Below, piece after piece: positions 1-64,000 of a stretch of 64,000 nucleotides of DNA. Under the pieces are notes generated by a model. The model did not search any database. It was not told the DNA's origin and worked only from the letters and a program-made list of their open reading frames with translations. Position 1 is the stretch's first letter. Each line of letters begins with the position of its first letter. The translations under genes and the position numbers were made by a program. Source of the stretch: Parasphingorhabdus sp. (lineage in GTDB: Bacteria > Pseudomonadota > Alphaproteobacteria > Sphingomonadales > Sphingomonadaceae). The stretch spans positions 5,628 to 69,627 of the forward strand of contig NZ_JBALTF010000003.1 of assembly GCF_036964675.1 (NCBI RefSeq). Reading direction: 5' to 3'.

Positions 1-3000
1 CTTGCTGAAATGACTGGGCCCTTGATTGCTGTGGATTGTCCTTTGCGATCGAAATGATGCGAACGGTAAGCTTGGCCGCGACGTCATCCCGCACTGGCCA
101 ATGCGACGCCAGCAGGTTCTTCGCTCCGGCATAGAAGAATGAACGCGCCAGGCCTGACAAGCCCGGAGCGCCTTCACTGCCATCGCCCGCCGCTGTATTG
201 CAGGCCGACAATATGACCCAGTCGGCATTTAACTTGAGCGCCGATATTTCCGAAGCGCTCAGATAGCCATCATCGCTCTCGCTGGCCTGGGACGGCGGGG
301 TCAATACAATCCCCGGTTCTGCTATCCCGCCAATGTCGCCTGCAAGCAGGCCGTGGGTGGCAAATACGATGATATTGGCATCAAGATTTGCGGTGCGAAT
401 GAAATGTTCGGTCGCTTTCTCGGCCAGATAGAGCGCGTCGGCTGGCTTGCCAAATTCTTCCCACATCGCGGTCAACTCAGTTGCTGTTCCCGGGAGCCGC
501 GCCATTCGCATGAGCTGGGATATATTGGCAATATTTGCCTCGCCAGCTGCCGGAACAGTGTCAAACAGGCTCTTGAAAGTGCCGCTGCTGCCCGGGATAC
601 TATCCTTTGAACGACTGCCGCGGGTGTGAGACCGGCCGCTCAAAACCGGATCGCCAATGCCCATAAAGGATAGATCGTCGCCTTGTCCCGCTGCCGTTCG
701 ATATTTGCGCAGAAATTCCAGTGACTGGAGCGTCGGGATCAGAATCAGCGCATGGGCATCGGCAAACCATCTGGCAGAGCGGAGCACATCCGGGTCGCCG
801 TTGTCACCCGCGGGCACTCCGCTTGCCAGCATTCCAAAGGGCATGCTGGAGAGTGATCCACTGGCCGAAATAAACAGATGTTTCTTGCCCTTCAGTCCTT
901 CGGCAATCGGCGCAATCAGTTCCCGGTAAAGCGCATAGGACGTGTCAAAGGCGAACGGATAGGCACCCTGGCCCTCATCGGTCCACTCCGCTGATTCCGC
1001 AGCACTGACATCCACATGTGCCCCAACATCCCAAAACAGCCGCTTGACTGCGGCATCAATTTTGTCGCTGGCCCAGTCGGAGCGGACCCAGCGCAAACCT
1101 TCATCTGATACCAGCATGATATGCGTACCCGATCGCGTTGGCACTACCATCAATGCGGCCTCGTCTGATGCCAGAACCTCTTGCGCCGCAGAGAGCGCCA
1201 GCGCTTCGGGACGGATCAAGGAAAAATATTCTGGCGCCTCTTTCTGAAGCCGATCATCAATCGCCTTCATCCGCCGTTTCAGCCCTGCCAGTTCTATTCG
1301 CAAATTGTTGCGCCTGTCATCAATGACTGCGCCGCTCTCGCCCAGGGTCTTGATCAGGGCCTTGTCGGTCGCCAGCCATTGTTGCGACAAATTCTCCCGT
1401 TCAACCGCCAGCGGTTCCAGGGGCCCCGCGGCCTTGCGGGCCACATTTGCTGCAATTGCCTTGCCCGCCGCGCCCGCCAATGCGTCCTGCAGTGCGAGCA
1501 GGACTTCTTCGCGCAATGCGGCATCCTGAGCAGAAGCAAGTGGTTTTGCGCCGGCTGCTCGGGCCTCTGCAGCCAACCCCGGCCCTCGCGCCCATGCCGC
1601 ATTGGCAAAGAGCCGGAACTGATCCGATTGACTTTTTTCTGCGCGTCCCAGCTGGGCTTCTTCGCTGGGGGTGAATCCGGCGACTGCGCGGACAGCGCGA
1701 ATATCCGTTAAAAGGGAACGCGCCGGGGCCACCGCCAAATGCGACCGGGAGGGCAGTGCAAGACGGACATGAGCGAGATTGGCTTTGGCAATTGTTGTTT
1801 CAGGGTGGTTTTCACCCAGCAGCTTGCGCCTTAGCTCCAGTGTCTCGGCATAAAGCGGTTCCGCTTCACTGGACCGGCCCAATATAGTCAGAATATAGGC
1901 ATAATTATTCATGCTGATCAATGTGTCTGGATGGTGCCTGCCCAGCACCTCCTGCCTCAGGCGAAGGACCTCCGCGTAGAGCGGTTCGGCTTCGCCAGCA
2001 CGGCCCAATTCCTTCAGCACACCGGCATAGTTGCTCTGGCTGGTGATTGTCGAAGGATGACGCGTACCCAATATCTCCCGGTTGAGCCGCAGGGCTTCCG
2101 CATAACGCGGCTCGGCCTCCTTGGCGCGGTCCAATTTTTCCAGCACCAACGCATAGTTGTTCAGACTGATCAGCGTGTCGGGATGGTTCGGGCCTTGTAC
2201 CTCTCGCCGCAGCCGCAATGCTTCGGCATGCGGCGGTTCGGCCTCACGGGCGCGGCCCAGATTGTCCAGCACAGAAGCATAATTGTTCAAGCTCTTCAAC
2301 GTATCGGGATGTTTTGCACCGAGCACTTCCCGGTTGAGCCGCAGGGCTTCGGCAAAAAGCGGCTCGGCCTCATTGGCGCGGCCCAGATTTTCCAGCAGCA
2401 ACGCATAATTATTCAGACTGGTCAGCGTACTGGGGTGGTTTTCGCCCAGTATTTCGCGTTTCAGCCGCAACGCTTCGGCTTGCAAAGCTTCCGCTTCGCT
2501 GGCCCGGCCCATTTCATCCAGCACAAATGCATGGTTGCCCAGGCTGGACAGCGTATCGGGATGTCTGTCACCAAGCACCTCGCGATTGAGCCGCACGGCT
2601 TTGGCATAGAGTGGTTCCGCCTCGCCGGCGCGGCCCAGATTTTCCAGCACGCCAGCATAGTTGTTCAGGCTGGTGATCGTGGACGGATGTTTTTCACCCA
2701 CTGTTTCCCGATTGAGCCGCAGAGCCTCCGCATAAAGCGGTTCGGCCTCCGCAGAGCGGCCCAGATTTTCCAGCACCAAAGCATAGTTGTTCAGGCTGAT
2801 CAGGGTAAGGGGATGCACCGGGCCCAGCAGCTCCCGCCGCAGCTGCAGCGCTTCGGCCAAAAGCGGTTCGGCATCGCTGAAGCGCCCCAAAGCCTTCAGG
2901 ATACTGGCATAGTTGATCAGACTGTCGAGCGTGTCAGGATGTTTTTCGCCAAGAATTTCCCGCGTCAAATTCAATTCAATGGCAAAAAGTGATTCTGCCT

Positions 3001-3253
3001 CCCGCAATTTACCCGCGTCGACCAGATCATTTCCGTCCTGCCACAGCTGATCCGCGCGTTGCAGCTTCTCGGTGTCCGCCAGTGAACGCGTTGCCTCCGC
3101 CTCGGCAGAAATATTCTGCGCCATTGCCGCTGCCGGAAACAGCCCAACAGCGGCAAATATGAGCAATAATCTGTAGTTTTTTTTAACCCGGCGGACGATT
3201 TTCAGACGCGGTTTGCCGTTCTGGTGGAAAGTAGTCGCAATGAATTTGGACAA
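1..3253 (-). CDS. Exported TPR-repeat + CHAT (caspase-like cysteine peptidase) protein; 3' end lies outside the window
   Basis: Manual minus-strand translation is open from 3304 to position 1. It shows a signal-like KKNYRLLLIFAAVGLFPAAAMA, nine 42-aa TPRs, then CHAT motifs FATHG (His 353-355) and ILSACNTAAG (Cys 200-202). Start uncertain (TTG 3253 or ATG 3124). Not in the ORF track, probably because its stop lies outside the window. Confidence 0.92.
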   Translation of the reverse strand, partial: MSKFIATTFHQNGKPRLKIVRRVKKNYRLLLIFAAVGLFPAAAMAQNISAEAEATRSLADTEKLQRADQLWQDGNDLVDAGKLREAESLFAIELNLTREILGEKHPDTLDSLINYASILKALGRFSDAEPLLAEALQLRRELLGPVHPLTLISLNNYALVLENLGRSAEAEPLYAEALRLNRETVGEKHPSTITSLNNYAGVLENLGRAGEAEPLYAKAVRLNREVLGDRHPDTLSSLGNHAFVLDEMGRASEAEALQAEALRLKREILGENHPSTLTSLNNYALLLENLGRANEAEPLFAEALRLNREVLGAKHPDTLKSLNNYASVLDNLGRAREAEPPHAEALRLRREVQGPNHPDTLISLNNYALVLEKLDRAKEAEPRYAEALRLNREILGTRHPSTITSQSNYAGVLKELGRAGEAEPLYAEVLRLRQEVLGRHHPDTLISMNNYAYILTILGRSSEAEPLYAETLELRRKLLGENHPETTIAKANLAHVRLALPSRSHLAVAPARSLLTDIRAVRAVAGFTPSEEAQLGRAEKSQSDQFRLFANAAWARGPGLAAEARAAGAKPLASAQDAALREEVLLALQDALAGAAGKAIAANVARKAAGPLEPLAVERENLSQQWLATDKALIKTLGESGAVIDDRRNNLRIELAGLKRRMKAIDDRLQKEAPEYFSLIRPEALALSAAQEVLASDEAALMVVPTRSGTHIMLVSDEGLRWVRSDWASDKIDAAVKRLFWDVGAHVDVSAAESAEWTDEGQGAYPFAFDTSYALYRELIAPIAEGLKGKKHLFISASGSLSSMPFGMLASGVPAGDNGDPDVLRSARWFADAHALILIPTLQSLEFLRKYRTAAGQGDDLSFMGIGDPVLSGRSHTRGSRSKDSIPGSSGTFKSLFDTVPAAGEANIANISQLMRMARLPGTATELTAMWEEFGKPADALYLAEKATEHFIRTANLDANIIVFATHGLLAGDIGGIAEPGIVLTPPSQASESDDGYLSASEISALKLNADWVILSACNTAAGDGSEGAPGLSGLARSFFYAGAKNLLASHWPVRDDVAAKLTVRIISIAKDNPQQSRAQSFQQ
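1817..2950 (-). repeat. Nine tandem 126-bp (42-aa) TPR repeats of kinesin-light-chain type
   Basis: Consensus GxxHPxTLxSLNNYAxVLxxLGRxxEAEPLYAEALRLxREVL. First unit starts at 2950; a tenth partial unit starts at 1816 (9 x 126 bp exactly). Confidence 0.93.
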
Positions 3254-3540
3254 TAATTTCGCCTTGTTTATATGCCGGCAGGCTTCGCAGGTTGAGCAAC
3301 ATAGTCAAGCTCCTTGGCCCGGACTGTGGTGATGCAGGCGGGGAAAATCTCTCGCCACAGTCGGGCTGGTGCAGTCCGCTTTTGCAGACAAGAAGCGCAA
3401 GGCCGACTTTGCAATGGGGCCAAAGCCGACCGCCGGGACTATGATCTTGGCACCACCGAACATCGCCGCCTGACGATTTTGATGGGCGCTGACCATGAAT
3501 TGACCGCGTCGACATTCGAATAATGTGTTTGTTTTTGTCC

Positions 3541-3640
3541 GACGAAGTTATTTATCGATTTAAAAATCTAAATAAATATAGAATAATTCGGATATATTAT
3601 ATTTATAATGTGGATTTAATATTTAGAATTATGCGCATAT
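3541..3640. promoter_or_regulatory. AT-rich divergent promoter region
   Basis: 19 G+C in 100 bases (counted), between divergent TPR-CHAT and lipoprotein genes in otherwise GC-rich DNA. Confidence 0.5.
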
Positions 3641-3779
3641 ATTTTGCCAGATGCTGCGACAATTAATAGCTGGTGCAAAAGTTTCGAATATGTCATCCCG
3701 CCGCCGCGCACAGATTTTCTTGCCCTTGTCCACAGCGGTATCAGAACATCATTCTAACCGCGCAAGGGGAGCCATCATC

Positions 3780-4307
3780 ATGTCCGTCAAAAATTCACTG
3801 TGCCTTGTCGTTTCGCTACTCGCACTCAGCGCATGCGGCTCGGCAGATGCAGATCAATCGGAAAGCCCGGCGATCGTGACACCAGCAACCGGTGATGAGG
3901 CGGCAGCGGTAGAGGCTTCTCCGCAATCCACTGTCGCCGATGATGTCGCAGCCGTTGCCGTTGATGAAGTTGCGCCAACGGCCAAGCCAGCTCCCATCGT
4001 CGCAGCCAAGGAAAAAGCGCCGAGCGGCAAGAAAGCAAAATGCAAAATAACGTCCGGCGGCGAAGTGCTGAAGGGGCCGTGCCTGTTTGAGTCAGGAGAA
4101 GGTGGCTCTTTCTATGTCGAGACCGATGCCATCCCTGGATTGAGAGACCAGATAGATAGCATCAGTGTAACAATTATCGAAAAAGGCGCAGCCGAAGTCA
4201 GGGGCCTGACCAAGGATGGGATCAATTCGCGATGGGGCGCCGCACAAAGGTCGACGACCGACAAGGCCTGCTGGACCGGATCAGATTTTGAAGTCTGCGC
4301 TTATTAG
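3780..4307 (+). CDS. Hypothetical lipoprotein with Ala/Pro linker and 4-Cys C-terminal domain
   Basis: RBS AAGGGGAG, ATG 3780, MSVKNSLCLVVSLLALSAC lipobox. C-terminal domain ends INSRWG..ACWTGSDFEVCAY. Confidence 0.85.
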   Translation: MSVKNSLCLVVSLLALSACGSADADQSESPAIVTPATGDEAAAVEASPQSTVADDVAAVAVDEVAPTAKPAPIVAAKEKAPSGKKAKCKITSGGEVLKGPCLFESGEGGSFYVETDAIPGLRDQIDSISVTIIEKGAAEVRGLTKDGINSRWGAAQRSTTDKACWTGSDFEVCAY

Positions 4308-4349
4308 GCCCGGGATCAGGCCGGGGTCCAAGTCGGTTCTCGCCAGAGG

Positions 4350-4808
4350 TTAACGCTTCGCAGCGACTGTCCCCGTTGCGACGTTTACCGTCAGCAGGAG
4401 CGGCCTTCCCGGGACGCCATTGCCATCAATGTCCAAGTCTATGACCGGAACGGATAATTGGAGACCTGTCTTGGGATCATAGGATGATTCGGTTGCATCA
4501 ACATCAAGATTGTAGAAACGCGCCACCAGCTTGCACAGCCGCTCGCCAAGATGACTCACCGGATCGGGGAGCAGAACGACAAGGCCCGTGGCGCTAGCGG
4601 CTGGCTCTATGAGATCGACCAGCATGACTTGCACCCGATTGTCGTAAAAACTGCGAATGCCGTCGCCTTCAGCCGTGACCATCAAGGAGGAAATTCCAAC
4701 CATATCATGGCATTCTTCAACCGGGATTGCGGTCATTTCCTCGGCGAGGCAGGCGGTCCCGACGTTTAGAGACGCGGCGAATAGGATCATCCTGGCAGCT
4801 TTAAACAA
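4350..4808 (-). CDS. Hypothetical secreted protein
   Basis: AAGGA RBS 7 nt before TTG 4808, signal-like MFKAARMILFAASLNVGTACLA, globular-looking remainder (DLIEPAA..LGERLC..YDPKTGL). Confidence 0.75.
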   Translation of the reverse strand: MFKAARMILFAASLNVGTACLAEEMTAIPVEECHDMVGISSLMVTAEGDGIRSFYDNRVQVMLVDLIEPAASATGLVVLLPDPVSHLGERLCKLVARFYNLDVDATESSYDPKTGLQLSVPVIDLDIDGNGVPGRPLLLTVNVATGTVAAKR

Positions 4809-5100
4809 AATATTTTCCTTCAAACACTCGGCAGACCGGTTGCCGGCCCTTGGCCTATGCCATCGCCCCACTATTAGCAACGCCGCCATGGGGAGGACTG
4901 GGCTACCAATATTGTCGGGGTCGCCGTCGTTCGCCTTTGTTTGGTATTTCATCCTATGCGATCAATGCGGCGCCATGGGCGCACGCACGGCTTTGGGCCG
5001 GGGCTCTCCCGCCACCACAATGAAAAGGGAAGGGGATAGCCTTTGCGCCGAACTATGTTAGGTGCTGCTTTTTACAGGCCATTGTTTTTGAGGATCATTC

Positions 5101-5463
5101 ATGAAAAATTTCTTGTACGGCGGCCTGATTGCCGCATCTCTCGCATTTGCAGCTGCAACACCCGCCAAAGCGGAATTGCAGAGTGATCCGGAACGGGACG
5201 CCGACTGCACGATCTCGCTGATGTTGCTCATGGCACAAGTCGAAGAGGCCGGGGGCGAACAGGATCCCATCTTTACGATAACCATGTATTATTTTGGACG
5301 CCTGGGCGGAGAATGGCGGGCGAATGAGGCCTATTTGACTTCGCGCATGGACCGGTTTGTTGCCGAACCGGAATTTTATCTGGAGAAATCCCAGCAATGC
5401 GCAACTGACTTTGAAGCCGAAGCGGAGACATTGGGCGAATTTGGAACTTCGTTGGCGAAGTAA
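5101..5463 (+). CDS. Hypothetical secreted protein (YYFGRL motif, 2 Cys)
   Basis: GAGG RBS, signal peptide MKNFLYGGLIAASLAFAAATPAKA, 120 aa. Confidence 0.8.
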   Translation: MKNFLYGGLIAASLAFAAATPAKAELQSDPERDADCTISLMLLMAQVEEAGGEQDPIFTITMYYFGRLGGEWRANEAYLTSRMDRFVAEPEFYLEKSQQCATDFEAEAETLGEFGTSLAK

Positions 5464-5504
5464 AGGGTCGGGCTGGTCTTCAGCTCAGGACCTCGATCAG
5501 ATCA

Positions 5505-5528
5505 CGCGAAGCCGCGAAGCCGCGAAGC
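5505..5528. repeat. Three tandem copies of CGCGAAGC
   Basis: Exact 8-mer x3, beside a REP-like element. Confidence 0.85.
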
Positions 5529-5544
5529 CGCAATATACTGTCTT

Positions 5545-5656
5545 CGTCATCCTGAACTTGATTCAGGATCCACTTCTCCTCTCTCGCAGCCTGTGATTGA
5601 GGCGCAATGGATGCTGAGCCGAAGGCCACCGCTAGGCAACCAAGTTCAGCATGACG
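5545..5656. repeat. REP/MITE-like inverted-repeat element (GTCATCCTGAAC family) with nested insert in right arm
   Basis: Left arm CGTCATCCTGAACTTGATTCAGGATCC; right arm GGATGCTGA-[insert 5618-5641]-AAGTTCAGCATGACG. Same family at 45195-45270 and 49139-49186. Confidence 0.8.
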
Positions 5657-5766
5657 AAAGGGATGAGCAGAGTTATCCCGTCGTACGGCCGCATTCGCAG
5701 AAAATGACGCCGCGCTGATCCGCACCGCGCTGAACGATGCCGCGCGGGCCATCCCCGCTCCATCTA

Positions 5767-5795
5767 TTGACCTGATAGCGAATCCCCGCTAAGGG
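5767..5795 (+). promoter_or_regulatory. Sigma70-type promoter of str operon
   Basis: TTGACC-N17-TAAGGG followed by a GC-rich discriminator, upstream of rpsL. Confidence 0.6.
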
Positions 5796-5927
5796 CCGCG
5801 CTTCCGCTACATCGGGCTCTGCTCGACGCTGCAGAAAACTTACATAGGCAAAACACTTGCCGCTATTTTGGGCGGTGAGAGTAACCCCTGCATTTTGCAG
5901 GATAATCTACTATAAGGTGAAGACTTT

Positions 5928-6299
5928 ATGCCAACGATCAACCAGCTCGTCCGTAAAGGGCGAGTGCCCCAGAAGACGAAGTCCAAGGTGCCAGCCATGG
6001 AAGCCAACCCGCAGAAACGCGGCGTTTGTACCCGTGTCTACACAACGACTCCAAAGAAACCAAACTCCGCTCTGCGTAAAGTTGCCAAGGTTCGCCTGAC
6101 CAACCAGCGCGAGGTCATCAGCTATATCCCCGGTGAAGGTCATAACCTTCAGGAACATAGTGTTGTGCTGATCCGCGGCGGCCGTGTTCGCGATCTTCCC
6201 GGTGTGCGTTATCACGTACTGCGCGGCGTTCTCGATACGCAGGGCGTAAAAGACCGCAAGCAGAGCCGCTCGAAATATGGCGCCAAGCGTCCTAAATAG
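5928..6299 (+). CDS. rpsL: 30S ribosomal protein S12
   Basis: [31 protein letters not shown]. Confidence 0.99.
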
Positions 6300-6322
6300 T
6301 TTCAGTTTCGGAGTTATAAGAT

Positions 6323-6793
6323 ATGTCACGTCGTCGTCGTCCCGAAAAGCGGGTCATTTTACCCGATCCAAAATTCAAGGATCTGATCCTTTCGAAATTC
6401 ATGAACAACCTGATGATGGATGGTAAGAAATCCACCGCAGAGCGCATCGTATATGGTGCCTTTGACAGCGTTGAAGCCAAAGCGAAGAAAGATCCTTTGC
6501 AGCTGTTTCATGATGCTCTCAACAATATCAAGCCGGGCATTGAAGTTCGCAGCCGCCGTGTTGGTGGTGCGACCTATCAGGTTCCCGTCGAGGTGCGTCC
6601 CGAACGCGCGCAGGCTCTGGCAATTCGCTGGATGATTTCTGCCGCTCGCGGTCGCAGCGAAACCACAATGGCCGCTCGCCTGTCGGGAGAAATTCTCGAT
6701 GCGTCGAACAACCGCGGCAATGCGGTGAAGAAGCGGGAAGATGCGCACAAGATGGCGGAAGCCAACCGCGCATTCGCCCACTACCGCTGGTAG
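6323..6793 (+). CDS. rpsG: 30S ribosomal protein S7
   Basis: [37 protein letters not shown]. Confidence 0.99.
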
Positions 6794-6952
6794 AAACACT
6801 ATATTCGCCATTGCGGCGACCTTGCGGGTAACCGCCGGGTCGCCGACATGGTATAAGACCGATAGATTCAACCATCACAGGGCTGGCATTGTTCAGCCCA
6901 TTTCACTATAGGGCAGCCAGAATTTGGTTCCCCACATATCGGAGTACAGACT

Positions 6953-9046
6953 ATGGCACGCAGCCATCCGCTCAAATATTATCGCAATATCGGCATTATG
7001 GCCCATATTGATGCCGGTAAAACGACGACCACGGAACGTATCCTATATTATACCGGCAAGTCCTATAAAATTGGCGAAGTGCATGATGGCGCGGCGACAA
7101 TGGACTGGATGGAGCAGGAGCAAGAGCGGGGTATTACGATTACCTCTGCTGCGACCACCTGTTTCTGGAATGCCGATGACCGCAATGGTCCCGAGCACCG
7201 GATCAATATCATTGATACGCCTGGCCACGTTGACTTCACCATTGAAGTTGAACGCTCGCTGCGTGTGCTCGATGGTGCGGTAGCCTGTTTTGATGGCGTT
7301 GCCGGCGTTGAGCCACAGTCTGAAACCGTATGGCGTCAGGCAGACAAATATAAAGTGCCGCGGATGTGTTTCATTAACAAGCTCGACCGCACCGGCGCCA
7401 ACTTTAAATTCTGCGTCGATTCGATCATTGAGCGTCTGGGCGCAACGCCTGCCGTGCTCTATTTGCCAATCGGCATCGAAGCGAGCCTGACCGGTCTGGT
7501 CGACCTTGTGAATCAGCGTTCGATCACCTGGAAGAACGAAGATCTGGGTGCTGAATATACTTATGGTGAAATTCCTGCGGATATGGCTGACGAAGCGGCT
7601 GAATATCGCACCAAGCTTATCGAGCTTGCTGTCGAGCAGGACGATGACGTCATGGAGCAATATCTCGAAGGCAACGAGCCTGATGCTGCGACTTTGAAAT
7701 CGTTGATCCGCAAGGGCACGCTGAATCAGAGTTTCGTACCAGTGCTTTGCGGCTCTGCGTTCAAGAACAAGGGCGTTCAGCCTTTGCTCGACGCGGTTGT
7801 CGATTATATGCCAAGCCCGCTCGACGTTCCCGCCATCAAGGGCGTGAAGCTCGACGGCGAAACCGAAGATAGCCGCCCATCATCCGATGAAGCGCCATTC
7901 TCCGCGCTGGCCTTCAAGGTCATGAACGATCCGTTCGTGGGTACGCTGACCTTCTGCCGCATCTATTCCGGCAAGCTGGAAAAAGGCACGTTGCTGAATT
8001 CGGTTAAGGACAAGAAAGAAAAAGTCGGACGTATCCTCGAGATGCACTCCAATGATCGCAAGGACATTGACGAGGCATTTGCAGGCGACATCGTTGCTCT
8101 GGCGGGTATGAAAACCACCACCACCGGTGATACGCTTTGTGATCTGGAAAATCCGATCATCCTCGAGCGGATGGAATTCCCTGAGCCGGTTATCGAGCTG
8201 AGCGTTGAACCAAAGACCAAGGCTGACCAAGAAAAAATGGGCGTTGCCTTGCATCGTCTGGCGGCTGAAGATCCTTCCTTCCGGGTGTCGACTGATCACG
8301 AATCGGGTCAGACGATCATCAAGGGCATGGGCGAGCTTCACCTCGACATTCTGGTCGACCGGATGAAGCGCGAATTCAAGGTCGAAGCCAATGTTGGCGC
8401 GCCGCAGGTGGCGTATCGCGAATCACTCGGCAAGGCTGTCGAAGTTGATTACACGCATAAAAAGCAGTCCGGCGGTTCCGGTCAGTTTGCGCGTATCAAA
8501 TTCGAAGTCACTCCGGGCGAACGTGGCGCTGGCATTACTTTCAGCGATGAAATCAAGGGCGGTAATATTCCGAAAGAATATATCCCTTCTATTGAAAAAG
8601 GCATGCGCGAGACGGCTGAAACCGGTTCGTTGATCGGCTTCCCGATTATCGATTTTGACATTCGCGTCTATGACGGCGCCTATCATGATGTAGATAGTTC
8701 GGCTCTGGCATTTGAAATCGCCGGTCGCGCAGCGATGCGCGAAGCGGCACAGAAATCCGGCATCAAGCTGCTTGAACCAATCATGAAAGTTGAAGTGGTG
8801 ACACCGGAAGACTATCTTGGTGATGTGATCGGCGATCTCAACTCCCGCCGTGGCCAGATCCAAGGTACTGATACGCGCGGTAATGCCCAGGCTGTGAACG
8901 CCATGGTGCCGCTGGCCAATATGTTCGGTTATGTGAACGAGCTGCGTTCCTTCAGTCAGGGACGTGCGCAATATTCGATGCAATTCTCTCATTATGAGGA
9001 AGTGCCGAGCAATGTGGCTGAAGAGATCAAGGAGAAAATGGCCTAA
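6953..9046 (+). CDS. fusA: Elongation factor G
   Basis: [24 protein letters not shown] motifs; 697 aa. Confidence 0.99.
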
Positions 9047-9124
9047 CAGCCACTCCTTTTCGAGGTAACGCGCTTTCCTTTTGCGCGGGTCTGACGGGAA
9101 ATCCGCCAGACCGGCAAAAGGGTG

Positions 9125-9153
9125 TTGACAGAATTAGAGAGTCTCGCCAAAGC
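9125..9153 (+). promoter_or_regulatory. Possible internal promoter for tuf
   Basis: TTGACA then GCCAAAG at -10 spacing in the fusA-tuf spacer. Confidence 0.45.
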
Positions 9154-9198
9154 GCGGCGCAGACTATCAAGACGATAGAAAATCAGAGGTAAAATAAA

Positions 9199-10389
9199 AT
9201 GGCTAAAGAGAAGTTTGAGCGCAATAAGCCGCATTGCAACATCGGAACCATCGGTCATGTTGACCATGGCAAAACGACGTTGACTGCGGCGATCACCAAA
9301 GTGCTTGCTGAAACCACTGGCGGTAAAGCTGTGGACTTTGCAAATATCGACAAGGCGCCTGAAGAGCGTGAGCGCGGCATCACCATTTCAACGGCCCACG
9401 TTGAATATGAAACCGAAGCTCGCCATTATGCGCACGTCGATTGCCCAGGCCATGCCGATTATGTGAAAAACATGATCACTGGTGCTGCTCAGATGGATGG
9501 TGCCATTCTTGTGGTTAACGCTGCAGACGGCCCAATGCCACAGACCCGCGAGCACATCCTGCTCGCTCGTCAGGTTGGTGTGCCGGCTCTGGTCGTGTTC
9601 ATGAACAAGGTTGATCAGGTCGATGATGACGAGCTGCTCGAACTGGTTGAAATGGAAATCCGCGAACTGCTGTCCTATTATGACTTTGATGGCGACGCCA
9701 TTCCCGTCATATCCGGTTCTGCCTTGGCTGCGCTCGAAGGCCGCGACGACGAAATCGGCAAGAACAAGATTCTTGAACTGATGAAAGCGGTCGACGAAGC
9801 CATTCCTCAGCCAGAACGTCCAGTTGATCTTCCATTCCTGATGCCAATCGAAGACGTGTTCTCGATTTCGGGTCGCGGTACGGTTGTTACCGGTCGTGTT
9901 GAAAGCGGCATCGTCAATGTTGGTGATGAATGCGAAATCGTTGGTATCAAGGATACCACGAAGACCACCGTTACCGGCGTGGAAATGTTCCGCAAGCTGC
10001 TCGACTCCGGTCGCGCTGGCGACAACATCGGCGCACTGATCCGCGGCGTTGACCGTGAAGCGGTTGAGCGCGGCCAGGTTCTCTGCAAGCCAGGCTCGAT
10101 CACGCCGCACACCGAATTTTCGGCTGAAGTGTACGTGCTGTCAAAAGACGAAGGAGGCCGTCATACGCCTTTCTTTGCCAACTATCGTCCGCAGTTCTAC
10201 TTCCGTACGACCGACGTAACCGGCGAAGTGATCCTTCCTGAAGGCACTGAAATGGTTATGCCTGGTGACAACGTCACCATTGGTGTGAAACTGATTGCTC
10301 CAATCGCCATGGATCCAGGTCTCCGCTTCGCTATTCGCGAAGGTGGACGGACCGTTGGATCAGGGGTTGTCAGCAGCGTAACAAAGTAA
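9199..10389 (+). CDS. tuf: Elongation factor Tu
   Basis: [21 protein letters not shown] motifs; 396 aa. Confidence 0.99.
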
Positions 10390-10403
10390 TATAGAAACGC
10401 CTC

Positions 10404-10439
10404 GCTGCCCGGATCGGTGATTCGGGCAGCCAGTTTTTT
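10404..10439 (+). terminator. Intrinsic terminator after tuf
   Basis: GCTGCCCGGATC/GATTCGGGCAGC stem followed by a T6 run. Confidence 0.7.
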
Positions 10440-10485
10440 CGCCGCTCCGGCCTTTTCGTCAGAAAATCGGGGCGGTTTATTTTTG

Positions 10486-10496
10486 GCTCTTTGACA
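10486..10496 (+). promoter_or_regulatory. boxA-like (Nus factor) motif upstream of rpsJ
   Basis: GCTCTTTGACA, one mismatch to boxA GCTCTTTAACA, ends 14 nt before the rpsJ ATG. Confidence 0.55.
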
Positions 10497-10510
10497 TTGG
10501 TAACAGGTAC

Positions 10511-10822
10511 ATGGAAACGCAGAATATCCGCATCCGCTTGAAGGCATTCGACCATCGGGTTCTTGATCAGGCAACTGGTGATATCGCTGACACTGCACGC
10601 CGCACTGGCGCGCTCATCCGTGGACCGATACCATTGCCAACGCACATCGAAAAATTCACCGTAAACCGCGGGCCTCACGTTGATAAAAAGTCTCGTGAGC
10701 AGTTCGAGGTACGGACCTATAAAAGGTTGCTCGATATCGTGCAGCCTACGCCGCAGACGGTCGATGCTTTGATGAAGCTTGACCTTGCTGCTGGTGTGAA
10801 TGTCGAAATCAAGCTGGCCTGA
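10511..10822 (+). CDS. rpsJ: 30S ribosomal protein S10 (NusE)
   Basis: [28 protein letters not shown]. Confidence 0.99.
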
Positions 10823-11018
10823 GCCAATTGATTAGCGATGCCCGCCCAGGCGGGGATCCAGACGAACGACAGGATACCGCCGGTTTTCACCGGGCAGCGT
10901 CCTCCGTCTTGTTCCGAAATTTTCGGAACTATTACAGCCCGGACGGGGTGACGCATGACAATTTGGGCTGGCAAGCCGGACGAAATGGTTCGTTCGGCCT
11001 CTGTGAAGGAGATTGATC
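10823..11018 (+). promoter_or_regulatory. Structured rpsJ-rplC intercistronic RNA (candidate r-protein leader)
   Basis: Stem 10897-10908/10942-10954, pseudoknot-compatible CAGCCC(10935-40)/GGGCTG(10965-70), 10-bp hairpin 10975-10998 before the SD. Confidence 0.5.
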
Positions 11019-11867
11019 GTGCGTACAGGCGTGATCGCGAAAAAAATGGGGATGACCCGCTTGTTCCAGGAAGATGGTCGGCATGTGCCGGTTACCGTTC
11101 TTTCCCTGGAAGAATGTCAGGTTGTTGGCGCTCGTAATCAAGAACGTGATGGCTATTTTGCTGTCCAGCTTGGTGCAGGCCCCCGCAAAGCGAAAAATGT
11201 TAACAAGCCGCAGCGTGGAGCTTTTGCCAAGGCAGAAGTTGAACCAAAAGCGCGTGTTGCCGAATTCCGGGTTGATAGCGAAGATGCTTTGCTCCCCATC
11301 GGCGCTACCGTAACTGCTGACCATTTCATTGCCGGCCAGATGGTCGATATCCAGGGTGTTACCCAGGGTAAGGGCTTTGCTGGTGCGATGAAGCGTTGGG
11401 GTTTCGGCGGTATGCGCGCAACTCACGGTGTTTCCATCTCTCACCGTGCCCATGGTTCCACTGGTCAAAACCAGGATCCAGGCAAGGTTTTCAAGGGCAA
11501 GAAGATGGCCGGCCATATGGGTTCGAAAAACCGCACCCAGCAAAATCTGGAAATCGTCCGCACAGACGCCGATCGCGGTTTGATCTTTGTGCGTGGCAGC
11601 GTTCCCGGTTCAAAAGGTGGCTGGCTTCTCGTTAAAGATGCAGTGAAAACCGCTCTGCCCGAGGGCGTTCCATTCCCGGGTGCCCTGCGCCGCAATGCGG
11701 ATGAAACGGCAACGGAAGAAGCACCGGCAGGCATGATCGAAGCGGATGCAGAGATCGAAACGCCGGTTGGTCCAACCCATGCAGAAGTAGCCGAAGCGGC
11801 TGCAAAGCCAGCTGGCAAATTGGACGAAAAGTCTGATGCAGCAGATGACGCAGGGAAGGAGGGCTAA
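11019..11867 (+). CDS. rplC: 50S ribosomal protein L3 with acidic C-terminal extension
   Basis: GTG start 7 nt after AAGGAG; [23 protein letters not shown]. Confidence 0.98.
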
Positions 11868-11870
11868 GCC

Positions 11871-12497
11871 ATGAAATTGAAAGTGATAACCCTCGACGCG
11901 AAAGCCAAGGGCGACATCGAATTGAACGATGACGTGTTCGGTATCGAAGCGCGTGCAGATATTCTTCACCGTGTCGTCAACTGGCAGCGCGAAAAAGCAC
12001 GTGGAACGGCTCGTCCGACCCGCGAGCGTTCGGACGTTGCTCGTACCGGCAAGAAATACGGCAATCAAAAAGGCGGCGGTACAGCTCGTCATGGCGATCG
12101 CCGTGCTCCGATCTTCATTGGTGGTGGTAAAGCCCACGGTGCCCGCAAGCGTGATTTCAACCCTTCGCTGAACAAGAAAGTTCGCGCTCTGGGTCTGAAA
12201 ATGGCGCTGAGCGACAAGGTCAAAAATGAAAAGTTGATCGTGCTTGAAAATATTGATCTGAAGGAAGCCAAGACACAAGCGCTTCTGGCCCAGATTGCAA
12301 AGCTCGGTTTTGGCCGGACGGCGCTGATCATGGACGGCGATGTGATAAACGAGGCTTTCTCGAAAGCTTCGAACAACATTCCTCTCGTCAACGTGATGCC
12401 AGCTGCTGGTGCCAATGTTTATGACATTTTGAACCATGAAACCCTGGTGCTGACGCGCGCAGCGGTAGAAAAGCTGGAGGCGCGCTTCAATGGCTAA
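11871..12497 (+). CDS. rplD: 50S ribosomal protein L4
   Basis: [17 protein letters not shown]. Confidence 0.98.
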
Positions 12498-12798
12498 AAA
12501 AGAAGCAGTCGATATTCGTCACTATGACGTAATTGTCGGCCCGCATATCACCGAAAAATCGACTTTGCTCAGCGAGCATAATGCTGTGGTGTTCAAAGTT
12601 GCGAACACCGCAACAAAGCCGCAGATCAAAGCCGCCATCGAGGCGTTGTTTGATGTTAAAGTCAAGAACGTCAACACGCTGGTGCAAAAGGGCAAGACCA
12701 AAAAGTGGAAGGGTCGCCCTTACACACGCAACGACATCAAGAAGGCTGTTGTCACTTTGGCCGAAGGCCAGACCATTGACATCACCACGGGAGTTTAA
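12490..12798 (+). CDS. rplW: 50S ribosomal protein L23
   Basis: PHITEKS..VNT..GKTK..KKAVVTL. Confidence 0.98.
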
Positions 12799-12804
12799 GG
12801 GCAC

Positions 12805-13641
12805 ATGGCATTAAAATCCTATAAACCGACAAGCCCCGCCCGGCGTGGTCTTATCCTGGTCGACAAGAGCGGCCTTTGGAAAGGCAAGCCTGTCAAAAAG
12901 CTTGTCGAAGGCAAGAACAAGACTGGCGGCCGGAACAACAAGGGCCATGTGACATCGCGCGGCATCGCCGGTGGTCACAAGCAAAAATATCGTCTCGTCG
13001 ATTTCAAGCGGCGCAAGTGGGATATGGCTGCGACGGTTGAACGGCTCGAATATGATCCGAACCGCACCGCCTTTATCGCACTTATCAAATATGAAGACGG
13101 AGAACTGGCCTATATCATTGCACCGCAGCGTCTCGACGTTGGCGACAGCGTGATCGCGGGTCAAAAGACCGACGTGAAGCCTGGCAACGCGATGCTCCTG
13201 TCGCAGATGCCGGTTGGTACGATCGTTCACAATGTCGAAATGAAGCCAGGCAAGGGCGGTCAGATCGCTCGCTCTGCTGGTGCTTATGTTCAGATTGTTG
13301 GTCGTGACCGCGGTATGATTATTGTTCGCCTGAAAAGCGGCGAGCAACGTTATCTGCGCGCCGATTGCATGGCAACCGTTGGTGCGGTTTCCAATCCGGA
13401 CAATTCGAACCAGAATTTCGGCAAGGCAGGCCGCACCCGTTGGAAAGGACGTCGTCCTCTTACTCGCGGTGTTGCGAAAAACCCAGTCGATCACCCGCAT
13501 GGTGGTGGTGAAGGTCGTACTTCCGGTGGCCGTCATCCAGTGACGCCATGGGGCAAGCCAACCAAGGGTGCTCGTACCCGTAGTAATAAATCGACTGACA
13601 AGATGATCATCCGGTCGCGTCACGCGAAGAAGAAGAGGTAA
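12805..13641 (+). CDS. rplB: 50S ribosomal protein L2
   Basis: [23 protein letters not shown]. Confidence 0.99.
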
Positions 13642-13643
13642 GC

Positions 13644-13919
13644 ATGGCTCGTTCCATCAAAAAAGGTCCATTTGTTGACCTCCACCTGCTGAAAAAAGCG
13701 CAGACTGCGCAGGAAAACAGTGTGCGTACGCCGATCAAGACCTGGTCGCGTCGTTCCACCGTATTGCCTGACTTCGTCGGCCTGACCTTCAGTGTTTATA
13801 ATGGCATGAAATTTATCCCGGTTTCGGTGAATGAAGACATGGTCGGTCACAAGCTTGGTGAGTTCGCGCCGACGCGCAGCTTTTACGGCCATGGCGCTGA
13901 CAAAAAAGGCAAGAAATAA
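13644..13919 (+). CDS. rpsS: 30S ribosomal protein S19
   Basis: [24 protein letters not shown]. Confidence 0.99.
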
Positions 13920-14302
13920 TGGGTAAGGCATCATCACCCCGCCGTGTTGGCGACAATGAAGCTTTGGCTGTCGGCAATTCCATCCGTGGATCTGCCCAGA
14001 AGCTCAACTTGGTTGCACAACTGATCCGTGGCAAGAAAGCGGAAGACGCTTTGAACATCCTGTCCTTCTCGAAAAAGTCGATGGCAAAGGATGTCAGCAA
14101 GGTTCTCGCTTCAGCAATCGCCAATGCCGAGAATAATCATAATCTGGATGTTGACGCTTTGATCGTTCATGAAGCGAGCGTCGGCAAGTCAATCACGATG
14201 AAGCGCTGGAAAGCGCGTGCTCGTGGTCGTTCAGCCAAGATTATCAAGCCATTTAGCCGCGTTCGCATTGTCGTGCGCGAGCATGAAGAGGAAGAGGCGT
14301 AA
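13919..14302 (+). CDS. rplV: 50S ribosomal protein L22
   Basis: [15 protein letters not shown]. Confidence 0.98.
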
Positions 14303-14304
14303 CC

Positions 14305-15006
14305 ATGGGTCAAAAGAGTAATCCTATCGGGCTTCGCCTGCAGATCAACCGGACCTGGGACTCTCGCTGGTATGCGGAAGGTTCCAATTATGGCGATCTC
14401 TTGATGGAAGACATCAAGATGCGCAAATATATCTTTGCTAGCCTGCCGCAGGCTGCGATTTCAAAGGTCGTGATCGAACGTCCGGCCAAGACTTGCCGCA
14501 TTTCGATCTATGCTGCACGTCCAGGCGTCATCATCGGCAAGAAAGGCGCGGATATCGAAAAGCTGCGTCGCAAGCTGAGCGACATGTCGTCCGGTGACGT
14601 CTCCTTGAACATCGTCGAAATCCGCAAGCCGGAAGTCGACGCGAAGCTGGTAGCGCAGGGCATCGGTGATCAGCTGATCCGCCGTGTGGCTTTCCGTCGC
14701 GCCATGAAGCGCGCGGTTCAGTCCGCTCTCCGTTTGGGCGCTGAAGGTATTAAAATTGTTTGTGGTGGCCGTTTGGGCGGCGCGGAAATCGCGCGGGTTG
14801 AATGGTATCGTGAAGGCCGCGTGCCGCTTCATACGCTGCGCGCCAATATTGACTATGCCGAGTTTGAAGCGCTTACTGCTTATGGCATTATCGGTATCAA
14901 GGTCTGGATTTTCAAAGGCGAGATATTGGGTCACGATCCAATGGCTCAGGATCGGCTGAATGTGGAAGCGCAAACTTCCGGCGTCCGCCCGCAGCACCAA
15001 CGTTGA
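14305..15006 (+). CDS. rpsC: 30S ribosomal protein S3
   Basis: [22 protein letters not shown]. Confidence 0.99.
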
Positions 15007-15030
15007 TTTTTGAGGAATAGGTAGAGCATC

Positions 15031-15462
15031 ATGCTGCAACCCAAGAAACATAAGTTCCGTAAGGCTTTCAAAGGCCGGATTAAAGGAAAAGCGCCAGGCG
15101 GCTCTAGCCTGAATTTCGGCAGCTATGGCCTGAAAGCCATGGAGCCTGACCGGATTACTGCGCGTCAGATCGAAGCGGCTCGCCGTGCGATCACGCGTCA
15201 CATCAAGCGTCAGGGCCGGTTGTGGATCCGGATTTTCCCGGATGTGCCAGTATCCAAAAAACCTGCCGAAGTTCGTCAGGGTAAGGGTAAGGGCTCCGTA
15301 GAATATTGGGCTGCTCGGGTAAAACCAGGCCGGATACTGTTCGAACTGGACGGCGTTCCCGGACCGATTGCAGCGATCGCTTTCGAGCGGGCAGCGATGA
15401 AGCTCCCGATCAAGACAAAGGTTGTGGCCCGCCTCGGCGATACGTCACATCTGGAAGGTTAA
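15031..15462 (+). CDS. rplP: 50S ribosomal protein L16
   Basis: MLQPK..RQGKGKG..KLPIKT. Confidence 0.99.
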
Positions 15463-15467
15463 GCTAG

Positions 15468-15686
15468 ATGAGCATGAAAACAGAAGATTTGCGGACCAAA
15501 ACCGACGATCAGCTCGAGACCGAACTGGGCGAACTGAAGCGCGAGGCATTTAACCTGCGTTTTCAGGCTGCGACCAATCAGCTCGAAAAACCAAGCCGGA
15601 CGCGGGAAGTGCGTCGCACGATCGCCCGGATCAAAACATTGCAGGCCGAGCGTTCGAACGCGGCTCCCGCAGAAGCTAAGGCGTAA
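15468..15686 (+). CDS. rpmC: 50S ribosomal protein L29
   Basis: FNLRFQ..RRTIARIKT. Confidence 0.97.
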   Translation: MSMKTEDLRTKTDDQLETELGELKREAFNLRFQAATNQLEKPSRTREVRRTIARIKTLQAERSNAAPAEAKA

Positions 15687-15695
15687 GGAACCGAT

Positions 15696-16058
15696 ATGCC
15701 AAAACGTATTCTCACCGGCACGGTTGTGTCAGACAAGGGCGACAAGACTGTTGTCGTCAATGTCGAACGCAAGGTGAAGCATCCGCTTTACGGAAAAATC
15801 ATCCGGCGCTCGAAGAAATATCATGCGCATGATGAGAACAATGAAATTAGCACGGGTGAAATCGTGCGCATCGAAGAAACGCGTCCGATTTCCAAGTTGA
15901 AGACCTGGAAAGTATTGGAGCGGGTCGGTGCAGCAGCCGGTTTGGCAACACCGACGGTAGGCGAGATTACGGCAAGTGATCCGAAGGACGAAAAGATCAA
16001 GGCGCCCGTGAAGCCAATCGTTGAGCCAGTGGTCGAAGCTACGCCAACTGGCGAATAA
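15696..16058 (+). CDS. rpsQ: 30S ribosomal protein S17 with 43-aa C-terminal extension
   Basis: [24 protein letters not shown]. Confidence 0.98.
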
Positions 16059-16139
16059 GTTTAGAATATCCCGGATCTGCCGGGGTGACGAAGTAGGAAA
16101 CGCCCGGTTTACCGGGTTTATGAAGAAGGAATTGGATCC

Positions 16140-16508
16140 ATGATCCAGATGCAATCGAACCTGGAGGTCGCTGACAATAGCGGCGCCAAACGTGTGCAGT
16201 GCATCAAGGTGCTGGGCGGCTCGAAGCGTCGCTTTGCCGGCGTCGGCGACATCATTGTCGTGTCGATCAAGGAAGCAGCACCGCGCGGCAAGGTCAAGAA
16301 GGGCGACGTTCACCGGGCGGTGATCGTGCGTACCAAGAAAGACATTCGCCGCAAGGACGGATCGGTCATTCGGTTCGACAGCAATGCTGCGGTTCTGGTC
16401 AACAACAACCAGGAGCCTATTGGCACCCGTATTTTTGGCCCCGTGGTTCGTGAACTGCGTGCGAAAAAGCATATGAAAATCATCAGCCTTGCGCCGGAGG
16501 TAATCTAA
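16140..16508 (+). CDS. rplN: 50S ribosomal protein L14
   Basis: [16 protein letters not shown]. Confidence 0.99.
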
Positions 16509-16510
16509 TC

Positions 16511-16834
16511 ATGGCCAATGCAAAGATCAAAAAAGGCGATACCGTCGTGATCCTGTCCGGCAAGGACAAGGGCAAGTCGGGTGAAGTCACCAAAGTGATG
16601 CCGAAAGATGGCAAGTGCATCGTTTCCGGTGTGAATATTGCTATCCGCCACCGCAAACCGACCCAGGCAAACCCGCAGGGTGGCCTCGAGCGGCGCGAAG
16701 CGGCGATGCATATCAGCAAAGTGGCTCTGGCTGACCCGAAAGACGGCAAGCCGACACGGGTCCGATTTGAAAAGGCAGAAGACGGAAAGATGCAGCGTTT
16801 CGCTGTAAAGTCCGGGGAGAAAGTCGATGGCTGA
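16511..16834 (+). CDS. rplX: 50S ribosomal protein L24
   Basis: KIKKGD..GKDKGK (KOW motif). Confidence 0.98.
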
Positions 16835-17414
16835 AAAAAAATATATTCCGCGCATGCGCACAAAATATGACGACGAAATCGTCAAAGCGATGCAGGAAAA
16901 GTTCAACTATTCCAATCATATGGAAGTCCCGCGGATCAGCATGATCACCATTAACATGGGCGTGGGTGAAGGCAGTCAGGACAAGAAAAAAGTCGCGACT
17001 GCTGCTTCAGAAATGGAATTGATTGCCGGCCAGAAGCCAGTGATTACAAAGGCGAAAAACTCGATCGCGACGTTCAAACTGCGGGAAGGCATGCCGATCG
17101 GCTGTAAAGTCAATCTGCGCCGGGAACGGATGTACGAATTTATCGATCGGCTCGTGACAGTAGCAATGCCACGTATCCGGGATTTCAGGGGTCTGAATCC
17201 GAAAAGCTTTGACGGTCGCGGCAATTTCGCCATGGGCCTGAAAGAGCAGATCATTTTCCCCGAAATCGCCTATGACAATATCGACGTTGTTCGTGGCATG
17301 GACGTGATTGTGACGACTACTGCAAAGACAGACGATGAGGCGCGTGCGCTTCTGGCGTTATTTGGTTTCCCGTTCCCTAAAGAGGAACAATCGGAAGAAA
17401 AAGAAGCCGCGTGA
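16827..17414 (+). CDS. rplE: 50S ribosomal protein L5
   Basis: [23 protein letters not shown]. Confidence 0.99.
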
Positions 17415-17451
17415 GCGCGCTTCATTATACGGAAGGACGAGAACTTAAGTC

Positions 17452-17757
17452 ATGGCGAAACTGAGTTCCATTAACAGAAACGAAAAACGCAAACGGATGG
17501 TGAAGAAATACGCCGGCCGTTATGCGAAACTGAAGGCGATGGCAGCAGATCAGTCTCTTGACGAGACCGAACGTCTGATGGCGCGCCTCAAAATGGCGGA
17601 AATACCGCGCAATGCGAATCCAACTCGCGTGCGCAACCGCTGTGAAACCACAGGACGGCCGCGCGGTTATTACCGCAAGTTCCGCCTGTGCCGCATCGAG
17701 CTACGGGACATGGCCAATAAAGGTCTGATCCCTGGCGTAACGAAATCAAGCTGGTAA
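17452..17757 (+). CDS. rpsN: 30S ribosomal protein S14 (101-aa Zn-independent form)
   Basis: [21 protein letters not shown]; only two Cys. Confidence 0.98.
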
Positions 17758-17769
17758 GGGAGAGATAAT

Positions 17770-18165
17770 ATGGCTTTTACCGATCCCTTGGGTGACATGC
17801 TCACCCGTATCCGTAACGGACAACAGGCACGCAAAGACAGCGTCGTAACACCTGCGTCCAAATTGCGTGGTGCCGTCCTCGAAGTGTTGCAGCGCGAAGG
17901 TTATATTCGCGGCTACAGCGAAGAAGAGGTCAACAAGCACCCCGGTTTGCGGATTGAACTGAAATATTTTGAAGGCCAACCGGCAATTCGCCACGTGGCC
18001 CGTGTTTCAAAGCCTGGTCGTCGCGTCTATAGCGGGTCGGAAGATCTGCCACGGGTTCGCAACGGCTTGGGCATAACAATCGTATCGACGCCACAAGGTG
18101 TTCTCTCTGACGCAGAAGCGCGTCAGGCGAAGGTCGGCGGCGAAGTACTGGCTGAGGTATTTTAA
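17770..18165 (+). CDS. rpsH: 30S ribosomal protein S8
   Basis: [20 protein letters not shown]. Confidence 0.99.
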
Positions 18166-18167
18166 TC

Positions 18168-18701
18168 ATGTCCCGTATTGGCAAAAAATCAGTGGCTATT
18201 CCTGACGGCGTCACTGCCGTAATGGAAGATGGTCTGGTCAAGGTTAAAGGACCAAAGGGCGAGCTTTCGACCCCGATGGTTGATGATCTGACTTATGAAC
18301 TGGGCGACGGTGGTTTGCAGGTCAGGCCAGCAAACAGTTCCAGAACCGCTCGTGCATTCTGGGGAATGCAGCGTACATTGGTGCAGAATCTGGTTGACGG
18401 TGTCACCAGCGGCTTCACCAAGGTGCTGGAGATCAATGGTGTTGGTTATCGTGCCGCAGCTCAGGGGAAAAACCTCAATCTGCAGCTTGGTTACAGCCAT
18501 GATGTGAACTTCGCGATCCCAGACGGTATCGAGATCAAGACTCCCGATCAGACTACGATCGAAATCACCGGCATGGACAAACAGCAAGTTGGCCAGGTCG
18601 CTGCCGAAATACGCCGCTGGCGCAAGCCCGAGCCGTATAAAGGCAAGGGTATTAAATATCGCGGCGAATATATTTTCCGCAAAGAAGGGAAGAAGAAATA
18701 A
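18168..18701 (+). CDS. rplF: 50S ribosomal protein L6
   Basis: [18 protein letters not shown]. Confidence 0.99.
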
Positions 18702-18704
18702 GCC

Positions 18705-19058
18705 ATGGCGAACATTTCTCAGTTCAAACGGCGCCAGCAACGCGTACGCAGCAAATTGCGGAAGCGCGGGCTCTCAAAGCCTCGTTTGTCCGTGCATCGC
18801 ACGAGCCGGCATATTTATGCGCAGGTTATCGACGATGCCGAGGGCAAAACGCTGGCTTCCGCTTCGACCATCGACAAGGCGTCTACAGTCAAGACCGGTG
18901 CGGATAGCAATGCCGCTGCCGATGTTGGCAAGCGCGTTGCCGAAGCTGCCAAGAAGGCAGGCGTTAAAGAAGTAATTTTTGACCGTGGCGGGTTCCTGTT
19001 TCACGGACGTGTGAAGGCTCTGGCCGACGCAGCACGTGAAGGCGGATTGGAGTTTTAA
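18705..19058 (+). CDS. rplR: 50S ribosomal protein L18
   Basis: PRLSVHR..YAQVIDD..FDRGG. Confidence 0.98.
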
Positions 19059-19059
19059 T

Positions 19060-19830
19060 ATGGCTGATGAAAAAACAACACCAGAAGGCGCGGCACAGCC
19101 GGGCACCACTGGCGAAGGCAATCAGCCGGTAGCAGCTATCGCACCCGAAGCCAAAACCGGTGCACCAGAACGTCCAGGACGCGGTGGAAATCGCGGCGGC
19201 GGCGGCGGCGGTCGTGATAACCGCGGTGGCGGCGGTCGTGACAACCGTGGCGGCGGGCGTAATAATCGCGGTGGCCGCGGTAACAATGATGGCGGCGAAG
19301 AGCTGATCGAGAAATTGGTCCACATCAACCGCGTTTCCAAGACTGTTAAGGGCGGCAAGCGCTTTGGTTTCGCTGCATTGGTAGTTGTTGGCGACGGCAA
19401 GGGCCGCGCTGGTTTCGGTAAGGGCAAGGCGCGCGAAGTGCCTGAAGCCATTACCAAAGCAACGGCTGCTGCAAAAAAATCGATGGTTCGCGTACCACTG
19501 CGTGACGGTCGGACCCTGCACCATGATGGCACTGGCCAATTTGGCGCTGGCAACGTGACCGTTCGTTCGGCACCTGCGGGTACTGGTATTATTGCCGGTG
19601 GTCCAATGCGTGCCGTATTCGAAAGTCTTGGCGTTTCTGACGTTGTGACCAAGTCGAATGGTACAGCCAATCCCTACAATATGATCCGCGCAACTTTTGC
19701 CGCACTGGCAGATCAGTCGAGCCCGAAATCCGTGTCCCAGCGGCGCGGCAAGAAAATCACTGACCTGCTTGCACGTGCTGGCGGTTCGTCTGCTGAAGTG
19801 GCAGCAGATGCCGCGGCAGTTACGGAGTAA
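19060..19830 (+). CDS. rpsE: 30S ribosomal protein S5 with long RGG-rich N-terminal extension
   Basis: ATG 19060; [19 protein letters not shown]. Confidence 0.98.
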
Positions 19831-19836
19831 TTTTTG

Positions 19837-20016
19837 ATGGCCAAAGTTAAAATCAAGCAGATTGGATCCCCGATCCGCCGTCCGGAAGTTCAGCGCAAAA
19901 CGCTGATCGGTCTCGGTCTGAACAAGATGCACCGTATTTCCGAACTGGAAGATACAGCAGAAGTGCGCGGCATGATCCGTAAAGTACATCATCTGGTGGA
20001 AGTTCTTGAAGGGTAA
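19837..20016 (+). CDS. rpmD: 50S ribosomal protein L30
   Basis: GSPIRR..LGLNKM..VRGMI. Confidence 0.97.
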
Positions 20017-20061
20017 AACCCGAGACTTCCGTGCGAATAAAAGCGAAAGCGAGTACAAGAC

Positions 20062-20616
20062 ATGAAATTAAACGAACTTAGAGACAATGAAGGCGCGCGC
20101 AAATCGCGCATGCGTGTTGGCCGGGGCATTGGCTCGGGCAAGGGCAAAACCGCCGGGCGTGGCCAAAAGGGTCAGAAATCCCGTTCCGGTGTAGCTATCA
20201 AAGGCTTTGAAGGCGGCCAGATGCCGCTTCACATGCGTCTCCCGAAACGTGGCTTTAACAACCCATTCGGCACTGACTATGCAGAAGTGAATTTGGGCAT
20301 GATCCAGAAGTTCATCGACAGCAAAAGTCTCGATGGCAAAGGCACGATCGATCACGCGACTTTGAAAGCTGCTGGTCTGGCTCGTGGTGGCAAGGATGGC
20401 GTCCGTCTGCTTGCCAAGGGCGAGTTGACCACGAAAATCACGATCACCGTTGCCGGTGCTTCAAAAGCTGCTGTTGCAGCGGTCGAAAAGGCGGGCGGAA
20501 CAGTTGAAATTCTTCCAGCGGGTGGCGAACGCCGACCAAAGGGCGAGAAAAAAGCTGTGGCTTCCAAGCCTGCGCGCGAGAAAAAAGCCTTGAACAAGGC
20601 GAAAAAGAACGATTGA
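20062..20616 (+). CDS. rplO: 50S ribosomal protein L15 with Lys-rich tail
   Basis: [19 protein letters not shown]. Confidence 0.98.
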
Positions 20617-20621
20617 TCTTC

Positions 20622-20650
20622 AAGAGGCGCTAGTTTTAGCGCCTCTTTTT
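20622..20650 (+). terminator. Intrinsic terminator after rplO
   Basis: Perfect 11-bp stem AAGAGGCGCTA/TAGCGCCTCTT ending in a T run. Confidence 0.8.
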
Positions 20651-20815
20651 CTGGCCCCTTGTTTTTGATGCACTAACATCCGATATGGGGCGGGTTGCAT
20701 TTCTGCAAATGCAGATATTCATCTCCGGAGATTGCAACGATACGCAATAGTTGGAGATGGGCCTCTGCCTCCGCAGGGGCGCGTTGCAAACTAATAGTGG
20801 GCAGGGAAGTCAAGC

Positions 20816-22189
20816 ATGGCATCAAGAGCCGATCAGGTCGCAGCCAATCTAAGCCTGGCGAAATTTGGCGAAGCTACCGAATTGCGCAATCGCATCTGGT
20901 TTACACTCGGCGCGCTTATCATTTTTCGTCTCCTCAGTTTCGTTCCGCTGCCGGGCGTTGATCCGGTCGTTCTGGCTGATCTCTATGATCAGACCCGTGG
21001 CGGCGTTCTCGATATTTTTAATACATTTTCAGGCGGCTCGCTCGAACGGATGAGCCTGATTGCCTTGGGCGTCATGCCCTATATTACCGCGTCGATCGTG
21101 GTTCAGCTGGCTGCGGCGCTGTCGCCGACCTTGGCCGCGGTCAAAAAAGAAGGCGAATCGGGCCGCAAGAAACTCAATCAATATACCCGCTATGGCACGG
21201 TCGGCCTGACCGCCGTCCAGGGCTATTTCATTGCAGTGGGACTGGAAAGCTTCGCTTCCCAGTCCGGTTTGCAGGCGGTTGTTGAGCCCGGTTATATGTT
21301 CCGTGTTGGCGCGGTGATCAGTCTGGTTGGTGGAACTCTGTTCCTGATGTGGCTGGGTGAACAGATCACCAGCCGCGGCATCGGCAATGGTATCTCGCTG
21401 ATCATCATGGCCGGCATTGTCGCCCAGATGCCGACCTTTGTTGGTAATTTGATGGAAGGCAGCCGCACCGGTTCGATCAGCGCGCTGACGATCGTTGGTC
21501 TGATTGTGATGGTGGCCGGACTGGTATTGTTCATCAGCTTCATGGAGCGCGCCCAACGAAGGGTGCTGATCCAATATCCGAAGCGTGCCACCCAGAATGG
21601 CGTGATGCAGGCAGATCGCAGTCATCTGCCGCTGAAGGTCAATACGGCAGGTGTAATCCCGCCGATTTTCGCTTCTTCGCTGCTGTTGATGCCCCTGACG
21701 GTGAGCCAATTTGCCGGCAATGCAACATCCGGAGAAACTATGTTCGGTGATTTCGTCATCATGCTGAACCAGTATCTCGCTCATGGTCAGCCGCTATATA
21801 TGGCGCTGTACGCGTCGGGCATTGTCTTCTTCTGTTTCTTCTACACGGCGGTCGTGTTCAATCCGGAGGAAACAGCAGAGAATCTGAAGAAAAATGGTGG
21901 TTTCGTACCAGGCATCCGTCCGGGCAAGAACACGGCTGATTATCTGGATTATGTGCTGACCCGGATTACCGTGGTTGGCGCTGCCTATCTGGCCTTCGTC
22001 TGTGTGTTGCCGGAATATGTGATGGCCCAGACAAGTCTGCCGATCTTCTTCCTTGGCGGTACCAGCCTGCTGATCGTCGTCAACGTGACGGTTGATACCG
22101 TGACGCAGATCCAGAGCCATTTGTTGGCGCTGCAATATGGCGATTTGCTAAAGAAGGCCAAACTCAAGGGCGGACGACGCAAACGCTAA
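20816..22189 (+). CDS. secY: Preprotein translocase subunit SecY
   Basis: LGVMPYITASI..GIGNGIS..AGVIP..GGTSLLI. Confidence 0.99.
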   Translation: MASRADQVAANLSLAKFGEATELRNRIWFTLGALIIFRLLSFVPLPGVDPVVLADLYDQTRGGVLDIFNTFSGGSLERMSLIALGVMPYITASIVVQLAAALSPTLAAVKKEGESGRKKLNQYTRYGTVGLTAVQGYFIAVGLESFASQSGLQAVVEPGYMFRVGAVISLVGGTLFLMWLGEQITSRGIGNGISLIIMAGIVAQMPTFVGNLMEGSRTGSISALTIVGLIVMVAGLVLFISFMERAQRRVLIQYPKRATQNGVMQADRSHLPLKVNTAGVIPPIFASSLLLMPLTVSQFAGNATSGETMFGDFVIMLNQYLAHGQPLYMALYASGIVFFCFFYTAVVFNPEETAENLKKNGGFVPGIRPGKNTADYLDYVLTRITVVGAAYLAFVCVLPEYVMAQTSLPIFFLGGTSLLIVVNVTVDTVTQIQSHLLALQYGDLLKKAKLKGGRRKR

Positions 22190-22245
22190 GATCCGAACAC
22201 GCTAATTTGACACTAGAATCATTCCATCATCACGGGGGTAATCGT

Positions 22246-22893
22246 ATGGACATCATCTTGTTGGGGCCACCAGGTGCCGGGAAGGGGACCCAAGCGGGCC
22301 GTCTGGAAGATGAGCATGGCATGGTCCAATTGTCGACGGGCGATATGCTCCGGGCAGCGGTAAAAGCTGGCACCGAAGTCGGCTTGAAAGCCAAGGCTTT
22401 GATGGACGCAGGGGAGCTGGTTCCCGATGACGTTGTGTCTGGCATTATCGGTGACAAGCTGGATGAGCTAGGCCCAGAAAAAGGCGTTATCTTTGACGGC
22501 TATCCGCGGACAGCCGCACAAGCAGCGTCGCTGGACGAGATATTGTCAGCCAGAAATCGCGTCCTTGCGCATGTGATCGAGCTTGCCGTTGATGAAGACG
22601 CGCTGGTTGAGCGGATCACTGGCCGGTTCACCTGCGGCAATTGCGGTGCAGGCTATCACGACACATTCAAACAGCCCGCCGTCGATGGCGTTTGCGATGT
22701 GTGCGGCAAAAGCGAATTCAAGCGCCGCCCGGATGACAATGAAGAAACCGTGCGCACGCGCATGAAAGAATATCGGGCGAAGACGGCGCCCATCCTGCCG
22801 ATCTACGAAGCGCGCGGGATCGTGCGCAAGGTGAATGGCATGGGCAGCATGGCGGAAGTCAATGAAGCGATTGAGGCTGTGCTGGCGCTCTGA
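22246..22893 (+). CDS. adk: Adenylate kinase (Zn-binding LID)
   Basis: GPPGAGKGT P-loop, FDGYPR, CxxC..CxxC in LID; ATG 22246. Confidence 0.98.
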   Translation: MDIILLGPPGAGKGTQAGRLEDEHGMVQLSTGDMLRAAVKAGTEVGLKAKALMDAGELVPDDVVSGIIGDKLDELGPEKGVIFDGYPRTAAQAASLDEILSARNRVLAHVIELAVDEDALVERITGRFTCGNCGAGYHDTFKQPAVDGVCDVCGKSEFKRRPDDNEETVRTRMKEYRAKTAPILPIYEARGIVRKVNGMGSMAEVNEAIEAVLAL

Positions 22894-22917
22894 ACAGATT
22901 TCACGGGAGACAAGGTC

Positions 22918-23562
22918 ATGGCTAAGCTGGCATTCCGCGCAATATTGGCAATCGCAACGCTTTGCAGCATGTCCGCCGCGAATGGAGAAGTGACCAACAC
23001 CGCCGACAATGGCTTTACCGTGCAGCACCAGAGAGTGATTTCCGCTGATAATGAAGCGGTCTGGAAGGCGATGATCGCGCCGTCGCGCTATTGGAATAGC
23101 GATCACAGCTGGACCGGTGATGCTGAAAATTTCTATCTCGTGCCGCAGGCCGGTGGCTGTTTTTGCGAGCTTATCCGGACGACGTCGGACGACAATATCA
23201 AATCGTCAGACGGCAGCGTTCAGCACATGCGGGTAATCTACGCGCACAACAACAAGATGCTCCGCATGTCCGGCGCGCTCGGCCCGCTCCAGGGTGAGGC
23301 GGTCATCGGCACGTTGACCATGCTATTGCAGCCGCAAGGTGATAGCACCGTGGCCCGGTTCACCTATAAGGTGGGCGGCTATATGGAATTTCCGGTAGAT
23401 CAGATCGCGCCGGCGGTGGATGGCGTGATCGGAGAGCAACTGGCGCGTCTGTCGGCCTTGTTCGGCGATCCGGAAGCGGCTGCTGGCGATTCTAAGGATG
23501 AAGCAGTCGGGCAAAGTGACGACGAAGCGAGCGACGTCGACAAGGATGACGACCTGAGCTGA
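22918..23562 (+). CDS. Exported SRPBCC/START-fold protein
   Basis: Signal peptide; AVW..WNSDHSW..GGCFCE..RMSGALGPLQ pattern typical of polyketide cyclase/SRPBCC family; acidic tail. Confidence 0.7.
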   Translation: MAKLAFRAILAIATLCSMSAANGEVTNTADNGFTVQHQRVISADNEAVWKAMIAPSRYWNSDHSWTGDAENFYLVPQAGGCFCELIRTTSDDNIKSSDGSVQHMRVIYAHNNKMLRMSGALGPLQGEAVIGTLTMLLQPQGDSTVARFTYKVGGYMEFPVDQIAPAVDGVIGEQLARLSALFGDPEAAAGDSKDEAVGQSDDEASDVDKDDDLS

Positions 23563-23694
23563 TTCAGACCCCATTTCAAGACTTTACCTAGCCTGTTTAA
23601 TAGTTCTATGAGGAGTCCATACTCGTTGTCGACTTGAGGAGGTCGACAGCGATAAACGGGTCGTGCAGACATTCAATATTTGAGGGGTTAGACG

Positions 23695-25050
23695 ATGGCC
23701 GTTTCCGATCATGTAGATTTTCCGACATTCATGGAAGGCGTCAAGAAACGCAATCCGGGCCAGCCTGAATTTGTTCAGGCCGTGCAGGAAGTCGCGATGG
23801 ATATTTTTGATTTCATCGAAGACAAAGAAGCCTATCACACAGCACAGATTCTGCGGCGTATTGCCGAGCCTGACCGGGTGATATCATTCCGGGTTTGCTG
23901 GGAAGATGACAATCACTGCGTCCGCGTCCAACGCGGCTATCGCGTCCAGAATAACAACGCCATCGGCCCCTATAAGGGCGGTATCCGTTTTCACCCGAGC
24001 GTCACCGAAAGCGTGCTGAAATTCCTCGCGTTCGAGCAGACCTTCAAAAACTCATTGACCGGACTGCCGATGGGCGGCGGCAAGGGCGGTGCAAACTTCA
24101 ACCCCAAGGGCAAGTCCGACGCTGAAGTCATGCGCTTCTGCCAATCGTTCATGACTGAATTATATCGTCACATTGGCCCGGACACGGATGTTCCCGCCGG
24201 AGATATCGGCGTGGGCGGACGTGAAATTGGTTATATGTTTGGCCAGTATAAGCGTATCACCAATCGCTGGGAAGGCGTGCTGACCGGCAAGGGCATGGAA
24301 TATGGCGGCTCTCAGATGCGCCCGGAAGCGACCGGTTACGGCGCGGTCTATTTCATGGAAAATATGCTCAAGCATAGAAATGACGCGATCGCTGGCAAGA
24401 CTGCCGTCATTTCCGGTTCCGGCAATGTTGCCACCCATGCGGCCGAGCAGATTACCAAGCAAGGCGGCAAGGTCTTGACGCTCTCGGATAGCGGCGGCTT
24501 CATCCATGATCCCGACGGCATTGATCAGGACAAGATCGACTGGATCAAGGATCTCAAGAATAACAAGCGTGGCCGGATCAGTGAATATGCGGATCATTTC
24601 ACCAGCGCATCCTATCATGAAGGCAAGCGCCCGTGGAATGTGCCCTGTGACCTGGCACTGCCTTGCGCGACACAGAATGAACTCAATGAAGAAGAAGCCA
24701 AAGAGCTGGTTAGCAACGGCGTGATTGCCGTGTCGGAAGGCGCGAACATGCCGACCACGCTGGAAGGCGTCCACGTCTTCCATGATGCCAGGATCATGTA
24801 TGGTCCGGGTAAAGCGGCCAATGCTGGCGGTGTCGCCGTCTCCGGTCTCGAAATGAGCCAGAATGCGGAACGGATCAGCTGGAACCATGCGCGGCTCGGC
24901 GAGATGTTGACCGATCTGATGGAAGGCATTCACGGCAAATGTGTCGAATATGGAGATCAGGGCGATGGCTATGTCGACTATGTGAAGGGCGCCAATATTG
25001 CTGGCTTCAAAAAAGTGGCGGATGCCATGCTGGCTTATGGTGTCGTCTAG
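23695..25050 (+). CDS. gdhA: NADP-specific glutamate dehydrogenase
   Basis: GPYKGG.RFHP, KFLAFEQ.FKNSLT, MGGGKGG, GANMP. Confidence 0.96.
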   Translation: MAVSDHVDFPTFMEGVKKRNPGQPEFVQAVQEVAMDIFDFIEDKEAYHTAQILRRIAEPDRVISFRVCWEDDNHCVRVQRGYRVQNNNAIGPYKGGIRFHPSVTESVLKFLAFEQTFKNSLTGLPMGGGKGGANFNPKGKSDAEVMRFCQSFMTELYRHIGPDTDVPAGDIGVGGREIGYMFGQYKRITNRWEGVLTGKGMEYGGSQMRPEATGYGAVYFMENMLKHRNDAIAGKTAVISGSGNVATHAAEQITKQGGKVLTLSDSGGFIHDPDGIDQDKIDWIKDLKNNKRGRISEYADHFTSASYHEGKRPWNVPCDLALPCATQNELNEEEAKELVSNGVIAVSEGANMPTTLEGVHVFHDARIMYGPGKAANAGGVAVSGLEMSQNAERISWNHARLGEMLTDLMEGIHGKCVEYGDQGDGYVDYVKGANIAGFKKVADAMLAYGVV

Positions 25051-25099
25051 ATTATAATTATCTTGCGCAAGAATGTGCCATCGGCCAAATCATTGGCCG

Positions 25100-25579
25100 A
25101 TGGCACAGGCAAATATCCCCAAGGTTAAGCGGCTCCTTAAAAAGCTGAAGGAGCCCTGCGAAATCGGTTGGTGCGAGCTGATCGATTTGCCCGAATTCGG
25201 CGTGATAAACCTTCATGCCAAGGTTGATACCGGGGCAGCCACTTCCTCGCTCCACGCCACCCGCATCAAGCCATTTGAAAAAGACGGACAGCAATTTGTG
25301 CAATTCACGATCCCTATGGGATCCGGCGTTGCAGACCATCATTGCGAAGCTCGGGTCTACGGTCAGCGTAGAATCAAGAGCAGTAATGGTGTCATGCAGA
25401 CCCGTTATGTGGTAGAGACAGTCATGAAGCTCGGACCGCTAGAGTGGGTCGGGCATATGACGCTTGCCAATAGGCAATCAATGATATTTCCGGTCCTTAT
25501 AGGTCGTCGGGCGCTGAAACGGGGCTTCCTCGTCAATAGCGCCAAGCGCTGGATGCTGGGCCGGCACGAAGAAAGATAA
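25100..25579 (+). CDS. RimB-like retropepsin-fold protease (putative ATP-dependent zinc protease family)
   Basis: IGWCE..AKVDTGAATSSLH..LIGRRAL; directly upstream of rimK. Confidence 0.88.
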   Translation: MAQANIPKVKRLLKKLKEPCEIGWCELIDLPEFGVINLHAKVDTGAATSSLHATRIKPFEKDGQQFVQFTIPMGSGVADHHCEARVYGQRRIKSSNGVMQTRYVVETVMKLGPLEWVGHMTLANRQSMIFPVLIGRRALKRGFLVNSAKRWMLGRHEER

Positions 25580-25582
25580 TTT

Positions 25583-26488
25583 ATGAAAATCGCTATGCTT
25601 GCCCGAAATCCGAGACTCTATTCCCACAAACGCCTGGTCGAGGCGGCGGAAGAACGCGGTCATGAGATGAGAATTCTCAACACGTTGCGCTGTACGATGA
25701 ACATTACATCTCATCGGCCAAGCATATTGTATAATGGCGAAACGCTAACCGGCTTTGATGCTGTGATTCCGCGTATCGGCGCATCGATCACCCATTATGG
25801 TCTGGCCGTGCTGCGCCAGTTCGAGATGATGGGCGTATGGCCGCTGAACGAAAGCGTTGCCGTCGGCCGCTCGCGCGACAAGCTGCGCTCGATGCAGATT
25901 TTCGCCAAACATGGCCTGGGCTTGCCGGTGACCGCTTTTGCTCATGATCCGAAGCAGACCGACGAAGTGCTCAAGATTGTTGGTGGCGCGCCGGCGGTCA
26001 TCAAGCTGCTCGAAGGCACCCAGGGCATTGGTGTGGTGCTTGGCGAAACCAACAATAGCGCCAAGTCGGTTATCGAGGCATTTCGCGGGCTTAACGTCAA
26101 TATTCTGGTGCAGGAATTTATCAAGGAAGCGGGATCGAGTGACATCCGGATCTTTGTGGTCGGCGGCAAGGTTGTCGCGGCGATGATGCGGACGGGCGCG
26201 GCGGGCGATTTCCGCTCCAACCTCCACCGGGGCGGTACCGCAAAAATGGTCAAGATCACGCCGGAAGAGCGGTCCACCGCGATCCGGGCGGCAAAGGTGA
26301 TGGGGCTGAACGTCGCAGGCGTTGACATATTGCGCGCCAATCATGGTCCGGTGATCATGGAGGTGAATAGTTCGCCGGGTCTCGAAGGTATCGAGGCCGC
26401 GACCGGCAAGGATGTGGCCGGTCAGATAATCGAATTTATCGAAGCCAAGGCCAAGTCCGGCAATACCAAGACCAAGGGGCAGGGCTAA
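25583..26488 (+). CDS. rimK: ATP-grasp glutamate ligase RimK
   Basis: [42 protein letters not shown]. Confidence 0.96.
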
Positions 26489-26528
26489 CAGCCCTGCGTC
26501 TGGCGGAAGTCGCCGGGCAGAGGCTGGT

Positions 26529-26567
26529 GCCGGGACGGAATGGGCAATCTGCCGATTCCGTCCCGGC
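26529..26567. terminator. Strong hairpin between convergent rimK and M14 peptidase
   Basis: 13-bp perfect stem GCCGGGACGGAAT/ATTCCGTCCCGGC. Confidence 0.65.
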
Positions 26568-26573
26568 TGCCGT

Positions 26574-27626
26574 TTATATCACTTCATCCTCGTCGAGCAG
26601 CTGATTGCTGGTGATCGCACCCTCGATCTGCTCGAGCCGTTCTCCTACCGTATGGAATATTCTTACTTCGGCAATGTGGAGTAGCGCGTCGCCCTGATTG
26701 ACGACGGGCAGGTTGCTGTGGCCGATAACAATCCCGTCAACCGGTGAGAGGATCGCTTCTTCGCCATCGCCAAAAATATCGCTGATATAGGCCACGGGGG
26801 TGCCTTTGTGGACCTTGGTCCCGGATGGCGAAACCAGTCGGCAAATGCCGCCTCTGGTTGAGCGCAGCCAGACCGTGCGGGTCGCCTGGGCTGGCGGAGC
26901 CCCGCGCTTTCCGAGCCGTTTGGTGTCGATCATCTCCAGTTTCTTGAGCACTCGCAAAATGCCGTTGACCCCGGTCAATACGGAAAATTCGTCGAAGCGC
27001 AGGGCTTCTCCGGCTTCCATCAGCAGCATGTCGACGCCGGCTTCCCGTGCCAGTGCCCGCAGGGAACCGGGGCGCAAATCCGCCTCGATGACAACCGGTG
27101 GCCCAAATTCGAGCGCCAGTTCCGTGAGTTCGGGATTGCCCGAAGCGATACGGATCTGCGGCAGATTATACCGGTGCTGCGCGGCGCTGTGGATATCAAT
27201 GCCGAGCGAGCAATGATCGATAATCTCGGTAGAGAAAATATTGGCCAGCTGCGACGCCAGCGAGCCTTTTTCGGTTCCCGGAAAAGACCGGTTGAGATCG
27301 CGGCGATCGGGCAAATAGCGGCTGTGGGTGATGAAGCCGAACATATTGACCACCGGCACGAAGATTACGGTCCCGGCCATGCGCGACGGATGGAGTTTCT
27401 TCATTACCCGGCGGATGATCTCGGTGCCGATGATTTCATCGCCATGGATCGCTGCGCTGATGAATATCGTCGGTCCGGTGCGCTTCCCGTGAAATACGCG
27501 TACGACCATATTGGCCTGCATGCCGGCCGAGAGATCGCTGACCGGAATGGCAATATCGCCGATCTTACCTGGAGCAATCGTCTGCCCGCCTATTTCGAAC
27601 AGATCATGCTTGTTTCTATTGGCCAT
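26574..27626 (-). CDS. Succinylglutamate desuccinylase/aspartoacylase (M14) family peptidase
   Basis: AAIHGDE, DLNRSFPG, IDIHS, MEAG motifs; GGGGA RBS before ATG 27626. Confidence 0.9.
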   Translation of the reverse strand: MANRNKHDLFEIGGQTIAPGKIGDIAIPVSDLSAGMQANMVVRVFHGKRTGPTIFISAAIHGDEIIGTEIIRRVMKKLHPSRMAGTVIFVPVVNMFGFITHSRYLPDRRDLNRSFPGTEKGSLASQLANIFSTEIIDHCSLGIDIHSAAQHRYNLPQIRIASGNPELTELALEFGPPVVIEADLRPGSLRALAREAGVDMLLMEAGEALRFDEFSVLTGVNGILRVLKKLEMIDTKRLGKRGAPPAQATRTVWLRSTRGGICRLVSPSGTKVHKGTPVAYISDIFGDGEEAILSPVDGIVIGHSNLPVVNQGDALLHIAEVRIFHTVGERLEQIEGAITSNQLLDEDEVI

Positions 27627-28004
27627 TGATTTCCCCCGATGAACTTCGGGAAACGTTACTGTATTTTTTTGGCAAAGCGAAGCATGAACGGCAGGGGTGG
27701 TTCTCCACTTGCGAGCCGCTCCATTACCTGGCTCACGATGCTGCGCTTGCAGGCTAAGACCGTTGAGCCTCGGGGAGAGCCACTCCCTAGAAAGCATCCC
27801 ACATTGGCTCGTTTTCCTTCGAGTCTGGCGAGGAAGACTCTGGCCAGCCACAAGGCCAAGGCGGTTCCGATTCCAGCAGGCCAAAATTTATCGCGCGATC
27901 ATGTCGGAGAGCTAACATCGGTGGTTTTTAAACTATTGTCTTTCAGGCTAGTGGGCTAGGTGCTGAGTAGGCAGGGAATAGCCGGTTTTCTAGGCATTCC
28001 ACGG

Positions 28005-28033
28005 TTGACACCGACGCAGACTCGCCCTACGCC
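28005..28033 (+). promoter_or_regulatory. Sigma70-type promoter of alpha operon
   Basis: TTGACA-N17-TACGCC upstream of rpsM. Confidence 0.6.
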
Positions 28034-28171
28034 ACAATTATTCGAAATCCAACACAACCGGCAGCGCCCTTCGTGCGTCCGCTGGTTTTGTGCGTTTCGG
28101 GTGTGTTTTTAACGACTTGGCGATGAGATAGGGCCCTGCGAATCGGGTCCTGTGGAGCATGGAGAAAAATA

Positions 28172-28540
28172 TTGGCACGTATTGCTGGGGTAAATATCCC
28201 CACTAACAAGCGCGTAATCATTGCGCTTACCTACATTCACGGTATCGGACGCACCGCTGCGGCTGACATTGTTGAAAAATTGAAGATCGATCCAGCCCGC
28301 CGGGTTCAGGACCTTACCGATCAGGAAGTTTTGCACATTCGTGAAACGATTGATGCCGATCATACGGTTGAAGGCGATTTGCGGCGTGAAGTTGCAATGA
28401 ACATCAAGCGTTTGATGGATCTGGCCTGCTATCGCGGCCTGCGTCACCGTAAAGGCCTGCCAGTTCGCGGACAGCGTACGCATACCAATGCGCGCACCCG
28501 TAAAGGCAAGCCCAAGGCGATTGCTGGCAAGAAGAAATAA
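28172..28540 (+). CDS. rpsM: 30S ribosomal protein S13
   Basis: TTG start 7 nt after GGAG; [15 protein letters not shown]. Confidence 0.98.
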
Positions 28541-28590
28541 GGCTTGTCTTCGGATAAGTATTTTCAAGATATTAGGTAGGAATTGATCAA

Positions 28591-28980
28591 ATGGCACGCG
28601 AACCGCAGCGCATAAAGAAAAGCGCGCGCAAAAACATTTCGGCAGGCGTAGCGCACGTCAACGCCACTTTTAACAACACGATGGTCACCATCACTGATGC
28701 TCAGGGCAATACACTAAGCTGGTCCTCCGCAGGGATGATGGGCTTTAAGGGCTCTCGCAAGTCGACACCATATGCCGCTCAGGTTGCAGCGGAAGACGCT
28801 GGCAAGAAAGCGGCTGACCATGGCGTACGGACACTTGAAGTCGAAGTAAAAGGCCCCGGTTCCGGTCGTGAATCCGCTCTTCGTGCGCTTCAGGCCGTTG
28901 GCTTCACGATCACCTCGATCCGTGATGTGACTCCCATTCCGCATAATGGTGTTCGCCCATCAAAACGGCGCCGCGTCTAA
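28591..28980 (+). CDS. rpsK: 30S ribosomal protein S11
   Basis: [22 protein letters not shown]. Confidence 0.99.
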
Positions 28981-29085
28981 AACCGCTCGAGTTTCTGGGA
29001 CAGGCCGGTTGGCCGGTCCCACATTTTTAAAATTCAGAGCGGTATTGACGTCCACATCCGCTCTTTGAACTACTAGGGGAAGTCC

Positions 29086-30144
29086 ATGACTGTCAATATG
29101 AAGAACTGGCAAGAACTGAAGAAGCCCAACGTCCTCGACATCAAGCCCGGCGGAGATCCGAAGCGCAAGGCGACTTTCATCGCTGAGCCTCTGGAACGCG
29201 GTTTTGGCCTGACCATGGGCAACGCGCTGCGCCGCGTGCTTCTGTCCTCGCTTCAGGGTGCGGCAGTTACCTCGATCAAGATCGAAAACGCCCTGCACGA
29301 ATTTTCGTCGCTGGCCGGCGTTCGTGAAGATGTGACCGACATTGTCCTGAACATCAAGCAGATTGCATTGAAAATGGAAAGCGAAGACGCAAAGCGTCTG
29401 CAGCTCTCCGCAACCGGTCCTGGGGAAGTCAAGGCTGGCGATATCGCTGTCTCCGGTGATATTGAAATCATGAACCCGGAAATGGTAATCTGCCATCTCG
29501 ACGAAGGCGCTTCGCTGAACATGGAACTGACCGTCAATGTCGGTAAGGGCTATGTTCCTGCAGTTGCCAACCGTCCTGCCGATGCACCCATCGGTCTGAT
29601 CCCGATCGACTCGCTCTATTCGCCAGTCCGTCAGGTATCGTACAAGGTCGACAATGCCCGCGTTGGTCAGGAACTGGACTTTGACAAGCTGAACCTCACC
29701 ATCGAAACCGATGGCACGGTTACACCTGAAGATGCGATTGCTTATGCAGCCCGCATCTTGCAGGACCAGCTGCAGCTTTTCGTGCATTTCGAAGAAGCTC
29801 TTGAACAGGTTTCCTCGCCGATCGGCATGGCCGCTCAGCAAAGCCAGGCAGAAAGCGATGCCAACCAGCTCAACCGCTATCTTCTCAAGAAGGTCGACGA
29901 ACTGGAACTCAGCGTTCGCTCTGCCAACTGCCTCAAGAACGACAATATCATCTATATTGGCGATCTCGTGCAGAAGACCGAAGCCGAAATGCTGCGCACA
30001 CCAAACTTTGGCCGCAAGTCCTTGAACGAAATCAAGGAAGTGCTGTCCAGCATGGGTCTGCGTCTCGGCATGGACATCCCCGGATGGCCGCCTGAAAATA
30101 TCGAAGAAATGGCCAAGAAGCTTGAACAAGAGCTGTTGGGTTAA
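29086..30144 (+). CDS. rpoA: RNA polymerase alpha subunit
   Basis: [32 protein letters not shown]. Confidence 0.99.
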
Positions 30145-30151
30145 CTTTTCC

Positions 30152-30177
30152 GTTATCCCGGCGCAGGCCGGAATGAC
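30152..30177. repeat. Collapsed REP-like hairpin between rpoA and rplQ
   Basis: GTTATCCCGGCGCAGGCCGGAATGAC, resembling joined ends of a GTCATCCCGGCGCAGGCCGG-type repeat. Confidence 0.45.
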
Positions 30178-30262
30178 ACAAGGGGGTGACTGGTGATGCC
30201 TCTATAAAATCACCTGCTGCGGGGTACCTCATACGGCCCCTTAACGAACGAAGGAAATAACT

Positions 30263-30685
30263 ATGCGTCATAGAATGAAGGGCCGCCGTATGCAGCGGAC
30301 CGGTGCTCACCGTCAGGCTCTGCTAAAGAACCTCGCGGCTGCACTGATCAAGCATGAACAGATTCTTACGACTGTTCCCAAGGCGAAAGAATTGCGGCCG
30401 GTTGTTGAAAAACTGATCACGCTCGGCAAAAGAGGTGGCCTGTCCAACCGTCGTCTGGCGCATGCGCGTTTGATGGACGAGACCCAGGAAAAGAAACTTT
30501 TCGAAGTTCTTGCTGACCGTTATGCCGAACGCAGCGGTGGTTACACCCGTATCATTCGCGCCGGTTTCCGTGGTTCCGATGCTGCCCCGATGGCGATCAT
30601 CGAGCTGGTTGACCGGGATGTGGACGCGAAGGGTCAGGACAGCGGTCCGGACCAGAGCGTACAGGATGAATACGAAGAAGCATAA
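30263..30685 (+). CDS. rplQ: 50S ribosomal protein L17
   Basis: MRHR..KAKELR..GGYTRI. Confidence 0.98.
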
Positions 30686-30720
30686 GTCCTTCATCCAGGA
30701 TACAGTTTCAATTGATATGG

Positions 30721-30758
30721 GAGGCCGTGAGCGATAAGCTTGCGGCCTCTTTTCTTTT
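30721..30758 (+). terminator. Intrinsic terminator of alpha operon
   Basis: GAGGCCGTGAGC/GCTTGCGGCCTC stem followed by TTTTCTTTT. Confidence 0.75.
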
Positions 30759-30771
30759 GCCCGGAGTGAAC

Positions 30772-32916
30772 ATGCGCAGTCTGACCCTTTTGACATTGGC
30801 CATGGGATTGGCCGTGACCTCACCCGTGCAGGCTGCACCTCATGAAAATAAGGAAAACTCGCTGACTTACCCAGAAACCAAGACTGTCGATATCGTCGAC
30901 GAGCAGTTTGGCGAATATATTTCTGATCCCTATCGCTGGCTCGAAAATGACGTCCGCGAAGACCCGGAGGTTGCCGCATGGGTGAAGGCCCAGAATGCGG
31001 TCACCAACGCCTATCTCGCAAAGCTTGATGGACGCGAAGTCCTTGCGAAATCGATGACAGAATTGTTTGATTTTGATGATCTGGGCATTCCGGAAGAATC
31101 CGGCGGAAAATATTTCTACGAGCGCAAGAGCGGCGGCCAGAATCAGGCTGTGCTCTATGTTCGCGATGGCGCAGATGGCAAGGAACGGGCGCTGATCGAC
31201 CCCGCTACATGGTCGGATGACGGGGCTACCGCGCTGGCCGGTTGGAAACCGTCCGGTGACGGCAGCCTGCTCGCTTATGCGATTCAGGATGGTGGTTCCG
31301 ACTGGCGGACGCTGAAGGTCCTTGATGTGCAAAGTGGTGAAGTGAAATCCGACAGCATCGAATGGGCCAAGTTCACAAATCTGGCATGGATGCCCAAAAA
31401 TTTTGGATTTCTCTATTCCCGCTTTCCGGAACCGGAAGAAGGTGCGGCCTTTCAGTCGCTGAATGCGGATCATGCCGTCTATCTGCACCTTATCGGCCAC
31501 GATCAGGCCAAGGATACAAAAGTCTATGCAACGCCCGACCAGCCGGAGCTCAATCACTTCGCGGAATTGACGTCGGACAAGGAATGGGTGGTGATCACCT
31601 CCTCCTCCGGCACCGACGATCGCTATGAAATCACGCTGATCAAGGTGGATGCGCCCACGCTGGAAACGCGCAAGCTGGTCAAAGGTTTTGAAAATGACTG
31701 GCGGCTGATCGATGGCGTGGGTGACACACTCTATTTCGTGACCAACAAGGATGCGCCGCGGCTGCGCGTGGTCAAAACCGATCTGAGCGCAGCGGAACCG
31801 CAATTTACCGAACTGGTTCCGCAAAGCGAGGCGGTCATTGGAGGCGCCATGATCGTCGGCGACAGGCTGGTGATCAGCTATCTTGTCGATGCCAAAAGCG
31901 AGCTTTCGACTTTCGATCTCGACGGCAAGGCGCTCGGCACGCTCGATCTGCCCGGGCCGGGGCAGGTGGGTAGCCTCAGCAGTTCGATGAAGAGCGATGA
32001 AGGCTTTTTTACCTTCCAGAGCTTCAACCGGCCAACGACGGTTTTTCGCTACGATGGGAAATCAGCGCCGACGATCTGGGCAAAGCCGTCGCTGCCTTTT
32101 GATCCGGAAGCGGTCGAAGTCACGCAGCGATTCTACAAAAGCAAGGACGGCACCAGGATTCCGATGTTTCTTGTGCACATGAAAGGGCAGGATCTCTCGC
32201 AAGGCGCGCCGACACTGCTCTATGGTTATGGCGGGTTCAATATTTCCGTGCTGCCCCAATATAAGCCGGCCTGGATGGTGTGGATCGAGGCGGGCGGTGT
32301 GTTCGCATCGGCCAATCTGCGCGGCGGCGGTGAATATGGCAAGGAGTGGCACGATGCCGGCCGGCTGCAGAACAAGCAGAATGTGTTCGACGATTTTATC
32401 GCAGCCGGAGAATATCTGATCAGTGAAGGCATTACGCCGGAAGACGGCCTGGCCATTGAAGGGCGTTCCAATGGTGGATTGCTGATCGGCGCCGTCATGA
32501 ATCAGCGGCCCGATCTGTTCACCGCCGGTCATGCCGCAGTCGGCGTGATGGACATGCTCCGTTTCGACCGGTTCACCGCCGGCCGCTATTGGGTCGATGA
32601 TTATGGCTATCCGAACAAGGAGCAGGATTTCAAAACCCTGCTCGGCTATTCGCCTTATCACAATATCCGGAACGGCATTGATTACCCGGCTTTGCTCGTT
32701 TCGACCGCCGATACCGATGACCGGGTGGTTCCCGGTCATAGTTTCAAATATACCGCGCGCTTGCAGGCGCTGGATACGGGTAGTGAGCCTCATCTAATCC
32801 GGATCGAGACCCGGGCCGGTCATGGCAGCGGCAAGCCGACCGACAAGCTTATTGAGGAATATTCGGATATTTACGCCTTCCTGGGGAAGGCGACCGGACT
32901 CACGCTGACCAAATAA
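30772..32916 (+). CDS. Exported prolyl oligopeptidase (S9A)
   Basis: Signal peptide; DPYRWLE, YGYGGF, GRSNGGL (Ser), DDRV (Asp), AGHG (His). Confidence 0.96.
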   Translation: MRSLTLLTLAMGLAVTSPVQAAPHENKENSLTYPETKTVDIVDEQFGEYISDPYRWLENDVREDPEVAAWVKAQNAVTNAYLAKLDGREVLAKSMTELFDFDDLGIPEESGGKYFYERKSGGQNQAVLYVRDGADGKERALIDPATWSDDGATALAGWKPSGDGSLLAYAIQDGGSDWRTLKVLDVQSGEVKSDSIEWAKFTNLAWMPKNFGFLYSRFPEPEEGAAFQSLNADHAVYLHLIGHDQAKDTKVYATPDQPELNHFAELTSDKEWVVITSSSGTDDRYEITLIKVDAPTLETRKLVKGFENDWRLIDGVGDTLYFVTNKDAPRLRVVKTDLSAAEPQFTELVPQSEAVIGGAMIVGDRLVISYLVDAKSELSTFDLDGKALGTLDLPGPGQVGSLSSSMKSDEGFFTFQSFNRPTTVFRYDGKSAPTIWAKPSLPFDPEAVEVTQRFYKSKDGTRIPMFLVHMKGQDLSQGAPTLLYGYGGFNISVLPQYKPAWMVWIEAGGVFASANLRGGGEYGKEWHDAGRLQNKQNVFDDFIAAGEYLISEGITPEDGLAIEGRSNGGLLIGAVMNQRPDLFTAGHAAVGVMDMLRFDRFTAGRYWVDDYGYPNKEQDFKTLLGYSPYHNIRNGIDYPALLVSTADTDDRVVPGHSFKYTARLQALDTGSEPHLIRIETRAGHGSGKPTDKLIEEYSDIYAFLGKATGLTLTK

Positions 32917-33166
32917 AATATATTCGTAGTGGCACAGGGTAGTCGCGAACCGATCAAACCAGTCCGGATGACGCTAATGGTTGGCGGATTGACTCCGGTG
33001 AGCTGGCGCCTTGTTGTAAATTGCAGAAGCATATTTTGTTCATATAAATAGCCTTTAACATGAACGGTCCCTGTCAGGTCAGTTCAGTCGCCACTCAAGC
33101 CGAATCACCTAGAAGGGCTTTGCAAGCTCGGGAAATGGTTTCGGGCAGTGTGAAAGGAAAGTGGAC

Positions 33167-33724
33167 ATGAACAAGTTGAACAAAGCTCTTGTTGGAACCG
33201 CTGCTGCTGCTGCAATGGCTGTTTCTGCTACCCCCGCGATGGCCAAGGATGGCCGGCATGGTGGACCGAGTGCCGGAGAAGTTATCGCCGGTGTTGCGAT
33301 CATCGGCGCGATTGCCGCGATTGCGAGTTCCGGCAACAACGACCGGAATTATCGCGATACCAATTATCGGAATGGCAATCAGCGAAATACCAATTATCGC
33401 GGTGACCGTTATGACAACGAGCGTTACACCGAATCTCGCTTCGGCAATGGCTATCGTCAGATCGGCCAGCGCCAGGCCGTCAACCGCTGCGTGCGGGCCG
33501 CCGAAAACGGAGCGACCAATCGCGGTCGAGCGTCGGTAACGGACATCCGCGACATTGACAGGACTCGCTATGGCTATCGGGTCAAGGGCAGAATTCTGGT
33601 CGAACAGGGGCGGGGTCGCCATCAGAGAGCCGGTTACGCCGACGAAGGCAAATTCACCTGCTATATCGAAGGCAATAGGGTTAGCGACGTTCAGTTCAGC
33701 GGCCTGAACTACAGCCGTCGCTAA
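33167..33724 (+). CDS. Hypothetical secreted protein, Arg/Asn-rich spacer, 2-Cys C-terminal domain (paralog 1)
   Basis: Signal peptide ..ATPAMA; GEVIAGVAIIGAIAAIASS hydrophobic segment. Confidence 0.85.
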   Translation: MNKLNKALVGTAAAAAMAVSATPAMAKDGRHGGPSAGEVIAGVAIIGAIAAIASSGNNDRNYRDTNYRNGNQRNTNYRGDRYDNERYTESRFGNGYRQIGQRQAVNRCVRAAENGATNRGRASVTDIRDIDRTRYGYRVKGRILVEQGRGRHQRAGYADEGKFTCYIEGNRVSDVQFSGLNYSRR

Positions 33725-33845
33725 GAGCGATGAGCGAAGTTAAACAAGCAATGATGGTTCAGCCTGGTGACAGGCTGGACCAACTATGTTCGATTCGACG
33801 GCAGGTTTTTGAATAAAAAGTCTGCGCTTGATAGGGGTGTCTCAG

Positions 33846-34475
33846 ATGACCAAAATGACCAGATTTTCTGCTTTTGCAGCATCCACCGCGCTGGTTTTTA
33901 CCGGCTTTTCGCCGGCCATGGCTGCGCCAGTGCACAGCGGAGTCGCTATCGCTACCCCGATTGATGTGGCGGCGCTGGGCTGGACCGCCGACAGTGAAAA
34001 TGCAAAAGGCTGGGGCGATTATCGTCGTGACCGGGGTTACCGTGGACATCGGCGCCATCGCGATGGGATCAGCGGCGGTGATCTATTGGCGGGTATATTG
34101 GTCATCGGCGGCATTGCGGCGATCGCCAGCGCGGCATCAAAAAACAATCGTGACAGGCGCTATGAAGATCGCGACTATCGCAGCGAAAACCCTCGCTATG
34201 ACGATCGGCGCGCCGACCCGCGCGATGAAAGCAGATATGACCGGGGGACCGGTGATATGGAATCGGCGATAAATGCCTGTTCCGATGCGGCTGAACGGCA
34301 AGCTGGCCGCGATGCGCGCGTTTCTGCCGTCCAATCAGTGGTCCGTGATGGCGAAGCCTGGCGGGTCGAAGGCATATTATCGAACAGTGAGCAAAGCTCA
34401 TTTCTCTGCGGAGCCAGCGAAGGCCGGGTAGATTTCGTGCAACTCGGCGACGGCGATCTCGCCTTTGCGAATTAA
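33846..34475 (+). CDS. Hypothetical secreted protein (paralog 2)
   Basis: Signal peptide ..FSPAMA; [19 protein letters not shown]; [13 protein letters not shown]. Confidence 0.85.
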
Positions 34476-35263
34476 ACCGCTGTCCGGCCAAATTCCTGAC
34501 GAGTGACCGGGTGCGATGCGCTCAGGCCCCCGTCAACGGCAATTGCTTGACCGTTGACATAGGATGAGCGGTCAGAAGCCAGAAAAAGTGCCACTTCCGC
34601 CATCTCCATCGGAGCCGCGCCACGGCGCAGCGGATTGAGATAGCCGAGCCGGTCTTCCTTGCCCTTTTCGCGGGCTTTATCATAAATGAACTGGGTCATG
34701 CCGGTTTCGGTAATGCCCGGACAAATGGCGTTGCAGCGCACATTCGACGTCGCAAATTGCTGGGATGCAACCTTGACCAGATTGATAACGCCCGCCTTGG
34801 AAGCCGAATAGGCTGGGCCGCCTGCGCCGGATCTGATGCCGGCGACACTGGCGGTGCAGATGATCGAGCCGCCATGCTTGCTTTCGGCAATTACCTTGCC
34901 GGCATATTTGCAGGCCAGAAACGGTCCGATCAAATTGACTCGCAACACTTCCTGCCATTCCGCGACGCTGCTGTCGAAAATGCCTTCAAAGCCGCCGCCG
35001 ATGCCGGCGTTGGCAAAGAACACATGAAGATCGCCAAAACGCTGTTCCGCTGCCTCGACAAGCATTTCGACATCGCCTTCCGATCCGGCATCGGCCTTGA
35101 TCGCGATGATATTGCCTTCGGAGCCTTTCGCAGTGTCCTCGACCGCGTCGGTGATGTCGCTGGCGATGACCTTCGCGCCGTGTTGAGCGAACAACAAGGC
35201 CGCAGCGCGGCCGATCCCGCTACCGGCGCCGGTGATGATCGCGACTTTGTCCTTGAGGTCCAT
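34472..35263 (-). CDS. Short-chain dehydrogenase/reductase
   Basis: [25 protein letters not shown]. Confidence 0.96.
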
Positions 35264-35264
35264 T

Positions 35265-36326
35265 TTAGGCTCCTGCTCTTTGTGCGACTTGCCATCCTGC
35301 CTGTGCCAGTGGCGTTACGCGATCCGACATTTCCGCTGCCGCTGCACTGTTCGCCGTGCCATCGACCACCCGCTTCTGGATGCCCTGCAGAATAGCAGCA
35401 ATCCGGAACAGATTATAGGCCAGATACCAGTCCATCGGCGGCAGTTCGGCCATGCCCGATTTCTCGCAATAGCGGGCAATGGCTTCCTCGCGGGTGGGGA
35501 TGCCCAGTGCCGCGAGATCGACGCCCTTCAAACCGCTGCGGCCTTCGGGTTCCATTTCATAGGCCATCAGCCAATAAGCGAAATCGGCAATCGGGTCGCC
35601 GAGGGTCGAGAGTTCCCAGTCGAGAACCGCGATGACCTTGGGTTCATCATGGGCAAAAATCATGTTATCCAGCCGGTAATCGCCATGGACGATGCCAAAG
35701 CTTTTCTGTTCCGGAATGGTTTTGGTGAGCCACTCTATCAGCTTGTCCATTTCGGGAATTTCCTGAAGTTCGGACAGTCGATATTGCTGCGTCCAGCGGG
35801 AAATCTGGCGCTCGCAATAATTGCCGGGCTTGCCGTGTTTTTCCAGTCCCAATGCGTCCGGATCAAAGCTGTGCAGCGAGGCCAGCGTGTCGATCATCTC
35901 ATGATAGATGGCGCGGCGTTCCTCGGGATTGCTGTCGGGCAATGTGCCGTCCCAGAATGTCCGGCCGTCGGCCATGCCCATGATGTAGAACATCGTACCG
36001 ATCACGCTGTCGTCTTCGCACAAGCCATAAGGCTTGGCGACGGGGAACCCGGCAGGATAGAGGCCGGCAATCACCCGGAACTCGCGGTCGACTGCATGGG
36101 CTGAAGGCAATAATTTTCCGACCGGTTTCTTGCGCAATACATAGGAAGTCGTCGGCGTATCGATCTTGTAGGTTGGATTGGACTGGCCGCCCTTGAACTT
36201 GCTCAAAGTGAGCGGGCCGGCAAAACCCTCGACATTGGCTTCCATCCATTTCTGCAGGGCTGCTTCGTCGAGCTTGTCCTTCTCCGGCACGTCCATCGTG
36301 CCGGTCATATCTTCCTGTGGATTCAT
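35265..36326 (-). CDS. APH-family phosphotransferase (ACAD10/11 kinase-domain / LvaA-like)
   Basis: [37 protein letters not shown]. Confidence 0.92.
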
Positions 36327-36342
36327 GGAAGTCCCTCTTCCT

Positions 36343-37428
36343 TTAACTAAAGACAATCACGGAACGTGCCGAATCACCTTTTTTCATTTTATCAAAACCG
36401 TCGTTGATCTGCTCTAGCGGAATCGTTTCTGCCACAATGCTATCCAAATCAAGCAGTCCACGCAGATAAAAATCTACCAGACGCGGGATATCAATCGGGA
36501 AGTGGTTTGACCCCATCAGCACGCCCTGCAATTTCTTGCCGGAGAGCAAATCCATCGCGCTCAGGCCGACTTTGTGATCCAGCGGCATCATGCCAAGGAT
36601 GGTTGCAGTGCCGCCGCGCTTGAGCGAACCGACCGCAAGATCGCCGGATGCAGCTCGGCCCACGGCTTCGATCGCATGATCAACGCCGCCTTTGGTGAGT
36701 TCCAGTATCTGCGCGGCCGCGTCATCCGCAGACGCATCAATCACATCTGTCGCGCCAAGCTTGATGGCAAGATCGCGTTTTTCCTTGATCGGATCCGCCG
36801 CAATAATCCGGCCGGCACCGGCGATTTTGGCGGCATTGATCGTCGCCAGCCCGACGCCGCCGCAACCGACGACGGCGACGGTTTCACCAGGCGTGAGCTT
36901 GCAGGCATTGAAGATCGTGCCCGCGCCGGTGGTCACGGCACAGCCAATAACCGCTGCCCGATCGAGCGGCATCTCCGGATCGATCCGTACACAGGCATGT
37001 TCGTGGATCAGCATCTGCTCGGCAAAGGCCGACAGATTGAGCATCTGTGCCACGGTCGAACCATCGGGCCGGGTGATCCGCGGCGCTTCGTCAGCGCGCC
37101 GCCGCGTGTCTGCGCCCAGGCACAAGGACATCCGGCCAGATACACAAAACTCGCAATGCCCGCAATAAGCTGACAGGCAGGAGACGACGGCATCGCCGAC
37201 CGCGACGGTGCGAACTTCGCTACCAATCGCCTCGACAATGCCCGCTGCCTCGTGGCCCGGAATCGCGGGCAGAGCATGCGGATAGCTGCCATCGATGAAA
37301 TGCAGGTCCGAATGGCACAGCCCGCAGGCGGCCGTTCGGATCAGCACTTCATGCGGTCCCGGTTTGGAGATGACGACGTCTTCTATTACGAGCGGTTTGC
37401 CCGCTTCGACCAGTACTGCTGCCTTCAT
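36343..37428 (-). CDS. Zn-dependent alcohol dehydrogenase (MDR)
   Basis: CHSD, GHE, CGHCEFC..C structural Zn loop, GCGGVG. Confidence 0.95.
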   Translation of the reverse strand: MKAAVLVEAGKPLVIEDVVISKPGPHEVLIRTAACGLCHSDLHFIDGSYPHALPAIPGHEAAGIVEAIGSEVRTVAVGDAVVSCLSAYCGHCEFCVSGRMSLCLGADTRRRADEAPRITRPDGSTVAQMLNLSAFAEQMLIHEHACVRIDPEMPLDRAAVIGCAVTTGAGTIFNACKLTPGETVAVVGCGGVGLATINAAKIAGAGRIIAADPIKEKRDLAIKLGATDVIDASADDAAAQILELTKGGVDHAIEAVGRAASGDLAVGSLKRGGTATILGMMPLDHKVGLSAMDLLSGKKLQGVLMGSNHFPIDIPRLVDFYLRGLLDLDSIVAETIPLEQINDGFDKMKKGDSARSVIVFS

Positions 37429-37437
37429 GATCTGCTC

Positions 37438-38739
37438 CTAGCGTGTGACCGCCAGATCACCTGACGAAAATTCTTCCTTCATCTTGCTGCCATCGGCGGT
37501 TTCGGCATATTTGCCATATTCCATCTTGGCGACCGTGCGATTGTGGACTTCGTCCGGACCATCGGCAAGCCGCAGGGTCCGTTGATGCGCATAAGCGCTG
37601 GCGAGGCCATAATCGTTGGAAACGCCGCCGCCGCCATGGGCCTGAATCGCATCATCAATGATTTTCAGCGCCATATTCGGAGCCTGCACCTTGATCATCG
37701 CGATTTCGGCCTTGGCATATTTATTGCCGACCTTGTCCATCATGTCTGCGGCTTTCAGGCAGAGCAGGCGGCTCATGTCGATATCGATCCGGGCGCGAGC
37801 GACGCGCTCATCCCAGACGCTATGCTCGGAAAGGCGTTTGCCGAACGCGACTCGCGATTGCAGGCGTTTGACCATTTTTTCGAGCGCTTCTTCGGCGACA
37901 CCGATGGTCCGCATGCAGTGATGGATACGACCGGGTCCGAGGCGACCCTGAGCGATTTCAAAACCGCGCCCTTCGCCGAGGATGATATTGGCCGCAGGAA
38001 CGCGAACGTCCTTCATTTCGACTTCCATATGGCCGTGCGGTGCATCGTCATAGCCGAAGACGGGCAGGTGACGGATGATGTTCACGCCCGGTGCGTCGGT
38101 TGGCATGAGAATCTGGGACTGCTGTGTATAGCGGCTGCCCTCGAATGTTGTTTTGCCCATCACAATTGCGATTTTGCAGCGCGGGTCGCCGAGGCCGGAT
38201 GACCACCATTTGCGGCCATTGATGACATATTCATTGCCATCGCGGACAATCGCGGTTTCGATATTGGTCGCATCGGAAGATGCAACGGCTGGCTCGGTCA
38301 TCAGGAAGGCGGAACGAATTTCACCGTTCATCAAGGGACGCAGATATTGTTCTTTCTGTTCCAGCGTGCCGTAGCGATGGAACACTTCCATATTGCCGGT
38401 ATCGGGAGCGGAGCAGTTGAACACTTCGGAAGAAAAGCCGACGCGGCCCATTTCTTCTGCGCACAAAGCATATTCCAGATTGGTCAGGCCAGGGCCTTCA
38501 AATTCAAAGACATCGTCAATATGGGTAAGATTGGGATTGGCTGGCGGCATGAACAGGTTCCAGATGCCGGCTTCCTTGGCTTTCTTCTTCTCTTGCTCAA
38601 CCACTTGCAGGACCTTCCAGCGTTCGCCGGTTGATTCTTCTTCGTGAAAATCAGCCATGCGGGGCCGGAGGTGAGTCTCGATATGATCGCGTACCCGGTT
38701 GCGCCAATATTCCTGCTTTTCGGTGAGATCGAAATCCAT
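37438..38739 (-). CDS. Acyl-CoA dehydrogenase, ACAD10/11 / LvaC / FadE2-like
   Basis: [45 protein letters not shown]. Confidence 0.93.
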
Positions 38740-38825
38740 TCCCAAATCCTTTTCTTTTTAACTATGCGATTAACTTATCAGAGGCGGCTTAGGCTTTCTA
38801 CCCTGAAACCGCTAGTCAGGTCATA

Positions 38826-40247
38826 TTATTCTGCAGCACTTGCGCGCGCCATCATCCGTTTTCGGTGATCATCCTCTCCCAAAGGAAATTTTGTATAGGC
38901 CCAGGCCCCAATCAGCGCCAAAATCGTTGCTATGATCAAATAAATGAAGGCGAGGCTATCAACGATACTGCCATCGACAGCACCCGGCTCGGCTCCTCTA
39001 GGCATGCCGACAAACGCGATGATCTGACTGGCCAGCAAAATACCCAACCCGTTCACAACTTTTTGCATGAAGAACATGCCGGATGAAAAAAGGCCTTCGG
39101 AGCGCTTGCCGGTATCATGTTCATATTGATCGGTAACATCGGCAATCATCGACATCGTCAGGATCATTGCCGCGATGCTGCTTGCTGTCGCCACCAGCAG
39201 CAATGCAAAAAGAACTGGGATCATCAAGTCCTCACCCGGTGCCGGGAAAATATTGGCGATGCGGAGCCAATAGGGCGCAGTGCCCACTGCAAGTGCCACA
39301 AGCGTAAGAATTGATGCGGCCCGCGCCTTGCCAAGCTTGATCGAGACAGGTGTCACCATCACGAATGCCAGTGTCGCTGCCCCAAATAACATGATGGAAT
39401 AAGCCGCAAAATCGGGCTGCCTGAACTCCCAGACATGCGTGAAAAGATAAGGCGAAAGCGCGAAAACAAGCCATTGATTGGTGAATGCAAAAACGCCTGC
39501 CAACATCAACAGCATGAAAGGCCGATATCTAAATGTTGCGATAATCTGCGAAAGCGATTCTGCGGCTTTTGGAAAAGATTTGGCTTCTCGATAGGTGGCG
39601 ACAACGCGTTTATGCGTGCCCAAAGCGGAAATCAAAACGGCTGCAAACATTATGCAGCCCCCGAAAATTGCATAACCTTCATAGCCGTCGCGGTTCAGCA
39701 ATCCGATCGGATATTCTTCTGATGGGACAAAGAAGATCGCATAGGCGAGAAACATGACAAACAGGCCGCCGGCCCAGCCGAACAGGAATCGGTAGCGCAT
39801 GATCGCGGTCCGATCATGATAATCGGTGCTCAGTTCCGGCAGCAGGGCGAGCGCTGGCACTTCATATGCAGAAAATGCCATTCTCACGAGTAACGCGGTG
39901 CCAAAAAGATAGAAGAACAGACCTGTTTGTCCCAATTCCGGCGGTTGCCAAAGCAGCAACCAAGCGATGATGATCGGGATCGCGGCACCATATAGCCAGG
40001 GATGCCGTCTGCCGATCGGTGTTCGGGTACGATCGCTGAATTGGCCCACTGCCGGATCTATAAAAGCGTCGGCGATCAAGGCCAGCGCAATGGCGAGCCC
40101 GACCAATCCGGCACCAAGCCCAATGACCTGCTCATAGTAGAAGAGCAGGAATGTGGCGAAGCCGTTATCCTTGATCCCGTAACCGATGGACCCGGAACCA
40201 TAGAATAGCTTGGATTTGAGCGGCAGCTTGTCCGAAGTCACCGTCAA
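38826..40247 (-). CDS. MFS transporter, GPH/MelB-like
   Basis: DAFIDPAVGQFSDRTRT..GRRHPW; ~12 hydrophobic segments; ADV.D..EG.F. Confidence 0.92.
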   Translation of the reverse strand: MTVTSDKLPLKSKLFYGSGSIGYGIKDNGFATFLLFYYEQVIGLGAGLVGLAIALALIADAFIDPAVGQFSDRTRTPIGRRHPWLYGAAIPIIIAWLLLWQPPELGQTGLFFYLFGTALLVRMAFSAYEVPALALLPELSTDYHDRTAIMRYRFLFGWAGGLFVMFLAYAIFFVPSEEYPIGLLNRDGYEGYAIFGGCIMFAAVLISALGTHKRVVATYREAKSFPKAAESLSQIIATFRYRPFMLLMLAGVFAFTNQWLVFALSPYLFTHVWEFRQPDFAAYSIMLFGAATLAFVMVTPVSIKLGKARAASILTLVALAVGTAPYWLRIANIFPAPGEDLMIPVLFALLLVATASSIAAMILTMSMIADVTDQYEHDTGKRSEGLFSSGMFFMQKVVNGLGILLASQIIAFVGMPRGAEPGAVDGSIVDSLAFIYLIIATILALIGAWAYTKFPLGEDDHRKRMMARASAAE

Positions 40248-41080
40248 CGCAGATGCTCCGGCAAGATCGCATCGAGCATGCCGGGTATTTCGGGATTCCA
40301 GCTGCCTTCGGTACCGACGAGCATGCCACCATCAACCAGCAGATGCGTGCCGGTGACAAAGCCGGCTGCATCGGAGGCGAGATAGGCTGCCGCTTCGGCA
40401 ATATCATTGGGCACACCGGGACGGCCAATGGGCTGCGCACTGGCCGCGGCCTGGCCGAGAACCGCATTGATCTCCCGGGCCTCTTCCTTGTTGGCGCCGA
40501 CCGTTGCCGCGAAAATATTGGTCTGGATGAATCCGGGGCATATCGCATTCACGCGGATCTTGTACCGGGCGAGCTCGGCTGCAGCGACCTTGGTCAGATG
40601 CAATACGCCAGCCTTGGCGGTCGAATAGGCAATCGGGCCATAGCCGGCCTGAAAAGAACAGATGGACGCGGTATTGACGATCGCCCCGCCGCCGCGTTTT
40701 TTCAGATGCGGCGCGGCGTGGCGGATACCCATGGCCACGGATTTGAGCAGCAAGGCCATGGCAAAGTCCCAGTCATCGCCGCTGATCTCGTCGATCGGGG
40801 CCCGCGGGCCGCCCGCACCGGCATTGTTAAATACGATATCGATGCCGCCGGTCTGCTCGGCCGCATAGTCCATCAGCGCCTTGACCTCGGCTTCCTGGGT
40901 GACATCACATTTTTTGAACAGAAAGCTATCGCCCAAGGCCGACATCATCGCGGTGCCTTCCGCTTCATCGATATCGCCCATGACAACAGTGGCGCCTTCG
41001 CGCAGGAAAAGGTCAACGCTAGCGCGTCCAATGCCCGATGAGCCGCCGGTTATCACGGCGGTTTTGTCTTTAAATCGCAT
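40244..41080 (-). CDS. Short-chain dehydrogenase/reductase
   Basis: TGGSSGIG, NNAG, YSTAK, IRVNAICPG. Confidence 0.95.
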   Translation of the reverse strand: MRFKDKTAVITGGSSGIGRASVDLFLREGATVVMGDIDEAEGTAMMSALGDSFLFKKCDVTQEAEVKALMDYAAEQTGGIDIVFNNAGAGGPRAPIDEISGDDWDFAMALLLKSVAMGIRHAAPHLKKRGGGAIVNTASICSFQAGYGPIAYSTAKAGVLHLTKVAAAELARYKIRVNAICPGFIQTNIFAATVGANKEEAREINAVLGQAAASAQPIGRPGVPNDIAEAAAYLASDAAGFVTGTHLLVDGGMLVGTEGSWNPEIPGMLDAILPEHLR

Positions 41081-41281
41081 CCTCTTGCGCTCCCATTTTT
41101 TTTGTCATTAAAGCGGTGATGCTTTTCAGCGTCAATCACTTGTGCTGGCCAGTCTCGTTTCCGTTACGGAATTCAAAAGACTTGCTGGTCGTTGTAAAAT
41201 TCAGCGTCAGATTCTCCGATTATTTTTGACTTCTGGCCAAGGGAATCGTTGAATCAATCCACGCAAATATGATAGTCCAAC

Positions 41282-41299
41282 TTTAATTGATCAATTAAA
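41282..41299. promoter_or_regulatory. Perfect 18-bp palindromic operator candidate
   Basis: TTTAATTGATCAATTAAA abutting the RBS of the ACAD at 41312, in a divergent spacer. Confidence 0.65.
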
Positions 41300-41311
41300 A
41301 GGAAATTCGTG

Positions 41312-42505
41312 ATGTCCGATCTTGAAACCTTCCGCGCGGAAACGGCGGCCTGGCTCGAAGCCAATTGTCCACCAGAGATGCGCGAACCGATGGTTGACGA
41401 AAGCGATGCCGTTTGGGGCGGGCGCAATCCGACATATAAGCCCGGACAAAAAGAGTGGCTGGACATCATGGCGGCGAAAGGCTGGACGGTCCCCGACTGG
41501 CCGAAAGAATATGGCGGTGGCGGATTGTCCCGGGCCGAAGCAAAAATTCTCGGCCAGGAAATGGCGCGGCTCAGATGCCGGTCACCCTTGTCGAGCTTTG
41601 GCATCTGGATGCTTGGCCCCGCGCTGCTGCATTTCGGTACCGAAGCGCAGAAGAAGCATTTCCTGCCGCCGATCGCACGCGGCGAAATTCGCTGGTGTCA
41701 GGGCTATTCCGAGCCCGGTTCGGGATCCGATCTGGCCTCGCTGCAAACCAGTGCCGTCGATCAAGGCGATCATTTCCTGGTCAACGGCCAGAAAATCTGG
41801 ACCAGCTACGCTGACAAGGCCGACTGGATTTTCTGCCTGACGCGGACCGACAAGAATGAAAAGCACAAGGGCATTTCGTTCATGCTGTTCGACATGGCCA
41901 GCGAAGGCGTGACGACCAAGCCGATCGTGCTGATTTCCGGTCAGTCGGCATTTTGCGAGACATTTTTCGATGATGTCAAAGTGCCCAAGGAATATGGTGA
42001 GGGCGTTTCCTCGGTCATCTATGAAGTGAACAAGGGCTGGGATGTTGCCAAATATCTGCTGGGCCACGAACGCAGCATGATTTCCGGCGGTGGTTCGGAA
42101 GGTGCGACGTCGCTTGGCGCCAAATTTGCCGATCAATATGGCCGCGATGCAATGGGCCGTCTCGACGATCCGATGCTGCGCGCGCAAATGGCCGAAATGG
42201 ACATTGATGTGCTGGCATTCCGCGCCATGGCTGAGCGTTTTGGCGACACGTTCAAGGCTGGTCTTTGCCATCCGGCCCAGCCCAATATGATGAAATATGC
42301 CGGCACCGAGATTAACAAGCGTCGCCACGAGCTGATCATGGCGGCCGGTGGCAGCGAAGTGCTGGAGTGGGAAAGCGATGCGACCAACGGCGGGCTCACC
42401 GCACGCAGCTGGCTGCGCACGAAGGCGAATAGTATTGAAGGCGGCACCAGCGAAGTCATGCTGAACGTCGTGTCCAAACAGATTTTGCGATTGCCCGGCG
42501 CCTAG
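41312..42505 (+). CDS. Acyl-CoA dehydrogenase (PimC/ChsE-like catalytic subunit)
   Basis: WCQGYSEPGSGSDLASL, NGQKIWT, SIEGGTSE. Confidence 0.93.
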   Translation: MSDLETFRAETAAWLEANCPPEMREPMVDESDAVWGGRNPTYKPGQKEWLDIMAAKGWTVPDWPKEYGGGGLSRAEAKILGQEMARLRCRSPLSSFGIWMLGPALLHFGTEAQKKHFLPPIARGEIRWCQGYSEPGSGSDLASLQTSAVDQGDHFLVNGQKIWTSYADKADWIFCLTRTDKNEKHKGISFMLFDMASEGVTTKPIVLISGQSAFCETFFDDVKVPKEYGEGVSSVIYEVNKGWDVAKYLLGHERSMISGGGSEGATSLGAKFADQYGRDAMGRLDDPMLRAQMAEMDIDVLAFRAMAERFGDTFKAGLCHPAQPNMMKYAGTEINKRRHELIMAAGGSEVLEWESDATNGGLTARSWLRTKANSIEGGTSEVMLNVVSKQILRLPGA

Positions 42506-42588
42506 CGGAGCCACTTCCGAACAGCTGTTCCGACAGAATGGCTTGGTGAGCGCGCTCGCAGCGCACAATATGAGATAAGGACTAGAAC

Positions 42589-43725
42589 ATGCCGCTTTAT
42601 TTGAACGACGATCAGCAGATGCTTCACGATAGTGCCGCTGAGTTTATGAAAGGCGAGGCCCCGGTTTCGCATCTTCGCGAATTTCGCGACAAGCAATGCA
42701 AGGACGGTTTCTCCCACGCGCTGTGGAAGCAGTTCGCGGAAATGGGCTTTACCGGGATATTGATTGGCGAAGAAGAAGGCGGCCTCGGCCTGGGCTATGT
42801 CGAAGCCGGCGTGGTACTCGAAGAAATCGGCCGCAACCTGACGCCTTCGCCCTTTCTGACCACGGCGGTCGCTGGCGTGGAAGCGCTCAATGCGGGCGGC
42901 AAGGCTTTGCGCGACAAATATTTCCCCGGCATTATCGCAGGCGGCACGGTGCTGGCGCTGGCGGTTGACGAGGGCGCGAAACACCGTCCGGATCAGATCA
43001 ATATGGCCGCTACCCGCGAAGGCAATGGCTTCAAGCTTGATGGCAAGAAGCAATTTGTCGTGCAGGGCGGCTCGGCTGACATGCTGATCGTTGCCGCGCG
43101 CACAAGTGGCGCAGCAGGCGATGCCAAGGGCCTGACTCTGTTTGCGGTTGATGCCAAGGCCAACGGCCTTTCCAGCAACAGTGCCCGGCTGGTCGACAGC
43201 GCGATGGCAGCGCATCTCCAGTTTGATGGCGTGATCGTCGATGCCGACGCGGTGATCGGCGAGGTCGACGATGGCGACACGGTGCTTCGGCGCATGTTGA
43301 ACGCGGGCCGTTCTGGCGCTGCTGCCGAAACGCTGGGCGTGGGCGCTGGTGCGATGGATATCACCGTCGACTATATCAAGGGCCGCAGCCAGTTCGGCAC
43401 TTTGATCGGTTCGTTCCAGGCGCTGCAGCATCGCATTTCCCATCTCTACAGCGAGATGGAAATCGCGCGGGCAACCGTTTTGAAAGCGCAGCAAATGCTG
43501 GATGAAGGCTCGTCCAAGGCCGAGCTGATGGTGTCGGTCGCCAAGGCCAAATCGGGCAAGGCAACCGCGCTGTCGGTCAAGGAAGGCGTCCAGATGCACG
43601 GCGGCGTTGGCATGACCGACGAATATGATATCGGCCTCTATATGAAGCGCGACCGCGCGTTGCAGGAATTCATGGGCGATGTGAATTATCACACCAATCT
43701 CGTTGCCGAAATGCACGGCTATTAA
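42589..43725 (+). CDS. Acyl-CoA dehydrogenase-like (PimD-like partner subunit)
   Basis: ACAD fold with degenerate LALAVDEG; RSQFG..IGSFQALQH, QMHGGVG. Confidence 0.9.
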   Translation: MPLYLNDDQQMLHDSAAEFMKGEAPVSHLREFRDKQCKDGFSHALWKQFAEMGFTGILIGEEEGGLGLGYVEAGVVLEEIGRNLTPSPFLTTAVAGVEALNAGGKALRDKYFPGIIAGGTVLALAVDEGAKHRPDQINMAATREGNGFKLDGKKQFVVQGGSADMLIVAARTSGAAGDAKGLTLFAVDAKANGLSSNSARLVDSAMAAHLQFDGVIVDADAVIGEVDDGDTVLRRMLNAGRSGAAAETLGVGAGAMDITVDYIKGRSQFGTLIGSFQALQHRISHLYSEMEIARATVLKAQQMLDEGSSKAELMVSVAKAKSGKATALSVKEGVQMHGGVGMTDEYDIGLYMKRDRALQEFMGDVNYHTNLVAEMHGY

Positions 43726-43737
43726 AGGAACACACTG

Positions 43738-44529
43738 ATGGATTTTAACAAGCTTTTCTCGCTCGAGGGCCGTGTCGCTTTGGTAACCGGCGGTCAACGC
43801 GGGATCGGTGCGATGATCACCGAAGGATTTTTGGCCCAGGGTGCGAAAGTCTATATCTCTGGCCGCAAGGCGGATCAGGGCGAAGCCGCCGCCGCCGAAT
43901 TTGGTGAGAATTGCACCTATATTCAGGGCGATATTTCGACCTATGAAGGCTGCCAGGCATTGGCCGCAGAAATCGCTTCCCGCGAAGAGAAGCTCGACAT
44001 TCTTGTCAACAACGCCGGCGTGGCATGGGGGGAGGAATATCTCTCGTTCCCGGAAGCCGGCTGGGACAAGGTGATGGATACCAATGTCAAAGGCCTGTTC
44101 TTCCTGACCCAGGCCCTGCATCCGCAATTGAAAGCGGCTGCCAGCTTTGAGCGGCCGGCCAAGGTCATCAACATTGCCTCGGTCGACGGATTGCAGATCA
44201 ATCCATGGGAAACCTACAGCTATCAGGCTTCCAAGGCGGCGGTCATTCATCTGACCCGCAAAATGGCTTCCAAACTGGTCCAGGAAGATATCATCATGAC
44301 CGGAATCGCCCCCGGTGCCTTTGCCTCGACGATGAACAAAGCCGCGCGCGATCATGAAGGTGCCGTCGAAAAGGGCATCCCGGCGAAACGCATTGGACGG
44401 CCCGAAGACATGGCCTCAGCGGCGGTATTTCTTGCAAGCTCGGCTGGTGACTATGTCGTTGGTTCGACGATTCCTGTCGATGGCGGCATCGTCAATGCGG
44501 GCAATCCCGGAACGACCCCAGCGATCTGA
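43738..44529 (+). CDS. Short-chain dehydrogenase/reductase
   Basis: TGGQRGIG, NNAG, YQASK. Confidence 0.95.
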   Translation: MDFNKLFSLEGRVALVTGGQRGIGAMITEGFLAQGAKVYISGRKADQGEAAAAEFGENCTYIQGDISTYEGCQALAAEIASREEKLDILVNNAGVAWGEEYLSFPEAGWDKVMDTNVKGLFFLTQALHPQLKAAASFERPAKVINIASVDGLQINPWETYSYQASKAAVIHLTRKMASKLVQEDIIMTGIAPGAFASTMNKAARDHEGAVEKGIPAKRIGRPEDMASAAVFLASSAGDYVVGSTIPVDGGIVNAGNPGTTPAI

Positions 44530-44599
44530 TTGGCCTTACAGCTTGACGGAGTAATCTCCAGACTGTATTAATATAGCAATACAGTCTGGAGATTTTCGC

Positions 44600-45130
44600 A
44601 TGGCCCCAAAATATCTGATTTTACTGGCGGCGCTGCCGCTTGCCCTGTCCGCTTGCAGCAAGGTGAAAGATGACTCCGCCGATGGTTCGGGGCTGTCGAT
44701 CGACTTTAGCGATGACAGCAAGCCCGACGCCGAAAAAATCAAAATTGGCGGCGGCGAGGAGGACAGCAAATTCTCGATCAAGGCTGATGGTTTCTCGATG
44801 GAAGTCGATTTGCCGTCGATCACGCTCGACAGCGATGATTTCGATATGAACAATGTCGATCTTTATCCGGGCAGTCAGATAACCAGCTTTGATATTGAAG
44901 ATGCGAAAGGCGAGGGTGGCAAGGTTCAAATCAGTTTCAAGGCACCGGCAAGTGCTGACAAGCTGGCGGACTGGTATGCGGGGCAATTGTCCGGCAAGGA
45001 TTTCGAAGTCGCACGGGACGGCACCAACCTGTCCGGAAAAACCGATGAAGGCGATCCCTTCTCGCTGGCGTTGACGGAAATATCAGCCAAGCAATCAAAA
45101 GGTGTGCTGGAGTTTTCCGAAAGCAAATAG
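44600..45130 (+). CDS. Hypothetical acidic lipoprotein
   Basis: GGAG RBS; MAPKYLILLAALPLALSAC lipobox. Confidence 0.85.
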   Translation: MAPKYLILLAALPLALSACSKVKDDSADGSGLSIDFSDDSKPDAEKIKIGGGEEDSKFSIKADGFSMEVDLPSITLDSDDFDMNNVDLYPGSQITSFDIEDAKGEGGKVQISFKAPASADKLADWYAGQLSGKDFEVARDGTNLSGKTDEGDPFSLALTEISAKQSKGVLEFSESK

Positions 45131-45194
45131 ACGCGGTGATCCAGCGCGGCTATTTGGTTAGCTGCCGTTCGTCCTCAGTCATCACACCACCTTG

Positions 45195-45270
45195 GTCATC
45201 CTGAACTTGTTTCAGGACCTCCATCGGCACTGCACAATCTCACGAGGTCCTGAAACAAGTTCAGGATGAC
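45195..45270. repeat. REP/MITE-like element with perfect 27-bp inverted arms
   Basis: GTCATCCTGAACTTGTTTCAGGACCTC (45195-45221) and its exact reverse complement (45244-45270). Confidence 0.9.
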
Positions 45271-45539
45271 GAGAGTTGGATGGTTCACTAATGCACTTAT
45301 CCCGATCCGTCGGTACTGAGCTTGTCGAACAGCTTGTCCAACAACGGTTTGATTTTCCCTTCTCCCTCACGAGAGAGGGTGATCCGCCCGTTATAGCTAG
45401 CGGTGCTCACCTGGGGATAATCGCCCAGCATCTTTGCGGCGATACCGGCTTCCCAGTTGCAAAACATGCAACATATTATTCTCCATTTTCAATTGAAACC
45501 TAATTCTCGTGCGACCATCTGGAGTTTGTAAGTTACGCA

Positions 45540-45564
45540 GGAAAAGAGATGTTTGATCGGCGTT
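45540..45564 (+). promoter_or_regulatory. ECF (EcfG/SigT-like) promoter candidate
   Basis: GGAAA-N16-CGTT versus GSR consensus GGAAC-N16/17-CGTT; just upstream of the sORF RBS. Confidence 0.4.
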
Positions 45565-45582
45565 GAAATAAGGAGAAAATCC

Positions 45583-45657
45583 ATGAGAACGCTTTTCAAT
45601 ATAGTCGCCGCCCTGTCCGTTAGCAGCATCATTCTGCTCACGACGGTTCAGGTCTAA
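45583..45657 (+). CDS. 24-aa hydrophobic small protein MRTLFNIVAALSVSSIILLTTVQV
   Basis: AAGGAG 7 nt before ATG; single hydrophobic helix; below ORF-track cutoff. Confidence 0.7.
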   Translation: MRTLFNIVAALSVSSIILLTTVQV

Positions 45658-45669
45658 GGCAAAAAGTTA

Positions 45670-45766
45670 CAATCCCGGCTGCCGCATCCTCCTCCCGATT
45701 GCGGCGCCGGGATTGGTCCAAAGGTCCGGTCCCTCCTCCATCCCCTCCCAAGAGCAGGGCCGGACC
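45670..45766 (+). ncRNA. Tandem hairpins with CCUCC anti-SD loops (cuckoo/alpha-r14/CcsR-like)
   Basis: Hairpin 45670-45715 with CCTCCTCCC (45688-96) in the loop; hairpin 45723-45766 with CCCTCCTCC and CCCCTCCC. Confidence 0.55.
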
Positions 45767-45812
45767 AGCGGACAAAATTCCATAATTCGCGATCAAATCC
45801 AAAATTTGGAAA

Positions 45813-45867
45813 TTATCCACCATATCAGCAGCAGTTTTCCACCGCTAAGTGGCCTGCCTGTGGATAA
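45813..45867. promoter_or_regulatory. Cluster of three DnaA-box matches
   Basis: TTATCCACC (45813-21), TTTTCCACC (45835-43), TGTGGATAA (45859-67; perfect TTATCCACA on minus strand). Confidence 0.6.
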
Positions 45868-45919
45868 CTTTCGTTTTTCAACTAGGAGCGACTCGGAATA
45901 CAGAGTCATATATAAGTCA

Positions 45920-46300
45920 TCGGAAGGGAAACGGACGAACCAGCGACCAGTCAGCAATGACCCGCAGGACAGCCCGGAACCCGGAAGATGATTGAGACGA
46001 CCGGTTTGTTTTTCGCAAGAAAAGGAAATTGATCTCTGGATCGATGATCGGAGAAAGTCCGAAAAGGGAAGGCGCAAGCCCGATCGGATCAGACGGACTA
46101 AGATCATCAGGTGACTGGACCAAGTGCGGGTTGGAAACCGAAGCGAGGAAGCGCAAGCGGACACGTGGAAAACCACTGACCATTAACGGATTTGGACCGG
46201 AAACCGGACGCCGAACAAGCGGCTACTGGAATCGCAAGAGGATAGTGGCCCCAACAGAGGCGCAGCGGGAGCTTATCTTCGGGTAAGCTCCCGTTTTTTT
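45920..46300 (+). ncRNA. Putative ~380-nt GGA-rich multi-hairpin non-coding RNA
   Basis: 24 GGA versus 1 TCC in 45922-46270; five GCAA-tetraloop hairpins; ends in an intrinsic terminator; no credible ORF. Confidence 0.65.
46265..46300 (+). terminator. Intrinsic terminator of GGA-rich segment
   Basis: GCGGGAGCTTATC-TTCG-GGTAAGCTCCCGT stem (cUUCGg loop) followed by a T run (46294-46300). Confidence 0.88.
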
Positions 46301-46834
46301 GTCCTGCTTGGCCGCTGCGATGAACCGGTCTCCGGATTTTATGATTCATCCTCCGCTTTTTCGATGACCAGTGATCGCCATCACAGTGCGCTCAAAAAGA
46401 CTCGGCTAACCAAGGGCTGCGGTATCGGTCAGATGAAGCATTCCACTCGATATGATCCCGGTGCCGCACCAAGCCCTTTTGGGTATTCAGGAGAAGTTCG
46501 ACGGCCATTGCGACCCGACCGTCGGACTTCTCTCGTTGCGTCCGATGGAGTCGCCAAAACCGGGCTTCGGCACCCCAGTCTGCGCCCTTTTGGATAAGCG
46601 GTTCCATCTGCATGGCTGGCGCTTTTGGTCGGGACGAAAATATTCCCGTCGCTGCCTTAAAAACTACTTGCTGTTCCTCTATTGCAATGTCGAAGTCGGC
46701 AAAACCGGTTGCGAATATCTCCCGGGGCCAGGTTGATCGACCGGTTCGATTACACTCAGGAATTTTACTGGTTTCGTCATCTATTCAAATGGCGGTAATA
46801 TCGACTTAACAATTTCGAAATTCAGTAGGAGAGA

Positions 46835-49054
<2,220 letters not shown>

Positions 49055-49070
49055 GTCAGGTCTGAAAAAT

Positions 49071-49117
49071 GAAAAGCCCGGTGGCCGCGTGAACCGCAGC
49101 TGCCGGGCTTTTCTTTT
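49071..49117 (+). terminator. Intrinsic terminator after katG
   Basis: GAAAAGCCCGGTGGC/GCTGCCGGGCTTTTC followed by TTTT. Confidence 0.8.
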
Positions 49118-49138
49118 GCGCGTACTTGGCAAGTCCTC

Positions 49139-49186
49139 GTCATCCTGAACTCGTTTACCTCCGGTGGCCTGACGGCTCAGGACCTC
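49139..49186. repeat. Single GTCATCCTGAAC-family arm with nested 20-bp insert
   Basis: GTCATCCTGAACTCGTTT-[ACCTCCGGTGGCCTGACGGC]-TCAGGACCTC. Confidence 0.75.
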
Positions 49187-49268
49187 GGGCGTCAGGCAAC
49201 TGACGCTGCTGATTGCCGCACTGGAAATTCAGCCACTAGGCTGCCGAAGATAATCCAATCCAAAAACG

Positions 49269-49322
49269 CGCACGAAGACACAAAGATGCGCGTCACGCTT
49301 AGTGCCTTTGTGTCTTCGTGCG
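49269..49322. repeat. 17-bp perfect inverted repeat (CACGAAGACACAAAG-type)
   Basis: CGCACGAAGACACAAAG / CTTTGTGTCTTCGTGCG. Confidence 0.85.
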
Positions 49323-49404
49323 AGAATCTTCAACCGCTCGGCGCTCTCACGGAAAAGGTGCTTGGCGGATATATCCCCAAACAATAACGGCCAGTCCGGC
49401 TCCC

Positions 49405-49472
49405 CCGTTCGTCCTGAGCCTGTCGAAGGACGGGTGCGCGCCAACATGCTTCGACAAGCTCAGCACGAACGG
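49405..49472. repeat. REP-like element, CCGTTCGTGCTGAGCTTGTCGAAG family
   Basis: 24-bp arms with 2 mismatches; degenerate copies at 45165-45178 and 45307-45330. Confidence 0.85.
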
Positions 49473-49806
49473 AGAATTTTAAATGAATTCCGGAGACAAT
49501 GCACTGAATGACCCCGTCGCAGCCCCCCCCCAAAGCCGCGCTGCAAAAGCGCTTTCCTACACTCCGCCCGATCGCTTATCCTCGTGACCGGTCCTGCGCC
49601 AGATTCGGGACAGGCTCTTTGACATTCTGGATATGATCGAAACGGCATCGCTCAGCTTCCAACAACCGGACCAGATTTTTCAGCCGGTCGAAAGGTCACA
49701 CTCGCCACCGGGCGGGTGACGAGAAAACGGCGAAAATTCAGAGCTTTGGGCCAAAGGTCACAGAAAATAAAAAGACGCGCTGCTGTAAAGTTCTCACGGG
49801 CAGTGC

Positions 49807-50637
49807 CTAGATCGCTGCCTGCGCGGTCATAATTTCCTTGCCGTCATTGCCCAGCACGGCGAGCGTGATTTTCTCGGCGTCCTGTTTCCCGACCAGATAT
49901 ATCGCGGCATTGGCAAAGGCAGGAGATTGTCCCCGGAAGGAAAAGCGGGAAAGTTTGTTTGCGCCCAGCTCGCTTGCCGCCAGATTGAGCAATAATGTCG
50001 CCATCAGCGGGCCTTGCACGACCAGGCCGGGATAGCCTTCGTCCTGCACCGCATAGGGCTTGTCATAATGGATGCGGTGACTGTTGAAGGTCAGCGCCGA
50101 GTAGCGGAACAGCAGCGGCTCGGACGGAATGATCTGCTGCTGCCAGTCCCACCCGCTCATGTCAGCAGGTTTGGCACTGGCGGGCTGAGCGGGGGCGGAA
50201 GGCCCAGCGGGCTGGCGATAGACGATATTCTGTCTTTCCCTTATCGCTACCTGCTGACCAACGCGCGTTTCATGATCGACGGCAACAAATACCAGATCGC
50301 CGGATTTCCCCGATTTCTCCTCAATCGAGGCGATGGTCGAGATGCGGGACACTTCATCACCCAATTGCAGCGAGTGATCAAAAGAGACGCTGCTCGACGC
50401 CCACATCCGGCGGGGCAGGGCGATCGGTGGCAGGAAGCCGCCTTTCGCGGGATGACCATCTTTCCCCAGTTCAGCCGCCGGAGCATCGGGTAGACAGAGA
50501 CACCAGTGCAGCCCCTGTGGAATGTCGTCAGTGACCGGGCGGTCGATGGTCGCGCAAAAGCGGTGCAGCAGGCCCGGCGTTATGAGGTCGCTACGGGTCT
50601 CGCTCTTGCCGATCCAGTCTGCCCAGCCGCTCATCAA
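49807..50637 (-). CDS. Double-hotdog acyl-CoA (de)hydratase (HTD2/MaoC-like)
   Basis: FLPPIALPRRMWAS, LFRYSALTFNSHRIHYD, GLVVQGPL. Confidence 0.9.
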   Translation of the reverse strand: MMSGWADWIGKSETRSDLITPGLLHRFCATIDRPVTDDIPQGLHWCLCLPDAPAAELGKDGHPAKGGFLPPIALPRRMWASSSVSFDHSLQLGDEVSRISTIASIEEKSGKSGDLVFVAVDHETRVGQQVAIRERQNIVYRQPAGPSAPAQPASAKPADMSGWDWQQQIIPSEPLLFRYSALTFNSHRIHYDKPYAVQDEGYPGLVVQGPLMATLLLNLAASELGANKLSRFSFRGQSPAFANAAIYLVGKQDAEKITLAVLGNDGKEIMTAQAAI

Positions 50638-51782
50638 TAGCTCCTCGGCAGGCCCAGCACATGTTCGGCGACATAGGACAGGATCATATTGGTGCTGATC
50701 GGAGCGACCTGATAGAGCCGGGTCTCGCGAAATTTGCGCTCGACATCATATTCTGCCGCAAAACCAAAGCCGCCATGGGTCTGGACGCAGGCTTCTCCCG
50801 CAGCCCAGCTGGCATCGGCGGCCAGCATCTTGGCCATATTGGCTTCCTCGCCGCAATTTTCGCCCGCTTCATATTTGCGCAGGCCCTCGTGGACCAGCAG
50901 CTCGGCGGCGCGCATCTGCGCATAGGCGCGGGCGATCGGGAATTGCACGCCCTGGTTCTGGCCAATCGGTCGGCCGAACAGTACCCGCTCCTTGGCATAA
51001 GCGGTGGCCTTTTCGATGAACCATTTGGCATCGCCGATACATTCCGCCGCAATCAGCAGCCGCTCGGCGTTCATGCCGGAGAGAATATAGCGAAAGCCAT
51101 TGCCCTCCTCGCCGATCAGATTCGCAGCGGGGACGCGCATATTGTCAAAGAACAATTCGGTGGTGCTGTGGTTCATCATCGTCTCGATCGGCCGGATGGT
51201 CAGGCCGTTGCCCAGCGCTGCGTTCATGTCGACAAGAAAGACCGACAGGCCGTCGGTGCGCTTGCTCACCTGGTCGCGCGGCGTCGTACGGGCGAGCAAC
51301 AGCATCAAGTCGCTATGCTCGGCCCGGCTGGTCCATAATTTCTGACCATTGATGACATAATCATCGCCATCACGCTTGGCGACGGTCTTGAGCGCCAGCG
51401 TATCGGTGCCGCTGGTCGGCTCGGTTACGCCAAATGCTTGCAGGCGCAATTCACCGGTGGCGATCTTTGGCAGATATTGGGATTTCTGCTCGTCCGATCC
51501 GTGGCGCAACATCGTGCCCATGATATACATTTGCGCGTGCACCGCGCCACCGTTACAGCCCTGCGCCTGAATTTCTTCGAGGATCGCTGCCGCCGCGGAA
51601 ATCGGCAGTCCGGCACCGCCAAATTCTTCAGGGATCAGGGCCGCAAGATATCCCGCTTCGCCGAGAGCGTTGACAAAATCGGTCGGATATTCGCGCGCCT
51701 TGTCCCGCGCGCGCCAATATTCGCCGGGAAATTTCTGGCAAAGCTTGGCAACTTCCGCGCGTATATCACTATAATCCTGCAT
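50634..51782 (-). CDS. Acyl-CoA dehydrogenase
   Basis: FGVTEPTSGTDT, NGQKLW, REQ-like ERVLFGRPIG, QTHGGFG. Confidence 0.94.
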   Translation of the reverse strand: MQDYSDIRAEVAKLCQKFPGEYWRARDKAREYPTDFVNALGEAGYLAALIPEEFGGAGLPISAAAAILEEIQAQGCNGGAVHAQMYIMGTMLRHGSDEQKSQYLPKIATGELRLQAFGVTEPTSGTDTLALKTVAKRDGDDYVINGQKLWTSRAEHSDLMLLLARTTPRDQVSKRTDGLSVFLVDMNAALGNGLTIRPIETMMNHSTTELFFDNMRVPAANLIGEEGNGFRYILSGMNAERLLIAAECIGDAKWFIEKATAYAKERVLFGRPIGQNQGVQFPIARAYAQMRAAELLVHEGLRKYEAGENCGEEANMAKMLAADASWAAGEACVQTHGGFGFAAEYDVERKFRETRLYQVAPISTNMILSYVAEHVLGLPRSY

Positions 51783-51979
51783 TCATTCCTGTCCTTCAAT
51801 CATTCACGGTTGACCAGCTATGCCCGAATTCCGGGAGCGCCGGCCAAAGGCTCACAATCCGGATAGCGCATAAGCGGCGGTCATGCTCATGTTGATTGAA
51901 ACGAACTCGGCTGGAATATCAACTGCCAATCACGCGAGCCGGGGATTAGATGTTCCCGCAGCTGGGCCAGTCAAATATT

Positions 51980-53914
<1,935 letters not shown>

Positions 53915-53922
<8 letters not shown>

Positions 53923-54589
53923 ATTTCAGGCCTTCCTTCTCCAGCCGCTCGCGCATGCTGTACATGTCGAGGCCCAAGATGCCGCTCTCCAGCTTCTGCC
54001 TTTTGTCTTCCTCATTGGCCTCCCGCGCCTGCGCCTTTTCCAGCACTTCGGCCGCATTTTGCCGCGGCACTACACAAACGCCGTCATCATCGGCGACGAT
54101 CACATCACCCGGATTTACAAGAGCGCCGGCGCAGACGATCGGGATATTCACCGAACCCAATGTGTTCTTGACGGTGCCCTGGGCAAAGACAGCTTTCGAC
54201 CAGACCGGAAAATTCATTTGGGTGAGATCGCGGACATCGCGAACACCGGCGTTGATGATCAGGCCGCGACCACCACGTGATTGCGCCGATGTCGCCAGAA
54301 GGTCGCCGAAATAGCCATCTTCGCAGGGGCTGGTCGGTTCCAGAACCAATATGTCGCCCGCCTGCATCTGTTCGATCGCGACATGGACCATCCAGTTATC
54401 GCCGGGCGCTGCCGATATGGTGACGGCATTTCCGGCCACGCGCGCTCCGGCATAGATCGGCGTCATATGCGAGGCCATGAGGCCGGTTCGGCCCTGTGCT
54501 TCGTGGACTGTCGCCACGCCGCATTTGCCGAGTGCATCGACCAGTTTCAGATCGGTCCGTTCAATATTCTGAACAACAATATTCGCCAT
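53915..54589 (-). CDS. ligK: 4-carboxy-4-hydroxy-2-oxoadipate (HMG/CHA) aldolase
   Basis: [31 protein letters not shown]. Confidence 0.93.
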
Positions 54590-54644
54590 TTTCAATTCCT
54601 CTAACAATCATGTCAGTGTCGCAGGCCAAGCGGGATTGCGCAAT

Positions 54645-54670
54645 TTGGAACTTGGGCCGGGCTATAAGAT
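54645..54670 (-). promoter_or_regulatory. Predicted LigR site upstream of ligK
   Basis: ATCTTATAGCC-N9-TTCCAA on minus strand; same conserved positions at 55843-55868 on plus strand. Confidence 0.6.
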
Positions 54671-54687
54671 TGTGCTAATCCTGTTCC

Positions 54688-55833
54688 ATGGAAATTTGGG
54701 AACTCAACTTGCGTCATTTGTATGCAGCGATGGAAATCTGCGACAAAGGCAGCATAAGCGCTGCGGCAGATGCGGTAAATCTGACCCAGCCGGCGATAAC
54801 CCAGGGGTTGGTGAAGCTCGAAACACAATTGGGGCAACCGCTGTTTGAGCGTCATCCGGACGGGATGACTCCGACGTCCGCTGCGACGATATTTGTCCCC
54901 AGGATCGAGGCCGCACTGGCCAATATCGGTTCGACCCGCGTGACCATGGCGCAATTGCGCGCCTTTCTGTCGGTGGCAGAGCATGGCAGCTATCCAACCG
55001 CCAGCGCGATGTCGGGTCTGGCGCAGCCATCGCTGCATCGTTCGGTTGCCAATCTTGCCATCGCCCTGAAGCGCAAATTGCTGGAACGGCGCGGCAAAGG
55101 CATGGCGCTGACCGCACAGGGTCGCGCGCTGGCCCGCCTCTTCCGTCTGGCCCGCGCCGAACTTGCCGCCGGACTGTCGGAACTGGAGGCACTCAAGGGC
55201 CGGGAAACGGGCATAATTTCGATTGGCGCCATGCCTCTGTGCAGAGCGCGTCTGCTGCCCAAGGCTGTGGCGCAATTTCACCATGCTTATCCCGAAAGCG
55301 AAATCCGGATTGTCGAGGGCAGCCATAATGAGCTTATCGAGCCACTGCGTGACGGTGAACTGGATCTTCTGATCGGGGCGCTGCGCGATCCCCCGCCCGG
55401 CGATGACGTGCAACAAAGGCCGCTATTCGAAGATCATCCGGTGGTTATCGGCCGCTATAGTCATCCATTGCAGGGCCACCGCCCCGATCTCGAGAAACTC
55501 GCCAGTTACCCGTGGATCATCGCTGCCCCTGGCACGCCGCTCAGAATGCGGTGGGAGCAAATGTTCGAGTCTGCGGGGATAGCCTGTCCGGATGTTCCGA
55601 TAGAATGCGGTTCGGTGATTACCATCCGCCAGATATTGCTCGAAAGCGATTTTCTGACCTTGCTCTCGCCGGATCAGGTTGCCGTGGAACTGGAGGCGGG
55701 ATGGCTGTCGGCAATCGGCGAGCCGCCGGAAGGGTTGCACCGGATCATCGGCGCAACCACGCGCGCGGGCTGGATGCCAACCGCGATGCAGCGGGCTTTC
55801 ATGGCGATGCTGGAAGCGGCGGCGAAAAACTGA
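54688..55833 (+). CDS. ligR: LysR-type regulator with two HTH segments
   Basis: N-terminal HTH (SISAAA..LTQPAIT) and second HTH (SYPTAS..LAQPSLHR); divergent from ligK. Confidence 0.88.
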   Translation: MEIWELNLRHLYAAMEICDKGSISAAADAVNLTQPAITQGLVKLETQLGQPLFERHPDGMTPTSAATIFVPRIEAALANIGSTRVTMAQLRAFLSVAEHGSYPTASAMSGLAQPSLHRSVANLAIALKRKLLERRGKGMALTAQGRALARLFRLARAELAAGLSELEALKGRETGIISIGAMPLCRARLLPKAVAQFHHAYPESEIRIVEGSHNELIEPLRDGELDLLIGALRDPPPGDDVQQRPLFEDHPVVIGRYSHPLQGHRPDLEKLASYPWIIAAPGTPLRMRWEQMFESAGIACPDVPIECGSVITIRQILLESDFLTLLSPDQVAVELEAGWLSAIGEPPEGLHRIIGATTRAGWMPTAMQRAFMAMLEAAAKN

Positions 55834-55842
55834 ATTCGCTTT

Positions 55843-55868
55843 ATCTTATAGCCAATCTCGCTTTCCAA
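55843..55868 (+). promoter_or_regulatory. Predicted LigR site upstream of orf-ligJABC
   Basis: ATCTTATAGCC-N9-TTCCAA. Confidence 0.6.
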
Positions 55869-55904
55869 TTGGCAGATATCTCGGCTTGCAGATAGCATCC
55901 GGTC

Positions 55905-56687
55905 ATGACGCAAAATGTCTCTCTTATCGGTTTCGGTGAAGCGGGCTCGACCTTTGCCAGGGCAGGCGGTTGGGGTGATGCCGCGCGAGTCTATGATATC
56001 AAGGACAAGTTGTCGGAATATAGGGCGGCAGGTGTGATCGGATGCGCTTCCTCGCGTGACGCGATAAAGGGTTCCGCTGCGATCATCAGTCTTGTGACCG
56101 CCGGTCAGGCTATGGCTGCTGCAGAAGAAGCTGCACAGGGCATTGCACCGGGCGCGCTATATTTTGATATGAATTCGGTGGCACCCGATACCAAACGCAG
56201 CGCGGCAAAATATATTGATGAAGCAGGCGGACGCTATGTCGATGTTGCGGTCATGGCGCCGGTCAATCCCGCCGAGATGTCCGTGCCGCTGCTGCTTTCC
56301 GGCGCTGATGCAGCCGATGGAGCGCTTGTTCTGGGCAAGCTCGGTTTTGACAATATTCGTCTGGTGGATGGAGAAATCGGCAAATCATCATCGATCAAGA
56401 TGATCCGTTCGATCATGGTCAAGGGCATCGAAGCGCTGACCGCAGAAATGATGCTCGCCGCCCGCGAAGCCGGTGTCAGTGACGATGTTCTGCAATCGCT
56501 CGGTCCGGAATGGGCTGAAAAGGCAAATTACAATATCGAGCGGATGACCACCCATGGGTTGCGCCGCGCAGAAGAAATGGAACAGGTCGCTTTGACCCTG
56601 GATGCACTGGGCATCGAACCACTGATGACAAAAGCCACGATTGCCCGCCAGCGGCAAATGGCGAATAAGGGAGGACTGGCAGCATGA
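55905..56687 (+). CDS. NAD(P)-dependent oxidoreductase (6PGD/3-HIBADH-like, DUF1932-like C-terminus)
   Basis: IGFGEAG Rossmann motif, DMNSVAP, DVAVMAPV, KMIRS. Confidence 0.88.
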   Translation: MTQNVSLIGFGEAGSTFARAGGWGDAARVYDIKDKLSEYRAAGVIGCASSRDAIKGSAAIISLVTAGQAMAAAEEAAQGIAPGALYFDMNSVAPDTKRSAAKYIDEAGGRYVDVAVMAPVNPAEMSVPLLLSGADAADGALVLGKLGFDNIRLVDGEIGKSSSIKMIRSIMVKGIEALTAEMMLAAREAGVSDDVLQSLGPEWAEKANYNIERMTTHGLRRAEEMEQVALTLDALGIEPLMTKATIARQRQMANKGGLAA

Positions 56688-57702
56688 GCCTGATCATTGA
56701 TTGTCATGGTCATTATACCACAGCGCCGACAGCGCATAATGAATGGCGCGAGGCGCAGAAGGCGGCTTATGCGTCCGGCGAACCGGCCGGGCCTTATCCC
56801 GAAATTTCCGACGACCAGATCCGCGAAACGCTTGAGGCAAACCAGATCAGGTTGCTGAAAGAGCGCGGTGCAGACATGACGATATTCTCGCCCCGCGCAT
56901 CGGCGATGGCGCCGCATATCGGTGATGAAGGCGTCGCCAAAAAATGGGCGCAGGTGAATAATGATCTGATCAAGCGCTGCGCCGAACTCTATCCGGATAT
57001 ATTCGTGCCAGTCTGCATGTTGCCGCAAAGTCCGAAAGCGGACATGCAGGGCAGTATCGAGGAGCTGGAACGTTGCGTCGACATGGGTTTTGTCGGATGC
57101 AATCTCAATCCCGACCCCGGCGGCGGCAAGTTTGAACACCCGCCGTTGACCGATACATTCTGGTATCCGTTCTACGAGAAAATGGTAGAGCTGGACGTAC
57201 CGGCGATGATCCATGTTTCGGGCAGCTGCAATCCGGCCATGCATGCAACCGGCGCTTATTATATCGCGGCAGACACGATCGCCTTCATGCAATTCATCCA
57301 GGGCGATCTGTTCAAGGATTTTCCGGATCTGCGGTTCATCATTCCGCATGGCGGTGGCGCGGTTCCCTATCATTGGGGGCGCTATCGCGGCCTTGCCGAC
57401 ATGCTCAAGCAACCGGATCTGTCCGGCCATGTGATGAACAACGTGTATTTTGACACCTGTGTCTATCACCAGCCCGGCGTCACGTTGCTGGCCGACGTGA
57501 TCGACAACAAAAATATCCTGTTTGGCAGCGAAATGGTCGGGGCGGTGCGCGGCATCGACCCGCAGACAGGTCAATATTTTGATGACACGAAACGTTATGT
57601 TGATGCGCTCGATATTTCCGATGCCGAGCGGCACGCGATTTTTGAGGGCAATGCGCGGCGGGTCTACCCCCGGCTGGATGCCCAATTGAAGGAGAGAGGA
57701 TT

Positions 57703-57706
<4 letters not shown>
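56684..57706 (+). CDS. ligJ: 4-oxalomesaconate hydratase
   Basis: IDCHGHYTTAP, NLNPDP, HGGGAVPYHWGRY, FGSEMVGA. Confidence 0.94.
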
Positions 57707-58993
<1,287 letters not shown>

Positions 58994-59011
58994 ATTCGAC
59001 GGAGAATTAAC

Positions 59012-62107
<3,096 letters not shown>

Positions 62108-62111
<4 letters not shown>

Positions 62112-62322
62112 CGCTCGATGTCATCATAAATTACGCCGCGCCCACCGATTTTCGCCAGCGCTATTATGCCAATGACCATAGCAAGGACACGGTGGTGATC
62201 GATGGGCGCTCCATACTTGTCTTATCGATTTGCAGGGCAAGACACGCAAGGCTGAGCTGGCCAAAAAGAAGGCTGGTGTGCCGCTGGACGCGCCGAGCCT
62301 GGCGATATTGTCCAACTATTGA
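62108..62322 (+). pseudogene. Gene remnant(s): 5' stub resembling CmcJ/NvfI-family oxidoreductases joined out of frame to an unrelated-looking 3' stub
   Basis: MTLDVIINYAAPTDFRQRYYANDHSKDTVVIDGRSI, then a shifted frame LIDLQGKTRKAELAKKKAGVPLDAPSLAILSNY-stop; family calls from recollection only. Confidence 0.4.
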
Positions 62323-62327
62323 AAAAT

Positions 62328-62358
62328 AAGGCCGGATCGCAGTGCGCAATCCGGCCTT
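62328..62358. terminator. Hairpin between convergent units
   Basis: AAGGCCGGAT/ATCCGGCCTT 10-bp stem. Confidence 0.65.
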
Positions 62359-62385
62359 CGTCATTTTATTTTAGCAACAGCTTTG

Positions 62386-63507
62386 CTAGATACGAGCGGC
62401 AGCGATATCCGCCCCTTCTCTCAGCGCATTCAGCTTTTTCCAGCAAACCTGCGGATCAATCTTGCCATAGCCGGCGAAGGTGCCAAAACCGCAATCGGTG
62501 GACGCGATGACGCGATCAGCACCGACGATATCGATAAAATGTTCCAGACGCTGGGCAATCAATTCCGGATGCTCGACATAGTTGGAACAGGTGTCGATCA
62601 GGCCGGGCGCCAATATCTTGCTGTCCGGTATCTTGGCGTCAGCCCAGACCTTCCACTCATGTTCGTGGCGCGGGTTGGCGGCTTCGAACAGAACCGTGTC
62701 GGGACGCGCCTTCAAGATAATATCGACAATGCTTTCCAGCGGAATGTCGTGATCATGCGGCCCTTCATAATTGCCCCAGCAGATGTGCATCCGCAATTTG
62801 TCCTTCGGAATATTGGCGGTCGCTGCGTTCAAAGCCTCGACATTGGCCTCGGCGATCTTGAGAAAGTCCGCCTCACTGGCATCCTGATAGCCTGTATGAC
62901 GCGACATCGCGAGATCGGGACAATCGAGTTGCAAATAGAATCCCGCCTCTGCAATGGCCTCATATTCCGGGCGCATGGCATCGACCAGATCAGCCAGATA
63001 GGCTTCATGATTCGGATAATATTGATTCGGCTGAAACGCGGTAATCAGGCCGGGAGATGCAGCATTCATGAAACCCTGAATGGACTTGCCCTCGGTGGCC
63101 TTCTTGAACCGACCTATATCTTCATGACATGGTTCAAGATTGACCAGCTTGACTTCACTGATGCAGGCCGCCCGGACAAATTCCTGATCACCCATGATCG
63201 CGCCCAGCTTCTTGCGAAACTCGGGAAGCGGCGCGAGATCCAGCGCCGGTTTCCGCGGGACGTCGCCGCCAAAGCCGGACAAGCGCTCCGTCATATAGGT
63301 GGAATAGCCGACTTTGCCGAGCTCCCCATCGCTGACAAATGTAACGCCCGCTGCAATCTGCTGGTCTACGACAGAAGATATCGCCGCCTGAACCTTGCTA
63401 TCAAATTCAGCTTCATCATAAGGTTCGCCATGGTCGCGGGCGAGCAGGAGCGGAACCAGTTCGTCGCCTCTTGGCAGACTTCCTACATGTGTGGTTGCAA
63501 TCTTCAT
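62386..63507 (-). CDS. Cobalamin-independent methionine synthase II family protein (single catalytic barrel)
   Basis: TTHVGSLPR, SDGE, HICWGN, STDCGFG Zn-ligand motifs; 373 aa. Confidence 0.9.
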   Translation of the reverse strand: MKIATTHVGSLPRGDELVPLLLARDHGEPYDEAEFDSKVQAAISSVVDQQIAAGVTFVSDGELGKVGYSTYMTERLSGFGGDVPRKPALDLAPLPEFRKKLGAIMGDQEFVRAACISEVKLVNLEPCHEDIGRFKKATEGKSIQGFMNAASPGLITAFQPNQYYPNHEAYLADLVDAMRPEYEAIAEAGFYLQLDCPDLAMSRHTGYQDASEADFLKIAEANVEALNAATANIPKDKLRMHICWGNYEGPHDHDIPLESIVDIILKARPDTVLFEAANPRHEHEWKVWADAKIPDSKILAPGLIDTCSNYVEHPELIAQRLEHFIDIVGADRVIASTDCGFGTFAGYGKIDPQVCWKKLNALREGADIAAARI

Positions 63508-63530
63508 CCGACCTCCCAATCATAATATTT

Positions 63531-63622
63531 TTTGTATGTCTTACTTACAATAGCAATTGACGTTCTGGTACGTAACACATACAAACCGATTGAAAGTCAA
63601 TGTTGCAACCAAAATTGTTGCA
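63531..63622. promoter_or_regulatory. Operator-like inverted repeats in the MetE-like/O-demethylase spacer
   Basis: TTTGTATGTCTTAC (63531-44) versus GTAACACATACAAA (63572-85), 13/14 inverted; TGCAAC-N7-GTTGCA (63604-22). Confidence 0.55.
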
Positions 63623-63651
63623 TATAAAATATTCTTAGGAGCAATGGACCG

Positions 63652-64000
63652 ATGGCAAATCAACAATCACTTGAGCAAATTCTCGACCAAGCTGGAGACA
63701 CTGTCGAACTTTTGCGCAACCAGCAGGTTGGACCTAATGTCTATCCAGGCGTCCCGGCCGAATTTTCCAACTGGCGCGTGGAGCAGCGGGCTTGGAATGA
63801 TAGCTGTGTGCTGTTCAATCAATCCTATCATATGGCCGAGTTGATGGTTGAAGGACCGGATGCCTTTGAATTTCTCAATGGCATTGGCATCAACAGTTTC
63901 AAGAATTTTGTCCCCGACCGGGCCAAGCAATTTGTGCCCGTCAGCCATGATGGATTCGTGATCGGCGATGTCATCCTGTTCTATCTGGCCGAAAATAAAT
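63652..64000 (+). CDS. desA: Tetrahydrofolate-dependent aryl O-demethylase (DesA/LigM, GcvT family), 5' part
   Basis: Manual translation MANQQSLEQILDQAGDTVELLRNQQVGPNVYPGVPAEFSNWRVEQRAW..FNQSYHM..VIGDVILFYLAEN. From memory closer to DesA than LigM. Runs off the window. Confidence 0.8.
   Translation, partial: MANQQSLEQILDQAGDTVELLRNQQVGPNVYPGVPAEFSNWRVEQRAWNDSCVLFNQSYHMAELMVEGPDAFEFLNGIGINSFKNFVPDRAKQFVPVSHDGFVIGDVILFYLAENK

Follow-up and report, generated by a model that had tools for sequence, protein, structure and literature searches.

A marine Parasphingorhabdus carries, in the 64,000-nucleotide stretch of DNA that was analysed as a whole (the window), a four-gene run at 34472–38739 on the minus strand that encodes an ACAD, a zinc-dependent alcohol dehydrogenase (ADH), an APH-type kinase and a short-chain dehydrogenase (SDR1), and this locus raises the question of which compounds are degraded through it and by what chemistry. 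The kinase and flavoenzyme encoded here by separate bacterial genes would correspond to those that are fused in animals, as ACAD10 and ACAD11, for burning 4-hydroxy fatty acids. Judged from sequence, the region is likely to be the core of a conserved Sphingomonadales block that feeds 4-hydroxyacyl-CoA, and probably also 4-oxoacyl-CoA, into β-oxidation. The reading of the core itself, in which a 4-hydroxyacyl-CoA would be phosphorylated and the phosphate eliminated to give a 2-enoyl-CoA, is well supported, because strong homology is joined by residue conservation. This chemistry is not new, having been demonstrated for the Lva enzymes of P. putida, a split pair of Burkholderia and ACAD10/11 themselves. 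The novelty is a zinc ADH gene fixed between the kinase and ACAD genes in many sphingomonads, and no literature on this cluster in sphingomonads was found.

Extent and conservation of the gene block

A reading made from the letters of the DNA alone had described a tight minus-strand run of ACAD, zinc ADH, APH kinase and SDR, and all four genes are found where it placed them (Table 1), with spacers of 9 nt (ACAD–ADH), 16 nt (ADH–kinase) and 1 nt (kinase–SDR1). The end that it gave for the run, 38739, is exactly the likely ATG start of the ACAD, whose open reading frame spans 37438–38745, and the GPH-type MFS transporter that it saw upstream is real. Its extent of four genes was too small, as the unit comprises about ten. 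A six-gene operon, in the 5' to 3' order SDR2, MFS_2 transporter, ACAD, ADH, kinase and SDR1, faces a divergent PimCD-like two-subunit ACAD and SDR3 (41309–44529, plus strand), and the SDR1 gene at its far end converges on a plus-strand gene for a secreted protein (33828–34475). Three features had escaped the sequence-only reading: SDR2, which heads the same operon; the divergent PimC/PimD-like ACAD pair with a third SDR, which is part of the same conserved block; and the wide distribution of the arrangement in Sphingomonadales.

Table 1. Features of the gene block, in window coordinates
Feature	Position	Strand	Supporting match or element
SDR1	34472..35263	-	PF13561 195 bits, PF00106 157 bits
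APH-fold kinase, ACAD10/11 kinase-domain type	35265..36326	-	PF01636 180 bits
Zn-dependent medium-chain alcohol dehydrogenase	36343..37428	-	PF08240 and PF00107
ACAD10/11-type (LvaC-type) ACAD-fold enzyme	37438..38739	-	three ACAD Pfam domains
MFS_2 (GPH-like) transporter	38826..40247	-	PF13347 338 bits
SDR2, first gene of the operon	40244..41080	-	PF13561 200 bits
Divergent control region	41081..41308		putative promoter, conserved element, palindrome
PimC-like large subunit, two-subunit ACAD	41309..42505	+	three ACAD domains; TIGR03204
PimD-like small subunit, two-subunit ACAD	42589..43725	+	ACAD domains; TIGR03203
SDR3, after pimCD	43738..44529	+	PF13561 168 bits
Predicted lipoprotein after SDR3	44600..45130	+	LSAC lipobox

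Synteny was followed through a sample of 80 Sphingomonadales loci, with denominators that vary per gene. The ADH, which had been taken for an extra member, instead belongs to the constant core of the block in Sphingomonadales: of 72 loci, 70 have the ACAD gene directly upstream of it, and of 75 loci, 73 have the kinase gene directly downstream. The ADH-linked ACADs form one clade (support 100/98), which argues for a single origin. Across 201 genomes, the orthologous ACAD is present in 146 and the ADH in 82. In another family of the order, the ACAD11-type gene stands beside genes for PimCD-like ACADs, an acyl-CoA ligase, an SDR3-like protein, a MaoC hydratase and a thiolase, and several relatives have no kinase gene within 8 kb of the ACAD11-type gene.

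Flavoenzyme and kinase

By sequence, the ACAD stands nearer to ACAD10/11 than to conventional ACADs of any kind. It scores 437 bits against mouse ACAD11 (8v3u), 436 against human ACAD11 and 412 against 4hr3, a structural-genomics relative from Mycobacterium abscessus, whereas the best conventional ACAD outside the family scores only 132 bits. By alignment, residues equivalent to mouse R626, R631, H634, R637 and D753 are kept; the 13-residue stretch over R626, H634 and R637 (the HCMR region) is identical to that of mouse ACAD11, and LADGPDEVH aligns with the mouse D753 motif, that is, with the catalytic Asp that replaces the usual Glu. The SAPDTGNME motif reported earlier is present, and 72 of 72 orthologues have both the phosphate-binding stretch and LADGPDEVH. 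In ACAD11, mutation of the phosphate-binding residues and of the catalytic Asp abolishes phosphate elimination (PMC12440821). The enzyme is predicted to be a 4-phosphoacyl-CoA phosphate eliminase that yields 2-enoyl-CoA.

The open reading frame of the kinase (35265–36356) reaches a TTG at 36356, but translation probably begins at the ATG at 36326, preceded by the ribosome-binding site AGGAAGAGG. The protein scores 396 bits against 3dxp, a structural-genomics relative from Cupriavidus, and 280 bits against the kinase domain of mouse ACAD11 (residues 18–360). The motifs HGD..DN (HGDYRLDN; mouse D220 and N225), DWE and DRE are present, and mouse R176, a CoA-contacting residue, has its counterpart in the Arg of YCERQ; DREF, with the Arg beside the αC Glu, aligns with the mouse DREF, and R86 of PMC12440821 is without an exact match in PDB numbering. 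The 75 of 75 orthologues examined share the catalytic Asp/Asn, the DWE and DRE motifs and the CoA-contacting Arg. Published identities place LvaA at only 29% to the kinase domains of ACAD10/11, and other bacterial kinases, including a tested enzyme of Burkholderia pseudomallei, are closer, with up to 51% identity to ACAD10 and 38% to ACAD11 (PMC11342911). Because of its strong alignment with the ACAD11 kinase domain, the Parasphingorhabdus kinase resembles the ACAD10/11-proximal type, not LvaA, and it is predicted to be a 4-hydroxyacyl-CoA kinase. In vitro, 1-O-alkylglycerol is phosphorylated by prokaryotic homologues (bioRxiv 10.1101/2025.09.10.675409), and the kinase may thus have a substrate other than the one that homology points to.

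With these bit scores and with the key residues kept, the split ACAD10/11 proposed from the sequence alone is strongly supported. Both halves of mammalian ACAD11 and ACAD10 (8v3u, 8v3v, 2wbi; PMC12440821, PMC11342911) occur here, collinear with the two domains, and conservation extends to the Arg/His/Arg that bind phosphate and the catalytic Asp of the ACAD and, in the kinase, to Asp/Asn, DWE and the CoA-contacting Arg. Unlike in the mammalian fusions, the halves are separate genes with the zinc ADH gene between them, the HAD phosphatase domain of ACAD10 is absent, and the pair shares its operon with transporter and SDR genes. In vitro, both domains of ACAD10 could be replaced by a split kinase (Q63VL0) and ACAD of Burkholderia pseudomallei (PMC11342911); this pair, likened here by description, is likewise a bacterial split form close to ACAD10/11, with no zinc ADH reported between its genes (PMC11342911).

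Partner genes and alternative readings

Kinase and ACAD chemistry identical in kind is found in the Lva pathway of P. putida, whose levulinate operon consists of lvaABCDE and LvaR (Rand et al. 2017, summarised in PMC12440821 and PMC11342911), and the locus might be a true lva operon, with levulinate or 4-hydroxyvalerate as substrate and SDR1 or the ADH acting as LvaD. The two share the logic of a kinase, a phospho-eliminating ACAD and an SDR, encoded by separate genes of one operon, and here too an SDR adjoins the kinase. However, the spacers of 1–16 nt hold no LvaB-sized open reading frame, nor does one lie beside the cluster genes; LvaE and LvaR are missing from the cluster; and of the 14 genes for AMP-binding ligases in the genome none is on this contig, all being on others. 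That neither a CoA ligase nor LvaB was visible had already been remarked. Moreover, the kinase matches ACAD11 much more closely than LvaA does with its reported 29% (PMC11342911), and longer chains are suggested by its partners, among them an ACAD of two subunits (PimCD/ChsE-like) and, in Sphingopyxis, the product of a FadB gene. Without LvaB, ligase and LvaR, the cluster is therefore taken not to be an lva operon, and the levulinate reading is unlikely; "Lva-like", as the locus had been called, holds for the chemistry only. Compared with the P. putida operon, the zinc ADH, two more SDRs, the MFS_2 transporter and the divergent PimCD-like pair are extras.

The ADH scores 249 bits against S-(hydroxymethyl)glutathione dehydrogenase (7aas) and 245 against human ADH1B. 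It has Cys46, His67, Cys174, the four structural-zinc Cys and Asp223, with Asp in place of Arg115 in the alignment to human ADH1B, and a preference for NAD is predicted. Assignment as a class III ADH (glutathione-dependent formaldehyde dehydrogenase) was rejected, given 274 bits against TIGR02818 (cut-off 544) and the missing Arg115. Free alcohols are the usual substrates of the class I/III-like family, so a place for the ADH in a CoA-ester route is a guess. Alternatively, it might be a passenger inserted into the ACAD–kinase pair, as ACAD–kinase(–SDR) arrays without it occur in other lineages (locus L147) and some sphingomonads have the orthologous ACAD without it. Yet in nearly all loci, from many genera, the ADH gene keeps its place between the other two, with tight spacers; its identity of 78–95% across Sphingomonadales is the highest of the cluster proteins; and it is retained where SDR1 and the transporter are lost, for example in Novosphingobium, and as a partner is more constant than SDR1. 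Outside the family, homologues of the ADH (at most 62% identity) never adjoin an ACAD11-type or APH gene, and we hold a passenger without pathway role to be improbable.

SDR1, a classical short-chain dehydrogenase encoded by the last gene of the operon and with only generic NCBIfam matches, is a candidate LvaD-like oxidoreductase interconverting 4-oxoacyl-CoA and 4-hydroxyacyl-CoA. Of the 64 loci whose flank was long enough, 44 have an orthologue downstream of the kinase and 20 lack it, and a 39% relative follows ACAD–APH in another family of the order (L147). SDR2, whose gene adjoins that of the transporter, is present in 41 of 58 loci. The transporter, found in 49 of 58, is the least conserved member (34–46% identity outside the genus); it scores 152 bits against TIGR00792, under the 231-bit cut-off, and its similarity to Mfsd2a and MelB is weak and equal, at about 54 bits each. 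Transporters of the GPH/MFS_2 class are not typical for fatty acids.

These partners also bear on a reading in which the kinase would act on a lipid alcohol (1-O-alkylglycerol or monoacylglycerol, in ether-lipid salvage), MFS_2 would import a lysolipid-like molecule, and the ACAD would be separate in function. Several prokaryotic homologues of the ACAD10 kinase phosphorylate chimyl alcohol, some only with acetyl-CoA (bioRxiv 10.1101/2025.09.10.675409), and the lysolipid carrier Mfsd2a is among the best solved matches of the transporter. This match, however, is confined to the N-terminal part and no better than that to MelB, the CoA-contacting Arg of the kinase is conserved, and the kinase gene is tied into one operon with that of an ACAD in which no phosphate-binding residue has been lost, all of which makes a lipid-alcohol kinase very unlikely. 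It is scarcely credible that the ACAD is a plain FAD enzyme that dehydrogenates straight-chain acyl-CoA, beside an unrelated phosphotransferase such as an antibiotic kinase, since the generic Pfam names that would allow it are opposed by the bit-score gap, the catalytic Asp in the ACAD10/11 position, the intact HCMR region, the inactivity of ACAD10/11 on C6–C22 acyl-CoAs (PMC12440821) and a kinase score of 27 bits against the APH(3') NCBIfam models (cut-off 205).

On the divergent side, the PimC-like subunit scores 267 bits against TIGR03204 (pimC_large, cut-off 624) and the PimD-like subunit 238 bits against TIGR03203 (pimD_small, cut-off 653); PimCD pimeloyl-CoA dehydrogenase was thus rejected, and with scores so far below the equivalog cut-offs the pair is left without substrate assignment. 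Its architecture of large and small subunit is common to Rhodopseudomonas palustris PimCD and the α2β2 ACADs of the ChsE4–ChsE5 kind (4x28, 6wy9), the latter two structures being the best solved relatives of the PimC-like subunit. The divergent pimC is present in 56 of 58 loci, and pimD and SDR3 are syntenic in nearly all; in another family of the order, the gene immediately after the ACAD11-type gene encodes a 42–43% relative of SDR3 (L148, L149).

Proposed route and control region

In the preferred reading, entry of 4-hydroxyacyl-CoA into β-oxidation, the kinase would phosphorylate the 4-hydroxyl of the acyl-CoA with ATP, and the ACAD10/11-type flavoenzyme would eliminate the phosphate to give 2-enoyl-CoA. 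The operon would contribute an importer and NAD(P)-dependent oxidoreductases, which most likely interconvert oxo and hydroxy groups, whether by reducing 4-oxoacyl-CoA as LvaD does, by correcting stereochemistry for the kinase or by oxidizing an alcohol upstream. The PimCD-like ACAD and SDR3 may act on the same carbon skeleton, before or after the kinase–ACAD step. No gene for a CoA ligase or transferase, a hydratase or a thiolase lies in the cluster, which tells against this reading; CoA activation and the remaining β-oxidation enzymes would be encoded elsewhere. Mid-chain hydroxy or oxo fatty acids, hydroxy-dicarboxylic acids and γ-lactones are our best guesses for the substrate, which is possibly different from the known ones and thus new; β-oxidation of 10-hydroxy or 10-oxo stearate gives 4-oxo and 4-hydroxy intermediates (PMC7411827).

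The lipoprotein encoded after SDR3 has no Pfam or NCBIfam match, is 54–79% identical within the genus and 31–41% identical in Sphingopyxis loci, where it holds the same position, and its link to the pathway is uncertain. In the divergent control region, a putative promoter of the SDR2 operon reads TTGACG, 17 nt, TTTAAT on the minus strand, with the -35 box near 41129–41134, and a conserved CCGTA(A/G)CG element, TTCCGTTACGGAA, lies at 41159–41171. The exact 13-mer occurs once in the genome, and relaxed matches to it show no genome enrichment (40, versus 140 for the control). Across genera, a TTGAC -35 box and this CCGTA(A/G)CG element recur in unchanged order, and a 16-bp palindrome, TTAATTGATCAATTAA, lies just before pimC at about 41283–41298 and is conserved at the genus level; these elements may serve as promoter and operators of the block.

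A kinase and dehydrogenase pair of the ACAD10/11 type

The route by which 4-hydroxy acids are phosphorylated and the phosphate then eliminated is a recent discovery, made in Pseudomonas in 2017 and in mammals in 2024-2025. The core chemistry of the kinase and acyl-CoA dehydrogenase (ACAD) is already established, and bacteria commonly carry the two as a split pair; what appears to be new here is a fixed zinc-dependent alcohol dehydrogenase (Zn-ADH) within a ten-gene Sphingomonadales block, an apparently undescribed arrangement for which a literature search on sphingomonads found no paper.

The sequence-only reading took the kinase and ACAD of the window for a split ACAD10/11, and this holds on every available sequence test, scores and motifs alike. 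The kinase scores 396 bits against 3dxp and, aligned along its full length, 280 bits against the kinase domain of ACAD11, and it keeps the motifs HGDYRLDN (mouse D220 and N225), DWE and, in helix alphaC, DREF, together with the arginine aligned to the CoA-contacting R176 (residue roles: PMC12440821; bioRxiv 10.1101/2025.09.10.675409). LvaA, the kinase of the Pseudomonas putida levulinate operon (Lva), is only 29% identical to the kinase domains of ACAD10/11, and other bacterial kinases are nearer, reaching 51% to ACAD10 and 38% to ACAD11; among these, a B. pseudomallei enzyme substituted for the ACAD10 domains in vitro (PMC11342911). A comparison based on these published identities and on PDB scores suggests that the window kinase belongs with the type closer to ACAD10/11 rather than with LvaA, because the full-length alignment is strong. 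Moreover, the cluster leaves no room for a gene of the small partner LvaB and, in contrast to Lva, also contains neither a ligase nor the regulator LvaR; the 14 AMP-binding ligase genes of the source genome all lie on other contigs. Because of the kinase type and these three absences, the likeness to Lva proposed earlier stands for the mode of action, which is most likely that of Lva and ACAD10/11, and fails for the lva operon as such. A levulinate-specific operon is likewise unlikely, as the Lva-specific parts are absent.

On homology alone, the kinase would also be compatible with a lipid-alcohol (alkylglycerol) kinase, given a 2026 preprint (bioRxiv 10.1101/2025.09.10.675409), but such a role is hard to reconcile with a gene so strictly tied, within one operon, to that of a predicted phosphate-eliminating ACAD, and with conservation of the arginine that contacts CoA. 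The ACAD, the only one of the ACAD10/11 type in the source genome (2.74 Mb, 99.8% complete; an alphaproteobacterium of Parasphingorhabdus/Sphingorhabdus type, Sphingomonadales), scores 437 bits against mouse ACAD11 (8v3u), 436 against human ACAD11 (2wbi) and 412 against 4hr3, and 132 bits against the best conventional ACAD. In the alignment, the 13-residue stretch that carries R626, R631, H634 and R637 in mouse ACAD11 is identical, and LADGPDEVH occupies the position of the catalytic D753. Mutagenesis has demonstrated that the phosphate-binding residues and D753 of ACAD11 are required to turn over 4-phosphoacyl-CoA, and plain C6-C22 acyl-CoAs are not oxidised by ACAD10/11 (PMC12440821). A plain ACAD is contradicted by these active-site residues. 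Across the related loci, the motifs are kept in all 72 ACADs and all 75 kinases.

A second, distant APH-like gene lies directly upstream of another ACAD gene in the source genome (G000 contig C1:102255-104893, outside the window); the first is 31% identical to the window kinase and the second 28% to the window ACAD, and together they represent another class of kinase-plus-ACAD pair.

Gene order and control region

Six tightly packed minus-strand genes (34472-41080) are separated by a 228-bp intergenic region from a divergent set of four (table below). The interval 34472-38739, to which the module had been assigned from sequence, runs exactly from SDR1 through the ACAD. With the likely start codons in the table, the spacers between ACAD, ADH, kinase and SDR1 are 9, 16 and 1 nt. 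The similarity of the MFS_2 transporter to solved structures is weak and equal for Mfsd2a and MelB, and an ESM Atlas look-up returned generic MFS names only.

Genes and candidate control elements of the ten-gene block
Feature	Coordinates	Strand	Remark
SDR1	34472-35263	minus	
APH-fold kinase	35265-36326	minus	likely start ATG at 36326, preceded by AGGAAGAGG
Zn-dependent alcohol dehydrogenase	36343-37428	minus	
ACAD	37438-38739	minus	likely start ATG at 38739
MFS_2/GPH-like transporter	38826-40247	minus	
SDR2	40244-41080	minus	
TTCCGTTACGGAA	41159-41171		CCGTA(A/G)CG element
TTAATTGATCAATTAA	41283-41298		perfect 16-bp palindrome
PimC-like ACAD subunit	41309-42505	divergent	
PimD-like ACAD subunit	42589-43725	divergent	
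SDR3	43738-44529	divergent	
Small lipoprotein gene	44600-45130	divergent	

SDR1 is the end of the operon. The minus-strand ORFs beyond it (34102-34491, 33759-34058 and 33095-33622) were rejected as genes, the plus-strand frames being better conserved. Two plus-strand genes for secreted proteins (33161-33724 and 33828-34475) converge on the operon end; their products are paralogous, carry signal peptides, are rich in Arg, Asp, Tyr and Asn and have no Pfam or NCBIfam match, and the genes are conserved in the genus, the longer minus-strand ORFs overlying them being spurious.

The divergent region holds a promoter-like site for the SDR2 operon (TTGACG, 17 nt, TTTAAT). Between the putative divergent promoters stands the conserved CCGTA(A/G)CG element, whose relative position does not change from genus to genus. 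The 13-mer has a single exact site in a genome-wide search; relaxed matches to this putative operator element are not enriched genome-wide (40 versus 140 in the control), and no regulon could be defined. The palindrome, just ahead of pimC, is common to some relatives in the genus. Among 60 long loci the block has no conserved regulator gene, and none lies near either element.

Conservation of the ten-gene block

A scan of a genome collection with the ADH as query returned 80 loci, all from Sphingomonadales, including Sphingopyxis, Novosphingobium, Blastomonas, Tsuneonella, Chakrabartia and Allosphingosinicella. Where the flanks sufficed for counting, the ACAD directly precedes the ADH in 70 of 72 loci and the kinase directly follows it in 73 of 75, while the divergent pimC is present in 56/58, the transporter in 49/58, SDR2 in 41/58 and SDR1 in 44/64. 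An additional SDR stands between kinase and SDR1 in many loci, especially in Sphingopyxis; SDR1 is missing from many Novosphingobium loci and the transporter from a few of them, and N. fuchskuhlense has neither, its operon stopping at the kinase with unrelated genes beyond. Outside the genus, identity is highest for the ADH (78-89%), followed by the ACAD (72-79%) and the kinase (58-67%).

In an even sample of the GTDB family, 146 of 201 genomes carry an ACAD11-type gene and 82 the ADH (E at most 1e-130), which nearly always adjoins the ACAD by coordinates. Across a sample of the whole class, no ADH homologue from outside the family (62% identity or less) has an ACAD11-type or APH gene on its flanks. 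The ADH-linked ACADs form one clade with 100/98 support in a maximum-likelihood tree, which indicates that the ADH insertion arose once; the sister of this clade is a kinase-less paralogue of the genus. The way in which the ADH is conserved contradicts a passenger gene.

When neighbouring genes were scanned in the 60 loci longer than 15 kb, taking a single Sphingopyxis locus as the reference, conservation outside the ten genes extended to no regulator, ligase or hydratase. By Pfam, one Sphingopyxis locus has a beta-lactamase-fold hydrolase and a FadB-type enzyme just downstream; of the 60 loci, 22 have a relative of the FadB ORF and only 4 the hydrolase.

Two other families of the order lend independent support: one (L147) has a plain ACAD, kinase and SDR layout, and a second has an ACAD11-type gene within a full beta-oxidation cluster of PimC-like, PimD-like, acyl-CoA ligase, ACAD11-type, SDR3-like, MaoC hydratase, SDR, thiolase and second ligase genes. 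This is the other site at which PimCD-like ACADs, SDR3 and the ACAD11-type enzyme co-occur, and since the same genes travel together there, it supports a functional link among them in a setting of acyl-CoA catabolism.

Further loci (L139-L146, same genus and order) encode ACAD11-type paralogues or orthologues with no APH kinase within 8 kb, so that either their kinase is encoded elsewhere or their mode of action differs. The catalytic-Asp motif is present in all, and the HCMR motif in all but the 55% paralogue (L141 and L142), for which the HCMR-region match failed. Two Allosphingosinicella-like loci (L110 and L112) have ACAD, ADH, an SDR and SDR1, the directly downstream kinase being absent; this natural variant could tell whether ADH and ACAD function without an adjacent kinase.

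The zinc alcohol dehydrogenase and the likely setting

The ADH has the catalytic zinc ligands Cys46, His67 and Cys174, four structural-zinc cysteines, Ser48 and His51, and a preference for NAD is predicted from Asp223. It lacks Arg115 and falls far under the equivalog cut-offs for glutathione- or mycothiol-dependent formaldehyde dehydrogenases. An Arg-rich substrate loop (TRR...PR..R) is common to the cluster ADHs and is weakly suggestive of an anionic substrate, a hint kept weak because out-of-cluster homologues have part of it.

One possible role of the enzyme is that of a 4-oxo/4-hydroxy oxidoreductase, in place of or alongside an LvaD-like SDR; another is the oxidation of an alcohol upstream. 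As the ACAD10 kinase prefers the R enantiomer (PMC11342911), it may be speculated that a pair of dehydrogenases inverts the stereochemistry via the 4-oxo form. A bolder proposal, which we consider rather doubtful, is that a pathway specific to Sphingomonadales requires the ADH as its third enzyme and that the ADH acts on acyl-CoA thioesters, either as a 4-oxoacyl-CoA reductase or, with an SDR, as an epimerising pair that would deliver the 4-hydroxyacyl-CoA enantiomer preferred by the kinase. If so, acyl-CoA thioester activity would be new for a class I/III-like medium-chain ADH, and the block would encode a pathway devoted to oxygenated fatty or dicarboxylic acids of mid-chain length that are imported, or to lactones.

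The block represents a well-defined, widely conserved bacterial version in which the Zn-ADH, the SDRs, a transporter and a two-subunit ACAD are extra fixed partners. Its study could reveal the natural feed of the pathway and how oxo, R-hydroxy and S-hydroxy forms are handled, and it bears on the dispute over whether 4-hydroxyacyl-CoA or alkylglycerols are the true substrate of ACAD10-type kinases.

Elsewhere in the window, beyond katG, a further acyl-CoA pair (49807-51782, minus strand) consists of another ACAD gene and a hot-dog (MaoC/FAS1-dehydratase-like) gene that overlaps its end; the pair has no synteny with the ten-gene block. A protocatechuate 4,5-cleavage (lig-type) gene set occupies 51980-61116, with a LigB-family dioxygenase, a GFO/IDH/MocA dehydrogenase with OxRdtase_C, two Amidohydro_2 genes, PrpF, an RraA-like aldolase and an FAD-dependent 4-hydroxybenzoate-hydroxylase-like gene.

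Follow-up and report, generated by a model that had tools for sequence, protein, structure and literature searches.

The interval upstream of katG at positions 45540-46834 of the analysed window (the whole stretch of 64,000 nucleotides from Parasphingorhabdus sp.) contains, in what is a Sphingorhabdus-like bacterium, two non-coding RNA genes that are both real and expressed. The first encodes, by all appearances, a two-hairpin RNA of the cuckoo/CcsR type. The second, which has a promoter and a terminator to itself, gives rise to an RNA of ~385 nt that has not been described before. Within the Sphingorhabdus/Parasphingorhabdus clade the two elements are jointly conserved at 36-38 loci, the motifs of the interval are kept in register across 32-38 related loci, and the two RNA genes are adjacent in every locus with sufficient flank, separated in three of them (L112, L101 and L094) by inserts of 70-880 nt. 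Such adjacency is weak evidence of a link between the two RNAs because the entire neighbourhood is syntenic, although it could reflect a functional link that is invisible to sequence complementarity, for example through a shared chaperone. On a modest balance of probability, the interval as a whole is best explained by two independent, co-inherited RNA genes, with neither a detectable direct pairing nor a fixed tie to katG. A preliminary description of this DNA had already proposed two separate RNA genes on the same strand, and this holds: all features that it listed were found at the positions given, both genes are conserved and each is transcribed as its own unit in metatranscriptomes.

Judged by its sequence elements, the first gene is a small stress-type operon of a known kind, which consists of promoter motifs, a small open reading frame (sORF) and a 3' cuckoo/CcsR-type RNA. 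A sigma32 (RpoH)-like promoter, TTGAAA-N14-gaCCATcT, was matched at 45493..45520 (plus strand), an assignment that leans in part on the sigma32 consensus of E. coli. The RpoH1 consensus CTTGAA-N15-16-CCTATAT was also used for comparison (PMC4843759). Both hexamer blocks are (near-)invariant in all lineages and the spacer is variable. Just 5' of this promoter lies a palindrome, GTTGCA-N5-TGCAAC (45456..45472), a candidate regulator site that is kept in divergent lineages; the same palindrome also turned up as a hairpin in the hairpin listing. Further downstream an EcfG-like motif, GGAAA-N16-CGTT (45540..45564, plus strand), agrees with the consensus at 8 of 9 positions and is conserved in all lineages, spacer included. 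Its -35 element reads GGAAA rather than GGAAC. One metatranscriptome contig (run X50) begins at 45581, which fits, and weakly suggests, a start just 3' of the EcfG-like motif. From these motifs we infer that the promoters of the first gene are sigma32-like and/or EcfG-like and that sigma factors of these kinds would act on them.

The sORF itself (MRTLFNIVAALSVSSIILLTTVQV, 45583..45657, plus strand) is preceded by AAGGAG at 45570-45575 and has a constant length of 24 codons across 33 distinct loci. Among these loci 15, 6 and 18 columns are variable at codon positions 1, 2 and 3, respectively, and the substitutions are conservative and hydrophobic; this variation across codon positions follows a coding pattern. 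A Pfam scan of the 24 codons returned no family and no DUF1127 domain.

The 3' region of this ORF would yield the cuckoo/CcsR-type RNA. Its hairpin 1 (45670..45715, plus strand) carries CCUCCUCCC in a loop that reads CAUCCUCCUCCCGAU, and hairpin 2 (45717..45772, plus strand) carries CCUCCUCC and CCCCUCCC in a loop that reads CUCCUCCAUCCCCUCCC. The two hairpins fold at -62.3 kcal/mol (z = -7.0), with compensatory changes in 10 of their 28 pairs. Of 33 loci, 24 have the exact CCUCCUCCC in the first loop and 29 have CCYCCUCCY there; in 22 the second loop is occupied by degenerate C-rich variants. Cuckoo RNAs are defined as two to four adjacent hairpins without a multiloop, each hairpin being 24-50 nt and each loop 9-27 nt long (PMC4615179); the hairpins here, 46 and ~44-56 nt in size with loops of ~15-20 nt, are adjacent and show this architecture, together with loops of the CCUCCUCCC type, the motif that marks every hairpin loop in the family. 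Rfam scores in the window and in divergent homologues (17.0 and 19.2 bits for ar14, 21.5 bits for CcsR1) stay below the gathering scores of 58.8 bits for ar14 and 65.3 bits for CcsR1, and the authors of the cuckoo family state that covariance models do poorly on cuckoo/CcsR RNAs. In the lineage of the window hairpin 2 is not followed by a U-run; one is present in L088, L110 and L112.

The likeness to the CcsR1-4/cuckoo RNAs (Rfam CcsR1 RF02791 and ar14 RF02344; NfeR1) comprises the adjacent hairpins with CCUCCUCCC anti-Shine-Dalgarno loops, the location of the RNA in the 3' region of a small ORF, the heat-shock-type promoter upstream and the existence of a two-hairpin (HP2) variant. Similarly, the Rhodobacter ccaF1-ccsR1-4 operon has promoter, sORF and 3' hairpins in the same arrangement. 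In the CIN1 context of the family a DUF1127 ORF is co-transcribed from an RpoH-dependent promoter; in our case one metatranscriptome contig covers sORF and hairpins and a sigma32-like motif lies upstream, but the ORF is without a DUF1127 domain. Indeed, the locus departs from the known ones in encoding a hydrophobic peptide of 24 aa instead of a DUF1127 protein, in having one two-hairpin unit instead of a cluster, in its extra EcfG-like motif, in scores far below the gathering thresholds, and in its host order, Sphingomonadales, which is missing from the list of taxa given for the family. The analogy to CcsR, NfeR1 and GsrN allows both a mode of action and targets to be predicted for the cuckoo RNA: its exposed CCUCCUCCC loops would base-pair with mRNAs at G-rich stretches or at ones that resemble a Shine-Dalgarno sequence.

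The second gene, a GGA-rich structured RNA, occupies 45918..46302 of the plus strand (5' end approximate). Its richness in GGA, put at 24 copies by the preliminary description, was confirmed by our count of 25 GGA versus 2 TCC in 45895-46300, where the window averages 6.1 GGA per 400 nt (sd 2.8) with a next-best value of 15; when the mononucleotides of the region are shuffled, 11.6 +/- 2.8 GGA are obtained and 22 is the highest count reached. The covariation model of the RNA comprises 102 pairs, with 96.7% of cells paired, and double-sided change was found in 24 pairs, where shuffles give 10.6 +/- 1.9 and slid controls 8-11. This covariation supports five hairpin domains (I 45919-45989, II 45990-46042, III 46043-46108, IV 46110-46205 and V 46210-46261, plus strand), and a strong intrinsic terminator lies at 46264-46302 (plus strand). 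In the model the domains bear GCAA caps at 45954, 46015, 46074, 46153 and 46234 (plus strand); the cap is GCAA in 153 of 160 cases, and the rare variants are mostly still GNRA (GCGA, GUGA, GUAA). Three tandem modules of ~80 nt can be recognized, each with the order GGAA-short stem-GCAA-short stem-GGA, and matches to this module number 47 in the 14.7 kb of long RNAs versus 11 in the remaining ~2.6 Mb, with both strands counted. The model places the GGA motifs in purine-rich internal loops, junctions and stems, outside the hairpin loops, and they probably face each other across internal loops as tandem G.A pairs. Much of the GGA richness arises because the modules place GGA motifs across purine-rich internal loops.

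The long RNA was found in 38 loci of the Sphingorhabdus/Parasphingorhabdus clade and has the highest nucleotide identity of its neighbourhood in most of them, its junctions and internal loops being highly conserved. Culturable carriers include Parasphingorhabdus flavimaris SW-151 and Sphingorhabdus sp. Alg231-15. The RNA is absent beside the sdr orthologues of Blastomonas, Sphingomonas flavalba, Parasphingorhabdus marina and Sphingorhabdus sp. Alg239-R122, with synteny broken in all four, and a copy next to katG was found neither in other Sphingomonadales nor in other phyla; no RNA of this kind was found described in the literature on Sphingorhabdus and Sphingomonadales. In the window no Rfam 15 family reached its gathering score, and at E <= 10 nothing consistent emerged for the long RNA when its window region, four divergent full-length homologues and one partial copy were searched; ARAGORN recognized neither a tRNA nor a tmRNA. 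We rejected a coding reading, as no ORF is shared and one-nucleotide indels occur between loci. A minus-strand ORF of 88-106 aa was likewise discarded as a by-product of the U-poor plus strand; it is broken in several lineages. One complete genome annotates the long RNA as a hypothetical protein, and otherwise the RNA is invisible to annotation.

Upstream of the long RNA lies an array of three DnaA boxes (45813..45867, starts 22 and 24 bp apart), consisting of TTATCCACC at 45813-45821 (plus strand), the weaker TTTTCCACC at 45835-45843 (plus strand) and a perfect box, TTATCCACA, at 45859-45867 (minus strand). In a gapless alignment of 32 distinct promoters the three boxes are invariant amid variable flanks. 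The core promoter (45883..45912, plus strand) follows with T(A/T)GGAG, an invariant CGACTCG and a -10-like CATATA. On the minus strand CGACTCG reads CGAGTCG, which fits YGAKTCK, the GcrA binding motif (PMC4647560). GANTC sites are located at 45890-45894 and 45903-45907, of which the second is not conserved in divergent lineages. From the DnaA array and the GcrA-type methylation site we infer that the level of the long RNA would follow replication and cell-cycle state. The proposal that the two RNAs have different promoter inputs is thus upheld as far as motifs can tell, the first having predicted stress-type motifs and the second DnaA boxes together with GANTC, both sets conserved. Alternatively, the array could be mainly a DNA element for DnaA titration or reactivation (datA/DARS-like), the RNA being incidental or modulating DnaA binding through its transcription. 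Boxes two helical turns apart, two pointing one way and one the opposite, and invariant in all 32 promoters, are in keeping with such an element; we nevertheless give this explanation very little probability, since the distance from the boxes to the -35/-10 blocks of the RNA is fixed, as expected for a promoter element, and the long RNA itself is under strong selection. No GC-skew switch occurs within the 64-kb window either, which counts against a DNA element and makes a replication origin unlikely at this site. A search of the literature for long, highly conserved ncRNAs driven by a DnaA-box promoter in Alphaproteobacteria found none.

Both genes are seen in metatranscriptomes (runs X12, X13, X39 and X40 are DNA and were left out of the expression data). 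In all 12 runs contigs are confined to the long RNA, the longest measuring 306-362 nt in nine of them, and the flanks are empty. The contigs cover 45932-46272, with ends at 45932 and 46262-46272 that may be assembly breaks and not transcript ends. Separate, weaker contigs lie on the sORF and hairpins in four runs, with an uncovered gap before the long RNA in three. Given a contig of run X51 that reaches 45834 and the missing U-run, read-through from the first gene toward the second is possible.

The preliminary description had gone further and suggested, as a possibility, that both RNAs form a circuit in which the GGA-rich RNA titrates the C-rich RNA or a GGA-binding protein shared by the two, so that general stress, cell cycle and peroxide defence would be linked. 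We regard its base-pairing version, a sponge for the cuckoo RNA that joins stress, cell cycle and KatG expression, as very unlikely. The constant adjacency of the genes, their opposite compositions (GGA-rich versus UCC-rich) and their different promoter signatures all agree with it, but the argument from complementary motifs fails on the energies: RNAduplex yields -17.5 and -23.0 kcal/mol for pairing of the GGA RNA with one and the other C-rich loop, values that 23% and 46% of 384-nt segments drawn at random from the window match or surpass and that are hence no better than background. Nor does titration by pairing draw support from the longest Watson-Crick match between the RNAs, which measures 7-9 nt in 29 genome pairs and 11 nt in the thirtieth, L004, with a shuffled mean of 7.7, and falls in stems, outside the C-rich loops. 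Moreover, the long RNA contains just two GGAG, one of them within the terminator, and GGAGG-type sequence is nearly absent; most of its conserved GGA motifs are held in structured internal loops.

The proposed extension of the circuit to katG fares no better. This gene (46835..49054, plus strand; a catalase-peroxidase by its Pfam peroxidase domain, with a signal-peptide-like N-terminus) is absent downstream of the long RNA in L086, L105 and L110-L112, often separated from it by an extra SDR gene, and represented at this site by two divergent alleles. Of the synteny suggested as a check, therefore, one part stood, as sORF, hairpins and GGA RNA are kept together across the clade, and the other did not, katG being variable at the site. 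The best duplex of the C-rich loops with the katG start region (-60..+30, an approximate leader) has -11.8 kcal/mol and ranks 40th of 51 window genes, and we rejected katG as a target of the cuckoo loops. It is a neighbour, and a role as partner is unsupported by pairing or synteny. GsrN of Caulobacter crescentus, which activates katG via a G-tract in the katG leader, resembles the first gene in its EcfG-type promoter motif, in the C-rich loop that it exposes and in being associated with katG. Here, however, the katG start region offers neither a G-tract nor favourable pairing and the katG link is not conserved; the likeness is one of shared features. The authors of the GsrN study state that there is no gsrN-like gene in Erythrobacter (Sphingomonadales), and for the same comparison a Pfam scan of 20 flanking ORFs revealed no sigma-factor or response-regulator domain.

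As to the function of the long RNA, our best guess, and the most likely reading, is that it would serve as a multi-site protein-binding scaffold or decoy, each module forming one binding site; we favour it because of the repeated architecture, the abundance and the position-by-position conservation of the RNA. No gene for a protein partner adjoins it. A decoy of the CsrB/RsmZ type, for a CsrA-family or another GGA-reading protein, would be a more specific form, and these RNAs resemble ours in being long and abundant with many GGA motifs and repeated hairpins. The long RNAs have 15-25 GGA each, family-wide, with 13 sites kept in at least 25 of 32 sequences and two thirds of the GGA bases unpaired in the model. 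Canonical CsrA sites, though, present GGA in hairpin loops (PMC13443453), whereas all hairpin loops here are GCAA and the GGA motifs lie outside them, most often in the context CGGA (313 of 659) rather than A(N)GGA. Considering in addition that no Rfam CsrB, CsrC or Rsm model matches, that CsrA is uncommon among Pseudomonadota beyond Gammaproteobacteria according to the literature, that sequence conservation is far above what is usual for such decoys and that the promoter has DnaA boxes in place of GacA/UvrY sites, we hold a CsrB-type decoy to be improbable.

The near-exceptionless retention of five GNRA caps could also point to a self-folding tertiary RNA, i.e. a ribozyme, an RNA-only assembly or a stable RNP core, in which five GCAA (GYRA) loops dock into helices. 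Highly conserved junctions and internal loops in the most conserved element of the neighbourhood are consistent with this, and docking of GYRA loops into helices is known (PMC7913685). Yet neither tertiary covariation nor a pseudoknot was detected, the known distribution is narrow, and modules duplicated in tandem look more like a series of binding sites than like one catalytic core, which leaves a tertiary RNA unlikely, if of some weight. Finally, the RNA might be an Hfq sponge of the CrcZ kind and would then meet the cuckoo RNA as a competitor for this protein. CrcZ has a similar size (~400 nt), the long RNA is purine-rich and cuckoo/CcsR RNAs are Hfq binders, but (ARN)n runs are unenriched (12 nt covered versus 16.8 +/- 10.6 in shuffles) and the A-rich motif AANAANAA occurs 3 times in 32 RNAs; such a sponge seems highly improbable. 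Among known RNAs of Alphaproteobacteria, CcnA of Caulobacter is ~180 nt long, is transcribed close to the replication origin under activation by CtrA, and base-pairs with the ctrA and gcrA mRNAs. The present RNA has twice this length, is remote from any GC-skew switch and carries DnaA boxes. CcnA is an alphaproteobacterial ncRNA with expression tied to a master cell-cycle regulator (PMC8959179), a trait that is predicted for the long RNA as well.

Returning to the scaffold or decoy, we tentatively suggest, well short of an even chance, that the 385-nt RNA belongs to a hitherto unknown class of large structured RNAs in bacteria, with DnaA and CcrM/GcrA methylation gating its synthesis. Its five identical GCAA-tipped arms would capture several protein copies or inter-assemble, and in this way report replication status to post-transcriptional control, possibly opposing the stress-induced anti-Shine-Dalgarno RNA via a shared partner.

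These results show that complementarity of GGA and UCC motifs, or proximity to katG, does not by itself make a regulatory circuit in this interval. The first gene would extend the cuckoo/CcsR family to the Sphingomonadales, where it was previously unreported, with a different companion ORF, and the essentials of the family (the loops and the 3'-UTR layout) may thereby be separated from the non-essential DUF1127 protein. Long, highly conserved and abundant ncRNAs without an assigned function are rare in Alphaproteobacteria, and if its promoter works as read, the second RNA would tie chromosome replication to RNA-level regulation in widespread aquatic bacteria.

The GGA-rich stretch singled out in the preliminary description is borne out: positions 45895-46300, purine-rich on the plus strand, hold 25 GGA and 2 TCC, the top GGA density of the window, and close at the 3' end with a 14-bp terminator hairpin and a U-run. 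The best 400-nt frame contains 26 GGA (window mean 6.1, sd 2.8; next-best frame 15), and composition-matched shuffles of the stretch yield 11.6 +/- 2.8. The RNA encoded here, at about 45918-46302 on the plus strand and hereafter called the long RNA, was found with nhmmer in 38 loci: a katG scan contributed 10, a metagenome scan for an invariant word of 20 nt another 25, and the upstream sdr gene led to genomes holding the other three, among them the complete Sphingorhabdus sp. Alg231-15 genome. Because the genome and metagenome collections were scanned once each and the metagenome scan demanded an exact 20-mer match, the known range, one clade, is a lower bound. The most diverged copies share 73-78% identity with that of the window, and in most loci no other part of the neighbourhood equals the long RNA in nucleotide identity (for example 90-92%, where the enzyme genes reach 84-87% and the lipoprotein gene 74-82%). 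A coding reading was rejected, as the loci have no ORF in common and one-nucleotide indels are present. There is no match in Rfam 15, and the long RNA belongs to no described family. In Alg231-15 (locus L110, LT703001.1) a 150-aa hypothetical protein is called at 10483-10935, over the long RNA at 10668-11061, so the RNA is mis-annotated in public genomes.

The structural model, based on 32 distinct sequences, comprises 102 pairs with 96.7% paired cells, arranged as five consecutive hairpin domains and the terminator. Double-sided changes occur in 24 pairs, against 10.6 +/- 1.9 in column shuffles (none of 500 reaches 24) and 8-11 in controls that shift the pairing partners by 1-3 columns. The five hairpin tips are GCAA in 153 of 160 cases, exceptions being mostly other GNRA, and domains III-V share a unit repeated at ~80 nt spacing, CCGAA..GGAAG(G)CGCAAGC(C), together with GGAAGCGCAAGCGGA versus GGAATCGCAAGAGGA. 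Matches to GGAA-[2-3 bp]-GNRA-[2-3 bp]-(N)GA number 47 in the 38 RNAs and 11 in the other 2.6 Mb searched. In our reading, the GGA of both strands of these units would be opposed across symmetric purine loops, 5'-GA-3' over 3'-AG-5', an arrangement as expected of tandem sheared G.A pairs; such loops would account for the frequency of GGA and for the two thirds of GGA bases that are formally unpaired in the model. Since its modules are repeated, its GCAA tips strict and its conservation position-by-position, the evidence points to an RNA recognised at several equivalent sites by proteins or other RNA surfaces, and not to a base-pairing regulator. Our tentative preference is for a scaffold or decoy that binds protein at multiple sites; a structured RNA that docks onto itself in a compact fold comes next, as a rather unlikely reading.

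The promoter-like motifs named in the preliminary description are all present where it had placed them. A gapless alignment of 32 distinct promoters of the long RNA displays several invariant blocks amid variable flanks: TT(A/G)TCCAC, TTTTCCAC and CTGTGGATAA, with starts 22 and 24 bp apart, then T(A/T)GG(A/T)(G/C)CGACTCG, a -10-like CATA(T/A)(A/G), and T(C/T)ATCGGA. On the opposite strand the sequence around the invariant GANTC is CGAGTCG, which fits YGAKTCK, the sequence that GcrA prefers at methylated Caulobacter promoters (PMC4647560). Judged by these motifs, the promoter would be DnaA-dependent and methylation-sensitive. The window contains no GC-skew switch, so the locus is not a replication origin. 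In the DNA sequencing run X12, an 822-nt contig matches window positions 45838-45870 only (TTTTCCAC..TGTGGATAAC-N19-GCGACTCG) and has other flanks; it may come from a remote homologue of the gene for the long RNA or from a different gene of the same promoter type, and hints that further distant relatives exist.

Expression was assessed in 12 metatranscriptome runs from at least seven studies. All 12 have contigs confined to the long RNA, inside 45932-46272, and, the sORF contigs described below apart, no others on this stretch; the longest measures 306-362 nt in nine runs. Depth ranges from about 2 to 40, although some of the runs comprise just 20-50 million bases, and neither katG nor the upstream genes are represented by a contig. 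The contig ends fall at a variable patch and at the terminator palindrome, and thus bound the true RNA ends without mapping them. Weaker, separate contigs over the upstream element, a small ORF (sORF, 45583-45657) followed by two hairpins (45670-45772), occur in four runs; the gap between the two RNAs (about 45780 to about 45932) is uncovered in three of these, and in the fourth the contig extends to 45834.

Proteins from Sphingorhabdus/Parasphingorhabdus genomes and MAGs share 90-94% identity with the katG product (46835-49054), and this assigns the window to that clade of the Sphingomonadaceae; metagenomes with near-identical DNA are of freshwater, estuary, ice and marine origin. The surroundings are catabolic (acyl-CoA dehydrogenases, short-chain dehydrogenases, an MFS transporter, PrpF, amidohydrolase and RraA-like genes), and none of 20 flanking ORFs scanned carries a sigma-factor or response-regulator Pfam domain. 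The upstream anchor of acyl-CoA dehydrogenase, SDR and lipoprotein genes is constant across loci. The downstream side is variable, with apparent turnover through gain and loss: the long RNA and katG are often separated by an additional SDR gene (about 0.8 kb), katG itself occurs as two divergent alleles (about 91-99% versus about 76% amino-acid identity), and it is missing at the locus in L086, L105 and L110-L112. Between the long RNA and katG lies a candidate 73-codon minus-strand ORF (46392-46613), rich in Arg, Trp and His, 42-88% conserved in several loci by tblastn and without a Pfam match. The interval from the lipoprotein gene to the sORF promoter contains an inverted repeat (45195-45270) whose 27-bp arms match perfectly and are 22 nt apart, probably a palindromic element of the REP/MITE kind; further copies of its arm occur elsewhere in the related loci L001 (downstream of katG), L027, L053 and L060.

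The proposal that both RNAs form a circuit in front of katG, with complementary UCC and GGA motifs, was not supported. Partners of the loops would have to resemble GGGAGGAGG, yet GGAG occurs just twice in the long RNA, once within the terminator; RNAduplex energies of loops and long RNA are ordinary for this genome, being matched by 23% and 46% of random segments. In 29 of 30 genome pairs complementarity extends over at most 7-9 nt (11 nt in L004), which equals the shuffled expectation, and falls in stem sequences. For katG as a target, the start region ranks 40th of 51 in loop pairing. A-rich (ARN) Hfq-type motifs are not enriched in the long RNA, and CsrA-type, Hfq-type and RNA-sponge readings of it each fail at least one test. 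Insertions part the two RNA genes in L094, L101 and L112. As the region is syntenic, with a variable downstream side and such insertions, adjacency is what shared ancestry predicts and is no evidence of a circuit. In L094 (609-1494, minus orientation) about 880 nt separate the two, and the insert seems to include a small minus-strand gene.

The C-rich hairpins were confirmed: they fold with z = -7.0 against shuffles, bear CCUCCUCCC-type loops and the cuckoo-defining motif, and show compensatory changes in 10 of 28 pairs. An identical order of conserved blocks is seen across 33 distinct related loci: a palindrome GTTGCA-N5-TGCAAC, TTGAAA-N14-gaCCATyT, GGAAA-N16-CGTT, AAGGAG, the ORF and the two hairpins. 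The sORF, fixed at 24 codons, has most of its variation in the first and third codon positions (15, 6 and 18 variable columns at positions 1, 2 and 3), with conservative, hydrophobic replacements, and is probably translated; it matched no Pfam family. The sigma32-like motif, TTGAAA-N14-gaCCATyT, fits the E. coli sigma32 consensus well. It also agrees well with the RpoH1 consensus (PMC4843759). The EcfG-like motif, GGAAA-N16-CGTT, matches 8 of 9 consensus positions. One metatranscriptome contig, starting at 45581, covers the sORF and both hairpins, which are therefore co-transcribed; its start weakly favours initiation downstream of the EcfG-like motif. A U-run follows hairpin 2 in L088, L110 and L112, and none is present in the window's lineage. 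The palindrome (45456-45472), which every lineage keeps directly ahead of the sigma32-like -35, could be a site for a regulator; a minus-strand ORF of 56 codons (45297-45467), itself poorly conserved, has its start within the palindrome in the window. Between 45540 and 45602, both the EcfG-like spacer and the initial 20 nt of the sORF are invariant, synonymous sites included, and the leader GGAAAAG might pair with CUUUUC in sORF codons 4-6, which suggests RNA-level constraint on this 5' region.

This layout is that of the R. sphaeroides ccaF1-ccsR1-4 operon, where an RpoHI/HII promoter drives an mRNA for a small protein, and processing of its 3' UTR releases two-hairpin CCUCCUCCC RNAs active in the oxidative-stress response. 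However, the companion ORF lacks a DUF1127 domain, a single unit stands in place of four, and Rfam scores (17-21.5 bits) are far under threshold. The published survey of the cuckoo family lists Rhodobacteraceae and four Rhizobiales families, and does not list Sphingomonadales. The upstream element is best read as a CcsR-like anti-Shine-Dalgarno RNA, whose host order and companion ORF are new for the family.

Follow-up and report, generated by a model that had tools for sequence, protein, structure and literature searches.

A small ORF followed by two C-rich-loop hairpins

The window analysed here is a 64,000 nt (64 kb) stretch of DNA from a member of the Parasphingorhabdus/Sphingorhabdus group, and the host is thus a sphingomonad, as an earlier sequence-only reading of this DNA had supposed. 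The locus consists of a short, unannotated ORF, two hairpins immediately downstream of it, and several conserved motifs upstream. Its features, in window coordinates, are as follows.

45456-45472, plus strand: 17 bp palindrome, GTTGCA-N5-TGCAAC, with near-invariant arms that show no covariation in 40 aligned upstream regions
45492-45520, plus strand: P1, RpoH (sigma-32)-like motif ATTGAA-N16-ACCATCT; candidate promoter, a consensus match only
45540-45564, plus strand: P2, EcfG (general stress sigma)-like motif GGAAA-N16-CGTT; candidate promoter
45551-45834, unstranded: transcribed island covered by environmental RNA contigs, spanning the ORF and both hairpins
45570-45575, plus strand: Shine-Dalgarno (SD) sequence AAGGAG for the small ORF, placed 7 nt ahead of its ATG
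45583-45657, plus strand: ORF of 24 codons, unannotated, encoding MRTLFNIVAALSVSSIILLTTVQV; coding signature in 42 homologues
45658-45669, plus strand: A/U-rich spacer GGCAAAAAGUUA that separates HP1 from the stop codon; moderate conservation (74%)
45670-45715, plus strand: HP1, a 16 bp stem with one bulged U and a 13 nt loop, UCCUCCUCCCGAU
45716-45719 with 45770-45773, plus strand: 4 bp outer stem (GUCC/GGAC) closing HP2; whole unit 45716-45773
45723-45766, plus strand: HP2, with a 13 nt loop, CAUCCCCUCCCAA, at 45739-45751

Two tandem hairpins with C-rich loops had been described at this site, and both sequence and folding confirm them. The plus strand from 45660 to 45780 has a minimum free energy of -62.3 kcal/mol, compared with -35.8 +/- 3.7 kcal/mol for 200 dinucleotide shuffles (z -7.2), none of which equalled the native fold. 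HP1 and HP2 are 46 and 44 nt long, with stems of 16 and 14 bp, and are joined by a 7 nt linker. The loop of HP1 displays the exact nonamer CCUCCUCCC (45688-45696), just as had been claimed. The two motifs that had been assigned to HP2 fared differently: CCCCUCCC lies within the loop (45742-45749), whereas CCCUCCUCC at 45731-45739 is paired, forming part of the 5′ arm of the stem, and is replaced in relatives by CCUUUCAC and similar sequences. The shorter motif CCTCCTCC occurs five times in the 64 kb window compared with 1.6 expected occurrences, and the three copies outside the hairpins (31598 and 61865 among them) fall within coding sequence.

Conservation and covariation of the hairpins

The element is present once per locus in 44 of the 46 Parasphingorhabdus/Sphingorhabdus loci that were fetched. 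Cultured relatives with the locus include Sphingorhabdus sp. M41, sp. YGSMI21, Parasphingorhabdus flavimaris SW-151, P. litoris, P. halotolerans and P. cellanae. Because 42 distinct homologous sequences retain the loops while covarying in the stems, conservation of the hairpin element is far more than chance would produce. In a 35-pair model of the two hairpins, 88.3% of cells pair and 20 of the 35 pairs are altered on both sides. None of 500 shuffles matches this model, and slid controls pair in only 30-53% of cells. RNAalifold returns 24 pairs, half of which (12) show compensatory changes. Changes on both sides are seen in 5 of 10 pairs of helix 1 and 4 of 6 pairs of helix 2 in HP1, and in 8 of 15 pairs of the HP2 inner stem; the outer stem of HP2 also covaries (UGCGA/UCGCA in locus L006).

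Across 40 homologues, identity is 95% for the core of loop 1 and 86% for loop 2, and it is 79% and 72% for the respective inner stems and 48% for the tail after HP2. The HP2 loop reads (C)AUCCCCUCCC in most homologues and AUAUCCCCC in one subclade. Since the loops are as conserved as the inner stems or more so, this pattern points to sequence-specific use of the loops. The proposal that the plus strand carries conserved, anti-SD-like C/U-rich loops is upheld by these near-invariant loops on covarying stems.

Searches with a covariance model of the element (R1) find one copy in the window, with no paralogue, and one copy per locus across 43 sources totalling 423 kb. A 12.6-bit R1 match at 1530-1636 was rejected as noise (fold z = 0.17). 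When metagenomes were scanned for the two loop motifs at the spacing of the hairpins, at least 120 loci were returned; two family members are among the matches listed, and the non-member loci among those matches do not fold into two loop-presenting hairpins. Within the genomes and metagenome matches examined, the family was confined to a single genus-level clade.

A conserved 24-residue hydrophobic peptide

The ORF is exactly 24 codons long in all 42 distinct homologues and ends in TAA (28 sequences), TGA (11) or TAG (3). Its variable columns are distributed 15/7/20 over the three codon positions, replacements are conservative (I/V/L/M/F and S/T), and seven of the nine differences among metatranscriptome variants fall at codon position 3. 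Most homologues carry AAGGAG or AGGAG ahead of the ORF, and some have the weakened AAGGAA or AAGGAT. The hydrophobic product probably spans the membrane once, as judged from its sequence, and has no family match in Pfam or NCBIfam. Public annotations of these genomes omit the ORF and call spurious genes on the opposite strand over the hairpins.

Not even the synonymous sites of codons 3-6 (ACG CTT TTC AAT) vary, so that a further, RNA-level constraint may overlap the coding one. The SD and AUG are enclosed by a helix predicted in the 5′ UTR (UUGA..GGCGUU with AACGCU..UCAA), which coincides with these invariant synonymous sites. By analogy with ccaF1-CcsR (PMC8034643), the A/U-rich spacer between the ORF and HP1 is a possible site of endonuclease (RNase E-type) processing.

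Candidate promoters and transcription

Stress-type promoter motifs are indeed conserved upstream of the hairpins, as had been anticipated, one of them RpoH-like and the other EcfG-like. The P1 elements CAATTGAA and GACCAT(C/T)T are near-invariant in 40 homologues, and P1 fits 10 of 13 positions of the Sinorhizobium meliloti RpoH1/RpoH2 consensus (CTTGAA/CTTGCC-N15-16-CCTATAT/CCTATCT; PMC4843759). Two metatranscriptome contigs begin at 45551 and ~45565, 5′ of the start expected for P2.

P2 is the sole match to GGAAM-N16-CGTT in the 64 kb window and lies at fixed spacing in all 42 distinct homologues, two of which have the canonical GGAAC. The sphingomonad EcfG consensus is GGAAC-N16-CGTT, and the AAC triplet of the -35 element is kept in 76 of 79 characterized sphingomonad EcfG promoters (PMC7083833). 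P2 deviates (A) within this near-invariant triplet, and an EcfG promoter with GGAAA is known in S. melonis (PMC6599016). Promoters seldom conserve their spacer, yet that of P2 is conserved, so the block may instead represent 5′ UTR structure, namely the 5′ arm of a helix if transcription begins at P1. Farther upstream, the 17 bp palindrome is a candidate binding site for a regulator, or else a candidate weak terminator for DUF4197, the gene found before it in most relatives.

The transcribed island was defined by unstranded contigs from eight metatranscriptome runs in four studies, at depths of 2-11x. The contigs span 45551-45729, ~45565-45730, 45581-45778 and beyond, 45588-45745, 45598-45765, 45638-45800, 45641-45778 and beyond, and 45684-45834, and depth is zero on both flanks (45283-45526 and 45842-45892). 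The eight metatranscriptomes gave no sign of a distinct processed sRNA. Four runs taken as possible isolate RNA were set aside as DNA on account of their flat coverage.

Neighbouring genes

A second structured RNA, RNA2, lies 150 nt downstream of the element. It is 334 nt long, very abundant and strongly covarying, corresponds to no Rfam family, lies just behind a conserved DnaA box, and has a promoter and a terminator of its own. A search of genome contigs with a 22-mer from RNA2 yielded 36 species that were used for covariation. RNA2 was considered as a sponge or antitoxin for the hairpin RNA and rejected: the energies of the duplexes do not differ from those obtained with shuffles, and no complementary stretch is conserved. 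A chromosomal origin, considered from the DnaA boxes, was likewise rejected because the GC skew shows no switch and the boxes amount to a single local pair.

The katG start codon (46835) is 1069 nt from the hairpins, in agreement with the ~1.1 kb stated earlier. Ten syntenic loci are flanked by genes for MFS and SDR proteins, acyl-CoA dehydrogenases, a lipoprotein, DUF4197, katG, DUF1993 and others; sigma, anti-sigma and PhyR genes are absent among the called genes within ~5-6 kb on either side in these ten loci. In a search of a plasmid collection katG was the sole match, and a tRNA/tmRNA search found none.

A proposed dual-function RNA

The interpretation that we favour, with confidence that is evenly balanced, is that the hairpins form the 3′ module of a small peptide mRNA that acts as a dual-function RNA and is driven by stress promoters. 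The ORF with its coding signature and the conserved loop module share a single transcribed island, and the earlier picture of a free-standing sRNA gene of ~100 nt gives way to one in which the hairpins are the 3′ part of the mRNA for a conserved 24-aa peptide.

The transcript would be a single-copy, plus-strand RNA of ~210-300 nt that starts at ~45527 or ~45571 and ends roughly at 45775-45834, made from one or both of the conserved RpoH-like and EcfG-like motifs. Its 5′ half would be translated into the hydrophobic peptide, and its 3′ half folds into the two stable hairpins, whose covarying stems present the near-constant loops UCCUCCUCCC and AUCCCCUCCC. These loops mimic the 3′ end of 16S rRNA. 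We infer pairing of the loops with G-rich ribosome-binding regions on other mRNAs, through which translation of those targets would be modulated, and most likely repressed, under stress. The module could act within the full mRNA or once freed by cleavage in the A/U-rich spacer. Precedents for anti-SD pairing are provided by CcsR1-4, NfeR1/ar14 and the UCCC loops of RNAIII (PMC4615179, PMC8034643). Among the potential targets compared, all within the 64 kb window, the loops fit any strong SD sequence.

Alternative explanations

The hairpins might instead serve their own mRNA as a cis-acting 3′ UTR that blocks 3′ exonucleases, terminates transcription and, through contacts between the loops and the AAGGAG of the same transcript, restrains translation of a potentially membrane-toxic peptide, a restraint that folding also imposes on type I toxin mRNAs (hok, tisB, aapA1). 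We judge this to be unlikely, even though a 24-aa hydrophobic product has the size and type of a type I toxin, the ORF and hairpins are always linked in a highly structured mRNA, the predicted 5′ UTR helix brackets the SD and AUG at the invariant codons 3-6, and the loops hold the complement of the mRNA's own SD. The pairing between the loops and this SD extends over only ~5 bp (-7.6 kcal/mol), no stronger than for any SD, and some relatives weaken the SD to AAGGAA or AAGGAT while their loops stay unchanged. A conserved antisense promoter or antitoxin RNA was not found, conservation beyond HP2 drops to 48%, and no complementarity between RNA2 and the mRNA is conserved.

It is improbable that the hairpins are ordinary tandem or bidirectional terminators with no sequence-specific role. 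They are GC-rich, stable and placed at a gene end; 9 of 40 homologues have a run of at least four U residues after HP2; and an A-run before HP1 in the window's subclade provides a T-run on the opposite strand. However, the loops are the most conserved parts and the stems covary, a pattern contrary to the requirements of a terminator. The U-run is missing after HP2 in the other 31 of these homologues, the window included, a consensus scan did not class the hairpins as terminators, and environmental RNA extends beyond HP2 to 45800-45834. HP2 is without a U-tract in the window's subclade and so does not fix the 3′ end of the RNA, and one contig reaches 45834.

Invariant single-stranded motifs displayed on variable stems might also be expected of a protein-binding decoy, in which an RNA-binding protein (KH/poly-C-type or DUF1127-like) recognizes the C-rich loops and is titrated or recruited by the RNA, and the small protein CcaF1 is known to bind CcsR RNAs (PMC8034643). 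Nevertheless, the neighbourhood encodes no candidate binder, the peptide carried by the same RNA is hydrophobic rather than basic, and the characterized RNAs with CCUCC-type loops all act by base-pairing (PMC4615179, PMC8034643). We therefore hold a decoy function to be quite improbable.

The sequence-only reading had tied the hairpins to katG in the manner of Caulobacter GsrN, a sigma-T/EcfG-dependent RNA whose C-rich loop pairs with the katG leader and activates KatG (PMC5869019). By this model, pairing of the loops with the katG leader would increase catalase-peroxidase synthesis under oxidative stress, and the EcfG-like motif upstream of the hairpins and the presence of katG 1.07 kb downstream would be in keeping with it. 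The connection is not supported by the evidence. In 6 of 10 syntenic loci katG is not among the neighbours, in three others an extra SDR gene intervenes, and in every locus RNA2, with its own promoter and terminator, separates katG from the hairpins. Instead of a G-tract the katG leader has only AGGAGAG, and the katG start region ranks 22nd among 64 window genes for loop complementarity. GsrN targets G-runs rather than SDs, and GsrN homologues usually adjoin ecfG-nepR-phyR, a proximity used to recognize them outside Caulobacteraceae (PMC5869019); that locus is absent within ~8 kb here. Synteny is not conserved, specific complementarity is lacking, and adjacency to katG is best viewed as positional coincidence, which makes a GsrN-type katG activator highly improbable.

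The possibility that the functional RNA is encoded on the minus strand and shows SD-like GGGAGGAGGA loops can be given almost no weight: folding is equally good on the minus strand (-69.1 kcal/mol, z -6.3), which has a sigma-70-like match at 45841-45812 and carries UGUAACUUUUUG after the reverse-complemented HP1, but this putative promoter region is not conserved (48% identity), and the transcribed island matches the plus-strand ORF and its conserved upstream motifs. We assign the element to the plus strand because the ORF and promoter motifs are co-oriented with it, G-U cells exceed A-C cells (38 versus 5) in the well-aligned helices, and the U-run follows HP2 in 9 of 40 homologues.

Significance of a proposed stress-linked dual-function RNA

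A more elaborate form of the dual-function interpretation can be offered only tentatively, as a possibility that we think is more doubtful than not. The locus could be an independently evolved, miniature RNAIII-like regulator of the Sphingomonadales, in which tandem heat-shock-type and general-stress-type promoters would produce two mRNA isoforms. The 5′ UTR helix of the long isoform would gate translation of the 24-aa membrane peptide, and both isoforms would deliver the anti-SD two-loop module and so reprogramme translation of a stress regulon. If true, the locus would fill a gap in this order, in which no GsrN/CcsR-type post-transcriptional arm has yet been described for the stress response.

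In Rhizobiales, Rhodobacterales and Caulobacter, anti-SD sRNAs with C-rich loops play a central part in regulating stress and symbiosis. To our knowledge, none has been described in Sphingomonadales, and we know of SuhB as the only characterized sRNA of Sphingopyxis. The locus offers a concrete, conserved and environmentally expressed candidate for an anti-SD RNA in this order. Its layout is unusual in combining a peptide and a putative regulator in one RNA of ~250 nt, and the two loops, two promoter motifs and 24-codon ORF provide handles for mutational analysis.

Comparison with known RNA families

The claim that the hairpins belong with cuckoo/CcsR/NfeR1 and GsrN holds for functional style and fails for membership of the curated anti-SD sRNA families, whose thresholds are far from reached. 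Nothing in the whole window reaches an Rfam gathering score. The only weak Rfam similarities, all on the plus strand, are to ar15 (19.7 bits versus a threshold of 40), ar14 (17.0 versus 58.8) and CcsR1 (11.2 versus 65.3), so that the Infernal check with family models proposed earlier came out negative for ar14 and CcsR1.

Several details are shared with CcsR1-4 and the cuckoo RNAs of Rhodobacterales and Rhizobiales (CcsR1, RF02791). Cuckoo RNAs are defined by two to four adjacent hairpins of 24-50 nt, with helices of 6 bp or more, loops of 9-27 nt, linkers no longer than 10 nt and no multiloop (PMC4615179). The adjacent 44-46 nt hairpins, 13 nt loops and 7 nt linker fall within this thermodynamic-matcher definition. 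Cuckoo RNAs also have CCUCCUCCC or a listed variant in every loop; the exact nonamer is present here in one loop, and HP2 has AUCCCCUCCC or AUAUCCCCC, possibly a loose variant. Stems covary and only loops are conserved in both cases. Rhodobacter CcsR RNAs are transcribed from an RpoHI/HII promoter, processed from a UTR by RNase E and bound by CcaF1 (PMC8034643); here too the hairpins lie directly 3′ of a small ORF in one island, downstream of the conserved RpoH-like ATTGAA-N16-ACCATCT. The present element differs in its second loop, in being a single copy rather than a cluster, in its CcsR1 score and in its host order; a 2015 screen of 2,680 genomes found no cuckoo RNA in Sphingomonadales (PMC4615179). 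The DUF1127 RNA-binding protein (OG1/CcaF1, as at CIN1) that is encoded upstream of CcsR RNAs is absent as a neighbour, and the adjacent ORF encodes the 24-aa hydrophobic peptide.

GsrN shares an EcfG-type stress-sigma promoter motif (here GGAAA-N16-CGTT, not GGAAC), single-copy status and an exposed C-rich hairpin loop as its most conserved feature. It differs in being a non-coding RNA of ~100 nt that is cleaved to a 5′ isoform, and in pairing its loop with G-runs to activate katG, whereas here there is no katG-specific complementarity or conserved linkage. BLASTn matches to gsrN are reported to be confined to Caulobacteraceae, and a gsrN-like gene was not found in Erythrobacter, a member of the Sphingomonadales (PMC5869019). 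ar14/NfeR1 (SmelC397, RF02344) and ar15 (AbcR, RF02345) of Rhizobiales share a hairpin with an anti-SD loop and another hairpin behind it, but ar14 has three hairpins, a U-tailed terminator and no ORF, and is a free-standing gene under NtrC/N control.

The mRNAs of type I toxins (hok, tisB, ibs and aapA1) are stress-linked and highly structured. They share with this RNA a tiny hydrophobic ORF, a compact structured mRNA and anti-SD sequences, but theirs lie in long-range stems rather than terminal hairpin loops, and no antisense or complementary antitoxin RNA was found here. RNAIII of Staphylococcus aureus is both the mRNA for delta-haemolysin and a regulator whose UCCC loops pair with the SD regions of its targets. 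It likewise joins a peptide of ~25 aa to 3′ hairpins with C-rich loops in one transcript, yet it is 514 nt long with 14 hairpins, is controlled by quorum sensing, and comes from an unrelated phylum with no sequence homology. Its loop motif is mentioned in the cuckoo paper (PMC4615179). Most likely, the sphingomonad RNA is a dual regulator that is similar to cuckoo- and RNAIII-type RNAs and stands outside their families.

Two conserved hairpins behind a small ORF

The sequence-only reading had placed two tandem hairpins upstream of katG, and folding of 45660-45780 bears this out. Two adjacent hairpins are predicted on the + strand with a minimum free energy (MFE) of -62.3 kcal/mol, against -35.8 ± 3.7 kcal/mol for 200 dinucleotide-preserving shuffles (z = -7.2), and the exact nonamer CCUCCUCCC (45688-45696) is exposed in the loop of the first. 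In the second, one of the two sequences that reading had assigned to it, CCCUCCUCC (45731-45739), proves to be paired, in the 5′ arm. Hairpin 2 is extended by a 4-bp outer stem (GUCC 45716-45719 with GGAC 45770-45773).

45583-45657, + strand: small ORF of 24 codons, directly upstream of hairpin 1, encoding MRTLFNIVAALSVSSIILLTTVQV
45670-45715, + strand: hairpin 1, 16-bp stem with one bulged U, 13-nt loop UCCUCCUCCCGAU
45723-45766, + strand: hairpin 2, 13-nt loop CAUCCCCUCCCAA

The flanking lipoprotein gene (44600-45130), which places the organism in Parasphingorhabdus/Sphingorhabdus, was used to fetch ten syntenic loci (L001-L010; protein identity 53-88%), all of which carry the ORF-plus-hairpin unit. 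A 22-mer taken from RNA2, an abundant RNA downstream, was used to scan a single genome of each species and yielded 36 further loci, all in the Parasphingorhabdus/Sphingorhabdus clade. Of the 46 loci, 44 contain the unit, and the fetched stretch is cut off in the other two; in all there are 42 distinct homologous sequences.

RNAalifold retrieves both hairpins from a 40-sequence alignment, with compensatory changes in 12 of 24 pairs. A 35-pair model that also takes in hairpin 1's inner stem, the outer stem and hairpin 2 in its corrected register has 88.3% of cells pairing and changes on both sides in 20 pairs. These values were matched by none of 500 column shuffles, and sliding the partners by 1-3 columns lowers pairing to 30-53%. 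Loop conservation, which the sequence-only reading had offered as a check on itself, is evident: identity is 95% in the core of loop 1 and 86% in loop 2, compared with 79% and 72% in the inner stems and 48% in the tail. The loops are therefore constrained in sequence and the stems in structure only, a pattern that, judged from the alignment, marks a module for base-pairing or recognition and not a mere terminator. That the hairpins are plain terminators is a minor possibility, conserved loops and covarying stems being no terminator signature; 9 of 40 relatives have a U-run after hairpin 2, and the window's subclade is without one. An RNA from the minus strand is likewise a minor alternative, since the cleanly aligned helices hold 38 G-U cells versus 5 A-C cells, favouring the + strand.

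A covariance model built from the hairpin alignment found exactly one copy per locus in the 423 kb searched, and no second copy in the window. Metagenome contigs scanned for both loop motifs, spaced as in the hairpins, gave at least 120 loci; among the matches listed, two are this element. Neither those listed matches nor the 22-mer scan of one genome per species revealed the element outside the Parasphingorhabdus clade.

The small ORF has a Shine-Dalgarno sequence (AAGGAG) 7 nt before its ATG and ends 12 nt before the hairpins. Its length is 24 codons in all 42 sequences, with any of three stop codons (TAA 28, TGA 11, TAG 3). Variable columns fall 15/7/20 on codon positions 1/2/3, substitutions are conservative (I/V/L/M/F, S/T), and third positions take 7 of the 9 differences among environmental RNA variants. 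Neither Pfam nor NCBIfam has a family matching the 24-residue peptide. On comparative grounds, the small ORF is a real gene. Public genomes leave it unannotated, and their opposite-strand calls, judged spurious, cover the hairpins instead. Hypothetical proteins of unequal lengths are called in relatives opposite the hairpins and over RNA2 (L001 6010-6168, - strand; L002 6325-6633, - strand, and 6868-7197, + strand; L008 7765-8307, + strand; L009 7608-8060, + strand); these are probably annotation artefacts, and the 24-codon ORF is never called there.

Transcription and candidate promoters

Contigs 90-99% identical to the region were found in eight metatranscriptome runs from four studies. They define a transcribed island (45551-45834; depth 2-11x, zero in the flanks) that takes in the ORF and both hairpins. 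Because these contigs are unstranded, assignment to the + strand rests on the ORF, G-U and upstream-motif evidence. Runs labelled by organism only, considered as possible RNA data, turned out to be DNA.

Alignment of the 170 nt before the ATG in 40 sequences identified four conserved blocks:

45456-45472: block 1, invariant palindrome GTTGCA-N5-TGCAAC, upstream of the small ORF
45490-45497: block 2, CAATTGAA
45513-45520: block 3, GACCATCT
45538-45564: block 4, CAGGAAAAG-GATGTTTGA-N-GGCGTT

Blocks 2 and 3 together read ATTGAA-N16-ACCATCT, agreeing at 10 of 13 positions with the S. meliloti RpoH1/RpoH2 consensus (PMC4843759). Block 4 includes GGAAA-N16-CGTT, the sole GGAAM-N16-CGTT match in the 64-kb window and one base off the sphingomonad EcfG consensus GGAAC-N16-CGTT (PMC7083833). 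GGAAC itself occurs in 2 of 42 homologues, and a GGAAA case is included in the S. melonis listing (PMC6599016). Caution is advised, as the off-consensus base sits in the AAC triplet, near-invariant among characterised promoters, and the spacer is conserved as well. We regard both the RpoH-like and the EcfG-like promoter as candidates. Two contigs begin before the start that the EcfG-like motif would set, at 45551 and ~45565, which fits the RpoH-like promoter, and one extends to 45834, which fits the missing U-tract. Relative to the start that the RpoH-like promoter would give, the block 1 palindrome is centred ~63 nt upstream, a typical activator position; a second invariant palindrome, TTCAATTGAA, occupies 45489-45498.

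A start at the RpoH-like promoter (~45527) would make block 4 part of the 5′ UTR, free to pair with ORF codons 3-7. Both MFE and centroid structures predict a helix of 45553-45564 with 45589-45600 (UUGA..GGCGUU with AACGCU..UCAA) flanking the Shine-Dalgarno sequence and AUG. Its arms are invariant in 42 sequences, with variable bases confined to a predicted internal loop, and codons 3-6 are invariant at synonymous sites also. We infer that this helix could gate translation, in the long mRNA isoform only.

Neighbouring RNA2 and flanking sequences

45195-45275: long perfect inverted repeat, GTCATCCTGAACTTGTTTCAGGACCTC ... GAGGTCCTGAAACAAGTTCAGGATGAC
45813-45821: TTATCCACC, listed alongside the perfect DnaA box
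45859-45867, - strand: perfect DnaA box TTATCCACA, ~15 nt upstream of the RNA2 promoter-like block
~45883-45913, + strand: RNA2 promoter-like block
~45929-46262, + strand: RNA2, 334 nt, ~150 nt downstream of the hairpins
46264-46300, + strand: RNA2 intrinsic terminator

RNA2 always lies just 3′ of the small mRNA (small ORF plus hairpins). It is strongly structured, purine-rich and U-poor (A 32%, G 31%, C 24%, U 13%), with 21 GGA motifs (expectation 10.3 ± 2.5) and five hairpins capped by GCAA tetraloops. It is much more abundant than the hairpin RNA, reaching 1700x depth in metatranscriptomes, where sequencing adapters abut both its ends, and is present in at least 14 further runs. RNA2 has 44 distinct homologues within the genus, and its predicted structure comprises 87 pairs, of which 97% are canonical; compensatory changes occur in 36. 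Searches gave no Rfam family or tmRNA call for RNA2, and no complementarity to the hairpin RNA was found. The perfect DnaA box is kept in 44 of 45 loci and, as the window contains no GC-skew switch, probably marks regulation of RNA2 by DnaA and not an origin. RNA2 merits separate study.

The inverted repeat is dispersed and multicopy (depth ~18x that of its flanks in relatives' genomic assemblies, where many contigs break) and looks like a REP or MITE. Comparison of 45131-45436 with L002-L010 showed that a DUF4197 gene, which in most relatives lies between the lipoprotein gene and the small mRNA, is absent from the window and L001; in the window its place is taken by the dispersed repeat together with a minus-strand ORF of 56 aa (45297-45467) that has no family.

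Proposed function

Most likely, with about an even chance of being right, the small mRNA is a dual-function stress RNA: its 5′ half would yield a peptide, while the two hairpin loops would bind other mRNAs by pairing at their G-rich ribosome-binding sites. The chief alternative, which we think rather improbable, is a purely cis role in which the hairpins stabilise the mRNA and gate translation of a possibly toxic peptide. A protein decoy is a minor possibility.

Activation of katG is also a minor candidate. In Caulobacter, the sigma-T-dependent GsrN pairs through a C-rich loop with G-tracts, the katG leader among them (PMC5869019). The katG start lies 1069 nt downstream of the hairpins, in agreement with the distance first proposed. 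A GsrN-style link to katG is not supported. Only the window and L001 have katG close to the element; an SDR gene intervenes in L002, L003 and L008, and katG is missing from the neighbourhood in six other loci. The G content of its leader amounts to AGGAGAG only, and a rough scan for duplexes across 64 translation start regions from the window ranks katG 22nd (-13.0 kcal/mol). KatG itself (46835-49054) has a signal-peptide-like N-terminus, which suggests an exported, periplasmic catalase-peroxidase.

Comparison with known RNA families

Against Rfam 15, nothing in the whole window reaches gathering score. The covariance-model check put forward in the sequence-only reading likewise failed to place the RNA: in a relaxed-threshold search of 161 nt, every thematically relevant match is on the + strand and falls far short of gathering score.

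Sub-threshold Rfam matches (score; gathering score)
ar15: 19.7 bits; 40
ar14: 17.0 bits; 58.8
CcsR1: 11.2 bits; 65.3

These similarities are due to the anti-SD loop hairpin. Cuckoo RNAs, by definition, comprise 2-4 hairpins of 24-50 nt with 9-27-nt loops, each bearing CCUCCUCCC, and linkers of at most 10 nt; a survey of 2,680 genomes reported them from Rhodobacteraceae and four Rhizobiales families only, with a main locus adjoining a DUF1127 gene (PMC4615179). CcsR1-4 are RNase E products of the 3′ UTR of this gene, which has an RpoHI/HII promoter (PMC8034643). The proposed cuckoo-type class holds in part. The window RNA has the defining geometry and shares the arrangement of small ORF followed by hairpins and, as a candidate, the promoter type, but it differs in the loop 2 motif, covariance-model scores, neighbouring gene and copy number. 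Family membership is therefore not demonstrable, and the likenesses point instead to an RNA that would work in a cuckoo- or RNAIII-like manner.

Follow-up and report, generated by a model that had tools for sequence, protein, structure and literature searches.

The window, meaning the whole 64-kb stretch of DNA analysed from the marine genus Parasphingorhabdus, carries an RNA gene on its plus strand, preceded by a smaller candidate sRNA. The locus of the larger RNA is almost certainly a real structured ncRNA gene of a new family.

45668-45771: upstream neighbour, a candidate sRNA with CCUCCUCCC loops, possibly of the Cuckoo/CcsR/ar14 kind
45919-46299, plus strand: ncRNA gene of ~380 nt

The first-pass annotation had proposed an ncRNA of ~380 nt, and homologues, covariation, a fold z-score and stand-alone metatranscriptome contigs bear the proposal out. 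The locus displays the generic marks of a structured ncRNA gene, namely compensatory base pairs, strand-specific G-U pairs, a terminator, a transcript, the lack of a conserved ORF, and a promoter predicted from conservation.

Expression, distribution and novelty

The RNA is a stand-alone, abundant transcript of the plus strand. Four metatranscriptomes from marine and freshwater sources (ocean, sediment, and lake) contain contigs of 330-344 nt that match only positions 45932-46272, and the surrounding 20 kb has no related contigs. The assembled contigs start 13-14 nt inside the predicted RNA start. A P. flavimaris-type variant was assembled at a depth of 93.

The gene is present as a full-length single copy in 60 further loci of Parasphingorhabdus/Sphingorhabdus genomes and metagenome contigs, comprising 4 syntenic loci, 35 species genomes, 20 metagenome contigs, and P. 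marina. An alignment of 39 sequences has a mean column identity of 84%. All 39 aligned homologues contain five domains and measure 382-397 nt, and the remaining 21 were matched by the profile over their full length. Length varies within 15 nt across ~60 sequences. The metagenomes were scanned with a pattern from domains 4-5, which gave 97 matches, 20 of them true homologues and 77 due to chance; all 20 belong to the same clade. The family is so far confined to Parasphingorhabdus/Sphingorhabdus within the Sphingomonadaceae. A synteny walk into the outgroups Alterisphingorhabdus and Blastomonas found guanylate kinase directly after DUF4197, with no RNA between them.

The upstream neighbour is a C-rich module that adjoins the RNA in 38 of 39 genomes. 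Its loops with CCUCCUCCC are present and conserved, and it scores 17 bits with the Rfam ar14 model against a gathering score of 58.8. Hairpin loops bearing CCUCCUCCC are a feature of the Cuckoo, CcsR and ar14 sRNAs (PMC4615179). The genes downstream of the RNA differ among genomes (SDR, katG or DUF1353), and the gene neighbourhoods reveal no linked partner gene.

A scan of the whole window against Rfam 15, a check that the first-pass annotation had called for, returned nothing at the gathering score. A permissive scan of 45600-46500 with E up to 10 gave only chance-level matches (E > 1), and ARAGORN detected no tRNA and no tmRNA in the whole window. No housekeeping RNA (tmRNA, RNase P RNA, 6S RNA, or SRP RNA) is matched. 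PLSDB and INPHARED yield no blastn match that would point to a plasmid or phage origin of the locus. In the literature searched, Sphingorhabdus is nowhere tied to an ncRNA, and two large surveys from the Breaker laboratory do not contain the RNA at 45919-46299. As far as Rfam 15 and this literature show, the RNA is undescribed, and the earlier claim to that effect stands within the same bounds. To our knowledge, descriptions of structured RNAs of ~380 nt from Alphaproteobacteria are few, housekeeping ones aside.

Predicted fold and GGA content

In the fold predicted from the alignment, the RNA consists of five arms in succession, with a near-invariant GCAA tetraloop on each, and ends in an intrinsic terminator. 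All features lie on the plus strand.

45919-45989, plus strand: domain 1 (helices 1-5), a closing helix AUC/GAU and an imperfect arm with the cap GUCA-GCAA-UGAC, loop at 45954-45957
45990-46042, plus strand: domain 2 (helices 6-7), a long hairpin with the cap UUUUUC-GCAA-GAAAAG, loop at 46015-46018
46043-46108, plus strand: domain 3 (helices 8-10), a stem GAUGAUC/GAUCAUC with large purine-rich internal loops and the cap GGC-GCAA-GCC, loop at 46074-46077
46110-46205, plus strand: domain 4 (helices 11-14), a branched or long-range arm with the cap GC-GCAA-GC, loop at 46153-46156
46209-46262, plus strand: domain 5 (helices 15-17), a closing helix CGCC/GGCG, a covarying middle helix and the cap UC-GCAA-GA, loop at 46234-46237
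46264-46299, plus strand: intrinsic terminator, a 14-bp stem with a UUCG loop and a U7 tail

The consensus structure contains 94 base pairs, 97.5% of which are standard. Covariation, also proposed earlier as a check, was assessed on the homologues: 28 pairs carry compensatory changes on both sides, compared with 17.8 in shuffles (none of 500 reaches 28) and 7-14 in slid controls. The fold z-score is -4.7 on the plus strand versus -1.75 on the minus strand. In addition, five positions are dominated by G-U pairs and therefore fit the plus strand only.

The five hairpins with GCAA loops that had been read from the single sequence are all present, at 45954, 46015, 46074, 46153, and 46234, and almost every one of the 195 aligned loops reads GCAA. 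The apex of domain 1 includes a 16-nt block, AGUCAGCAAUGACCCG, which 19 of 20 homologues retrieved via another part of the RNA contain unchanged. Pairs 77:130 and 83:124 of domain 2 covary (GC/AU/CG), and pair 137:190 of domain 3 alternates between CG (25 sequences) and UA (11). Domain 4 possesses highly conserved internal loops (AACCGAA, GGAAAAC, and UAACG) and covaries at pairs 212-214:278-280 and 234:253. Four of the six pairs in the middle helix of domain 5 show double changes. The UUCG terminator with its T7 run is likewise where it had been placed, with the stem-loop and U7 at 46264-46295. In the second clade its stem is longer and displays compensatory changes, with pair 356:395 alternating between CG (28 sequences) and UA (11).

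Several other hairpins proposed for this sequence do not hold up in the homologues. Instead of forming a GTGG-AAAA-CCAC hairpin, columns 232-234 make a covarying pairing with columns 253-255. The GGTT-GGA-AACC hairpin is impossible in the clade that reads GGGTTT-AAACC, and neither the GATCGG..CCGATC multiloop nor the first CCGG-AAC-CCGG is conserved. These four elements are inverted repeats of this one sequence.

The RNA also contains direct repeats, CCGAA..GGAAGCGCAAGC and GGAAKCGCAAGNGGA, at a spacing of 79-81 nt. Three similar modules of the form GGAA-(2-3 bp)-GCAA-(2-3 bp)-GGA are placed ~80 nt apart. A mutual-information scan for tertiary pairs gave nothing convincing, its signal being dominated by the split between the two clades.

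The recount of 45920-46300 gives 24 GGA, 2 TCC, 5 GCAA, and no TTGC. The count of 24 GGA and the strong strand bias described before are thus accurate; the single TCC applies to the part before the terminator. No other 380-nt stretch of the window surpasses this GGA count (mean 5.8, sd 2.7). GGA is the most enriched trinucleotide in the RNA, with 23 against 14.1 expected from dinucleotide-preserving shuffles (z 3.7), and GAG and GGG are depleted by the same measure. The RNA is ~61% A+G. Given this purine richness and the GGA-specific excess over shuffles, the surplus is partly plain composition and partly specific to GGA. The bias is kept in the 39 homologues, which have 14-24 GGA versus 1-4 TCC each, and the enrichment beyond composition is moderate (z 1.2-4.0, mean 2.7). 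Nineteen GGA sites recur in 50% or more of the homologues, and 7-8 of them reach 90% or more. The conserved sites lie mostly in internal loops or junctions, several of them partly base-paired, and ~10 are single-stranded YGGAM motifs in purine-rich internal loops and junctions. In the consensus structure, hairpin loops hold none of the 24 GGA, which extends the earlier remark that most sit outside loops.

Predicted promoter

The region upstream of the RNA contains three DnaA-box-like sites, a GANTC site, and a -10-like hexamer.

45813-45821, plus strand: DnaA-box-like site 1, TTATCCACC (TTGTCCACA in the second clade), at ~-106 to -98, with an invariant core TCCAC and variable flanks
45835-45843, plus strand: DnaA-box-like site 2, TTTTCCACC (TTTTCCACA in the second clade), at ~-84, 22 nt past site 1
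45859-45867, minus strand: DnaA box 3 (motif match), a perfect TTATCCACA (read as TGTGGATAA on the plus strand), at ~-60 to -52, invariant in all aligned loci
45889-45895, no strand assigned: CGACTCG, a GANTC (CcrM-type) site centred at ~-27, at a fixed distance in 61 of 61 loci
45907-45912, plus strand: CATATA, a -10-like hexamer in 51 of 61 loci, with CATAxx in most others

The RNA has its own promoter, as predicted from conservation. The position of CATATA places the predicted +1 near 45919, and sequence conservation of the RNA sets in at 45917-45918.

The DnaA box consensus is TTATNCACA or TTWTNCACA. No perfect TTATCCACA other than box 3 occurs in the window, and sites 1 and 2 are each one base off there. 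The arrangement of three boxes, 22-24 nt apart and at a fixed distance, is found in 56 of 58 loci. In some loci a DUF1993 gene is inserted upstream, and the DnaA-box-like sites remain with the RNA.

The opposite strand of CGACTCG reads CGAGTCG and matches YGAKTCK less than 40 bp from the predicted start. YGAKTCK is the GcrA motif, which is positioned close to promoters (PMC4647560). The centre at ~-27 lies somewhat upstream of the peak at -20 reported for Caulobacter. A second GANTC site, GAGTC at 45903-45907, is shared by 36 of 61 loci. The candidate promoter pairs two alphaproteobacterial cell-cycle marks, DnaA boxes and a GcrA-type methylation site. On these motifs and their conservation, the chance that DnaA and/or GcrA provides input to the promoter is about even.

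The layout resembles that of Caulobacter promoters dependent on GcrA/CcrM and DnaA (ftsZ, mipZ, and ctrA P1; PMC4647560), with YGAKTCK at most 40 bp from the predicted start and DnaA boxes upstream. Here, in contrast, it precedes an ncRNA in a sphingomonad and is recognized from sequence motifs. The literature searched does not describe DnaA boxes with a GcrA-type site before an ncRNA. CcnA of Caulobacter crescentus, presented as a cell-cycle ncRNA in PMC8959179, is likewise an alphaproteobacterial ncRNA with its gene beside DnaA boxes and with expression linked to cell-cycle regulators. The Parasphingorhabdus RNA differs in its length of ~380 nt, in not lying at the origin, in having no sequence relation to CcnA, and in looking built for structure over seed pairing. 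CcnA is reportedly shorter, located in the origin region, driven by CtrA, and paired with the ctrA and gcrA mRNAs.

Possible function

The explanation we favour, though we rate it somewhat below an even chance as a whole, is an abundant ncRNA gene that would be timed by DnaA and CcrM/GcrA and would act in trans as a protein platform. Transcription would be set by DnaA and the CcrM/GcrA methylation system, so that the amount of RNA would be tied to replication initiation and S phase. The RNA would then be a stable platform that binds protein as a decoy or scaffold, with the three GGAA-GCAA-GGA modules and the other two capped arms as repeated docking sites, and would not pair with Shine-Dalgarno-like or CCUCC partners. 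The platform mechanism itself is proposed tentatively, a little more cautiously than the explanation as a whole. The fixed architecture, the invariant junctions and the five GNRA-type caps suit a tertiary fold of the RNA's own at least equally well. A bolder version, which we consider rather improbable, is a genus-specific RNA that follows the DnaA and CcrM/GcrA clock and sequesters or scaffolds a putative protein reading GGA or GCAA hairpins, amounting to a CsrB-like titration circuit that an alphaproteobacterium invented on its own and tied to replication and the cell cycle. If the favoured explanation is true, the RNA would be a tractable starting point for studying how RNA controls replication or the cell cycle beyond Caulobacter.

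CrcZ and CrcY of Pseudomonas, which are ~400 nt and titrate Hfq/Crc, are similar in size, repeated motif modules, stand-alone genes, and specialised promoters. However, they contain five or six A-rich CA motifs, AANAANAA, which occur 0-2 times per homologue here and not at all in the window, and they have an RpoN/CbrB promoter rather than DnaA-box and GANTC motifs.

The strongest rival is a self-sufficient RNA with a tertiary fold, such as a ribozyme, a ligand sensor, or an RNA-only assembly like ROOL, GOLLD, OLE or raiA. The GCAA tetraloops and A/G-rich internal loops would then make intra- or intermolecular RNA contacts instead of protein contacts. Several features speak for it: a single fixed architecture whose helices covary, junctions and internal loops of invariant sequence, the five GNRA-type caps, the constant length, and the high abundance. 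Like the raiA, ROOL, GOLLD, OLE and IMES RNAs, the RNA is a very abundant environmental transcript with a multi-domain covarying fold and GNRA caps, and those RNAs, too, had no assigned function at discovery. Their Rfam models, however, are unmatched here, the range is a single genus, and ROOL, GOLLD and OLE are larger. No tetraloop receptor or pseudoknot was found in the RNA, and a CUAAG-like segment is not conserved. The narrow range without a matching Rfam 15 family also weighs against this rival, and the caps are specifically GCAA, suggesting sequence read-out. We regard it as unlikely but a serious competitor to the protein platform.

A base-pairing regulator or RNA sponge is less probable still, and we consider it improbable. 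It would act through single-stranded stretches or the apex of domain 1, possibly with the CCUCCUCCC-loop sRNA as its partner. The adjacency of that module, a terminator tail rich in U as is usual for Hfq-dependent sRNAs, an invariant apex of 16-22 nt, and one (ARN)4 stretch at 46017 fit such a role. However, the RNA appears to avoid pairing. In duplex energy it falls short of 94-100% of dinucleotide shuffles, whether the partner is either of the C-rich loops or the anti-Shine-Dalgarno sequence, and GAG and GGG are depleted. The idea of an sRNA sponge raised by the first-pass annotation is contradicted for the adjacent sRNA, to which 99-100% of shuffles are more complementary. The apex has no complementary site in the window, and the size and degree of structure are atypical of seed-pairing sRNAs. 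A ribosome decoy was also considered and is rejected by an anti-Shine-Dalgarno complementarity worse than that of shuffles.

In CsrB/Rsm sponges, numerous short hairpins display GGA in their loops, embedded in CAGGA(U/C/A)G or A(N)GGA. A sponge of the CsrB/RsmZ type, whose GGA motifs would sequester a CsrA/RsmA homologue, is very unlikely here. The RNA does share with CsrB, CsrC and RsmX-Y-Z of Gammaproteobacteria a length of a few hundred nt, a similar GGA count with a conserved bias over TCC, a stand-alone and abundant transcript, and an intrinsic terminator. The CsrB-like architecture once attributed to it nevertheless fails, the loops being GCAA with none of the GGA inside them. The CAGGAxG or A(N)GGA context is lacking as a rule, with CAGGA[UCA]G found 0-1 times and A.GGA 2-6 times per homologue. 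Csr/Rsm RNAs are repeat arrays with turnover, whereas the fold here is a fixed, covarying arrangement of five domains. No GacA/UvrY box (TGTAAG-N6-CTTACA) lies within 1.5 kb of the RNA even with up to 3 mismatches, and the covariance models of CsrB, CsrC, RsmX, RsmY and RsmZ/PrrB give no match in 45600-46500 at E up to 10. Searches by tblastn with three approximate CsrA/RsmA query sequences gave nothing significant in the window and 39 related loci, a sample of 370 kb of locus sequence. In addition, a published account describes CsrA as rare among Pseudomonadota outside Gammaproteobacteria (PMC13443453). We infer that the RNA is not a CsrB homologue.

Marginally less probable than the sponge is that the DNA locus itself matters, either as a DnaA-titrating or -reactivating site (datA- or DARS-like) or as an R-loop unit with its transcript hybridised. 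The three phased, conserved DnaA boxes (motif matches) and the purine-rich transcript would suit this role. The covariation, on the other hand, reflects selection on RNA pairing, beyond DNA alone, and free RNA is abundant in metatranscriptomes. The GC skew is positive throughout the locus, where a replication origin was sought, with no origin-like switch.

A small protein-coding gene can be practically dismissed: although some genomes have open frames of 85-127 aa, which gene callers annotate (e.g., AZE99_04445), codon periodicity, a Shine-Dalgarno sequence and a Pfam match are all missing. The longest ORFs over the RNA range from 40 to 127 aa, and their starts, ends, length and frame differ between homologues. 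Substitutions by codon position (0.124/0.148/0.131) lack a three-base periodicity. The overlapping ORFs share no conserved frame among homologues, and the RNA is not translated. A search for distant homologues through the spurious ORFs recovered just 15 database 'proteins', all irregular and from the same clade.

Public genomes label the locus as a hypothetical protein or leave it unannotated. The RNA family could enter Rfam and the spurious ORFs could leave the annotations. The RNA is also a sensitive transcript marker of active Parasphingorhabdus in environmental data.

Structure of the RNA and its homologues

The homologue alignment A3 comprises 39 sequences of 382–397 nt with a mean column identity of 84%. 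Its RNAalifold consensus contains 94 pairs, and 97.5% of the alignment cells are standard pairs. Covariation among sphingomonad homologues, proposed as a check in the first-pass annotation, is present: 28 pairs are changed on both sides, versus 17.8 in shuffles (0/500 reach 28) and 7–14 in a slid control with the 3′ partners moved by 1–3 columns. Five consensus pairs are predominantly G-U, which fits the + strand only. The fold z-score against shuffles is −4.7 for the + strand and −1.75 for the − strand. The RNA is sequentially composed of five domains and a terminator.

Domains of the RNA (+ strand)
45919–45989: domain 1, GCAA cap
45990–46042: domain 2, GCAA cap
46043–46108: domain 3, GCAA cap
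46110–46205: domain 4, GCAA cap
46209–46262: domain 5, GCAA cap
46264–46295: terminator, 14-bp stem, UUCG loop, seven U

The five GCAA loops and the UUCG-loop terminator with seven U, both read earlier from the single sequence, are retained, with one cap per domain and a 14-bp terminator stem. Other hairpins read in the same way are not. In place of GTGG-AAAA-CCAC, columns 253–255 pair with columns 232–234, with GC-to-AU covariation in 10–11 sequences. GGTT-GGA-AACC cannot form in the clade reading GGGTTT-AAACC, and neither GATCGG..CCGATC nor the first CCGG-AAC-CCGG is conserved among homologues.

Only a handful of the 195 aligned loops deviate from GCAA, and most of these are still G-N-N-A. 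Of 20 homologues found through another part of the RNA, 19 carry the 16-nt domain 1 apex unchanged, so the search pattern did not create its invariance. Domains 3–5 share the module GGAA-(2–3 bp)-GCAA-(2–3 bp)-GGA at a spacing of 79–81 nt, seen as direct repeats, which suggests that the RNA grew by duplication. GATC occurs in six copies (3–7 per homologue; about 1.5 expected at equal base frequencies). Within 46030–46108, these copies make up the stems at the base of domains 2 and 3; being self-complementary, the stems could permit alternative pairings or dimerisation.

Expression, non-coding status and distribution

In four metatranscriptomes, contigs of 330–344 nt cover 45932–46272 only. In these metatranscriptomes, the surrounding 20 kb is represented by no other contig from a related organism; the remaining matches come from unrelated organisms and are short conserved stretches of katG and similar genes. 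The P. flavimaris-type variant is found in many RNA runs, including a polyA-selected marine library with a 336-nt contig at a word depth of 93, although expression level is poorly reflected by contig depth. Recovery of a lone, near-full-length contig from many independent samples is the pattern expected of a stable, abundant RNA, and the manner of appearance in environmental data resembles that of the raiA, ROOL and IMES RNAs. Each contig begins 13–14 nt downstream of the predicted +1 and stops some 30 nt short of the U-tract. The start base is shared in five independent metatranscriptomes (45932–45933 in the window, 1616 in the homologous locus L021); either erosion during assembly or 5′ processing could account for it.

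A protein-coding reading is rejected: the overlapping ORFs have no Pfam match and vary by genome in length (40–127 aa), start and end, and variability across the homologues lacks codon periodicity. The longest ORF, used as a query, retrieves no more than 15 hypothetical proteins, all irregular and all of the same clade. Public gene calls atop the RNA (5868–6197 in locus L001 and 5765–6307 in locus L002; among them the 109-aa AZE99_04445 of Sphingorhabdus sp. M41) are likely mis-annotations. The RNA is non-coding and structured, stands alone, is abundant and belongs to a new family. We place this family among the abundant structured, putatively regulatory RNAs, its promoter being unusual.

Homologues were collected by four routes: synteny, a domain 1 pattern, a metagenome scan with domains 4–5, and the P. 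marina locus. The RNA is present in 4/4 syntenic loci located via the flanking lipoprotein, a protein that marks the organism as a Parasphingorhabdus. The 21-nt domain 1 pattern, scanned over one genome per species, matches 35 species, labelled Parasphingorhabdus, Sphingorhabdus, unclassified Sphingomonadaceae/Sphingomonadales or, for one MAG, Sphingopyxis. Each carries exactly one copy, 34 of them full-length; in L006 the locus ends within the RNA. The domains 4–5 anchor gives 20 further homologues, its remaining 77 matches being chance. P. marina DSM 22363 carries the RNA, though missed by the domain 1 pattern. The equivalent neighbourhood in Alterisphingorhabdus coralli and Blastomonas lacks the RNA, with DUF4197 followed directly by guanylate kinase, and PLSDB plasmids and GenBank phages give no match. 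Within the reach of these searches, the family is restricted to one genus-level clade.

Most relatives have a DUF4197 gene separating the lipoprotein gene from the small-ORF module and a 298-aa SDR gene separating the RNA from katG; the window genome has neither (45130–45540 and 46300–46835, respectively). Both stretches look like leftover intergenic DNA. Close metagenome relatives have an unrelated 25-nt stretch in place of the 70 nt at 45372–45441.

The predicted promoter region

Conservation upstream of the RNA is punctate.

Conserved elements of the predicted promoter
45813–45821, + strand: DnaA-box-like site 1
45835–45843, + strand: DnaA-box-like site 2
45859–45867, − strand: DnaA-box-like site 3, a perfect TTATCCACA
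45889–45895: CGACTCG, downstream of the DnaA-box-like sites, in 61/61 loci

The three DnaA-box-like sites are spaced by 22–24 nt and lie at a fixed distance in 56/58 loci. They remain with the RNA in three species that have a DUF1993 gene between the upstream module and the RNA. This gene is on the opposite strand (L003 5684–6256, L004 5709–6275, and L015), placing the three sites between two divergent genes. CGACTCG includes GANTC, the target of CcrM, and its opposite strand, CGAGTCG, matches YGAKTCK. A second GANTC directly precedes the −10 in 36/61 loci. The −10-like CATATA is found in 51/61 loci, with a predicted +1 at about 45919. In Caulobacter, YGAKTCK gives high GcrA occupancy, and promoters under GcrA control have sites of this kind no more than 40 bp from the start (PMC4647560).

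From these motifs and their conservation, we infer involvement of DnaA, CcrM and GcrA; transcription of the RNA would be set by DnaA and methylation-dependent GcrA. GC skew reveals no origin at the locus. CcnA is likewise an alphaproteobacterial ncRNA beside DnaA boxes (PMC8959179) but differs from the RNA in place, size and sequence.

GGA motifs and candidate functions

The stretch 45920–46300 is GGA-rich and TCC-poor, as first noted, with 24 GGA, 2 TCC, 5 GCAA and 0 TTGC. A 380-nt stretch of the window contains 5.8 GGA on average (sd 2.7), and none outside 45920–46300 comes near 24. At 31% G, 30% A, 23% C and 15% T, the RNA stretch is rich in purines, so GGA was tested against shuffles of the RNA that preserve its dinucleotide content. 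Even then GGA is the most over-represented trinucleotide (observed 23, expected 14.1, z 3.7), and GAG and GGG are the most depleted (z about −3). The expected conservation of GGA also holds: 19 sites are kept in at least 50% of homologues, of which seven or eight reach 90% or more.

The proposed CsrB-like architecture does not stand. GGA lies mostly in internal loops and junctions, never in hairpin loops, and the only context common to the conserved sites is YGGAM. The CsrB signature CAGGA(U/C/A)G occurs 0–1 times per homologue and the CrcZ-type AANAANAA 0–2 times, and no GacA box was found near the RNA. In size, abundance and richness in motifs the RNA is comparable to CsrB and CrcZ; at the sequence level, every feature examined sets it apart from both. 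No CsrA-like gene was found in 370 kb of the window and related loci, which are part of the genomes only; a 2026 survey found CsrA uncommon in Pseudomonadota outside Gammaproteobacteria (PMC13443453).

The RNA may act in trans as a protein-binding platform, a tentative proposal held more weakly than the promoter input. It is proposed because the cap-and-flank modules are repeated and sequence-specific, single-stranded GGA is conserved, pairing partners are avoided, and the RNA body is U-poor and stable. The main rival is a self-folding RNA with tertiary structure of its own, or an assembly made of RNA only. It fits the fixed architecture equally well, and we rate it rather unlikely, somewhat below the platform.

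A sponge for an sRNA was also considered. A conserved module at 45540–45775 lies directly upstream of the RNA in 38/39 genomes, often with katG nearby.

Upstream module
45540–45564: EcfG-like promoter GGAAA-N16-CGTT
45583–45657: 24-codon hydrophobic ORF MRTLFNIVAALSVSSIILLTTVQV, conserved at the amino-acid level
45668–45771: two hairpins with loops CCUCCUCCC and CCUCCUCCAUCCCCUCCC

The loops carry CCUCCUCCC-type anti-Shine-Dalgarno motifs, a hallmark of cuckoo/CcsR/ar14-type sRNAs (PMC4615179, PMC8034643). The module is also like GsrN of Caulobacter, which has a C-rich loop, depends on a stress sigma factor and has katG as its target (PMC5869019). Titration looked plausible because the TCC-richest region adjoins the GGA-richest region. 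However, the duplex energies of the RNA with the first and second C-rich loops are −12.8 and −16.1 kcal/mol, versus shuffle means of −16.7 and −24.4 kcal/mol. Both loops pair worse than 99–100% of shuffles, which contradicts the adjacent C-rich sRNA as the partner in the sRNA-sponge reading. The 16S anti-Shine-Dalgarno sequence pairs with the RNA worse than 94% of shuffles. Taken with the GAG and GGG depletion, the weak duplexes suggest that the RNA (45918–46262), abundant and purine-rich as it is, has been selected to avoid sequence of Shine-Dalgarno type. A sponge for the C-rich loops or the anti-Shine-Dalgarno would be the opposite.
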